The notes under the pieces are model-generated. The model made no database searches, was not told the origin of the DNA, and saw nothing but the letters and a program-made list of their open reading frames with translations. Below are positions 1-64,000 of a stretch of DNA of 64,000 bases, in pieces. The DNA comes from Spirogloea muscicola (taxonomy: Eukaryota): positions 341,832 to 405,831 of the forward strand of contig WELB01000003.1 of assembly GCA_009602725.1 (NCBI GenBank), written 5' to 3'. The position numbers and the translations under genes are program-made. The number at the start of each line of letters is the position of its first letter. Positions within the stretch are counted from its first letter, which is position 1.

Positions 1-4140
<4,140 letters not shown>

Positions 4141-4633
4141 CTGTGCTGTGTTGTTAGAAGCAACAGGTTGAGTGTACAGCCTGGTTCAAGTAGATCTAAG
4201 TAGAGGAAGGTGCTCGCTTTGTACATAGAGGTGAGTGGAACGAGCCCCCATTTAGCAAGGGGCTAATCGGGTGAATGTCGTGCTAGCACGCCTCTGCTAC
4301 GTCGCGCATTTCCCATTGAGTATATTACATGTTTGAGTATTGCTAAGTAGGTACACCCATAGTTTCGTACTAAACACTTGGCTGAGTACAGTGTACAGCT
4401 CTTATTTGCCCAAGCCAAGCACCACGGGCCGCTTCAAGTGGATGGTCGCCACGTGCAGGCCAAATTACACTCCCATAATCGATGTCTGTTGGCAGGAAGC
4501 GATTGCACAAATAATTACAGCTCGCAACCAGGATCCCAGCATACGGACTAGGTGCACTTGTAATGTCTCCTCGCTCTTAATCTCCAGCTTGCTAGCACTT
4601 CATTGCAGCACCTGAAGCTGTCATCGCGCAAAG

Positions 4634-5501
4634 TCAGGCACTTTGCATGGCCTCCCGATGGGCAGCACGGCTGCCAACGAGCATAAGCTCTGACCACAAG
4701 AGAGCGTCCTGCAGCTCGTCTTGCTCGTTCTCCTGCACACACGATATCAACAGAGGCTAGCAAGTCAGTAGCCCTCAGGTTGAATTTGCCGTATACTTGT
4801 CCCAATCCCCTCTGAACACAGCTGACAACTGAAACTGTACTGTGCTCTACCCATATTAGTATTCAACTTTAGGTCCTAATAACATGCTAGCAAGTGGAGC
4901 GAAGGCTCTGAGCTTCGCAAGGGGATGTGTGGGCAAAGAGTCATCTCACCTGGCCATGTCCATCTTGAATCGATGGAAAAACTCTCAGTTTCCGAGCATC
5001 CGCTCGGAGCAACAGCAATGTCTGTGCTTTGGACGCCTGTCAAAGCCCACACACCATTTTAGGAGCAGGACCTCTGAGCGCCCACGGGGGCAGCTCTGGG
5101 GAGGCATTGACATCAGTCACCCCAAACTGCAACTGGTGGCTTGCTTGCACTCCGGGGCAGGCTCACCATGTCCTCAAGCAGAGCCAGGGTCCACTGGTGG
5201 TCCACACTGCAAGCCTCTGTCGCCAAGTGAGCGGCGGCGCACAGCTCGTCGACGTTTCTCAGCCAGGCTCCCTGGCTCTCCTTCACTGCGTCGGCCTTGG
5301 CGCCATCAAGTCAGGCGCGCCGGAAGCAACAGCGGCTCTGGCCCTTTCCCTGGCATAGGAGGAGGCGGCGAGAAGCCCTTCCTCACACACAGGCACGGGG
5401 TAGTCACCAGAGGCCCTTACGTCTGGAGGAGCAGCGAAGGTGAGGTGCGCACCCCAGGGCTCACCGCGGCGGTCTGTGCGACAGCCGTCGCCCTTGTCCA
5501 T
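4634..5501 (-). CDS. Candidate unannotated 4-exon gene, ~113 aa, function unknown
   Basis: Exons 5501-5465, 5285-5167, 5036-4950 and 4732-4634 are joined by GTGAG...CAG introns and stay in frame (342 nt). A GC-rich 5' region with telo-box-like motifs lies upstream. No recognisable domain. Confidence 0.45.
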
Positions 5502-5685
5502 GTAGTGCAAGAGGCTGCCCACGATGAAGGGCCAGGGGCCCCCGCCGAGGCAAGTGCTGGTCCACTCCAGCCGCAGTCCGTCAGGCAGGATGGTTATGGC
5601 GCAAAGCGCCTGGCCGCGACGAGGCCCTCGTGGAGGCGAACGCCCGGCGGCGGCGGCGTCGCCCGGGCTGCCTGCCCACCACTCC

Positions 5686-5712
5686 GGTTTAGGGTTCGCT
5701 GCACCCTAAACC
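5686..5712. promoter_or_regulatory. Inverted pair of telomere-like (telo-box-like) motifs in a divergent promoter region
   Basis: ggtttagggt (5686-5695) and accctaaacc (5703-5712) form a perfect 10-bp inverted repeat of TTTAGGG-type sequence between the candidate gene and RLPH. Confidence 0.35.
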
Positions 5713-6152
5713 GAAACCCAGTAGCTTCCCTACTTAGGGCCAAATCACACTCGGTCGGTCGGTCGGTCGCGGCGGAGGGGTACGTGTCGCGCGTGTATGG
5801 ACGCCCGGGATCAAGAGCCTGCTAATGCGAAGCCAAGATTAGGCCATATTGCGACCAACCGACAAGGGTGAATTGGCCCTTAGCCCTTCCCAGCGCGGGG
5901 CTTCGGTGGGTGGAGTCCAGGAGATTGTAGCTTCTTTGCCCACCGCAAGAGCTGTGCATCGGCTGGCCTTGGCTTCCCCTTCGCTCCCACTTGCGGCTCA
6001 TCACCTCCTCGCCTTTGCCTCCCCGTGGTACTGATATACACCCCACTCTCCCCCTGCCTTTGGGCTCGGCTGGCTCCTCGGCCGCCCCTTGGTCCCCCAT
6101 TGGCACCGCGGTCTCCCCCGCGCCGCCCCCGGCGCCGGGCGCCGCGGCGGCC

Positions 6153-7985
6153 ATGGCCGCGCCNTGCGTGGGCGACCTGCACGGGCAGGCGGGCAAGGCG
6201 GCGCGGCTGTGGGCGGCGCTGGAGGCCGCCGCTGGCACCGCCGCGTTCGCGATCGCGGCCGTGGTGTTCCTGGGCGACTACAACGACCGCGGCCCCGACA
6301 CGCGCGCGCTCCTGGACTGGCTCGCCGCCCTGCCCACCGCCATGCCGCGCCAGGCCCACACCTTCCTCGCCGGCAACCACGACTTCGCCTTCGCCGCCTT
6401 CCTGGGCGCGCTCCCGCCGCCGCCGCCAGGCTTCGCCATGCCCGCCACCTGGCCGCCGCTGGCCGACAAGCAGGCCCGCGAGGGCTGGTGGGACGGCCCA
6501 GCCGTCGACGACGTCCACGTTCAGGGCCGCAGGTGCGCCGCCACGGACGCCGCTGCCGTCGCCGCCGCTGCGCAGCGAGCTTGGGAGGACGTGCTGGAGC
6601 GATGCCGTGGTGGGCTGCTCCCGGCAGGTGGGCGGGCACCATGGTGGACAAGCACAACCCCAAGGGCGGCCTCTACCTCGGCAGCACATACGACGCCGCC
6701 TCCACCTTCGCCTCGTACGGCTGCCCTTACGGCGACCGTGCAGGTGCGAGCACCTCCGCCCGCGACCTTGACCCAGGCTCGCAGCAGACCTGGCCTGGCC
6801 GCTGGCGCTGCTAGTGTCACGGGCCTGCCGGCCGCATGTGCCGAATGTCGACTTGCCGGGTGGCAGAACTTCCAGAGCGTCAGCTCTGCAGGTTCCTCGC
6901 GCAGCGTCCGTGCTCATCTGCGTGTGGCTCACTTGCGCCTCCACAGCATTGCTGGCCGCCGTCCCAGAGAGCCACAAGGAGTTTCTGCGGAACCTCGTGT
7001 GGGTCCACGAGCAGGTACGGGAGATGCTGGCCTGGATGATACGTGCAGGAGAATGTGCCCCTCCACCCCATGTCCTTCATGCTGCCTTCTTGTCCTCGAC
7101 TGTGTCTTGTCGACGGCTTGGGCCATCCAAGTGAGCTTGTGGCCACCTATCTAATGAAGCCTCTCCAGAGGCGCCCATGCGCGTCACAGCAGGTTTCGGA
7201 CCGACTCTGCTACATCCCCCTCCTTTGACGCCCTCCTTTGACGCACTTGCGAGGCGACCGCCCTGCTGGTGCAGGAGGGGGTGGACACCGGGGATCCTGA
7301 GACCAGCTACAAGCGCCTGATTGCAGTGCACGCAGGCCTGCTCAGCACTGAGCCGGTGGAGGAGCAGCTGAACATGCTACGTGCGCGCGACATGCGGCAG
7401 CCTCGCATCGAGCAGCTCAGTGGCCGAAGCAATGTCTGGGAGACACCTCCGGTGAGGGAGTGCCTGCGGCAGCCACATGAATCTTGGAGAGATCCAGGGC
7501 TTCCTTTAGAATGCAGGCCACTCTTCGATTGCCAGAGGGACCTGCTGGTTTAGCTCAAGCCTTGCCTCTCATTGACCTTGACCAAGAGAGTCCTGCCTTG
7601 TGCCTCTATGGTTCTTTGTGGCTATGCCTTGTCGACTGCATGTTAAGCCCCACTGATACTAGTACTGGCTACATTTTGTCCAGCGGAAAGTATGGACTGG
7701 CTACCTTCAGCCGAGTCTCTTGCTCCAACTTTGACCATTACTCTCCCTGTGTAGGAGCTCGGAGACGAGGTGCTGCTAATCAGTGGTCATCATGGTGTGC
7801 TGGAGTTCCCGAGCAAGAATCGAATGATCATCGACGAGTGTGGAGGTCATGGTGACAGACCTTTGGCAGCTATCATCCTGCCCCAGCGTATCATTGTCCG
7901 CGACACTGATGTTCTGGAGAGACTGCTGCCACTTGACGCAACGGTCCCACCTGAGTTGGCAGAGCCGCTGGTGCCTGTCGCGTGA
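6153..7985 (+). CDS. RLPH2: Rhizobiales-like (RLPH) PPP-family metallophosphoesterase, multi-exon
   Basis: Motifs GDLHG, GDYNDRG, GNHD, STYDAASTFASYG, AVHAGL, ISGHHG and IIDECGG. A single N at 6164 may hide a few N-terminal codons. Confidence 0.88.
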
Positions 7986-8692
7986 CAGTCTTGCTGCAGC
8001 TTGCATGCAGACCCTGCTCAGCTTTGAGCATTGTGCCCCAACTGAGCACCTGCTGGGCTGGCATGGCTGCTGGCAGCACTTCTTCAGTGTGTCGTAGATG
8101 CCTTAGGTGGTCAGCATGGCAGATGCCTGTCCTTTGCTGAGAAGCCACATAGCAGAACCAATTGTGTCACTGTATACGAGTCACGAGATACCTGCCCAGC
8201 CTCCAAATTGGTCACAAAGGAATGCGCACATTGGTGCAATCTGATCAATTAGTCCCCTGTCCCCTGTGAGCTTTCCTTGCACTGCTCTAAAAGTTGCTGC
8301 TAGCTGTGGCAGACAGTCCCTACCATCAATCATCAGGTGGTTCGGTGTGTACATCCAGCGGGGAACACACGGCTCGGCAGCACAGGCTGGCTGCCTGTCA
8401 GGTTTCGAGGCCAGCCCGAACGCTCGGACATTCTCACCGCCGCAGCATTGATGAATGCAAAACCTTTGGCGTGATCCACATTGCCCAAGTGCTGAACAGC
8501 ACCTACCAAAGCTGCTCTTGCCCAAAGTCAAGGCGTGCGCTGCTTTGCAGCTCTGCTCGAGCCGCGGTGCCCAAGCTTGGGCTCAAATGGGCCGTGCTGA
8601 CTTTACCTGCTTGTCAGTCCAGGTCGCCAGCTGAGCACCTCTGCCTGGCTGCTAGAAGGTGAAGGGTAGTGGCGAAGGCTCAAGGTGCGCCG

Positions 8693-9280
8693 TCAGAGGG
8701 TGTGGTAGGGGCGGGGGTCCACGAGCGCGACGACCATGCCGTCCAGCCCGGGCGTGAGGCGGATCTGGCAGCCGAGGCGGGAGTGGGAGTTGACGGCGCC
8801 GGTCGCCGACACCGCCACCAGGCGCTCGTGCTCCGCCGACGTCTTGGGCGGCAGCTGCTGCAGCCACTCGTTGGCGATCGTCACCTCGCACGTCCCGTTG
8901 CACGACCCGATCTCCTCGAGCTCGTGGTCCTCCGTGCCCCGCACCTTGCACCGGATCAGCGACTGCGCGAGGAGCCCCCCGAGATAGTGGTGAGATAGTG
9001 CTGCCTCTAACGTGGAGCTGCCGCTGCCATGGCGAGCTCTGGAGCTGCGCGCGGCCCGCGGCGCGCGGAGACGGAGGAGCGACTGGAGCTGTTACGGTGG
9101 CAGCGGATGCAGCGGTGGCGAGGACCTGGAGGAGCGACTGGCCGGCGAGGCCCTTGACGGCGTGGCGGTCGCCGTCGGGGTCGATGGCCACCAGGTTGAC
9201 GACGCGGTCCGCCACGCGCGGCGCGCTGCCGCCGGCGGCGCCGCGGCGGGGCACNCGCGCAGCGCGGGTAGGGCGGCCAT
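8693..9280 (-). CDS. Mitochondrial ferredoxin-like protein (complex I bridge ferredoxin, C1-Fd type), one intron
   Basis: VADRVVNLVAIDPDGDRHAVKGLAGQSLLQ|SLIR...HELEEIGSCNGTCEV...SRLGCQIRLTPGLDGMVVAL. It has a His plus three Cys rather than four Cys, as in plant C1-Fd, and an Arg/Ala-rich presequence. N at 9255. Confidence 0.8.
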
Positions 9281-9759
9281 GGCCGGGCGGAGCTGGGAGG
9301 CGCTCCTTCGCCCCTACTGGCCACCCCAACTGGTCTCCCGCTCCCCAGTCCCGGCCACGCCCTCCCCCTCATGGACGTCTGTCGATGCACTTGCCATCGT
9401 GCTTGGCCACTCAGGCCCTCCTCCGTCACCAACACACACTCCATTCCCTCCCGCGGTTGCGGTGCAGCGCTCTGGAAGTGCTGCCGTGAGAGGCCTGCCC
9501 GGACAGGACTGGCGTAGGTGCAGGGGGGCCGGCGAGCGCAAACCACGTAACTACTTCAGGACGCCTGCTCTCCGCGGGCTGGCCACCCATTTCCGTAGTC
9601 ACTCCGCCAGCGCCCCGCACCTCCCCTGCCTTGCGCCCGTCCACGGCATGCCCTCACCCCTCCCTTTTGCAAGCCTGGCTATTAAAAGATGCGGCTGCTG
9701 AGATGGCAGGCAATCCCCTCCGGCACGCCTGGCTGCCTGCTGCACAGGCCGCCGCGGCG

Positions 9760-12700
9760 TCAATCCAATTTGCCCTCCTCGATAGCAGCATCGTCGTCTA
9801 AGCTAAACACGTCCGTGTTGACAGCAGCCCCTCGCTGCTCCTTTGTAGGTTTCTCGTCACCCTCAAACGTCTTCCCCCCACCACCACCCGCCGATGTTGT
9901 CAGCGCCACTGCCTCCTCATCAGCACCATCATCAGGCACATCCTCGGAGTACGCATACCTGGATGCATGCCAATGCAATGCATGCTATCACATGATCAGG
10001 CGGGCAACCTGGAGATGCTGAGGCCTTGAAGAGAGGGAACAGGTCAAACAACATCGCCACCTCTTTGCCACCTACACTCACTGTCATACTCACGTCATGG
10101 CGGACCAATGGCGGACTAAGACAGTCCAGCCACGCCCTTTGCCACTTAAGCATAGCAAGGCACCAAGAGCGCCAAGAACCTATAATCAGCACTTGCACAA
10201 GTTGCGCCCCCACCTTGTGGAATTCTGACTTGGTGCCCAGAGCACGCAGATCGTGACGAGGAGGAGGAACGAGAGCACGTCCCAAAAGTGGGTGATGATC
10301 TCAAGTCTTTCCCAGGCGCCTAGGTCGAACCTGCTTGTGTAGATCTGCAAGTAGATGCAGGAACAAAGTGATGCAATCAGGACTAAGTGCTGTCCACTTC
10401 ATCTTAGCAGGCAACCAGAGGACAACGGAAACCCGTTGAAGACATTAGCACCTGAAGAAGCAAGCTACAACATACATGCAGACAGTGGCAACACTATTTG
10501 CTTACCTCATATCCAATCCAGGCAACAGCCACAAGCACACCTATGGCAAGGGCGTTGGTAAATCTCCTATACAAGTCAAGCTTTGCCACCTGTCGCCGTG
10601 CCTGGAAAAGAAAGTAAAAGGGGGTCATCTGCCAAGAAATAGCTTCAGGCACAAAGTGCACTGAACATGCTGCCTTTACTTTCTCTTCTTCCCAATGTGT
10701 GGTGTGCGAAGCTAGCCTACAAGGCTGCCTAGTCCGCTGTTGGTGAAAGCAAGCATATACGTACTTGGAGTTGCGCAAGAGTCTTGGACAGCGAGGTAAA
10801 GATCCACAATATGAAGATTGCCTCCAGCACAGACTCTGGCAGGACTAGAAAAGCTTTCTCCAGTTTGTAAAGGTCAGAGATGGTGCCAACGTGCTCCCAG
10901 ACTTCCAGAACCTCTGTTGCTACAAAGTATGTTGCTCCAAATAATATCACCTGCCATGCAGAGAAGTCAGATGCTGATCAGTGATCCGTGCATAATATTT
11001 CCATCTTCTCAAGAGCATTCATCCTTACTAAATGAGGCAACTGAACGGTATGATTGATCAAGGAGGAGGGAGAGAAAGTCCGTTCTGTCTAAAAGTCCAA
11101 GCCCCAGTGTCAAATCAATTGTCGCATTCCCCACAACACCAATAAGCGCCGCTTCAATCTCAAACCGAGTCTCAAATTGAGGAAACACAGGGCTGTTATT
11201 GCATGTGCAATAGCTGCTGGCATCACGTAGCAGCCCCTTCTCATTGCTATGCTATAAATCACTCTCAAAGAGGTCAAAGTGGCTGGCATAGCAGCAGACC
11301 TGCAGAGACAATCCACCAAGTGTAGGGCGGACTACTCCAAACCCCATTGAGACAACAAGGACGAGCATATGAGACACAGTTTTCCGAATTGCTCCCAGTG
11401 TCACAGCCCAAATTGTGATACCAATAGGCCTCTTTCCCGTTTGGTTAAAATTCTCATAGTCAAAGTACCACATCGTCATCTCCATCATTCCTAGAGCCAA
11501 TACTGCTGATATGCAGTTTTGCAGCTGAAGGATGTCCTTCCAGTATCGGGCATATTGGAGCAGCCAAAGTACACCAAGAAGTAAGTAAGCCTGCACAGCA
11601 ACCGGCAAGGGAACCCCTTGAAGACATTTCAGTGCCAGATGAAAGGTCTTCATTGTACATTTCTAGAAGAATATGCCGCATGCGTTAGAAAGCCCTCGAC
11701 TGTCACTCAACAGCTACAATACACTCTTATTTCTTATCTTGCTGGAGCAAGCAGGCATGAGGAGGCCTCAGACAGTCAAGCTGTGTAGCATGGGCTTACC
11801 AAGGACATGAGAGCATAGAAGGAGAGCAGGGGAACCTTCATGCCAGGAAGGAAACCCCCAGGATTCTTCCAGGTACTCAGTCCTGATATTGTCAAGTCTT
11901 CGTACAAGTTTCTGTCGCAGGTTACGAACCAGAGGAAATACATGCCGGTCTTGTTGATCTGGAATGTCGTATCATCAACTTTCAAATCCAGCTCTGTGCC
12001 TTGGAAGTAGTATGACTCCACATGCGGCCACTGCAGAGCAATTTGCAGAGGAAATTGTTGCATATCAACTATGGCAGGCGGGACAATGCTGTCACGAGGT
12101 TCTTGAGAATCTGTCATACTTTGAGAATGTCGCAAGAGATTATTCGGCAGCTGACTGCGCCCCGTACCTCATCGTCCACCGACTTGTTCACAATCACTTC
12201 GTTCAGCTCCTGGCACTGATTGCGACTCTTCAGGGCCTCGGTACAGCACAAGAACGTTTGAAGTCTGGTTGAGTAGAAAACTTTCCTGCCAAAGTCATGG
12301 ACCTCAAAGAGAACAGCTTGCACTAGTCCAGTGTGATGATCTGAATGCTTGTACTTGTTTGCCGTTGCATTGGTCCTGTGGAAAGCCAGATGCTGTAACC
12401 TGCAGACCATACAGGGCAGCCAAGGCTCCGCATCAGCTTGACGAGAACTTTCCCTGGCTCCAGCGCTCGCATCTCGTTGCTGAAAAGACGGCTCAGTATC
12501 TGCCATGGTAAATGAGCCCATCATCCAATGGGGTTGCATTGGCAAGCGCGCCGAACTCAAGAACTGTGGCACACATGCAGGCACTGCAGACATAGCTGGC
12601 CACAAGGTCACTGCAAACATAGCTGGCCACAAGGTCAGGCGAGTTGGAGGAAGACTCATGCAATGCTCACGCCAGAAGGATTAGCTGCTGAACGAGGCTG

Positions 12701-13157
12701 GTCAAGTTGGTCGCCGCATGATCACACAGCACGGGGCTTGGGGAGCCCTACAGATGGCCTTGAGTTTGACCTGATGTAGGAGATACCGTCGGCAACTTGC
12801 GGGCGCGTGCTGGAGAAGCTGCTCTGGATGGGGCCACTGCGGGACGCGTATAGGCCCTCGTGGCCGCCGTCATAGTGGTAGTACGGCTGGTGATATCGGG
12901 GCTGCAAGCGACAGGATCCACAAGCAGCAATGAGCGGCCCGCTCGCAGAGCGCGGCGGCGGCTCGGCGGAGGCGCCAGGCGAGCACTAAGAGAAGCAAGA
13001 GAAAGGAGGAGGGTGCGCAGATCACGTTGTCCTTGAAGCGGCCCGAGTACTTGTGCTGAGCGGCGACGGCGGGGCCGGCCAGCAGCTCCAGGAGGACGAG
13101 CCACAGCGCGGTGGCAGCGGCGGCGGCTGCGGCCGGCAGCCGCCGGGGGCCGGCCAT
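9760..13157 (-). CDS. Lung seven-transmembrane receptor family protein (TMEM87/GPR107-like), multi-exon
   Basis: Signal peptide, GGHEGLYAS, TGMYFLWFVTCD, WKNPGGFLPG, LQLQNCI, LVVSMGFGVVRPTLGG, WIFTSLSKTL, KLDLYRRFTN, LWAPSQNSTRYAYSE and the C-terminus EEGKLD*. Confidence 0.9.
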
Positions 13158-13235
13158 GGGCCGCGGCNNNNNNNNNNNNNNNNNNNNNNNNNNNNNNNNN
13201 NNNNGCCCAACCCCCGCCCGGGCCTTCCTCGCCGC

Positions 13236-16200
13236 TCACCAGAACGGGCACCACCTGCCACCCGCGCCGCCGCCGCCGCGTCAGTCCCCCCGCCGCCGCC
13301 ATTGCCGCCGCCGCCGCCCGACGTCGCCGCCGCCGCGGGCCGCGCGCGTACCCGATGTAGCTCTGGCACAGGTTCTCGTGGCTCGTCGCCTGCGCCACCA
13401 GCTTCTGCACCTGCGTCGGCACGCCCAGCCCCGCCTCGCCCTCCCGCCCCGCCGCACCGCTGGCGCCGCCGCCGCCGCCGCCGGACCCCTGCTCCATGCT
13501 GCTCGTCCGCTTCACCGCGGGCCCCGGCGGGCCGGACCCCAGGCTCGCCGGCCCCACGGTCGGCGCCTGGCCGGCGCTGCCACCCGCCTGGGACGACGGC
13601 TGCAGGCCCAGCGGCACAAAGTCGCGCCCCGTGAGCTTGTTGCTCATGCGCGTCATCACCGCCACCGCGCGCTCGTTCAGCACCTCGTTGGCGTCGCCCA
13701 GCTGCCCCACCGCCTGGTTCGACGCAGGCCACAGCACACACGGCACGTGAGGGAAGGCTTCACGTCATAGCTTTTGAAGCATGAGGAGGATGCCTAGGAA
13801 ATACCGCGCGTGCGAGACTCGACAGCGCTAGCATTCTAAGCTAAAAATGAACATCCGAAGGACCGAAGGTGGCACCAAGTGCGGACCTGCAGAAGCTCAC
13901 GCTCTCGCACGCCTCGCTGTGGCGGGGATGGCAAGTTGCTGTACTCGTCGTTGCTTGCGGGCCGGATGCCCCCTCCTCCGGCTCCGCCAGCAGTCGCATG
14001 TGGAGTGTCGTTGATGTTGAATAAGCGCCAGTTAATGAGCGGGTCGTGGACGAAGGCCTGCATCATGGGCTCACTTCCTCGTCAGGGCTACCTCTCACCA
14101 AGTGGCAAACATCTTTTACGACAACCACAGGCGATGCTCAGCATGAACATCTCAAACCAGGCCCGCTAGAAACAGAGATTGCTTCGCACCTCCATCATGG
14201 CCATGACGCTGTCCTTGTTGGTCCTCAGGACCTGCATCACGTCCTCACATGTAAACCGGAAGGTTCCCTCAATACCGCTCACCTCCATCGCTTTCACCAG
14301 CATCCTGGTCAGCCGGAATGGCACCTGCATGCACATATGCACTCTGAGCAGTACTGCCTGACCTGAATCTAATGCAGTGCTTGCAAAGATGGTGCAGTAC
14401 TCACTATTCTTATGTTGGTCCTTCTTCGCAAGTTAGCTGCTAGGCGACTTGCACGCACCTAGACAATGTCTTCCTACATACACTCTGCTGCTTGGATGGC
14501 TGTCATAAAAAAGATCGGGTCATCAGCATACACTCCGAGTGCTGACCTTCTCCGGGAACTTCTCCCGATTCATCGAAGCTTCAAAGCAGTCCCCAAAGTC
14601 GATGTGGATGACCTTGCCACTGCAGAATGGCACATGGTCATGTGTGAGCGCTTGATAGTACAAAGTAAGCTCCCATCTCGAGCACTCGGAACAGCAGACC
14701 ACCTGCTCCAATTTCAGCTTGCAACAGACATAGTTGGTTACCTATGTCTGTCAAGCATGAGATTGCTTGGATGACGATCGCCCAGTCCAAGGAGATAGCC
14801 CACCTACCAGAGGTAGAAAAGAGGTATAATGATATTAGCTGTCTGTAAGCAATTGTGCGCTTCAAAATACATGTGAAAGATCAGCTTAGTGAGCAAAGCA
14901 CTAACCATGCTCATAACCGCCAGACTGCGCGTGTAGCTAGTTCGTCGGTCAAGCCACACTTCCGAGCTACGGCTCTTCAGCCATAGGACCTGGTCAAGGA
15001 CAAGTGCAATGCTGAATTGAAGTTATTTATTTACTCATTTAAGTTACGCCACTGAACGCGGCAAGTGCCAACAACAACATGCTGCGAACACCATTGCCAA
15101 TTTGGCGAACGCCACAGCCACATTTTGAGGGCCCATGAGCACCTTGGCAAGATCGTTGCCAGCTGCATTTTCCAGCGCATGTTCAAAGACTTCCACCTTG
15201 GCCATGAGTGTAAGGTGCTCATAGTCTGGAGCGAAATTGAGCATCACGCGATGCTCCACATTGACCTGAATCTGCAGGACATGAAAAAGCAAGCCCCTCA
15301 ACATTCTGACCCTCCTCATGCGGTGCTGCTGTCTCAGGAAGCCTGTCAGAGATGTGCTGAAGAGAGCATTGCCTTGCGAGCTTCCCGGTAGTCTCGAATC
15401 AGCTGATGGAGTGTGTCGCAGTTAGGCACCCAGCCAATAAGGCCGCTGTTTGGAGAGAGTGGGATGACTGCATAGCGCTGGATGCTGAGATCCTTCTCTG
15501 CCGTGTGCCTGGCATTTGCCAAGAGTGTATTGACAAGCCCAAATAGCTGTAGACAAGTGTCACCCCAAGTGGACAGGAAAAATCATAAGTTTCCTGTCAC
15601 ATGCTCGCTCAAAGTGCAAGACAGCATGCAAGCATCAACCTGTACAATATTTCATCACAAAGCGTGGGACCAAAGCAGCCCTTGCAAAGCACGTTCAACC
15701 TGCATGACACGCTCGTCCTGCCGCAAATCCTCGTGACCCTTCAGCAGGAACATATACTCTAAGCCATCTGAGCCATAAATAGTGCACTTGCGGGGGCGCT
15801 GCTTCGAGGTCATGACTATCAATTGTGGTGCAAAGCCAGCAATAGTAATTACTGGTGCACCTGTAGGAGCAGACCACCAAAAGCTAGTCAGAAAACGTTG
15901 TGCACTGAGACTGCCTATACGTTGGGCCATTGGAGAAGAAACCTTCTACTGAAGCAAATTTCCTGCCAAGCCCTGCTGGCCTCACCTGCCCGATAAGTGC
16001 CAGGAACAGCTAACTCCAAGTTGCGTGCATTCACAAGAGCTGGCGAGACGTACTGCAATTGTGAAGGATGGATTGAGGTCAGCATAACATTAGCTTCAAT
16101 ACTGCACGAAAGTGTAAGACGAGGATAAGGAAGTACTCTACGAGAAGTGTGTCAACCTGTGGCGCAATGCAAGTGCCATGCCCAGGGTCCAAAGATGTGA

Positions 16201-19200
16201 TCAGACCTCAAGGTCCAGCGTTGTGAGACTTGGGAGCTGCTTGTTGATGCGCTTGAAGACATGATAGTATAAATCCCAAGCCTGCAACATAAGCACATAG
16301 TACAGCATGTAACGATCAATCATTCGATAGAAGCAAACAGTCCATACATTCAGCTGCTTGGGATGAAGGGGAGTGTGGTAACCTGAGTCAGATCTGCCTC
16401 CCTGCCCGTGCGACGATAGTTGAGGCAGCAATCGTTGGCCTCCTGCAGCTCATGTCCATAAGCCTGCACGACAATGTTGAGCTCAGCTGGCTGCCCTGTT
16501 CAGACGAAGGCATCTGTGTCTGTCAAGAAGCAGTATTTATTTTGTAGATCAAGCTTGGTCAGATGCTCGACCTGGACAAATGCAATCTCTTTGAGGGTCT
16601 CTGGGGCGCGGTCCAGCATTGCGTGCAGAGGCTGGAGTGTCTGGAGCATGCCCTCCACGTTGCGCTCGCCGAAGAAGAGGCGCGAAGCCTCCTCAAGCGT
16701 CTCATGCCACAGCTCATGCCACAGGATGGCAACGCGGATGAGCTCGTGCGAAACCAGCTGTGCCTGCTGCACCAGCGTCGCGCTGCGGTGGCGAACCTGG
16801 TCCACCACGAACTGCGCCGCCGTGCGTCTTGCATTGCTCATGCTCTTGCAGGCCACGAGCAGCGGATACATAAGCGCTTGAGGGTGGTGCGCGCCAATCT
16901 GCACTAGGAGGCCCTGGATGAGGCTCCGCACGCCAGCTACTTGACTGTGGATGCGGGCAATCATCTGCGGGATGACCAAGAGCCACGTGTCGACGCTAAC
17001 GTGGCCAAAGCCGTCCCGCAGGGCCGCCTGTACCTCCGGAGCGGCGCCGTGGTTGAACCACAGCGTCAACAACCTCAAAATGTCCTGCAACCAGACAATA
17101 ATACACCTTTTTGGTCTTGACTATCAACTCCCAGGCATCACTCTTTGGGATCAAGAGCAAGGCAATAGAAGACATGCACGCAGCTATATTTGCGGTCTGT
17201 CAACCTGGAGGCAGTCGTCGCCGCTGCAAGTAGGTGATGCTGCCGAGAGGGCAATTGATCGAAAGTAGCCCGAGATGGCGGCGACTACGTGGCGCAGAGC
17301 CGCTTTCGATGCTCCTCTGTCAGAGCTGGACATGTAGTGGCTCATAGCTGCCGTGTTGAAAAGAGCCCATTTGTGCCATGCTTTGCCCCAGCCTCGTGCG
17401 GCCTCTGTGGCAGCTCTGAGAGACGCACCGACCACTGCAAAATCAAGCAGCATGTTAGAGTCTGCTCCATCCACAACTGTGAAGGAGAACCCTTGTGAGA
17501 TTCTAATGCAGTTTTACTCTTGAGTCATTTTGGAAACTTGGATATTGTAATCAGATGCGCAACATGCTATAGCAGAGTATGGCAGTGTTCATACCACGGA
17601 TGTTGCCGTCATCTAGCGCAGGGTGCAGAGCCCAGTGCCAAAGCCCTAACTTCAGATGGACCCTTGCCAGCAATGGCACTGTGCGGGCCGCCGCAGACAA
17701 GGGGAGGAGAGAGGTGGACAGTGAGGGCGACTGGCCCGACGGCGACAAGTAGAGGCTGGGCGAGGTGCTGAGCCCGTTGGGATACGCCGATGCCCCTGTT
17801 TCCTTGTCTAGACGTGCTGCGAGCTCTGTGAGGCTGTCGTACGCGCGGCACTGGTTTGCCTCTCCGCCCAACGACCAGACATGCTTTAGGTACGCCAGCT
17901 CGACCTGCGGCGGTGCCGGCGGCCCTTCTCGCTCCCTATCGCTTGTATTGGGGTCATACTGGTCACGCAAAACGACTTCAAGTCAAGACAACTTCTACTT
18001 GATCATTTGATTCACTAAACAAGGGTCGTCTGATATAGGAGATGCTAATGCTAGGTACTGTAATAAGATGGAAGAAGTAGCTGCAAGAGGTCAACCAGAA
18101 GATACTCGACCAACAATCACAAAGGCTAGCCAAAAAATGTTGTGTCTTATTCACAAAGCCAGCAACAACAGAACAACAAGTGCAGATCACTCTCGAAAGT
18201 ACCTGTTTCTCTTTGAGAGACCCACCTGCAGGAGCTTGAGGAGGGTGGCCTCAGCTTGCGGGACTCGCCCATGCTTGCGGCATAAGCTAGCAAACTTCAA
18301 CCAGGTGGCTGCATCCTCCTGCGCTGGCAGCACCAGAGAACGCACAGCAAGCAGAGCTTGCCAGACCTCCAGGTTGCGCTGGCTACCCATGATGCGGTCG
18401 TGCCACATCTGCCGGATGAGGGCCGCCCTGTCTTCAGCTGCTGGATCACCGACGGGCAGCGTGCAGTAGTCTATGACCTGCATAATTTGCATCAGCGAGT
18501 TTGATCATTTCTCAGATACGTATATTGATCTTGCCTTTTCTTCAATGCATGTATTCCTCATACAATGCACTGAGACAGCTCAACAAGGAGTTAGCGAGCA
18601 CTCGGTGCATAGATGTCATGTGCTGAAGCATTGTCACAATGCCTTGACTTCCTACTCTCAGCACACTTCAGATACAAGAAATGAATGTCGGCAAGGTCTG
18701 CACCTCCTCCAGCTCAGCCAACTGCTGGACTCGTACCATGTCGCTGTATGCTCGCTCATAGCTTTCCAAGACCTGCAAGTGCAGTGTTTGCCATTGAGAC
18801 ACTCAGGCCATATTCCTTGATAGCAGTACAGAGACCACGTCAGAGAAGCCCCAAATACAATAACGCGACAAAGTACATGCAAGGGCAAGCATGATCAGGC
18901 CAAAGTAGGGCAGGGAGCTCAAGTATTTGCACTGAGACGGACCAGAGCGGCAAGCTCGGTTGCCAGCAGCTTCCGTGCCTGTTCCACATACTCGCGACCC
19001 TCTGCATACTGCATAGCCTCCAGGACGACAACGTCAACAAGCTTGCTGAGCTTGTTGACGCATTGCTCTTATGGCCAAGCGTCTCACTGATATATGCACC
19101 ACATTTGAGTAGCACTTGCGGAAGCACACAAACCTGAGCGCGGCGTACGCAAAGCACAGCACGGAAGAAGGCACCGTCTGAGGCCCCAGTGCCACCACTG

Positions 19201-22200
19201 GAACCCGCATGCCCGGAGGTCGTGTGCAAATTCATGCGGCCAGCCAGTGTTGTGAGTTCGCTGCTGCCATCATCAAGCACCGCCACGTACTCGGCCATCT
19301 CATCCCACTCACCCATGTTCCAGGCAGCACTAGCAGCCTGTAGCAGCAGCAAGCCAGAGATGACAGAATATCAGCCCTGATACAGTTCTACCAGGCTTCA
19401 CACTTGGCCAAGGCGGTGCTAAGGGTCTTGTTACGCACCATTGGGGCCATCTCAAGGCGGGCAGCAGATTCTGCAGGGGCCCAAGACTCACGGCATAACA
19501 CACTGAGCTCCTCTCTCCGGGCAAGTGCCGCCAAACAGCGCATACGACCTGCAGACACAAAGTATTCAGATCGCAATACATGACTGCAGAGCTCATATGG
19601 ATGGAGTAGGAGGTGGCAAAGGAGGCACTGCACTCACCAAGAGTTGCCTCAAGCACTGCATGCGGACTGGTAGCAGAGGCCGCTTTCCTTGCGTAAGCGG
19701 CCAATGCCTCATCCCATCGCTGCAATTTCTCATACCTGAAGTCCAAAGTCGCAAGTCAACCGGGCAGTTCAGTCTCAGTCTGGCTGCTGTCATACAAAGA
19801 GGGATGCGCTACTGAATCAAGGCACACATACATTGAGTGTGGGGTTTGACATCAAATTACCAGGATTCCTTCAATACCACGGCCAGATTCTGTTGCGCAT
19901 AAACCAATATTCCCACTGCTGCCTGTTTGTGTCCACCTCACATAGGTGTTAGATACTTGCAAGTGTTGCTGCAATCAACAAGAATTTACTCAGGGCAACG
20001 AGAAGCAGAAGAGGTGCATCATGGGAATAGCCTCAGGAGAGGCTGGACCAAGTTGCCAAGGCAAGGGCTGAGAACCTCGTGTTGATGGAGCTGGTTGTTG
20101 ATATGAATGAGCGCCTCCACGGTTGTTGTGGGGCTCTCCTCAAACTCCATCTCCTTGTAATGCAGGGCTTTTGCAAATGCATGACACTGGATGAAGGCAA
20201 AGCAGGAGAGTGTATTGTGCACCTCTGTCTTGTCAGCAGCCAGTCAAAACAACCACGATGCAGAGACCATATAGAAGTCCTTGTGGTCTACCAATTTTTG
20301 CTAGCCCACCTTCTCAGCAAGGGCCCCAAGTGTCCGTATGTCCACCCGCAAGGGCTTCTCATCGTGCTCCATGAACTCAGCAAGATTGAGAAGGGTCGCC
20401 AGGATCTCAGGGGGAATGTTTGGCGAGGCAAATGCAGCTTCCAAAGAACGCACAAGCTGGTCTTGGTAGCCCTCGTTAAGCTCTGTCCAGCAGCTTACAA
20501 ACCCGGCGGCAAATAGCTCCCGCGCAACATGAGGCTGATCAGTCAAATGGGGGTGGCATCAGCACACAAATACAGATGTGCAAACTATCAGCACACAAAT
20601 ACAGATTTTGTAATGCTCACAAGATAAACCAAATGCATTAGATGCTTGGCAAAGTGATGATGTGCCTTTCTTGCAAATCTCGAGGGGAGATGCGAGACGA
20701 TTTGTACTTGCAGCTGTGCAAGGCCAGCACAAGTGCGCAGAGCTGGGGAAGGTGACTCCTTGAGAAGCTCCACACTGAAGTGGCGCATCCACTCTGCCCA
20801 GTCCTCTTTGGTGCTTCTTTGAGACGACTCCCATGCTTTACGCAGGTGCCCCTCGTTCACCTGGAAAGACTTGCTGCCTCAGCCCCTTCCATGGAAAACA
20901 AGCAACAGTTGCTCAAGTCTCTACCAGCGGCCTGTTTCTAGCAATTAGCTGCAGGGAATTCCAGAGGCACGGACCTTCAGGTTGCGAGCAGCAGCAGCAA
21001 CGTCTGGTCCTTCGCCATCAAGTTGGTCACCAGGATCTGGGTCAAAGACCGTGGACCCACTGTAGTGGAAAGGCCCTAGGCTGTGTGCCCCTAGATCTTG
21101 CTTCAGAGAGGGCTGGACGGCGATGGCATCGCTCGGCATATGGGACTCCCTCCTCTGCAGTACTCCCGCAATGCTCTCAAACCGCAGGTGCTGCAATTGA
21201 GAATACGACGTCATACCAACGTCACTCAGACAGGCAGATTATACAAGGGCAGGCAGTGTAAGTGCTTGACGCAAGCCTCCTGTACCTGAATGTGATGCTT
21301 CCGCAGGAGCTTGCGAAGTGCTGGCAGGAACACTATGAAATCTGCACCAGATGTCACTGCGAGAGCGCAGATGGCCTCCACTGCGTCTCGGCGCAGTTCT
21401 TCAATACTCCTGCCACATAGTAGACCTCTGCCATCAGACTATGCTAACTGGCTCATTATTGGTATCTGAGGGTGATGCAGATGACTTCTCACCCGTCAAG
21501 GACTCGCATGAGTGGATGAAGTAAGGCAGACGTGTAACCTGCCACCTGAATAACCAGCAAAACAGTGTCAACCTCAATACATTGCGCACAGGGTCTCAAG
21601 CGAGCTGGAGGGACAGGTGGTGCACATATGCAGACACACTACCAAGCACATGTCGGCAGTGGAAGGACAAGGCATGCTGACGTCCATACTACAAGCTGAG
21701 CACTTGCCTGCATGGAAGGGACGAGGCGTGCAAGCGTGTAGATGACGGCTCGTCGAACGTCCAGAGGGGCATCTGTCACTCCAGGCTTAAAGAGCCGAAC
21801 TAGAGCCGGCAGGAGCATCTGCATGTGCTCCTCCATGCTCCCTGCTATGGCAGCGTCATAGGGATATGCAGCGTCATTGAAGCTGAAGTCAAACAGGTCT
21901 TAGTATCAAGTCATATCGCCGCACTCTTAAGGCCACAGTGCTGACCATTGAAAACTTCAAAGGCGTGAAGGACAGGTGGAACATAGGCATAGTCGTTGGA
22001 GCGCTCGGCGTCTCCAAGGACCTGTATGCAACGAGGAAGGACCTCGCCCAGGTACATGCGGAACTCGTCATTCAATGCTCGGCACAGGGCCTCCACCAGG
22101 TTTAGTACCTGCAAGAATATGCATTTGACAGTCAGCCCATTCGGTAGCCTGCAATCTTCACTGAGAGAAACATTTGTTGGCCCTTCGACGTAAGACGTAC

Positions 22201-25200
22201 CGGGGAGGCTGTGGCAGATCTTGTGGAGGTGGGTAGCAGAAGCACCGACCAGTAGTCGTAGACTAGGGCCAGCAGCTCTGGTAGGTATTTGCGAATGTGC
22301 TGACATGACAACCACTTGCTGTCAGTGCACACACACAGAACATCAAGAGCAGTTCAACCCGTGCAGCATATGAAGGAGTTGGCAGCACACCTGGCGGACA
22401 ATGTTCACCAGCTGCGCAAGCTGCCAGAATAAAAACTCTCGCAAGCCTTCTTCGCAGACTCGGATGACGTGGAAGAGGTCCGGCATCACCTATGCAGAGA
22501 TCAAGAGGTTAGCTTCCTTGCTGGCAGGATGCTATCATGGACAATGGTCGCAGCATGACCCAGGTCACAAGGCCTCCAAGGATGTTGTGACGTACCTTTG
22601 GCAGGTACGGGATGCATGCAAGCCCCATTGACTGCACCAAAGCCAGGAACCATCCAGCATGTCAGAGGAGAGGGCAGCTGAGATGACCCACTCAGAAGCA
22701 CACTATGGGGATTATTTGGACACAGAATAGGGTGGCGGGCTCGAGAGTGACGACCTTGAATATGTACATGAGGGAGCCGACGACGCGCTGGTGGTAGGAC
22801 GACATCGCGGGCTCGCGGAGGATGCGCATGAGGGCTGCGATAGCCACGGTCGGGTAGTAGTCCTCGGATGACGTAGGTGACAGGCCCCCGCTTGGGAGAA
22901 GCAGCAGGGCGTCAGCAGCTTCGCCGCCACCTGCACCAGCAGCGCCTGCCTCGCCCCAACCACCCCCACCTCCTCCAGCAATCGCCGCTCCCGTGGACCG
23001 CGCCTGCAGCCCATGCAAGGTGCCACCCGTGTCCAGGGCCTCCGCTTGCAAGGCCGTCAGGTTCCGCTTGTGCACGTGCGGATCCAGCGCCCCCATGATG
23101 CCTAGTACCTGCCACCTCCGCCAAGCATGTCAGTCAACCGACACACAGGAGTTTCAATGAAGGCCCGGCACAAATGAGCTTTGTAAAGGCTGGTGTCGCT
23201 TGGATGGACACTCGCCTTTAGGACCTCCCTTCGGGTGGACCAGGCAAGCTCCCCATTGAGGAGACGCAGCAGGAGGGCGAGAAGCTGCGGGTAGTCTGAG
23301 TAGGGCGCCACCACGTACCTGCAACACGCATTGTGAAATGAGCGCGCAAGCATCAGAGCTTCAGACAATGTAGATCACACAGACAATAGTTTCTAGTTGC
23401 AGGCACGCACCCTGTGCTCTCCACAACAAGGCCCAGCGTGGTCACGGCTATCTCCCGCTTGCCAATGGCTCCGCCGTCCTGGAGCGCTTCCACTATGAGC
23501 GGCATGAGCTGCCCCAGGTATGGCCGCATAGCCCTTCCCCCCTGGTGCATTTTGGCCATACACAACAATGTCATCGTCAAGAATCAGGCATTGAGACCCC
23601 AGAATGCAGGTATAGGTGACAGAATATGTGCCTGTGCATACAAACTTCCAAGCATTTCTACTCTACATAATTGGTGATTAGTGCTGATAGAGGCACATGA
23701 CCCTCTCATTGTACCAGCACTTGCAATCCAAGCGCCATACATCAGGCCTTGGTGCTCATATCTCAAAGGACATACCACTCGGGCAAGCTCCCCTATGGTT
23801 GCTAGTATACTAGCAACGACACTGCTCGTGCCACTGCCACTTCCACCAGTGCTGGATGCGGAGCCCTCGCGTAGCTTGGCTACCAGAACCTGGAAGCAAG
23901 GGGACTCACTGAGGCATGTAAGTCCTCAATTCATACTGCAGAGATGGACTGAGCATTGAAAACAGCGACCTTCCTCATAAGTGTGTCGTTGCAGCGACAT
24001 TCATGAGCAGACGAAGCAACCTCCCTTTGCAAATTTCGAAATGACATACATATCAAGTATTGACAGAGCTACATCCTTCACATATCTGTGTCCCAGATAA
24101 GTGGCAAGAACCAAAGACAGGCTACACTATGACTTCCTATATCCACACTGGAAGAACTGAAGCAGCACACAAGATGCAGCAAGGGGATGAAGGCCTTCAG
24201 GTACATAAAACACCAAGGGTGTCTACTGTATCACAAGTGCTTTAAGGAACACCTCTGGTGCTCAAGTGACTGTGTTGGTGGCATACAGAAAAGATGACGC
24301 ACACCTTGAGTATAGGCGAAATATAAGGCTGGACCAAGCGTGTGCAAGCTCGGATAAGATCACCCAAGAGACGTGCACTTTTCTCACGATGCTTGTTGTC
24401 CGTGCTGCCAAAGCAGGCAAAACGATTATCACTTGCAGAAAAGAGCAAGACATGCAGACAATGATCAGAGTGGTTGAGGTATGAATAAGCTTCAGAAGGT
24501 ACCTGTGCTCAAGGTCTGTTAAGAGCTGTAAGAGGTAGTGGCGTAGGGCTGGCAAGACATAAGCGGGATTTCGGCTTGCAAGGCGACCCGCAAGGACAAC
24601 AGCCAGCTCCCGCACTTCGCAAGCCTGGAGTGGAGGATGCTTAAATTAGATCCTCATCAAGCATAAGCACGTGGCTGTCGCCACCTCCCACAACATGTTC
24701 TCAAGTCCATCTTAGGAGGAACAGTTGTGGCTCCTCCAAGGGGGCAGAGGCTGTGAACATCGAGCACACAAGACTACTGAGTGTTGCACAAAGAGCAATG
24801 TGCAACCTCATCATTGAGTGCGATGAAGATGGCACCCAGGTTGTCAGCCTGTCCCAGGAAGTCGTCAAAGCCTACATCGGGACGGAACGATGCAAGAATC
24901 GCCTTCCGAACACCAGAGTCGGCGTCCACAACTGCGACAACTAGGAGGCGGCTAACCACCTGTTGCAACATTGGCTAGTCTCATCAGTGAATAGAGATAC
25001 AGGCTGTCCTTTGGTGTCAAGCCACTGAATTTGCTCAGGCATGCACAGATGTGGCTCACAAATGACGGATGCGCCAGCAACAAATGCTTCAATCTTGCAA
25101 CTGGCAAATGTAGCGCTTGATCAACACACAAGACCTTTCTTGTGTGTCAGCGACTTGGATAACAGCTGAACCAGCCAATCAAGCACATGGGCCATGACAC

Positions 25201-27870
25201 CCAATCCTAAATCTAATCTGCCCAGAATGTCCGATTGGCAGCAGGATGCACAAGTACCTCCTCCACAAGAAGCCGTCGTTGCCGGTATGAGATGGGCCTT
25301 GCTTGAGACACTCTTGAAGAGGGGCCCCCTACTGCAGCCGTGCCCAGGTGCGAAGATGGAGAGCTGGGAATGGAGGATGGTGATGGCTGTATCGCGAGAG
25401 GGGAATGAGATGCCGCAGCTGCACATGACTGCTCAAGCAGCCGGCAGCAGCAAATGCCGGCTTCTTGCCGGGTTGAGGGGTCGTCGTCGTCCAGATACTG
25501 AACCACGGTCTCCTTCACAAACTCTAGCAATTCGTGGCCCTGAACGACAGACAAGGGCACAGCAACCTCAGAATCATAGCAGCTGAACGGACCATGATGC
25601 AAACGAGCTGGCTGTGCTGGACAAGGCTGTCATCAGGAGGTGTGCCAAGTGGTGAGCCAAGTGGTGAGAATGTTGGAAGATAGTAAATTTAGCAAATTTC
25701 AAGCAATTTGGCAATGCTTGGTATGGCAATAGTTGCTTCAAGACCTGTAGATTGAAGGTGGCAAGAGTGCGCAGCGCAAGCTGCGTGAGGGCAGTGCTGG
25801 TCAGGTCCCCAGGCATGGAGGAGGCCCCTCCGGGAGAGGAGCCGCCATGGCTGATCCGAGGGCCAAATGAGCCGCCCGGGACGTGACCATGACTTGCCCG
25901 GCCAGAGGATGCCGCATCGCGGTAGCTCTGCTTCGTCAGGATGCCAGCAACGGTGTCCAAGAGGCGCGCTTGGATTGCTGGCAGGAGCAGGGGGAGGCTG
26001 AGGAGAGGACAGCGAGGTGAAGCTCAGTAGACGAACCTGACGGGCATCGTGATGCTTCACCAGCAGTAGGGCAAGACTGGCATGGACACGTGCGCACCTG
26101 GCAGCCATTTGCGAGAGCGAGGTGACAAGGGTTGGAGAGAGGCCGGCGGCAAAGCACGGGTCCAGTAAGGAGCGAGCGCTGCTGGTGAACTCGGGGCCCA
26201 CAGCTGCCGCCACTGCCCCCACACAGGCTAGGGCCTCCATGGACGGCCGCCCTCGGCGGGGCACCAGCTGCCCCACGCACCGAGGAGCTTAGAAGGCATG
26301 CGCAGACGGACCACCGCCACAGGCCATCGCATGGTTGGAAAGGTATGGCAAGGTACAACTTGCCCTCTTACCGCGTCGCGCAGGAGAACAGTGATGTGGG
26401 GAAGGTAGGGCCCCAGGGCGCCACCAACAGCGCTGGCCATCTCGCCCAGCGCCACAAACCCGCTGGTGCGCTCTGCTGGGTTGCGCATGACGCCCAGGAG
26501 GTGCTCCATGCAGATCTGGAGTGGGCACGCCAACAGCGACCAAGACAACATTGAGACGGAGGGCCCACACGTCCCTCTCGATTGGGGAATGCAATGGCCA
26601 CACACAAGTAGCGCAACTGAGGCAGCCAGGGTGACCCTTGCCTTGAGGTAGGACGACACAAAGCGGTCGCGGAGGAAGTGGGCGATGCGGGGGAGGAGGG
26701 AGGTGATAGAGCGGCGCACGAGGCGCTCCCGATGGTCGCGGTACTTGAGCACAATGTCAGCCACCTCCTTGTAGCGCGCCATCATGAACTCGCCCGTGTT
26801 TCTGTGCAGCAGGCCCTGCCGGCACCCATTTCAGCGGCAGCCAGAGGAGGGCAGCGACAGCAATGCCGCAGCTGGCGAGCTCTAGGCGAGGCCCCCCCCC
26901 ACTCCAATTTGCTGTTGGAGCCTGCAAGGACCTGAGGAGCTCGCCGATGGCCAGCAGGGAGCCGTGGATGCTCTCCACGGAGGCGTTGCGCACGAGGCCC
27001 TTCTGGGTCTCCTCGAACATGCGGTAGTACCCCTGCACGCGCCAGCGCGTCTCGCGCTTCTCGATGACCTGCAGGCAGGCCCTCAGGGCGTCGCACGCGC
27101 GCTCGCGGATGTGCAGCTTGGGGTCGCGCAGCGCCGCCCAGATGACGTCGATGAACATGGGCACGTGCACGTTGAACACCGTCGGCGCGTTCTCGGCCAT
27201 CTCCTGGGCCAAGCCAAGGACCGAGTCGAATATCAAGGTGGGCGCAAGTACGCTAGCTCCATGAGGAGAGCCAGGCCGGTGTGTGCGTGTGGAGCGGCTG
27301 GCCTCGAGCTCGAGAGAGCACGGCGGCGCAAGCGGGGGCGCGGAGGCGCACCTTGAGGATGAGGACGGCGGCGTAGCGGCGGGAGTCGGGCGTGGCGGGC
27401 GCGTGGAGCCAGTCGAGCGCCTGCTTGACCTGGAACTCGACGACGTCGGCGGTGAGGGCGCCGCCGGTGCGCGCGAGGAGGCCGAGCGCGGCGGTGGCGG
27501 CGAGCAGGACGTCGGGGTCCTGCTTCTCCTCGAAGATGGTGCGCAGCGAGGAGGCGAAGCGCGAGATCTTGGTGGCGTCCTCGCCGAGCTTCAGCGCGAT
27601 GAGCTGCTGGATGGCGCGCACGGCGCCCAGGTTGTCCACGGCGTCGGGGCTGTCCACCAGCGCGCCCACGCGGTCGTACAGCGCCTCCATGAGCCGCCAG
27701 AACGCGTCGCCCGGCAGCTCCCGCGCCTCCTCCTCCACGTGCTCCCGCAGCGCGGCCCGCGCGCCCTCCGCCACCGGCCCCCGCGCGCACAGCTCCGCCA
27801 GCAGCCGCCGCACCGTGTCCGGCGCGCCGTGCCCCGCGCCGCCGCGCAGGCTGCGCTCGCCGCGCTCCAT
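13236..27870 (-). CDS. TOR: Target of rapamycin serine/threonine kinase, dozens of exons
   Basis: N-terminal HEAT repeats ([14 protein letters not shown]), FAT domain ([10 protein letters not shown]), FRB ([22 protein letters not shown]), kinase ([34 protein letters not shown]) and FATC ([14 protein letters not shown]). Confidence 0.98.
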
Positions 27871-27949
27871 GGCTGGGCGCCGGGGGAGCGGGGTCACGGC
27901 GAGGAGGAGGCCATTATGGGCGTCCGGGGAGCGGAGCTGCGAGCCTGGG

Positions 27950-28183
27950 GTGATGCCCATCCTCCTCCGCAATGGGGTCCCTCGGACGAGGCGTGTCGAT
28001 CTGGTCGGCGTCCCCCTGGGAGGTGGCAAGCGGCTCCTCATGGACGTTGTCCTCACCGACAGCTTCCGGACGAAGGGCCCCATTACTTCTGAGACCGGCT
28101 ACGCTGCGAAGGTAGCCGAACGGAAGAAGCTGCACAAGTACAAGGACCACCCGGCGGGTGATACCTTTTACCCCCTGGCCATG
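27950..28183 (+). mobile_element. Fragment of a CRE-like retrotransposon endonuclease (RLE) domain
   Basis: PGVMPILLRNGVPRTRRVDLVGVPLGGGKRLLMDVVLTD...AAKVAERKKLHKYKDHPAGDTFYPLAM aligns by eye with the RLE of the element at 49.9-52 kb. It ends at a single N. Confidence 0.8.
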
Positions 28184-28184
28184 N

Positions 28185-29791
28185 CGCCGCCGCCGCCGCC
28201 TCACGCGGGCGCTCCTCCACCCTCGCCGCCGCAGACGACCCGGCGTCGGACCCGCACGCCGCCGGACGCGACCCGCTCGCCACCTTGTTCGTCGCCCACC
28301 TGGCCGCCCACACCACCGAGCCGCGCCTCAGCCAGGTGCGCCCGCCATGCGTGCGTCCCCACGGCCTCCGCGCTGCTGGACCTTGCCGCCGTGGGTGCGA
28401 CACCGGCAGGCCCGCGTGGAGCCCTGGCAGCGCGCTGTGACGGACCCGCGTAGCCGCTGCCGCTGCGCAGGTGATGCAGCGCTTTGGCCGCATCCGCAGC
28501 CTCCGCCTGGTGCGCAACATCGGTCTGACACCCCCCCCCACCGCCAAACGTGAAGACACGCTAGCACGCTTTGGTTGGCACGACCATCGGCTGCTGACGA
28601 GCCGTGCGAGGCGCGTTTTGCTCGAGCGCCGGAGGCCACTGACCAGGGCGCTCTGGGAGCCCGTGCCGTCGCAGTGACCGGCGCCTCGCGCCGCTACGCG
28701 TTCGTGGAGTTCGAGGACGCGTTGGGACTGGAGGCTGCCTACAGGGCAAGCACAGCCTGCTTCACACAACCCATTGTGCGCCTGTGTGCAGCAGCGTCTT
28801 CACCCTTCTATACTTCAAAAGAAAGCGTAAACAACAGCAGCACTTGTAGCACATGTAGTCAAGACATCTCGCCGGCCAGCGTAAATGGGCCAGGCTCGCA
28901 GTTGCTCCTCCATCTGGCCAGAAGTTTTACCAGCCTTCTGTTTCTTTGATGTGGGCATTCTTGAAAGCAGCACGCACACAAGCTGGAGGTTGACGGCAGC
29001 GCCATCCTGGTCGACTACTACCGCCAGGGCTTGATGCCGGGCTGGATGCCTCGTCGACTCGGTCAAATCCCTATGGCCTCTCCTCCTTCGGCAGTCAGAT
29101 CCCTTGAACAAATTTCTGGCTATCTAGGTCTTGAGTCCCATACTTTAGGAATCAACTCCCTGAACCCAGTGCATACGGCAGCTGCACTCTGAAGCTCAAG
29201 GGACCTTGTGATGCGCGCGGTGCCAGGCGGGGGCCTTGGAGGGCGCAAGGAGTCAGGCCAGCTCCGCTTCGGCGGCCGCGATCGCCCCTTCAGAGCTCCA
29301 CTGTGAGCTCCACGAGCTGGTTGTTGACAGCTCCTGCATCGGCCTTCACTGCTCGCCTCAAGTCACTTCTTGTTTCACGTTCCATTGCTGGGAGTTGAGT
29401 TCACCAGCTGTGATCGTTCTGTACTTTGACAAGTGCCGCATCCTTGGTAGCAGCTCGCACTTCTGAAGCTCAGCCGGCCTGCTTGGTGCCTGTTGCGTCC
29501 TCTTTTTCTGTATGCAGGCGAGTCATTCCTAAGGAAGAGCTGCGGAAGCTGGGCATCCCCTTGCCTCCTGAAGGCCATTACTTGCCCGTACGCCAGGTGC
29601 TTGCTCTCATCGCTCACCTCTGCAATCTGCATTCGCTCTGGTGCATTGTTCGCAGCATAGATGGAGCTGACTGCAGCCCCATGATTCAGGTTCCCCCATT
29701 GCCAGAGAGCATTCGAGGAAGATGTAGGCAACTGCTGGAAGTCGAATCGCGGGACAGACCTGCCCCCTCTAAGAGATCAAGGGAGAGATGA
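28185..29791 (+). CDS. SNRNP35: U11/U12 small nuclear ribonucleoprotein 35 kDa (RRM), multi-exon, N-terminus lost at assembly join
   Basis: [73 protein letters not shown], and LGIPLPPEG. Confidence 0.88.
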
Positions 29792-30369
29792 GCATTGTTG
29801 GCTGCTGTGAAAGAGAGCAGCCTCATTGCCATGCCGTGATACTCCTGCCAGCCAAGGAGAGACACCTGCCTGCACAAAGCATGTATTAAATTTGATCATT
29901 AAGCTTGTCAGTACATATTGATGCTGCAAGTGCATATTCTGAAGATTGTTAAGCAGTGGAGAGTAGCTAGCTAGCTGAGTGCTAGCTTTTGGCATTTGAC
30001 ACACAGTTGTCACGGGAAAACGAAACCTAGTGGCAACCGCACGTGTCTTATAGCAAGGTAATCTGAAGGGGGCCAATGTGGCCATTCATGGCAGGAAGAA
30101 ATCCGTGGTGCACTTCCACATCTGTGCGAGACATTATCAGGTTGTGCAATTTCAGCAAAGCCTGCAGGCGGATCGATGACTGCCACCTAAACTAGGAATG
30201 AATCAAGATCTAGATTGTGTGCTCTACACAACAACCTGCCAGTGAATTCACCAGCAAATACTATCCTGTACAGGAAGACAAAATGATAGGATCTTTCACC
30301 AACTCCAGTCAATGTGTTATAGATTCCTGCTTGGCTTGGAGGACCCAAGCATCAGCCTTCAGCGGCCGC

Positions 30370-33300
30370 TCAATTGAGGTAACCACGGCACCTGCTAGTG
30401 TGGAAAGAGAAGCACGGGTATCAGTTAATGACATGACATTTCAAACACATTGCTTAGTGCATGTTGAGGTACGCGCATGCTCATACCTGTTTGCCCCACA
30501 GTAGCACGGTATCTTGACTTCCTCCAGAGGAAACTTATAGTCATATGTCAGCTCCTCCAGTGCTGCAATGCATCGCTTGGAGTAGATGACGATCTTCTTC
30601 TGCCCCTCCACTGTGATGATTTTAGTGTAGCAGTTTGGCTGCTCAGACAAAAAACTCAGGCCCAGGTTAGAGAAATGCTTTACAGACCTTTCTGCTTATA
30701 AGTAGCTCATACTTGGGATGCAGTATAGTCAACCTGTGGCTTTCAAGGCCTGGCCTAGAAGTCCATACATTGGCAGTCTGGGAGAGTTTACCTCACAGGA
30801 GTGGTTAATAAACCGTGCTTGGCCCCCCAGTTGAGTTGCATCGACCTGAATATTGCCAGCAACTACATTCAGCCATATTGAACCGACAGCAGACAAGACG
30901 AGGCGTACTTTACATGAAAAGGAGCAAAGGAGTGCGCAACAAGTTCGTTCTGGCGCTCAAGCCTCTCTCCATTGACTGCTGATATGATATGGCAGACGCA
31001 CCACAAAGTCCTCGTCAACACGGAAAAGATAGCTGCTGCCAATGCCCAACCGCTCATATCGCCTCTCTCTGATGTCAGAGATCTGCAAGTGGAATGTTCA
31101 GGTTTACATTACTTTTGTCATTGTGAGATGGAGATAGCAAAGTTCACACATAAAGATTGCCCAGCAGTACCACAGGAAAGATGTGGGCTATACCGTTCGT
31201 CGAATGAGCTGGCCCGTGTACTCAATGACGAAGTCCTCAGCCTCGATGGACTCCATTGCAACAAGTCCCCATTGGTGGATTTTGCTCCGTTGCAGCTTGA
31301 GCTTCTTCCGACGAGCCTGGACCACATACAGATTGATGCAAGACTGAGACGATCTCCTCAGGCTCGGTAGTCCCCTGCAGGAAGCTTGAAGGAGGGCTGA
31401 GCACTGACCTTCAGCTGTCCCAACTTCATGATGTCCGAGCCTTCGGCTGCGACAGCCAGCTGCCGATGCTTCATGCGGTTGGACCGAGCGGAATGCCAGG
31501 CGAGGGGAGGGCCCATAAGCGCCACAGTATGGTGCCGGCAGGCTTCGCCTGCAAATCCCTCAAGGCCTACTCCTTGAGAGGTGGTGAGCCTGGCCGCCTG
31601 CTCGGTCAGCCGGTCAGCGAGGCTCTGTTGCCGCCAGTTCCACCCGTCAGAAGTTGCGCGCGAGCATGTGCCCTCTGCCTCTTGCTCCCGTTTCCTCCGC
31701 ACTTTCTTCAACAGTGGCCCTCGCCGAGGAGAAATGGATGGGGAAGGCAGAGGTGGAGGCTTCCATGCAAGCGCTTGGGCTACAAGCAGCTTCTCCAACT
31801 CCAGGGCCTTGCGCAGCGAGCGCACTTGATGTCCCAGGTGGGATTCAATCACCAACTTGGGTGGCCCACTGCATAGTCGAACGTGCGCGCTCTTCCACAT
31901 GTGCGACTGGAGGACCTGCAGGGAAGAACTTGCCATACAAACCAGAGAGCCTTAGTGTGCATCTCCTGCATGCCTACTGCTCATAAAGGATATGTCAGGC
32001 CTTGTTTCAGGTAAAGACTGCACACCTGAGTGAACACATAGTGCTCCATCTCTGCTGCAGATTTGAGTCCATGCCACCACTGCTTCTCCGTGTCATTTAC
32101 TTTGTCAGCTTGACTTTCAGTGTCAAGCGTGTCAAGCGGAACAACTACACAGTGTGGGGGCTCTTCTGCTGGGGAACAGAGCTCAGACAGTAATCTGTAC
32201 CGAGGCATGCCTGGATCGGTATCCTGTTCTATCAAGTTCTCACGCTCATCATCGGCTCCCTGCACATCTACCTGTACACTGGCCTGTTCTGGCAAGTCTA
32301 ATTTCGTCTCTTGGAGTCTGGTTACCAGATCGACTGTAAGACTAGCACCCTGCTGAGCGTCTGAACTGGCAGCCACTGCATCATGCTCTGGCGAACATTC
32401 TTGTTGCGCCACAGCATTGGCGGATGGAAGCACAGCTGCCTCATGGCTGTCCTCAACCTTAGCCTCCAGGTATTTGCACTCTGGAACCTGAAGGTTGGTG
32501 GCTTGAGCACTTGGGCTGAGCTGTAGGAAGGAGGTAGGAGTGCCATCCAAACCAAGGGAAAGCGGCTGGTCATCCAGTGGCAACATCACCTGACAATGCA
32601 CAGCTGCCTCCTGTACTTGAGAGCTAGGAGGCTGAGATGAATATTCCACTTCCACTACAACAAGCTGTGGTCCAAGAACAGCGGGGGTACTTCGAGTCAA
32701 GGGCTCATCGTCCAATGATGAATTTGACTCGTACTTCATAGTTGCAGCCTGTCCTTGACGAGGAGTTTGTGATGGTGAGTCCACCACATTGACATCAATA
32801 AGCTTTGCTTTGAAACCTGGAGGAAGATCCCAAGCTGTGGTATGATCCATGGGCAAAGCCATGCCAACATTCAGAGCTGGATCCTCGACTTCACAGGTAG
32901 AGGTCTGTGACGAGCTGTCTGAACTAGAAGAAGAAGTTTGTGACGAAATCGCGTCATCACATATCACTTCAGAAGCACTTTGATTAGCCCAAGCTGAGGC
33001 TTCCTCTGGGGTTGAAGTAGTATCACACTTTGGAGCTGCATGATCTGCCTGACAGGTGAAATCTTGCAACAGTGTCTCTGCAACCTGAGCACCAGTGAGC
33101 TGTGGCCCAAAAGCAGGAGGAGAACAACAAACTATGTCGGCCTGAGGGCCAAAACCTGGTGGATAGACTTGTTTCGAAGCTGAGCGGCCATGACAACCGT
33201 GCTGCTCTGCCAAATCTTCTCCTCCAACTTCCTTGTCCTCGTCTGCTGCTACTTGAAGCTCCTGTTGCTGCTGCTTTAGCTCCAGAAGCATCCGCCGTGC

Positions 33301-36300
33301 CTCAGCAAGCAATGGATCGAGGCTGCTTGGTAATTCTGCCTGCTGCCTTGAGGCCTCTTCCTTTGCAGCACCCTGCCAAAAGTAAAGCCAGGTGCACAGA
33401 TGGGAGGTGGGCTGTTGAGAGCCCAACCTCCTTGCAGAAGTAGCAAGTGCACCTTGCTTGAAGTAAAAGGGCAGTACACAGGTGGCAGAGGGAAGTCAAT
33501 TGTATACCTCTTGCAAGGAATTGCTTATAATTGGAGTCGCTGACGACTGCGTCCAGCCAGCAGAAAGCGGGTTTGCCAGCCAGCTACTCAGACTCTGTGC
33601 AATGGCAGCATCTAGCATGCGGCTTTGAAGGAAGCGTACGCTTGCTGCATGGAGGTGGCTGCGTACGGCTGCCAAAGCAGTGTGCATGCTTTGCATATGT
33701 GCATGACGGAGAGGCCCAGCCAGTTGCCCACTCTCGGCAGCTCTTATGAGCTGCTGAAGGGGCATCCCAGGTGTAAGTCCGCTGGCATGCCAGACCTGGC
33801 AGGAAGTGCAGCTCATAGTGCTCATGTAAGAGTGACTCACGACAGAGCTCATGCTTTCAAGCGAGGAAAGGTGCGTGGAAGGTCAAGAGTTGGTGGTCTA
33901 CCGGGGCATGCGGTGGAAGTTGGCCATGGTACAACCAATGGCGGAGATGCGTCAGCGAGAACGGCCCCACGTGCTCCCCGTGCACACCGTGGTACAGCCA
34001 GGCCACCTCCTCCCACATCTGCTCGGGTGGCAAGGCACTGTGTCCATCAGCTCACTTCAGGTTTACAAGACTGGCAGAGCAACAGACTGCTATGCTTCAG
34101 TTGCAAAACACTTGTCTGATGCTTGAGGAGAGTACTAGTAGACACTTACATCTGGGCAGCAAGCAACCCGAGCGAAAGCTCCTTGCGATGGCAAATGTCC
34201 ATTCCCCGATGCCAACATGCGCTTTGGTTGTGTTCCAGTGATCCCTGCAACAGCAGCTCCATGCTGCTCCTTTCCATACGGAGGGCCCTCACAAGGCTGT
34301 GAGCATGGCAATGGCGCCGCTGTTTTCGCTGGTTGCTGCCCATGCTGCACAGGCTCTTGGATACCCACCAATGAAGAGTGTTGGCCCTGACCTTTCTGCT
34401 TATCAGGCCCAGGTGGCACAGACCGTTTGCGAAGCACCAAAGCCAGCTGCAGAAGTAAGGGAGGCCCAACAGCACCATCCTTGACACGATGCACAGGTAG
34501 CTCCCCAGGTAGGAAGCCAGTGGCCAGACCCTGCTCAAGCTGGGCCAAGGGGTACGGCCCGCTCAACCTGCCATCCGCCCCAGCATACATCCACCCTTCT
34601 CCTTCCTCCTCTTGCCCGCTTGATTGCACGTGCCTGGGCAGGGCCGCATCCTCCACTTCCTCCTTGAGTGGCTTGTGTAGCCCGTTGGCAACTGTGTTGT
34701 TGAGCTCTGAAGCTGCACCCTCCTCAGAGCATGCAGCTTGTCTGCGACTCCTGAAAACAAAATGCCATCATCAGCATGCAGCAAATTGCACATGAGAAAC
34801 TGCCAAGTGCCTCACTGTTTGGGCTCTCCGTCTAGCGGCCAATATTGCTACAAGAATGGGAAGCAGGGTCAGGTCAGCATGCCTAGCACTAGCAGAACAT
34901 GAATGCTTCGTCTTCCTGAGTTTACCAGCCTTTGCCTAGACTAGGCTCTGCCAGCAGAACCACAAGAGAATGTTCACTGCTATTGCTGTCCCTGTCCTCA
35001 GAGAGCAGATGAGATAACAGCCTACTTGAGAAGCCAAGGAGACAACTGCTCTGTCATCCCGCAAAATTGTGCTCTTTGTACCTGACAGGCGAGGAGGCTG
35101 CTAATCGCTGCTGCTTTGTCAGTAAAGGTGGTCTCTCTTCAGCCACGGAAGCGCCAACGGCTGCAGTGCTTGAAGGAAGCAGGCTCTGTAAAAAGAACCA
35201 CATTGAGGCTTTGTGTGCCAGACCAGCGCTGTGTTGAAAGCCCGACGCTTATCATCGCAGTGCACAATTGCTGACTATTATGTGATAAGCTCCCGGCAGT
35301 GGACTATTCCAAAGGCTCAACCACTTGTGAACGACCAAAGACGCCAGAGTCAAGTAACATACACTGATCAACATGTACCTAGTATCAGCCACTAGGGCAC
35401 CTGCTTGCTAGACCTTTCGCTCAAAAACAGTAATAGCAAGCTAAACGAGCTCAACAGGAGTCCTAGTGCTGCACATCAGTGACAAGGACTGAGTTGGTGT
35501 TCTGGACCTTAGGTGTTTCCTGTGTGTTTTCAGCAATGCCAGCTGAAATATCCGAGCTGTGACTGGATGCATTTGAGTCCTTCACGGGGGAGGAATCAAA
35601 GATACGCCTTCTCTTGCTGCTCTGCAAGTTGCCAAGACCAGGAGACAAGAATATGAGCATCATCGTCAAACCCTAATTGTCGCCACAGGACAGGTGCAAA
35701 GCGCAGGGAGGTCACTGTAGCCAGTTTTGATAAGCACCAAGCGCTGAGGTAAATAGGTCCTGCGCATCATCGAGCTGTGAGGTAACGAGGCAGACTGCGC
35801 AATTGCCATCCAACCTGCAGGGCTGCTGCGGAGTGGCTAGCCTTGTGCAGTCCAGTCTCTAAGGAGGTCACGTGCATTACTCTTGCACCAGGCAGGAGGC
35901 CATAAGAGCCCATCCTCGGGACGTGCTCCCGGATTCACAGTTCTGCGCTCGGTCGACCATGGCATGCAAATGCCCTGAAGGAGGCCGCGTCCAGAGCCCA
36001 GCCGAAGCTCGCCAAGCACTGTGACCAAGGGGCCTCCAGCAGCGCCTGTCTTCTCGGCAGCGCAGCGGGCGCCCCGCTCGCACAAGGGGAGCCATCACCC
36101 TGTGCACAGCAACGGCGTCGCTCTCAAGCGGACGGACAAGCAGGCGGCAGACGTGCCGCAGCGCTGCCGAGGCAAGCGGGGAATGTGTTGGCGAGGGTGC
36201 AGTGCGGGGCGGTCTGGCCGTCTTCCTGTGGGCCAGGGGGCGCAGCGCCGCCGCATTGGCGGAGGCGAGGCGGGCGGGGGCGCGTCACCTGCGGCGGCGC

Positions 36301-36307
36301 GGGCCAT
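30370..36307 (-). CDS. ATXR7: ATXR7/SET1-like histone H3K4 methyltransferase (GYF-like plus SET/post-SET); 5' exon structure uncertain
   Basis: GYF-like [30 protein letters not shown] (34.5 kb), then [44 protein letters not shown] and ELTYDYKF...CYCGAN|RCRGYLN*. The start codon is only a best guess. Confidence 0.85.
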
Positions 36308-36569
36308 GGCGGGGCCGGAGGCGAGCGGCGGCGGTCGCCGGGGCGCAGGGGTGGCGACGGAGAGGAATGAGGGCGGAGGAATGGGGCGAGTGTGGAGGAG
36401 TGATGGAGGGCCTGAGTGGCCAAGTACGAAGGCAAGCCCTACTGACGGACAGCACATCGCCTGCTGCCCTAAACCCCAGACGCTGACCCGCTCAGTGACC
36501 ACGAGCTCGGCACGTAGAGGTGACCAATTACCAATCGGTGCCCCGATACCGGCCGTCTGCCGTTCTCAG

Positions 36570-36789
36570 CCTAAAGCCGGAGGCCGCAGCGAGAGCACGG
36601 CCAGCACGCAGATGCAAGGCGTGGGCCATGGACCGCTGGAGGGAGACGGACAAGCGCATACGATACACCTGAGCCCACGAGCCAGCGGCGTTGAAGTCAG
36701 CCGGCTCACCGCGCCTGCGGGACACAGCACACCGTGCAAGCCTGGCCAACAGGTCGAGCCAGTGGGATCCGAGAGCCCCATGCACGTCC
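36570..36789 (-). mobile_element. 3' fragment of a CRE-like retrotransposon ORF
   Basis: DVHGALGSHWLDLLARLAR...YRMRLSVSLQRSMAHALHLRAGRALAAASGF is nearly identical in DNA to 52770-52988. It starts at a single N (36790). Confidence 0.85.
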
Positions 36790-36825
36790 NGCAAGCGCGG
36801 CCAGATTAACTGGTGGCTGGGAGAG

Positions 36826-37050
36826 GCCAGCCCAAAAGAATGGACAAGGTCTGAAGGAGTCGGAGTGCTAAGGACTGAGACAGCAGTAAGCGAACTCTCA
36901 GTAACCTCTCGTCAGTAGATGCAAGTCTGAGTAGCTAGCAGGCGGAAAGACGTCGCCCTGACGGAAGCCGGAGGAACCTTGTCAATTCTTTTCGGGCTGG
37001 CTTCTCACAGCCCTTGCCCCCATTGGGAGAGCCACTTCTTCTTCTCAGCC
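36826..37050. repeat. Short inverted-repeat element (MITE-like or subterminal repeat) upstream of COX6B
   Basis: gccagcccaaaagaatggacaagg (from 36826) pairs with ccttgtcaattcttttcgggctggc (36977-37001). 36975-37050 also matches 52554-52628 in reverse orientation. Confidence 0.6.
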
Positions 37051-37124
37051 GCTCCTGCACGCCAGTAGCCGCTTGGTGCCTGCCCCTTCCCCTCCGCCCC
37101 GCAAGCTCGCGCGCCGCCGCCGCC

Positions 37125-38354
37125 ATGGGCAACTCCGTGGCGCGCTTGGAGGAGGCGCACGAGCCCCCCCCCGTACGTGCACCCACCCCATCCTCCGCCC
37201 CTCCCCCTTCCCCCTCTTCCCCACCTGGCCATGACTGACTGCGCCGGTCCTCGGTTGCCCCTCTGCCACCGCGGCAGGCCGAGCCCGCCCCGCCCGCTCC
37301 CCCTGCCAAACCCGACGGCCCCGACGCCAACGCCGACGCCGACGCCGATTTCGGCGCCGGCGCCGACGCCGACGCCGACGCGTCCGACGACAAGCCGGAC
37401 GCTTCTCTGCCCCCCGCCGAGCGTGGCTCTGATGAGGACGGGCTGACCAGCCCCCCGGCGGAGACGCACCCCGACAACGAGCCGGAGGGGGAGCCGGAGG
37501 CGGAGCCGGAGGCGGAGCAGGAGGAGCCCGAGGGCGGCGAGGAGGAGGAGGAGCCCAAGCACGTCATCTCGGTGAGGCGTGGTGCCGCACCTGGCCAGGC
37601 TACCCAGCTCAACGCCCGCCACTCCCCAGCTCTCGTCCTTGGTGTCTACGGGCGGCCTTGGTGGTCGTCGAGCATCCGCCTGGACTCGCAGCCGCCTGGG
37701 ATCCGCAGTTGCTCTCCTTGTCGCGAGCCGCAGCCCATGACCTTGTGACGTGGGGGATCATGCAGGTGGACGATGTGAAGACGGCGCCACACGACTTTCG
37801 CTTCCCCACGACCAACCAGGCCAAGCACTGCTACACTCGGTACAATGAGTACCACAAGTGAGCCGCTTTGCGCCGCTCTCTTGATGCGTCTGGCAGAGGG
37901 ATGGCTGCGCAGCTCCTACTAGCCTCCTCGTGGCCTGGTCCAGCCCCAGCTCAGTGTGGCCCCAGCTCAACCTGACTTACTGAGATGCCTGCTCATTGGC
38001 CTGGCACAGTATATCATCTCACGGGCCTTTGGATTGCTTGGTAGGTGCGCTACTGAGAAGGGTGAAGGGGCCCAGGAATGTGCAAAGTTTCAGAAGTACT
38101 ATCGCTCACTCTGCCCTGGAGACTGGGTGAGCACCCACAATCAGGGTCCTCATGACGAATATCAGAATCATTACCACCTCACCTAGCATCATCCTGTGGG
38201 CTGTGCCTCTGGGCTTCATTAAGCTACAGGTCTGCCTTTGCTAAGGACTGGGTGAAAGATGAGTGAAAGATGTTCCTCAAGTCATGTGGCCCTTCTGCAG
38301 GTCGACAAGTGGAACGAACAACGAGAGAATGGCACTTTCCCTGGTCGCTACTGA
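37125..38354 (+). CDS. COX6B: Cytochrome c oxidase subunit 6B with long acidic N-terminal extension, multi-exon
   Basis: KTAPHDFRFPTTNQAKHCYTRYNEYHK|CATEKGEGAQECAKFQKYYRSLCPGDW|VDKWNEQRENGTFPGRY*. Confidence 0.93.
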
Positions 38355-39021
38355 GTTCATGGTGTACAAAGCTGAACACACGCACGCAAGCTGCAACTCG
38401 TGTTGCAGCCACAGCCCGCCACTACGTCGACATCACGATGACATGGCCCTCTGACCATCACAAGAGTGGTGTTGTGTGCAGCTTCTGAAATGGCCATGAC
38501 TGTGCAAACAAAGGCAAAGCAAGGCAACATTGTGAAGTTGCAAGTAAAAAGACGCGTGCGAGCCCTGGCGTTGTGTAACAGGTGCCAGAAGTGCCTGTTT
38601 GTGAAGTGGCTCTCTTTGGTGACGGTGCTGTCAAGAAGATGCAGGAGTCATAAATTGCCAGCATTGCATCCTGCGTTGTCGGGTTTGAGCATTGAATAAG
38701 AAGGTCCTATATCTGTATGAAGTCGTAGATAAGATGCTGCAGGTACTTTGCAAGCTGAGGGGTTCGATGGTTGCAAAGCTTAAGTTGCCAATTCGGTAAG
38801 TGAACGTACAATGCAGAAAGTTTGGAAAGCTCAGTATAGTGACTGAGGGCTTGGTGGGGCATGTTGATTCTTTAGATGACTACAAGACTCCACCTTACAT
38901 TGCTACTTGAAAACCCTCACCCAAGAGCAACTTTCTCTGCATATTTCTATCTGCTACTCCCTTATACTACACTAGTGGCTGCCAGCACAGCATGCACCCA
39001 AGCTTCGAATGTCTACAAGGT

Positions 39022-42000
39022 TCAGCGCATGCGAAGACGATGTTTGTACCGGAACTCAGCTAGAAGAGCACAGTGGTCCGAGGACCACTCGGGCGAAGGC
39101 AGGGCAGTGTCCTTGCGCAGATTATCCTCCTCCAGTAGCTCAAGGAGACCCTCAACCACCAGAGAATCAGCTGTTCACAGCCAACATCGCAAATCAGGAC
39201 TGAAGGAGGCCGAATGAAGGGCTGTGTGCTTTTATCAGCCCTTTGTCAGATTACTTGAGTCTACCATGGAGCAGCGCTGTGTAGCCCATGCTCTATTGGC
39301 AAGAAGCAGCCACGCTTGAGCACCGATGGCCATTGCCCTGCTTTACCTGTGTAGAAAATGTAGTCCAGCGTTCCAAGGAAGTCTCTCGTGCAATTTGTGA
39401 AGAGTGGTTCACTGCTGCTTGGATCCATGAGGAGCCTTTGCCTCTCCACTGCTGGCCCCACTGGCATTTGCCGACCAAAAGCCGAGTACGCGCTCACCTG
39501 CATACTCCATCCACATGAGCTGCATGCCCGGCTGATCTGCTGATGACTCGAAGTCAAAGCACTTCAATGCATCACATTCTCCTTTGTCTGCCAAAAGTCC
39601 AACCCCTGACCTACGAGCAGAGGGTGACGAGACTGACCAGCGGAAGCTGATGGCAAAGCTTGGAAGGGGGTCGCAGTATGCCCAGTGGATCAGTAGCCAA
39701 CTCTGGATGGGAGGCATCCACTCGACCAGACGCCAGCAAGGAATGCGGAGCACTGTTGGCACAGCCCCAACTTAAGTCAAGCCATATATCTCAGACGCGA
39801 CAGAACTGGAGACATATATAGATGACAGTGTACTGGAGGGAGACAGCATTGAGTACATCTTACCTCCCTGGCACACTGTTGAAATCTCCAGCCACTAGCA
39901 TTGGAATATCGGCACTTGCTGCAATTTTCTCCAGCCCTTTGAGCAGCGTGTGTACCTGCCAAAGCTTGACGTCCTTCAACTCGGGATTTGCGTGGATGTG
40001 CGTGTTTGCCTGCAAAAGCACAGTTTGCAGCATGTCCATCAAGCCCGCAAGCACAAGCTGCATCCAGGATACCCCGTACTCTTGGTGGAACTTCAGCATA
40101 AATGGTACCAGTGCCGAAACACAAGCCTGTGAAGAGGCCCGACGAAGTTGCATACCACACACAGCAGTTGGCGCTTTCCACCAGCCGGCACGTCACTTGC
40201 GTCCACAGCATCTCTTGCTTCCAGCACAACAATCAACGCCACATTGTCCTGCATCAATCAAAGCATCAATTCACCTCCGTCACTACCTTTGCCATGTCAC
40301 AGCAGAAAAGAGCGTAAGATAGTCACTGGGCTGAAGAACAAACATTCAACGGGAGATTGAACTTAAGTGTCAAATAACACAGACTATGTTATTCAATGCA
40401 CACACATGCCGTGTCTGTGTAGTACCATTCTACAAATTATGATGGAGCCCGCTGTGTCCTGACTGCACCTCCAGCAGCACTTAGAGCAAGCACCGGCCTT
40501 GTGGCACAGTGAAGGCAGTAAACGCATGCTCGCATTCATGTCACATGCTGGCTAACCTTCAAGAGACGATTAAGCGCAGCCTTCTTTGACGCTATTGGCA
40601 CAAGTGCTTCACATAATGACAATGCTGCCTTGTTAAACTCCACCTGCACCATTGTACAGGCCGCAATGAGGACTCAATCATGGAACCAAGATCTTACGTC
40701 CCTACTTTCAATCACCTGCAGATTAAGCAGGGTCACAAACGAGCAGCAGATTGCACAGAATATACTCGCACCTCATACTTCTTCACCAATGAAAATCGGT
40801 CCCTTCTGAAGAACGTGGCGCAACCATCGATTGCATATGCAGTGCCAGTGTACACCTGGAAGCATCCAAACCGAATTTCGTCAACCTTAATCAGCTGAGA
40901 AAGCCCTGTGCAATTTGACAAGCTGAGGCTGAAAATTTGCGAGACTGTCCAAGTAACAGGTATGCTGAAGAGCAAGTGTACTAGCAAAGATTGCACTAGC
41001 CCGCCGAGTGACAAGCTCTGTTCAATGCTCTGGCAGCTTGCTCTGCGATGAGCCCTGAAGCGATCCCGAATCCTGAGTCAAGGTCTGCCAGTAGTCCTCA
41101 CCTCAGCAGTTTTCTTCTTGTACACGGCAGCATACCCGTGCTTTTCTAGCTCTGGGGCAAAGAACTCCTCGTAGTGATCACTTTGCACCTGCGCTTTTTG
41201 CAGACACCAAACCAGGGCCTTCAGAGGTACAGGCGTGCACCTTCAGGGAGAATGCAAGAGCTTTCGCGATTCAGTCATGTTGCAATCAGTTCTGCACGAG
41301 TTGGACAAGAGGTTCAGCCTCGACATGTATGACAATTCACAGGACACAGAAATTGACAGGGACACAGGAACTCCTGCAATGCAGGTAAGGAGGGCGGAGT
41401 ATGCCACCTCCTGGAGACACAGGATGTCGGCGTGGTAACCAATGAGCTCCCTGAGAAGGTTCTGACGTCGGTACGTCCAAGAGAGCGCCCAGGGGGGGCA
41501 GTAGCTGTACTGCTCATTTGTGGCATACAGGTCTGCCAGCACGTTGTAGGACAGCACTGTGAAGGTGCCAGCCGCTTCCACAGAGGCACCGTCCAGGCTG
41601 GGCACCGACACGATTCGCCGTGGGGTGGGCGAGGGCGCAGGGATGACCCGCGAGGTCAGGAGAGTGGAAGGGGTGGCCATGGCGTTGCCAGTGGCCACCT
41701 CCACGGGCGTGCACTCGAGCTTCAGCACGTGGCCCACGTCGTCGGCGCTGGGCGTGTACACCTTTCCCCGCCCCACCTCGTACCACGTCTCGCCATTGGC
41801 CTGCTGCACGCCCTCCGCAGCCCTGGGGGCCGGGGGCTGCGCGGCAGCGAAGCCCGCAGCCGCGCCGTTGCCATTGCTGCTGCCGACCAGGGCGGCGGCG
41901 CCGGTGCCGCTGCCAAAGCGGCCGAAGAGCTCATCGTCCTCGGCGCCGTTCTCGCGGCCGCCGTTGGCCAGGCCGCGCGCATGGAGGCTCTTGTGGTGGC

Positions 42001-42482
42001 GCCATGCAACGATGAAGCACTGGGGCGAGCAGTGGTAGCTCTTGGCCACGGGCAGCTTGGCCTTGACGCAGCCCAGGCACTGGAGCGTCGCCGGCTCCGA
42101 CGCGTGCACGCTGCACACGGCCACCTTCTTGTCGTTCTGGATGCGGTACCTGCCGCCAGGGGGAGATGGCCGCCAGCCGCAGAGAGAGAATTAGGTCTGC
42201 TGAGTGGCGCCTGCTGCCGGAAGGGGGAGGCGCAGGCGGGCGGCGTGAAGTTCAATCGCCGGGCGCAGCGGGCGGGCGGCGGCGGCGGAGGGGCGGGCGG
42301 AGCGGCGAGGGCGGGCGCGCGCACCAGCGGCAGCGGAGGTAGAAGCCGTCGGCGGGCGAGGCCTCGGGGATGTCGTCGGTGGTGATGGCGGAGTCGGGCT
42401 TGCGCAGCAGGACGTAGGGGATGAGCTCGCAGCCGGCGATGGGGATGTCGGACGGCAGGTGCACGCGCAGCACGCTAAGCAT
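39022..42482 (-). CDS. CCR4: Carbon catabolite repressor 4 homolog (CCR4a/b-type deadenylase), multi-exon
   Basis: MLSVLRVHLPSDIPIAGCELIPYVLLR, Zn-finger CSVH...CLGC...HCSPQC, FTVLSYNVLAD, ADILCLQE, VAGDFNS, GTLDYIFY and PEWSSDH. Confidence 0.95.
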
Positions 42483-42537
42483 GTCGGGGGCCCGCCGCCG
42501 CGGCCCGGCGGAGCGCCGGCGGCGGCGGCGGCGGCAG

Positions 42538-46786
<4,249 letters not shown>

Positions 46787-46790
<4 letters not shown>

Positions 46791-47963
46791 TCCGTGCCCA
46801 GCTGGATGGGCATTACGGAGGAGTTCTCCACCGCGACCTTTAAGCCAGCCTCCGAAAACACCCCCTGCATACCATCTCGCAGGAGATCGTGGGAAGCGGT
46901 CCGCTCGCCCCCGTGTGCGCAACGGAGCATGCGCAGCCAGCTCCGCAGGTTCAGCGTGACGGGCACCGCACTCGCACTGAGTGACGCCCACGAGGCAGGG
47001 AGGGAGGAGGCGCAAGAGCCGGTGGACCGCCGTCCTGGAGACCTTGTCGGGCATGATGAGCGCCGCGTGGAGTGGGAGCGCTGATAACCACGCCGCCGCC
47101 CCAGGGGAGGAGGCTGAGAGAAGCCGGGCGCGCCCGCGAAGGTCAGACGGAGGGAGAAGCGCCACCACCTGGTCAGAGGTCGCTTTTTCAACCAGCGCCG
47201 TGAAGCGTGCCTAGGCACGCATGTCAGGGGTGTGGGAGAGGTGAACGAAGGGGACGGCCTGCTCCGACATGTTGGGGTGGACCGCCAGGAGCCCGTCGCG
47301 GTCAGAGCGGAGGGCAACCTGAAAGGGCAGCTGACCGATCTCCACCTCAGCTGCAGCCCGCTCCAGGGCGCGCTGGCCGTGGACGAGGAACCTCTGGCAC
47401 ATGGGGGCTGCCACCTGAGCCCAGCTACCCATGTAGGCCGCCTCGCAAGCGCGGGCAACTGAGCGGCATCCCAAGCCGTCACGGCTGGTCGGCAGGCTAG
47501 CCTGCAGCAGCGCAGCTGGTGAGGTGAGGAACGCAGGGTGCTGCACGAGGGTGGCCGCAGACGACAGGATGCCGGAGTCAAAGGCCGTATACGCTGCCTT
47601 CACCGCAGACGGGGGGGGATGGTGCGGGCCAGATATTGTGGCCGCTGCGCAATGCACCGTGTCAGCATTGCGGTCGCCGGCTGCATGTCCTGCGGCGTGT
47701 GAAGACGGTCCGCCGGCCGGAGGTGTTCCTGCAGCCGCGCCTGCAGCTGCTCCGTCACAAAGGCAGGTGCGCCTAGGGGGACGCCGAGGAGGGTGAGGCC
47801 CCCGGCTGGTGTCTAGCAACCCTCGGGCAGGCGCAGGTGGGCTGGCAGGCCCTGAGGGGACCAGGCGCTGCATTTGTCCGCCCGAATGTCCAGGCCGATC
47901 ACGTTGGGTGGCAAAGGCAGCTGCGACATCCTCTGGCTTCCCCACCAGCGTGATGTCATCAGT
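46787..47963 (-). mobile_element. Inverted partial copy of the adjacent CRE-like element (YADD region to RLE start)
   Basis: The reverse complement matches ~45556-46745 with scattered substitutions and small indels. Confidence 0.92.
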
Positions 47964-49409
47964 AGAGCCGCCGGCGCCACCATGGTCGTACCTTTGCCAA
48001 CTTAGCATAGGGCTACGCTTTATGTCGTATTATCTGTTCGCACTAGTTTTGCCCGAACGATGTATAGGCCTGCATTGGCCTTCCTTTCGTTTCGTACACA
48101 CTGCGCTCCCTCTCTCTCTTTTCCAGCCGTGGAGTTACTGAAAGTTACTCCGACTGGGGGGGTTACATTCCCATTTGCTGTGGTCTCTTGCATAGCTGTG
48201 TGCTTTGGCACCTTCCGGCCCTTTGGACCTTGTTCATTCAATCTAGGCTGGCATCACGCAGCATCTCATCGCTGTCAGTCGAAATAGCTGTTCTCTTCTC
48301 CCGCCTTTCCGAACCTATCGTATTTGGGCCGTAGATTGGAAGAGCTGTAAATTGGAAGAGCTGCTTCTCTTTCTTTGGGCTGGCCATTGGCTTTCATTAA
48401 TACAGAACAGCTCTTCCACTTGGAAGAGCTTCTTCTTCTTTGGGCTGGGCTCTCGCAGCCATTGCCTTACATTGCCGAAAATTGGATGAGCCGCTTCTTG
48501 CAATTTTTAGAGGGAGGCCAAAGCAATCAACAGCACTCGCAACATAAGGCAGGCTGTGAAAGGCCAGCCCAAAGGAATGTATGAAATAATAGTCTCCAAG
48601 ATGTCAGCAAGTGCAAATCAGATCTACCAGAGGCCGCATTCCTTCCACTGGAAACGAGAAAGACTTCTCTCCCAGTAGAGGGTGATGGCTGTGATTAGCA
48701 ATCCCAGAATAAAGATTTTTCAAAGTTTGAAGGGGCAGAAGAGCTGGAAGAGCTGCAGTTCGGCTGCATATTACCGATTTGCGGCTGCTGAACCCCCATC
48801 AAGCAATGCACACTCCATTCCCCTGGTTCGCCCCTTCTATTTTCTGGGCTGGCCAATCACAGCCAGTATGGGACAAGTATTGTCACTTTCTCTATGCTTG
48901 CAGGACTTCTGCTCTTTTGGGCATTTTCTCTCCTTGGGCTGGCCTTCCCCAGCCAATCGCCCCTTTTTGGACGAGCTTCTCTCTTGGTTTCTTTCTTTTG
49001 GGCTGCCCTTTGGAACTCTGGGTTATAAGGCTCCCATCGCTGTGGCCACTTGCATAGCCGTGTGGATTTAGCACCTTTCGGCCTTTGAACCTTGTTCGGT
49101 CTTTCCGGGCCGGCATAGCCGTGTGGATTTAGCACCTTTCGGCCTTTGAACCTTTTTCGGTCTTTCCGGGCCGTTCACACACTGACCTCGCCCCCTTAGA
49201 AAGAGCTTCCGATCTGGAAGAGCCCTTCCCTACTTCCGTAACATTTGGCGCCTTCCCTTCCACATTGCCCGTTTCGTCGGGCTGGCCTCTCACAGCCACT
49301 GGCTTATGGTGGAAAATCTGTTTATTTCTCTCTGTCACATAGTATTGTCGTGCAACTTCCGATCATTTCAGACCTTGTGTTCCCGTGGGGCTGACCTCCT
49401 CATAGCCAC

Positions 49410-52213
49410 TGTAGAGAACCTCGCCCTACACACGCAGTAAGGGTGAGCAGTCCTTCTTGAGTTCGGCTGTAGGGGGTTAGGGACCAACCCACTACACAGG
49501 CAAAGCACTAGCGCATTGGCGCAGCGGAAGACAGGCACTGTGGCGCCGCCATCCGGCGGCGACTCCACCTCCTGGGCGCAGGCCGGCGCAGCAGGCCCCG
49601 CAGCGGAGTGCGGTGGCGCTCGCGGCGAGCAGCGGCAAGGCTGCTCCTGGGCTTCCCTTGGTCGAACTCCTCTCGAGCCTCAGCCCCAAGGCTCCTCGTG
49701 CTTCCCCGTGCCACCCCCCTCCAGGGAGAAAGGCGCGCGGGGCGCATGAAATGAAAAGGGAGGCCAATTCAAGCCAACACACAGTTCAAGCAGAGGCGAG
49801 TGCAAACTAAACAAGGCTACATAACATAGAGACCTAAACTAAGGTGCCTAAGGTGACATTAGTACCCACGGGAGAGCACAAACAAATCGGACAAGCTAAC
49901 TTGGGGAGCTGGAGCGCCGCCACGAAAGCCGGAGGCCCGACTTAGAGCGCGCCCTGCACGTTGATGAAGAGCGAAGGCTTGCGAGCGCAGCAAACAAAGC
50001 GAGAGCCGCATTCTGTAGTATGCAATTAAGGCCTGTGGAATGCTGGAGTGGCCCAAGCTGCCCCCCCCACTTTTACGACGCGCATCAACCAGCCGGGCCA
50101 GATGCTGGATCAGAGAGGACCATTTCAAGCCGTAGCCGCCGTAGATATCCATGGCACACGGGCAAAGATGGTCCCCTCGGGGATGGTCCTGGTAGTGCCG
50201 CTCCTTCTTGCGCTCCGCGCTGGACGTGGCCCAGCCAGACACGGTTGACGTGGGTGCGCCAGCCTTGTATGCGTCGATCAGTACCACGTCCAGGAGCAGA
50301 CGAGGCCCACCGCCCCGGGGGGTGGCGACCACGTCCAGACGCCGCACGTATGGCTTGCCGCGCCTGAAGGAGATTGGCATGATGCCGGACACCTCCATCG
50401 CCGGATGATACCCCGCCTCTCGCAAAATTCCAAACATTGTATCCCTGAGTAAGTCGTGGGAGGCAATGCGCTCACCCCCCTCAGCACACCTCAGCATGTG
50501 CGCGGCTAGGGCGAGCTTGTCATCGGCAATGTGGCCACACTCGCACTGGCGGATGCCAGCCAAGCAAGGGGGGGGGAGGCCGAGGTGGTGATGGAGCGCG
50601 GTACGAAACAGGTTGTCTGAGAGCCGAAGGGACTCGTATATCGGCAGAGCATTTAACCACTCCGACGCGCCTGGGGAGCTGATGGAGAGGAGCCGGGTGA
50701 GGCCACGTCCATCGTCCTTGAGCAGTCCCTGCAAGTCAGAGGCGGCCTGCACGTCCGCAGCGTGAGAGTAAAGGCCCTGCGCTTTCCTGTCAGAACAGCG
50801 TGCCCATGCCGCAAAATCTGCATGACCCTCTGCAAGCGTTGGTAAGCAGCGCGAGAGGTCACGTAGTGCTGCGGTTAGAGAAAGCTGGAAGGGCAGGTTC
50901 CCTGTTGCAACACCCGCTATGGCGGGTGCTAAAACAGCCTGGCCCCTCAGGATGAAGCGACTGGAGATGGTGGAGGCCACTTGGGCCCAGCAACCCAGGT
51001 GAGCTGCTTGGGACAGGCGAGCCAATGGACGGCACCCAAGGCCGCCTTTACTGATGGGTAGGGTACACTGTAGGATGGCCGCCGGCGTGGCGGATAGGTC
51101 GGGATGGTCCACCAGGCCATGAAGAGCCTGTTGGAGTCTGGAGTCCACGATAGAGTAGATGGCGTTTAGTGCAGTGGTGGGGGGCACAGTCCGCAACAGG
51201 TAAGTGGGACGCCGGTGTGTGGGGATGGCCACCGCAAGCTGCGCGTCCTGTAGGGAGGGGAGGGCCGGGAGGGTCCGGAGATAGTTCTCAAGGGTGGACT
51301 CCACAACTTGCTCCACATGCGCAGCAGCCCCCAACGGGGCTCCAAGCACCACCATGCCGAGTGGTGGGGTCTGGCACCCGGCCGGCAGCTTGCTGGAGGG
51401 AGGGATGCCGGCTGGAGACCAGGCTGAACACTTCTCGGGCCTGCTGAGGCCGAGGCTGTGAAGCTCGCGCTCCGACGTGCTGTAAGCGCTGGTGACTTCA
51501 GTTGGGGGTCCCACCAGGGCGGTGTCGTCGGCGTAGCTTGGGATTAGCACGGCAGGGTGGGCCTTCGCCGTATTACGCAGCGCACGTAGGTGTGCCAATG
51601 CAAAGAGGAACCCGCCCAAAGGGTCTCCCTGCCGGGTGCCTGTGCTGGATTGCAAGACCACCTGTGACGTGCCCGCTCCCCAGAGCAGTCGGGAGGGTGC
51701 TCCGTAGGAAGACCGGAAGAAAGGGATGAGGGAGGGAAAATGCGTGCGCAGCTCCTCGGCGATGACACCTCTGTCAACACTGTTAAATGCATTCTTCACG
51801 TCCACAGATAGAGCCATCCAATCGGGATTGCAGTCTAGGGCAACACGTAGACCATGAACCACTGTCTCCGCGCCCGCAGACAGCCCTGCGCCAAACTGGT
51901 GTGGAGAGAAGTGGAGCTGCGCCGCCTCTCTGTTCTGCTGGAATAGAATTTTTGAAACCAGTCGGGTAAGGACCCGCTCACACCTCCAGGAGTGTGAGCG
52001 GGTCGGCCCATGGCCCGCCTTGCGGCAGGCCAAAGATCTTCCCTTGAAGGGGCGGGTCCTAGCGAGGGGCATTTCTGGACGGGCGGGGCCCGTCTCTGGG
52101 CGGCCACTTCCCCGGCAAGCCAGCCCGCCACCTGGCTGGCCACTTGTCCCAAATGGCCGGTCATGTAATGCCAACAGAGCCATGTGGCTCAACCAAACGG
52201 CTGGTTCTTTACA
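49410..52213 (-). mobile_element. Solo LTR of the chromovirus family, split by a CRE-like insertion
   Basis: Termini tgtagagaacc...ggttctttaca with a 5-bp TSD GCCAC (49405-49409 and 52214-52218). Both halves align with the LTR at 63131-63663. Confidence 0.92.
49726..51982 (-). mobile_element. 5'-truncated CRE-like non-LTR retrotransposon with open RT-CCHC-RLE frame and 3' UTR
   Basis: QFGAG...DVKNAFNSVDR...GTRQGDPLG...YADD...LPISKGGLG...CECG...HMLRC...RRLDVV...AERKKERHY, stop at 49859. Flanked by the direct repeat CCTCCAGG (49718-49725 and 51983-51990). Confidence 0.93.
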
Positions 52214-52702
52214 GCCACTATCTTACTTTGGAAGAGCTGTTTCTTCTTATTACATTTTCACAGCCCCGCCACTTTCAAACACTTATTACCCTTCTGCATG
52301 TATATTTTACAGTATCTAACATGGCTGGAAAGTCAATGCAGCAGTGAAGACTTGACAGATGCCTGCAGACTAGCCACCTCATCTGGCTGGAACCATTTGT
52401 CAGTGCGGCAGGAAAGGCTTGACAGATGCCTGGAGACAGTCTCCCAGGCTGACGACTGGGGACGTTGGTGTCTATGTATGTATATATAGAAACCCCCCCC
52501 GAGCTGATAACAGCTCAGTTTTGAAGCGTGACGATAGATAGCACGGTGCTGACGCTGGAAGAAGTGGCTCTCCCAATGGGGGCAAGGGCTGTGAGAAGCC
52601 AGCCCGAAAAGAATTGACAAGGTTCGAAGGGGCCAAACTACGAGCTAAGCAGCGACTGCGGGGCCTGAAGAGGCTATGGCAGAACGGGGGAGGATGGACC
52701 AC

Positions 52703-53296
52703 TCAGTAGTTACAAGTAAGGAGCCTCACATCCGACAGACTAGCTGCCGGAAAACTATCTCCCTGACGAAAGCCGGAGGCCGCAGCGAGAGCACGGCCAG
52801 CACGCAGATGCAAGGCGTGGGCCATGGACCGCAGGAGGGAGACGGACAAGCGCATACGATATACCTGAGCCCACGAGCCGGCGGCGTTGAAGTCAGCCGG
52901 CTCACCGCGCCTGCGGGACACAGCGCGCCGTGCAAGCCTGGCCAACACGTCGAGCCAGTGGGATCCGAGAGCCCCGTGCACGTCCACAGCTAGGGGGACG
53001 AACTCATCGGCAGCCGGGTGGTCGGCGTGTTTGGCCGCCTTGCTGCGAGCGGCCTTCGCCGCAGCGTGGCCGGCCCGCGAGGCAGAAAGCCCGGGGTTGG
53101 AGCGGTCGACCACATCTGTGGTGACCACATCGGCAATATGCGCCCGCCACCGCCCGTCGTGGACGCCACCGGGTCGACGCGGCGCGTGTGGAGTCCGTCG
53201 GCCCTTTGGAGGATGGGCATGACAGATGTATTCTCCATCGCAACTGTGAATCCGGCCTCCTGGAAGATGCCGAACATTGCGTCGCGGAGGAGGTCA
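52703..53296 (-). mobile_element. 3' fragment of a CRE-like element (RLE domain)
   Basis: HDLLRDAMFGIFQEAGF...RRVDPV, then frameshifted to DVVTTDVVD...KAAKHADHPAADEFVPLAVDVHG...LSDVRLL*. Confidence 0.88.
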
Positions 53297-53629
53297 TGAG
53301 CAGCTGTGCTGGAAGGGCGTGGGGAGGTGGCAGCAGTGCATTCTTTGATGGCAACCGCAGTGTTCGTTGGTGTTGACGTGGACATTAGACCGCTCATACA
53401 GCCCGTTGGTGGTAGACCGTCACGTTATTGACGGGGGTATGACGAGGACCGGCAAGAGGGCGGTGGCGGCCGACTGATGGGTTAGATTGTGGGTGGTAGA
53501 CCGTTTAAAGCCATCGACAGGTCGTGGCGGGTCGTGGACGGGGTACAGCCGGTGCCGACATTTCCACACAGCATGTCTTGCTCCAGCAGACCATGCCATG
53601 ACAACGCCTTTCATGACGCTACCAGAAAC

Positions 53630-54010
53630 ACACCCTTAATTTTGAAATTTGGTCGGCATCGCCGATCACCTTTGCAGGTGGGGACGCCTGAGCGCGTTCT
53701 GGCCGCAGAAAGCTTCATCGGTAACCTCCTGGAGCATCAGTGGAGGGCTAAGCAGATTATGACAATTGCTCAGAACCGGCAAGAGCAGTATGCTGATTGC
53801 CGTCGTCGGGATGTGTCATTCGACGTGGGTGCCCAAGTTTTGATGAGCACTAAGATGCGGGCTGTTCGTTCGCACAAGCTGCTGCCGAAGTGGGTTCAGA
53901 CCCTTTCGTGTAATGCGCCTGGTTGGCAAGGTCGCATATAAGCTTGACACACCGGTACAATAGAATACCCACAAGGGTTTCCATGTCTCAACTTGAGCTG
54001 AGACACGTTG
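53630..54010 (+). mobile_element. Degenerate Ty3/gypsy integrase C-terminal (Tf2-like SH3) fragment
   Basis: AQNRQEQYADCRRRDVSFDVGAQVLMST...KLLPKWV...AYKL pattern with frameshifts. Confidence 0.75.
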
Positions 54011-54042
54011 AAAGTGGTGAGCTGGCCCGCACAACTTTACTT

Positions 54043-54110
54043 GGCCTCTTCCCCTGGAGCAGCGGCGTGGCTCATGGCCCTTCCCATCTCCGACGCCCTC
54101 AGGCTCCTGA
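54043..54110 (+). mobile_element. Tiny CRE-like fragment
   Basis: ASSPGAAAWLMALPISDALRL matches ASSPGAAAWLSALP (46.4 kb) and SSPGASEWLNALPIYESLRL (50.6 kb). Confidence 0.65.
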
Positions 54111-54154
54111 TCGGCACTACGGCTTTCCGTAGTGCCGATCCACCGGCTCCTCTG

Positions 54155-54653
54155 TGACGTTCCCCCCGTTCAAGCGAGCCAACGGTGCCGGTAACCTTAC
54201 ATGATCGTATTGTATTTGGGAGTTCCAAACGATACGGGTAAATTCGGTGCACTATACGTGTAGCAAAGTGTGGGCTGAGACCCTGGGCACGTGCGGCACG
54301 CGCCACGTGCGGCACGCGCGGCTCGCGCCCCGCGGCACGCACTGCACGCGCCACGTGCAGCGCTCGCCACGCGCAGCACCCGCCACGCGACTCGCCTTCC
54401 CATCCGTCAGGCTCGTGCCACGAGCAGCACGCGCCACGCGGCACGCGCTGCATGCGCTACGCGCGGCACGCGCCAGTCCCCGAGATTCGTATTCCTGTAT
54501 CCCCATTCGTCAGGCCCGCCCCTCCAGGGGATGACCTTGAGGGCTACCCTCGTCACACCCTCTGGGGAGGGGCTGCAGGAGAAACGCTACAAGATTTGCG
54601 TTTCCCCTGCAAGTAGTGGGCCGAGGCCAGACTCCTCGGTATCCCCAACATCG
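54155..54653 (-). mobile_element. LTR-like sequence related to 62527-63008, opposite orientation; boundaries approximate
   Basis: The reverse strand begins gatgttggggataccgaggagtctggcctcggcccactact, versus gatgttgaccgggtaccccgactctggtctcagccctact at 62528. Both contain a CACGCG/CACGTG-rich tract and are similar in length. Confidence 0.55.
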
Positions 54654-55008
54654 ATACCGGCAACAAACAATCCAATTGATAGAGCAGTCAACAACGTCAC
54701 AGTCCAACATTTTAGCCGACCACCTCAATGTCGTCGACGAAGTTTACAGAAGACAGTACGTCGATTTTTGTTGCACGCCGCATGGCTTGGGTGTACCCGC
54801 AGAACGACAGCAATGGATGCTTGTGCATTTCTTGGTGTGCAAGCCACCCCACCGGCCCTCTTACAAAATGCTCCTACCGCCCTAGACACCGTTTCTACGG
54901 CACTGGTGGTAGATCCACGTGGCGGGCCGCTGAACTTCACCTGGAGCCTGTGTCCCCTACGCCTTTGGCTACGCTACCACAATCAAGCTTCAAATGGTCA
55001 CAACGCGT

Positions 55009-55494
55009 CAGCGTTGTGACCAAATCCTTACAATCTTCGTTGGTGTCTAGCCAAGAAGCGTCCACCTTGCGAATTATCTCCAATAGGCGATCGGCAAGTT
55101 TGGTGCTCTCGCTGACGAACAGATCCAGCTTAATGGTGGTGGGATCAACGATGTAATCCTCAATTTCAGTTTCAGTACCTAGAAAGTAGCTGAGCTCCAC
55201 ACTCTCGCCCGCCGGAACGAACGCGAAAACATGCTCGCTGTTGCGCAGCGCCACCGTCTCGGTGTCGCCCCCAATAATCCATGGGAGTTTGCGCAACCAT
55301 TGATCTACCAGACGAACAATAGGGTCAGAGTATTCGCCGCAGGCATCTTTGCCGTCAAAACGGACGACGATGCGGCCCTCGAAGAGACTGATATCGGCTA
55401 GTTCGCCGCGATACGTATCGATCTCTTGCAGAAACGACGCGGCATCCAGTGTACTGTCACCGGCGTCAAGATTAAAGTCGAGCGCGAACTTCAT
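55009..55494 (-). pseudogene. Bacterial-type hypothetical protein, 3'-truncated
   Basis: Intron-less acidic globular ORF MKFALDFNLD...DLVTTLT, preceded by the 3' end of another same-strand ORF (55571-55746) in operon-like spacing. It is cut at a hairpin junction. Confidence 0.6.
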
Positions 55495-55746
55495 CGGTGT
55501 GGTTGTGGTTCTTCCAACTTTTTATGCATCCAAATTACAAAAAAACGAGCCGTTAGGCCAGCGATGACCTTTACTGCACCGTTTTGGCCGTCGACGTCAA
55601 CCCTCGTCTGTCTTTAACCTCAAGCGCTGGGTCATTTTGCCTCAAGTACAAGCTTTTGAGGCGCGCCAGGGCTGTCTCCAATCGTTTCACCCAAACTTCT
55701 GCTGTTGTCGTTTTTTTGCCAACGGCGAGAGCTTTCTCATAAACCA

Positions 55747-56189
55747 TGATGGTCACGCTGTTGCAGAGGGAGCATATTGAGCGTGCATCGGAAGACTTTT
55801 GGCAGAGTATCAGGGCCGCTGGGGGCCGGCTGATGGCTGTGGGTCCTGGGGCTGTTCTTGTGGACAGAACATCGATCCCAGGCCGCGATGGAATGGTAGT
55901 GCGGCGCCTGGGAGCAGCTGCGGATCTGGACGCCACCGATGTGGGCGCGGTCAGCCTTGTCGGAACGGGGCTGTTGCGGCAGGCGATGTTCGATGTGCGC
56001 CGTTTTTTGCGGGGAGCTTTACATTTTGGTACGGACCCCTTGCTAACGAGCGTTGTGCCAGTGGCAGATGTTGACACGCTGGTGTGCGCTCTGCATGCAC
56101 ACTTTATTATGGCGTCATTTCGATCTTCAGGTTGCGCCAGCTCTCTCCGCCATAAGCTATTTCTGCCGCACGCCAATCACATGCAGTAA
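55747..56189 (+). pseudogene. lysC: Aspartate kinase C-terminal ACT-domain fragment (bacterial)
   Basis: DVGAVSLVGTGL...TSVVPVADVDTLVCALHAHF is the typical aspartokinase second ACT ending. Confidence 0.65.
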
Positions 56190-56292
56190 AAAAATTGGTG
56201 TATTTGTTGTACAAAGTGCTTAGTTTGGCGTGTAACTCAGCGTCGGTGTTGTTGTGCAACGATACAACGTCGTTATTGCTGTTGGGGTCTTA

Positions 56293-56440
56293 AAGATGCA
56301 GTGTGTGCCCTACACCCATATAGCCCAGAGTCACCTGCCCGCGCATTCCATCGGCTAGTTGCGCCACGGCCGCTGCCGGTCCGTAACCAAAGGGTTCAGC
56401 ATTGAGTATAAGTTGCGGTCTATAAACCAGGTCGACAAAC
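56293..56440 (-). pseudogene. Short bacterial-type fragment, possibly a glycosyltransferase-like N-terminus
   Basis: LILNAEPFGYGPAAAVAQLA...TLGYMGVGHTLHL* resembles a GT-B first beta-alpha unit. Family not certain. Confidence 0.3.
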
Positions 56441-56496
56441 CATACAGCCGACGTCCCAATAAGGTAAGCTGCTCTTGCATCTGTCTAGCACTTTGA

Positions 56497-56870
56497 TTGG
56501 CGCCCCAAACGCCCTCCCACCGATTGCTTTAGCCGCTTGGCCTGCAACTGTTGTTCAAGGTGGGCTTGGCCTTGAGCTTGTTCAGCGGCCGGCAGCTGCG
56601 CAATAGCTATGGTGCGCGCCTGATCGAGGTCGCTGAGATCAGGACGCGGAAAATTCAATGCGGCCCACAACAGCACCGACAGAGCCAAGATAACCGTGCC
56701 GGTCTCCTGAACAAATACTTTGCAGCGTTCAAACACATTGAGCAACACGGCACGGGGCTCCGGCAGGTGATAAATCGGCATATCCAGCAGCAGTGGCGGG
56801 AGAGATGAGCGCAGCAGCGTGCGTTCGAGCAGCCACGCCGTGCCCAGGGCGGCCATAAAATGGCACCCGC
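56497..56870 (-). pseudogene. feoB: Ferrous iron transporter FeoB internal fragment (bacterial)
   Basis: LLLDMPIYHLP...FVQETGTVILALSVLLWAALNFP...SVGGRLGR corresponds to the FeoB ELPxYRLP/GTIIL/SxxGRxG region. Confidence 0.85.
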
Positions 56871-56891
56871 GGCTACCTGTTTGCTAAAAAT

Positions 56892-57772
56892 GTGTATAAA
56901 AGCCCCCTTAAACATCCGGTTGCCCGTACCCTCGACAAAATCCATGCGGGTTTAAGCGAGCCCGAACGCAGCTTGGCCAACGACGTGCTGCTGCGCGGCG
57001 AAGCGGAGCGCTTGCCTGAACAGTACAAACGCATCACGTTCCAGCTCGCACCGGAAAAAGCGACCCGCTTGACAGTGGCCTTAAGCAGCTTCTTGCAGCA
57101 AAGGGGCGACCTGCCCACTCTGTTACGCAGCTTTTTAACCATTGACGACGCGAACTTTGCAGATCGTTACACGTTTTACGACGTCGTTGCGCCGATGATA
57201 CGGCTGTACACCGTGCGCATCCCTGACACCATGACGCTCACTGCGATAACTCATGGCGGCTACACCAAAAGCGTCAAAGTGCGTGTGTGGGGCACCTTTC
57301 AATTCGCTGGGCTGGATCGCTCACCGCTCTCCGGTATGCAAAACCTGATGGACCTGGTAACATTTAGGGAGCTGTACGGCGCCAGCGATCCGGAGCAGCA
57401 GCAAGAGCTGGCAGCCCTGCGCCGCACCGTTGAAGTGCAGGACATCAACCGGAATGACGCAGAAGCGCAGATGTTCACCGATACAAAAACCGTCCGAGCA
57501 CAACGGACCCGGGCTGGCGGGCCGGTGCAATTTTCGTCTGGGACGTTTGCCGAGGTCAAAAAGCTGCGCAATCGCGGCCAAGAAACCTTCGATTTGGACG
57601 AATTGGCCAATGGCCTGGCGCTCAACGCCGCCGTGCTGCTTAAAGATCCAACCCGCATCGCCGCAACGCATGCACACCTGCAGGGGTTAGCAGCAAAGGC
57701 GGGGCTTGCTCTGCAAGTTGTAGACTGGAAATCTGCCGCAGGCCTTATTAGCCGTTTTGTCACCGTTGTGGC
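56892..57772 (+). pseudogene. ABC transporter permease (FtsX/LolE-like) periplasmic fragment, Myxococcota-like
   Basis: FYDVVAPMIRLY...GYTKSVKVRVWGTFQFAGLDRSPLSG..LMDLVTFRELYG...LNAAVLLKDP...VVDWKSAAGLISRFV, truncated before the TM helices. The taxon assignment is from recollection of the family, not a search. Confidence 0.75.
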
Positions 57773-58245
57773 GTAGCCTTCAAGCGTTTAACAATTCTTG
57801 TTTGTAAGCTTGCAAAATTATCCTGTCCTTTTTCTGTCTTCATTAAAGGCTTTGACTCGCGAGCCATACGATAGTGGACCATATAGTCAATGGAATCTTC
57901 AACCCAACATCCTGCAATTTCATCTAACTTACTTACATCACTTCTGAGATGGTCCTGGTGACTACCACACAGTGAGCCTAGCCATCCAAGGGGCCAGCAA
58001 AGGACTATAGATAGCCCCGCTCCACCAGCTGTTGCAACGAATATTGTTCCGCCTGTAGCAATTATAAGCCCCGAAACAACTCCTCCAAGCAATAGGCTCG
58101 TTATGATCCCGACGCAACGACCTGCACCCTTACATACAATTACATTACCTGAAGCCGTAGGAGTTAATGCCTGGTATGTGGAAGGCCTCGATATTGCCAC
58201 ATGGTTTGTGCTAGGATTTGAGCGCGTGTTACCCATTGTAATCAT
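57760..58245 (-). CDS. Orphan AT-richer ORF with a Gly-rich hydrophobic hairpin
   Basis: 161-aa intron-less ORF containing GIITSLLLGGVVSGLIIATGGTIFVATAGGAGLSIVLCWPLGWLG. Its 3' end overlaps the junction with the permease fragment. Confidence 0.45.
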   Translation of the reverse strand: MITMGNTRSNPSTNHVAISRPSTYQALTPTASGNVIVCKGAGRCVGIITSLLLGGVVSGLIIATGGTIFVATAGGAGLSIVLCWPLGWLGSLCGSHQDHLRSDVSKLDEIAGCWVEDSIDYMVHYRMARESKPLMKTEKGQDNFASLQTRIVKRLKATPQR

Positions 58246-58315
58246 TCGCGATTATGAGCTGGGGACTGGATGTATGCTCAATTTATTGGCGGACCTCTTT
58301 GTCATGATCTATTGT

Positions 58316-59151
58316 CTAGGGCTGCAGACCGTTATCAGCACTACATAAACGATCCGCAAATAGCTGGTCTTTCATAAGCCTGTGCATGTAATCCAAAACT
58401 CTATACATGCATTTAATGCACGACATAGCATAGTCATCACTTTCTTGGGCTATAATTCCGATCGTTTTGTATTTGTACGGGTGTGCTGACCCCATCCTTT
58501 TACGCAATAGGCGCCGAACAGCCGTGCTGTTATCGCAAGGCCCAAAAATACTACCGTCATTAGGGGCAAAGGCGCTGCCAAAGAACCAACGAAGTTCGTG
58601 TATTGTTTGCGGTCCAAAACAACGATACTGATAAATATGTTATAGATCTGAGGTAAAAGAAGCCAGGTGCGTAATACCTACATTTTCAAGCAAGATATTC
58701 TTAGCTTATTTGAATCAACAGCGCGCCACCAGTAAATCATGGTTTCTGGGAAAGTCAGCGTACATGCCATAATATCCAAACCTGGTGATAGCATAGAACA
58801 ATACGTGCGCTTTTCAGACCACCATGCGCGCAGTTCTCGTGAGGACTCTGCGGCAAACAAGTCATCACCTTTACATTCTGCGTCCCATCGGAAAATATTC
58901 GTAAACCAGGAGTATATTGGTTTACGAGAGGATACTAATGATAACCCTCTAAAAGATTTTGCATAGCGGGATACAATAAGATATAAGGCTGCTATTCCCG
59001 TGCCCGCTACCGCTGCAGATTTATTAAAAGGTGGCAGACAACCAGCAGTAATCACTCCAAGCCCAGCCGCCATCAGGCCGTCCCACAACACATCCATTAA
59101 ACTATCATTTATTACCGAAGATATCAAATATTTTGGCATCACTTTACGCAT
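58316..59151 (-). pseudogene. Orphan AT-richer membrane-protein ORF, apparently broken into two frames
   Basis: ORF 59151-58678 has two hydrophobic segments and is followed by an open frame YQYRCFGPQTIHELRW...NGLQP* ending at 58316. Confidence 0.4.
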
Positions 59152-59394
59152 TACTATCGTGACGCTAAATACATAAACAAAGTCACTCTTTCCTTCTGGC
59201 CGGCGGGCACAGCATGTCTGAGGGTTTTTCTACTTCACTTTTCCTATTAGCCATCAACATGGGACATAGCCGGCAAAAGTTGAAGCTGCTGGTTGACAAA
59301 CTGTTGGATTCCGAACTCAAGATTATGGCGTACTCTAAACTCTTCGTTGTGCTCGTCTACTTACTGATATTCGTGACTATGTCCACCTCACGCG

Positions 59395-59790
59395 TTCATA
59401 GTCGCAGGCTATCAAGGCGTCAGCCGCGGACGGGAGGTAACCACCCTCGGCCGTGGCGGCTCAGATACAACGGCGGTGGCGCTAGCGGCTGCCCTAGGTG
59501 CGGCTGCATGCGAAATATATTCAGACGTAGACGGTATCTACACCGCCGATCCGAATGTTTGTCCACAGGCACAACGGTTACCCCAGGTGCCCTACGCCTT
59601 GATGCATGCCATGGCAGGCGCCGGAGCCAAAGTGCTCAATGTCGATGCCGTCGAGTTGCGCGGCGCGCGGGAGTGGATATCGTCGCTCAGAAAACGGCGG
59701 ATGCCAGCAGGCCGACAAAACACAATCGCAGCCAACAATGTGTTCACTGTTTGTCACAACGGTGGCTGGCTCTCAACTTGCAGCTCAGGT
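59395..59790 (+). pseudogene. lysC: Aspartate kinase catalytic-domain fragment (bacterial), frameshifted
   Basis: [47 protein letters not shown]...[12 protein letters not shown], continuing after a frameshift near 59657 as ARRAGVDIV. Confidence 0.93.
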
Positions 59791-59824
59791 ATCGTCAGGC
59801 GTCCTCCATGAAAGGTAAACTTGA

Positions 59825-60142
59825 ATGAAGCCATTTACGACCCTAAACGACGCGGCCCGGCAATGGCAACACGACGTGTGGCGCCTAAAGCAGCGATTAA
59901 TCGGCCAGATCCCGCCGGGTAGCACGATGTTGGCACTGCTGCGGCCGGATCCAGGGCCTACACCGCTGCCACTGCGTCGTGTCATGGAGCCCCTTGTAGC
60001 CATTGGCGCACTTGTCGCGCTGCTGGCATTGCTCGGCGTGGGAGCGCTGTCATTCACCCTTTTTATGTTGGTTAGCGTCCTGATGTATGCCATTTTAACC
60101 CAGGTTTTTGGGATCAAGCTGGGCATGCTGCAGCCAAGTTAG
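59825..60142 (+). CDS. Small bacterial-type membrane protein, apparently complete
   Basis: 105 aa with two C-terminal TM helices and a purine-rich GAAAGG (Shine-Dalgarno-like) just upstream of the ATG. Confidence 0.55.
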   Translation: MKPFTTLNDAARQWQHDVWRLKQRLIGQIPPGSTMLALLRPDPGPTPLPLRRVMEPLVAIGALVALLALLGVGALSFTLFMLVSVLMYAILTQVFGIKLGMLQPS

Positions 60143-60443
60143 TACAAGCTCCTACTCCCGATGGATGCCTCTCACGACGGTCACTGCGTGCACTCTCTCC
60201 TGCCAAGATCTGCAGTCATGCGGGCCCCCTACACCATGCATCAAGGCTATGGCTGCCTGATGCGCAAAATATGCACGTTTGTATTCCAGCCAACTCACTA
60301 TCCGGCACAGAGCGCCGAACGGGTGCGCGCCTTTAGCCAAGAAGGTGTTTTGGTATACGTCACCCGCGGTCACTCGGCCTGGCTGGCACTTTGTTTTGAC
60401 TTCGTCCTTCAGGATGTGATAAATCCTAGCGGGGGTTGAAAAA

Positions 60444-60827
60444 ATGAGTAGCATAGAAGCAATGCAGGCTTTGCGTTCGGCGGGCTTAGATTCTAGAGTA
60501 GCTGAGGCCATGGTTATCCATCTTGAAAGAATTATTGACAACCGGGTGGCCACCAAAGCTGACGTGTCCGAGTTACAGAAAGAGACTTCAGGCTTACGTG
60601 TCGAAATCAGGACCGGTTTAGCCGAGTTAAAGTCCGAATTAAAGTCCGATTTACAGAAGGAGATTTCAGGCTTACGTGCCGATACTAAGGCCGAAATTCC
60701 CTCATTGCGGGCCAAGACGATGAAAGCTATCCACGATGCCAAGTTTCAGCTGATTGCCTTGATGATTACGCTTTTTGTGCTTAACGGCGGCAGCATGATT
60801 TTGCTACGGATCTTCGCTGCCCATTGA
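60444..60827 (+). CDS. CCDC90/DUF1640-like coiled-coil protein with C-terminal TM anchor, apparently complete
   Basis: LRSAGLDSRVAEAM...VATKADV, heptad repeats (ELKSELKSDL) and a hydrophobic tail. GGGGG lies upstream of the ATG. Confidence 0.75.
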   Translation: MSSIEAMQALRSAGLDSRVAEAMVIHLERIIDNRVATKADVSELQKETSGLRVEIRTGLAELKSELKSDLQKEISGLRADTKAEIPSLRAKTMKAIHDAKFQLIALMITLFVLNGGSMILLRIFAAH

Positions 60828-61479
60828 CCGTTTGATACGTAACGCAGGTATCCTGTTCAACTGGCTGACACTGCCGAGGAAGACCTGAAACTCGAGCATA
60901 TCGTCCAATAGACTGACGCATTGGCGACGTCTAAGTTTATATATCCCGGTGAGCATCCCAACCAAACCCGTCAGGCGCGGCCCAAAAGGTGGCGCAGGAT
61001 TTTATCTGCCATATTGGCCGCGCTCCGATGGCCACAACAACAGGTGACGGCATGGCCACGTATTTCAGTAATGTACACAATGACGGGAGACAAGTCGGCG
61101 ATTTTATAGCGCCGAGTATCTGAATCAGCGGTTTCTGGCAATGGCCGCCGGCAGTTTTCGCACTCCGGCGGGTAGACATCGATAACCTTTAAGTTTTTCG
61201 GTATCGGCCAGTCGCCACCATTACCTCAATGTCCTTTCTTGCTAACTGGCTGCGTGCAGCCAAGGTTCTCAGCGGCTTGCACCATAATCGTTTTCACGCA
61301 AAAACTGATATTCCCGTGATTCAACCTTTGCGGACCGGCTGTTAGCATCGCAAACTGTTACCAGACCTTGACAGACCTTGACTCAACCATGTCACAGATG
61401 TATGGGTTTTAAACGATATTTCAGCCAGTTCATCGGTACTTGAACATGACACAAACAACATGCTGAAGACACGCAGTTA

Positions 61480-61603
61480 ATGAGTAGCAGCCTATTATTC
61501 AAAAGAAAGCCTGTAAGCGTTTTACAGCAAGAGGCAGCTGATATTAACGGCCTAATGCGTTCTATCGACTTAATGATGCTGAGTGTCGGCGCAATGCTCG
61601 GAC
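61480..61603 (+). pseudogene. APC-family amino acid permease N-terminal fragment (bacterial)
   Basis: MSSSLLFKRKPV...LMRS-IDLMMLSVGAMLG, compared with the family pattern LFRRK...LKRxLxxxDLxxLGVGAIIG. It has a small internal deletion and stops immediately afterwards. Confidence 0.65.
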
Positions 61604-61638
61604 CAAGTTGATTCAATGAAGCAACGCCACGTGGCACT

Positions 61639-62187
61639 ATGAACAACTTGCGGGTTTGCTCGCCAGCATCAATGAGCAGTATTCCAAACCGAGACGCCAC
61701 GGGCACACCGCATCCCGTGCGCATGATTGATCCGCCTGTTTTCAGCGCTCTAAAGCCAAATAACCTCGCCGACTCCTTCTTCAAAAATGGCTACGTGGTG
61801 GTGGATGACGTGTCACGTCCCCAACAGCGCAACGCTGTGGTCACGATCATCGATCAGTTGGCAGCAAACCCGCAGACGCGGTGGGCGGGCTTTATGGACT
61901 TTTACCACGACGACTCACTCGCTCAGCTGCGACAGAGTCCCCATCTGTATCAGGTTTTTACGCGGATCTTTGGCACCTACAAGCTGTGGACGGTTTTCGA
62001 CCGCGTTGTTCATTGGCGTGCCAGCGAAGGGGATCAACCCCTGCCACCCCATGTCTCTGGGACTCTCGAACCACCCATAGCCGCTACCGCGGCGAGCCCA
62101 CAGGCGATCGCTATGCGGCGCTCATTACCTACAAGCCTGCATTGAACGACCCTGCCCTGCTGACACTGCGCATGACCCATTTCGCCA
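61639..62187 (+). pseudogene. Phytanoyl-CoA dioxygenase (PhyH) family gene with internal deletion
   Basis: FFKNGYVVV...LRQSPHLYQVF..IFG..KLWTVFDR...LPPHV is cut at the HxD motif (~62053) and resumes in another frame as WDSRTTHS...RYAALITYKPA. Confidence 0.7.
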
Positions 62188-62340
62188 ATGGCCCTGCGCT
62201 TTGCGGCGCCGGTCATTGTTGCTTGGACGCATCGCCATCCAGGCGGTCACATGCTGCATGTAGAACGGCTTGAATTCACGCCCAGTGGCGACAAACACGC
62301 TGACGTGCTGCGACTCACCGCCGCGATGACCGCGCGCGAC
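62188..62340 (+). pseudogene. Lipid A lauroyl/myristoyl acyltransferase (LpxL/HtrB family) C-terminal fragment
   Basis: MALRFAAPVIVAWTHRHPGGHMLHVERL...DVLRLTAAMTAR resembles the LA.RTGAPV...R...G region of this family. Confidence 0.55.
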
Positions 62341-62526
62341 CACTGCCGAGAGAGAGCGCTTGAAAAGGCCTGCGACTGTCCTCAATATGCAGTCACAGTC
62401 TTACTCCAGAGAGCCGATGAAGGTCCGCGACGACGGGCTGCAGCAGCGGGCAGCAGCAGGGCTGCATCGGCGGGCTGCAGCAGCAGGCGGCAGCAGGGCT
62501 ACGCCTCAATCTCGCGCGGGCTTCAC

Positions 62527-63008
62527 TGATGTTGACCGGGTACCCCGACTCTGGTCTCAGCCCTACTTATAGTGCTTCATGTGCCTCCCCCCCCAGGGGT
62601 CTGTGGGAGGCTCGTCTCAAGGCCCACCTTCGCGAAGGCGGGCCCAACAAGGGGAAACTAGTGCGAGGGCAGGCTACGCGGCTCCCTTCTGGAAGCGGCG
62701 GCCGTCCTGCGGAGCGGCCCAGAGGTGCCGCCGTGCGGCGCCGGTTCGCGGCGCCGCTCTGCGCGTCACAGACGCGTGGTGGCGTAGTCGGCGCGCCACA
62801 CGTCTCTCGGCGGCCGGTTCGAGAACCCGCCGAGGATCTCCTCTCTGGGAGCCCAAGGTGCGCCGCCTCTTCTAGAGGCGGCGCGCCTGCACGTCACATC
62901 GTCAGCAGGCGTGTCACGACGCGCGTCACCTCGCGCGTCGCTTGCGCGTTGCATGCGCGTCGCACGTGCGTCGCACGTGCGTCGCACGCGTCAGTCCCGT
63001 GTACGTCA
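62527..63008 (+). mobile_element. LTR-like sequence followed by a PBS-like motif and leader; boundaries approximate
   Basis: TGATG...CGTCA termini followed by GTGGTTACAACCGAGC. Related to 54155-54653. Confidence 0.55.
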
Positions 63009-63130
63009 GTGGTTACAACCGAGCGCTAAACTCGAAGTCAAGCGTCTCGTAACGGCGGGGACGCTGCAGCTCTGCTGCTGACTTAAGCAGCCCCGCTGCT
63101 GCCTGCTGCCGCCGCTGCCGCCACAGCTCT

Positions 63131-64000
63131 TGTAAGGAACCTCGCCCTACACACGCAGGTAGGGTGAGCAGTCCTTCTTGAGTTCGGCTGTAGGGGTTTA
63201 GGGACCAACCCACTACACAGGCAAAGCACTAGCGCATAGGCGCAGCGGAAGACAGGCCCCGTGGCGCCGCCGTCCGGCGGCGACTCCACCTCCTGGGCGC
63301 AGGCCGGCGCAGCAGGCCCCGCAGCAAGGTACGGCGGCGGCTGCGGCGGCGAGCAGCGGCAAGGCTGCTCCTGGGCTTCACCGGCTCGAATTTTCCCCGA
63401 GCCTCAGCCCCCAAGGCTCTTCGTGCTTCCCCGTGCCACCCCCCCCCCCCAGGGGTGTGAGCGGGTCGCCCCAAGGCCTGCCCTTGCGGGCGGGCACAAG
63501 GTCCCCCCTTGGCAGGGTGGAACCTGGCGAGGGATATTTCTGGACGGGCGGGACACTTGCCCGGCAAGCCAGCCCGCCACCTGGCGGGCCCACTTGTCCC
63601 AAATAGCCGGTCATGTAATGCCAACAGAGCCATGTGGCTTCACCAAATGGCTGGTTCATTACATACCTCCCCACTCTGGTGTTCACGTCCTCGGGAACAA
63701 CGAGAAAACAGCCGACAGGTATTAAGATGGCCGACGGCTGCTGCCTCTACCAAGCCTAGGAGAATCACCACCCTTGGCCAGGTATTCCCTGAGAGCATCT
63801 GGACAATTTGCCAAATTGGCCGCAGGCTCCCACGTGTTGTGCTCAGGCCCATACCCGAGCCACTTAACCAGATACTCACGGGTCTTACGCCCTCGAGGCT
63901 TGTCCCTGTGAGACAAGATCTCTTCCACCTCAAACTCAAGATCATCCTCGATGACTAGTGGAGGTGGGGGCGGTTGGACACGACCATCTGAAAGGAAGGC
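63131..64000 (-). mobile_element. 3' end of a Ty3/gypsy chromovirus: chromodomain, polypurine tract (PPT) and 3' LTR (63131-63663)
   Basis: [11 protein letters not shown]...[22 protein letters not shown] chromodomain. PPT gagtggggaggta (63676-63664) abuts the LTR, whose termini are tgtaatgaacc/ggttccttaca on the minus strand. Confidence 0.93.

What the first reader, a model, noticed from the sequence alone, without database searches (positions are those of the whole stretch)
54654..62345. 7.7-kb patchwork of shattered bacterial gene fragments embedded in an algal transposon nest
Seen: about ten intron-less pieces of ~0.15-1.4 kb are butted together in mixed orientations. Most are cut mid-gene: FeoB, ABC permease, aspartate kinase twice, APC permease, PhyH dioxygenase and lipid A acyltransferase. 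Known: FeoB and lipid A acyltransferases point to a Gram-negative donor, and the permease motif pattern is one I associate with Myxococcota. Inference: DNA from one associated, possibly intracellular, bacterium was fragmented, re-ligated and stored in heterochromatin. This would be a NUMT/nuwt-like 'shred-and-concatenate' insert, recording an unrecognised symbiont or parasite. It could also be a small-RNA-producing archive of foreign DNA, by analogy with endogenous viral elements in piRNA clusters.
Basis: partly seen in the sequence, partly recalled or inferred. Interest (0 to 1): 0.88.

Follow-up and report, generated by a model that had tools for sequence, protein, structure and literature searches.

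The report
Scrambled myxobacterial DNA in algal chromosome
This 7.7-kb stretch is a patch of at least 13 mostly broken bacterial gene pieces, eight matching one uncultured group of myxobacteria, joined to host repeats in a eukaryote (likely a green alga) and likely present on only one chromosome copy; it was likely cut and stitched in by host DNA repair and is likely a young, non-working snapshot of bacterium-to-alga DNA transfer.

Summary
One read-derived contig spans the whole patch and both host junctions in 3 of 4 runs (two overlapping contigs in the fourth). It has no variants inside and 0.40-0.47 of the depth of two-haplotype host contigs, so it is a real insert, likely on one haplotype. 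At least 13 pieces are recognisable. Eight (3.6 kb) match one small uncultured Myxococcota class. Five of those eight come from a single ~8.5-kb gene cluster conserved in that class, cut mid-gene, partly inverted and reshuffled. So the input was likely one or a few long molecules, not a genome-wide shredding. FeoB, the ABC permease and the lipid A acyltransferase lie at other loci in relatives. One break carries a perfect 12-bp fold-back, as expected from polymerase-theta-type end joining. CpG is not depleted, but a stop codon and frameshifts show early decay. It works like a complex NUMT/NUPT or nuwt with an unusual donor. Intracellular lifestyle, a single donor for all pieces, heterochromatin and a small-RNA role are not shown.

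The parts
54496..54650 (+). Left host flank: end of an LTR-like repeat, abutting the insert
   Evidence: Similar to the reverse complement of 62527-62660, score 66 against a maximum of 51 in 500 shuffles; multi-copy by depth bin. 'LTR' is read from the terminal CA and the retroelement context (inference).
54651..62345 (.). Whole bacterial-type insert, single copy, likely on one haplotype
   Evidence: One contig 54544-62441/62451/62436 in X1-X3, two overlapping contigs in X4; depth 40/56/97/134-143; no variant listed inside; CpG o/e 1.04 against 0.60 in the host TOR region
54790..54959 (+). Piece A: lipoprotein N-terminal part (donor cluster); start approximate, probably frameshifted
   Evidence: 49-51% over 43 aa to class genomes; frame signal upstream of 54830 weak
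54995..55022 (.). Perfect 12-bp inverted repeat with 4-nt loop at the break of the 178-aa gene (fold-back scar)
   Evidence: 1 of 300 shuffles has such a hairpin; 0.028 per 7.7 kb in class DNA; family alignment ends here
55009..55752 (-). Piece B: TPR-lipoprotein C-terminus, native spacer, and 178-aa hypothetical gene cut at residue ~161 (donor cluster)
   Evidence: 105 homologues, best 87%; 21 of 22 class genomes; TPR-to-gene spacing 256 nt here, 217-288 nt in 14 of the 17 loci that hold both
55800..56130 (+). Piece C: aspartate kinase C-terminal part (about residues 287-399), inverted relative to A, B, E
   Evidence: 42% over 113 aa
56155..56418 (-). Hypothetical protein N-terminal part, Streptomyces-like, with one in-frame stop
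   Evidence: 42% over 92 aa to a Streptomyces plasmid protein; 0 of 401 phylum genomes
56503..56859 (-). FeoB internal piece
   Evidence: Pfam PF07664 3e-10; 13 of 22 class genomes, best 48-55%
56868..57770 (+). FtsX-like ABC permease internal piece, joined 5'-to-5' to FeoB
   Evidence: 56% over 99% of the query to a Myxococcota protein; 14 of 22 class genomes
57773..59397 (.). Unassigned, lower-GC (40-49%) segment with non-host CpG level
   Evidence: No credible Pfam, NCBIfam, plasmid, phage or representative hit for the frames tested; CpG o/e 1.04 in 58001-60000
59398..59730 (+). Piece D: aspartate kinase middle part (about residues 135-248), frameshifted near 59650
   Evidence: Pfam PF00696 2e-21; up to 86% to a class genome; frame switch
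59825..60412 (+). Piece E: small membrane gene plus PlsB-type acyltransferase N-terminus (donor cluster, native adjacency)
   Evidence: 51% and 47% to L001; the L001 protein has PF01553 and PF19277
60444..60827 (+). Intact DUF1640/CCDC90-like ORF, 127 aa
   Evidence: Pfam PF07798 3e-4, below cut-off; 26-35% hits in 4 plasmids (3 Arsenophonus) and 8 phage records (APSE, Liberibacter); 0 of 22 class genomes
60995..61210 (-). IS66 transposase piece
   Evidence: NF033517 6e-5; plasmid IS66 4e-3
61362..61381 (+). Perfect 10-bp tandem duplication in an unassigned linker (possible filler scar)
   Evidence: 1 of 300 shuffles, but 0.11 per 7.7 kb in class DNA
61480..61608 (+). APC-type amino-acid permease N-terminus
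   Evidence: TIGR00906 E=0.027, profile positions 11-48; weak
61720..62070 (+). PhyH-like dioxygenase N-terminal part
   Evidence: 28% over 99 aa to a PF05721 protein of G205; three weak plasmid PhyH hits among 4 records
62182..62340 (+). Lipid A acyltransferase internal piece near the C-terminus
   Evidence: 17 of 22 class genomes, best 61%; the 9 best of 24 hits among 401 phylum genomes are in the class; PF03279
62385..62660 (-). Right host flank: multi-copy repeat, then an LTR-like end facing the insert at 62527
   Evidence: High summed depth from about 62400; similarity to the left end; chromodomain on the minus strand at 63725-64000, Pfam 1.5e-18

Best explanation
The stretch is bacterial DNA joined to host repeats, likely on one haplotype only, that was likely cut into pieces of 0.1-0.9 kb and likely rejoined and inserted by the host's end-joining repair. 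Shown: it is contiguous in reads, single-copy, joined to host repeats, and eight pieces match one uncultured Myxococcota class, five of them one ~8.5-kb gene cluster. Inferred: one or a few long molecules from that bacterium reached the nucleus, were cleaved, and a subset of pieces was concatenated in mixed orientation, with polymerase-theta-type fold-back synthesis at one joint, into a double-strand break in a retroelement nest where insertion costs nothing. It is likely recent, carries no intact class gene of known function, has begun to decay and most likely does nothing.
For: Contiguity: single contig over both borders in 3 of 4 runs, two overlapping contigs in the fourth; no branch where an intact donor would diverge. 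One haplotype: depth 0.40-0.47 of two-haplotype and 0.83-0.94 of one-haplotype host contigs (values copied); 232 listed differences in 19.9 kb of host gene region against none inside the insert, about 90 expected. Donor: 178-aa gene in 21 of 22 class genomes; its 21 best hits of 42 among 401 phylum genomes are all in the class, 42-53% against 34% or less; tree pairs it with P0004 at 100/97; lipid A acyltransferase best 9 hits in the class. One cluster: of 23 loci with the 178-aa gene, 19 hold aspartate kinase, 17 the TPR end, 15 PlsB, 8 the lipoprotein, 5 the small membrane gene; 5 loci hold PlsB, TPR, the 178-aa gene, kinase and lipoprotein within ~8.5 kb; chance of 5 of 16 random pieces in one 10-kb window is 1e-5 to 2e-7. 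The two kinase pieces do not overlap. Fold-back at a break. Young: CpG o/e 1.04 against 0.60. Decay: stop, frameshift, present in the reads too. Precedent: complex numts/nupts (PMC6215612, abstract and Background read); cleavage and concatenation of incoming DNA in Chlamydomonas (PMC6952782, passages); snap-back junctions (PMC5728401, passages).
Against: All four runs are one sample, kept as contigs, library not on record, and may be the source of the window, so they are not independent; no long read or PCR was seen. The empty allele was not seen. Only one joint shows a clear scar, and linkers are not enriched in short templated copies. Microhomology cannot be scored without the donor genome. 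Five labelled pieces and about 2.8 kb are not tied to the class. One- and two-haplotype contigs were sorted by hand from partial tables (6-12 values per class and run), and a 1:1 mix of two strains or a recent duplication would look the same. The host being a green alga rests on recalled plant-like TOR and CCR4 motifs, not on a call.
Confidence: 0.8

Rival explanations
1. A long contiguous bacterial insert went in whole and was scrambled afterwards by deletions and inversions in the transposon nest.
For: Pieces A, B and E keep donor order and orientation; the flanks are active repeat nests.
Against: No host repeat lies between any two pieces (flat depth); 13 or more joints in 7.7 kb with undepleted CpG leave little time; FeoB, ABC permease and lipid A acyltransferase are absent from all 25 loci around the cluster and lie on other contigs in relatives.
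Confidence: 0.1
2. Same mechanism, but the pieces come from two or more bacteria of the algal surface community (compatible with the best explanation; it only changes the donor count).
For: Non-class pieces have lower GC, 48% against 57%, and best hits in Streptomyces, Arsenophonus plasmids, APSE and Liberibacter phages, and a cyanobacterial plasmid; co-concatenation of DNA from lysed cells is described in Chlamydomonas (PMC6952782, passages).
Against: All those hits are distant (26-58%) and of accessory or mobile type; GpC o/e is alike in both sets, 1.34 and 1.30; no class genome is closer than 53% at the 178-aa gene, so the donor's accessory genes are unsampled.
Confidence: 0.3
3. Library or assembly chimera (whole-genome amplification) or contaminant contig.
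For: Inverted joints are typical of amplification chimeras (established knowledge); one sample only; library unknown; the window holds gap artefacts elsewhere.
Against: Depth equals one haplotype in 4 of 4 runs; host coverage is even, 46-138 in 29 of 30 bins of X1, the other being a repeat; no intact donor branches; stop and frameshifts in the pieces; no bacterium could carry this many mid-gene cuts.
Confidence: 0.04
4. The patch is kept as a small-RNA-producing archive against the donor bacterium.
For: LTR-like ends face the insert from both sides, which could drive convergent transcription (inference).
Against: Single copy, likely one haplotype, ordinary housekeeping and accessory pieces; no known route by which algal small RNAs would silence a bacterium (own knowledge); CpG shows no long methylation history.
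Confidence: 0.06

Closest known systems
Complex NUMTs/NUPTs and mosaic insertions (numins); PMC6215612, abstract and Background read
   Same: Several foreign pieces from different places and orientations joined directly at one nuclear site, formed before or during integration by end joining; recent ones are polymorphic.
   Different: The donor is not an organelle but an uncultured Myxococcota bacterium; five pieces cluster in one donor locus; junction microhomology could not be scored.
Nuclear Wolbachia transfers (nuwts) and 'genomic fossils'; PMC4046930, search listing and start of abstract only
   Same: Decaying bacterial DNA in a host chromosome that records a past association; donor not seen in the present reads.
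   Different: Donor class has no intracellular member that I could find; class genomes held are 1.9-7.0 Mb of unknown completeness; only one insert is known because the host genome could not be searched.
Cleavage and concatenation of transforming DNA in Chlamydomonas; PMC6952782, passages
   Same: Incoming DNA is cut by a nuclease and the mix of fragments is concatenated into one site in a green alga.
   Different: That is laboratory transformation; this is a natural event with environmental bacterial DNA.
Snap-back synthesis-dependent MMEJ (polymerase theta); PMC5728401, passages
   Same: Short inverted repeat created at a break end by fold-back priming.
   Different: Seen at one joint only; no genetic test of the polymerase.

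Membership tests
Complex nuclear insertion of foreign DNA (NUMT/NUPT-type) | Physically joined to nuclear DNA at host depth | tested here: met
   one sample, contigs only
Complex nuclear insertion of foreign DNA (NUMT/NUPT-type) | Multiple adjoining pieces from different donor places and orientations | tested here: met
Complex nuclear insertion of foreign DNA (NUMT/NUPT-type) | End-joining signatures (blunt ends or 1-7 bp microhomology) at joints | tested here: inconclusive
   One fold-back and one tandem duplication; no enrichment in linkers; donor sequence unavailable
NUMT/NUPT in the strict sense | Donor is the mitochondrion or plastid | tested here: not met
   Best matches are Myxococcota genes
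nuwt-type endosymbiont transfer | Donor is a heritable intracellular bacterium | not testable with these tools
   Donor uncultured; DUF1640-like hits in symbiont plasmids and phages are weak
nuwt-type endosymbiont transfer | Pieces degenerate after insertion | tested here: met
   In-frame stop, frameshift, mid-gene cuts
nuwt-type endosymbiont transfer | Many inserts across the host genome | not testable with these tools
   No host genome held; no second CpG-rich patch in this window apart from a gap artefact
Functional horizontally acquired gene | Intact, expressed, intron-gaining or conserved ORF | tested here: inconclusive
   Only the DUF1640-like ORF and the small membrane gene look whole; promoter-like sites at chance level, 5 against 5.8; expression not testable
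Small-RNA cluster of foreign DNA (EVE/piRNA-like) | Produces small RNAs that act on the donor | not testable with these tools
   No small-RNA or methylation data were available

The most novel reading that the evidence does not exclude
The patch is the footprint of an undescribed alga-invading myxobacterium (parasite, predator or endosymbiont of an uncultured Myxococcota class) whose chromosome was shattered inside the algal cell, and it catches bacterium-to-streptophyte gene transfer at its first, still-segregating stage.
Probability: 0.2. Interest if true: 0.8.

Novelty: new variant of a known kind. Interest (0 to 1): 0.52.

Why it matters
Bacterial genes acquired by streptophyte algae helped shape land plants (PMC12448838, passages), but those events are ancient and their first step is not visible. 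A single-haplotype, barely aged insert with readable breakpoints and a traceable donor cluster shows that step: long environmental DNA cut and stitched like organelle DNA or laboratory transgenes. With the empty allele likely in the same culture, the repair mechanism becomes directly testable. It also ties an uncultured Myxococcota class to an alga, a link not found in the searches made. It is not a working gene system.

Tried and rejected
No host genome is held, so other mosaics, the empty allele and an intact donor could not be searched. No RNA holder listed. Rfam: 0 matches at E up to 1. Idea that linkers are patchworks of short templated copies: rejected, 10-mer matches per 100 nt are similar in linkers and coding pieces. 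Idea that all pieces are neighbours in the donor: FeoB, ABC permease and lipid A acyltransferase were in 0 of 25 loci. The two representative hits for 58681-59229 are repeat-inflated and were rejected; the Atlas gave no result for this frame. The PhyH piece had no hit in the large protein search or in 22 class genomes; 2 of 401 phylum genomes hit, one of them unpublished (G196), on which no claim rests. APC piece: no plasmid or class hit. A cNMP-gene end upstream of the small membrane gene and a chromodomain in the left flank (score 28) were not supported. A TGA=Trp donor code was considered and not pursued, since long pieces are open under table 11. Promoter scan at chance level. Earlier findings by place and sequence: none.
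Full report
Setting. The window is eukaryotic: an intron-split TOR gene (Pfam FRB_dom and FAT; mTOR structures at 6e-61), a CCR4-like gene and an FtsH gene, followed by a nest of reverse-transcriptase elements (RVT_1 at 44868-45931 and 49862-52222, chromodomain at 63725-64000). That the host is a green alga of streptophyte type is my reading of recalled plant-like motifs and comes from no call. No host genome is held.

Is it real? Four runs of one sample hold 0.96 of the stretch's words. Laid on 49000-64000, X1-X3 each give one contig from 54544 to 62436-62451, and X4 gives two overlapping contigs; no variant, indel or joint is listed inside 54654-62345 (long tables are cut to the best-supported rows). 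The contigs run about 106 nt into the left repeat and about 90-105 nt into the right one. An intact donor chromosome in the reads would break this path at every joint; it does not, although contigs drop rare variants. In the control region 14000-33900 the same runs show two depth classes and 232 listed differences. Insert depth (40, 56, 97, 134) is 0.40-0.47 of the upper class and 0.83-0.94 of the lower class (6-12 contigs per class and run, sorted by hand from the printed rows). About 90 differences would be expected in 7.7 kb at the host rate, and none is seen. The insert is therefore single-copy and likely on one of two haplotypes. The runs may be the window's own source, so this excludes mis-assembly and contamination well, and amplification chimeras less strictly; even host coverage and decayed codons argue against the latter.

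What is in it. Pfam on 33 frames confirmed FeoB and aspartate kinase. Searches with relatives resolved the rest. At least 13 pieces cover 4,929 of 7,695 nt; see parts. About 2.8 kb, chiefly 57773-59397, stays unassigned, but its CpG level is that of the insert, not the host.

Donor. The 178-aa hypothetical gene has 105 homologues, best 87%, the named ones Myxococcota or 'Deltaproteobacteria' MAG proteins. It occurs in 21 of 22 genomes of the class of G002, whose record is titled Myxococcota (one of the three titled records is labelled Bdellovibrionales by its depositor). Among 401 phylum genomes 42 match, and the best 21 are all in that class. A tree of 70 rows (the window piece, the 56 best homologues and 13 locus copies) pairs it with P0004 at 100/97. 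The lipid A acyltransferase piece points to the same class (9 best of 24 hits). The best ABC permease hit and a 68% hit of the 178-aa gene have nearby NCBI accessions and likely share one assembly (inference). I recall the class as GTDB XYA12-FULL-58-9, but no call shows that name; 4 papers mention it, one as enriched on conifer needles (PMC12574031, passages). No class genome is close: 53% at best.

The key new result. In relatives the order PlsB, small membrane gene, cNMP gene, UDG, TPR genes, 178-aa gene, aspartate kinase, lipoprotein is one cluster. Of 25 loci examined, 23 hold the 178-aa gene; 19 of these also hold the kinase, 17 the TPR end, 15 PlsB, 8 the lipoprotein and 5 the small membrane gene, and 5 hold five of the genes within ~8.5 kb (several loci are short contigs and some are related). 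Five insert pieces (2,166 nt) come from this cluster. A, B and E keep donor order and strand; the two kinase pieces are non-overlapping, inverted and moved, and other pieces are interleaved. Random draws from a 2-6 Mb genome would give this with probability 1e-5 to 2e-7. FeoB, ABC permease and lipid A acyltransferase were in none of the 25 loci and lie on other contigs. So the input was one or a few long molecules that were cut finely, with most of the DNA lost.

Joints and age. The 178-aa gene stops matching its family at residue 161-162, exactly where the preceding 12 nt are repeated in reverse around a 4-nt loop. Such a hairpin arose in 1 of 300 shuffles and 0.028 times per 7.7 kb in class DNA. 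This fits snap-back synthesis as described in PMC5728401 (passages). A 10-bp tandem duplication at 61362 is weaker evidence (0.11 per 7.7 kb in class DNA). Linkers are not enriched in templated copies. CpG o/e is 1.04 in the insert, 0.60 in the TOR region and 0.72 in the neighbouring retroelement, so host-type erosion has not set in. An in-frame stop and a frameshift in the kinase show that decay has begun. The left end abuts an LTR-like terminus, and a homologous terminus faces it from the right.

Mechanism. Shown: contiguity, single copy, piece identity, donor class for eight pieces, clustering of five, one fold-back. Inferred: hemizygosity, entry of long DNA, nucleolytic cleavage, end joining with polymerase-theta-type synthesis, insertion into a repeat nest, neutrality. 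The route of entry (invading bacterium, attached predator or lysed neighbour) is open. The intact DUF1640-like ORF has weak hits mainly in symbiont plasmids and phages (3 of 4 plasmid records, 8 of 8 phage records), a faint hint of a host-associated donor, but it was found in 0 of 22 class genomes.

Comparison and novelty. It works like complex numts/nupts, which form before or during integration (PMC6215612, abstract and Background), like nuwts (PMC4046930, listing only) and like cleaved, concatenated transgenes in Chlamydomonas (PMC6952782, passages). It is not a NUMT/NUPT, and nuwt-type membership cannot be tested. A search for Myxococcota, streptophyte, horizontal gene transfer and alga together gave 0 papers; the listings showed no such case. 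No supplements were read, and host genome papers or their supplements could list this region among contaminant or transfer candidates. Two earlier AI notes on Wolbachia-type mosaics in animals agree that such patchworks are a known kind. Verdict: a new variant of a known kind, interest 0.52; 0.8 if the donor proves to be an alga-invading myxobacterium (probability about 0.2).

Noticed in passing
window 54940-55494 (-); family P0004-P0108: The 178-aa gene belongs to a conserved family with no Pfam domain, present in 21 of 22 genomes of one Myxococcota class and usually just upstream of aspartate kinase; a possible class marker of unknown function.
   Followed up: partly
window 49000-54100: Unique contigs and many joint contigs in the left transposon nest also sit at one-haplotype depth, so the whole nest may be haplotype-specific.
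   Followed up: no
window about 42540-42990: Two N gaps flanked by long poly-A and poly-T runs: a scaffolding artefact.
   Followed up: no
window about 28000-28200: A short, extremely high-copy repeat (summed depth 76,000-192,000 in its bin) near the 5' end of the TOR gene.
   Followed up: no
window 44868-48029 and 49862-52222: Several non-LTR-type reverse transcriptase copies in both orientations; the last has a 787-aa open frame whose C-terminus looks like a restriction-like endonuclease (recalled motif).
   Followed up: no
window 36573-36789 and 52769-52985: A 217-bp repeat at 97% identity, part of a very high-copy family.
   Followed up: no
window 58453-59229 (-): A 183-aa and a 75-aa frame in register, split by one stop, in the AT-rich unassigned part; possibly one decayed gene of unknown family.
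   Followed up: partly
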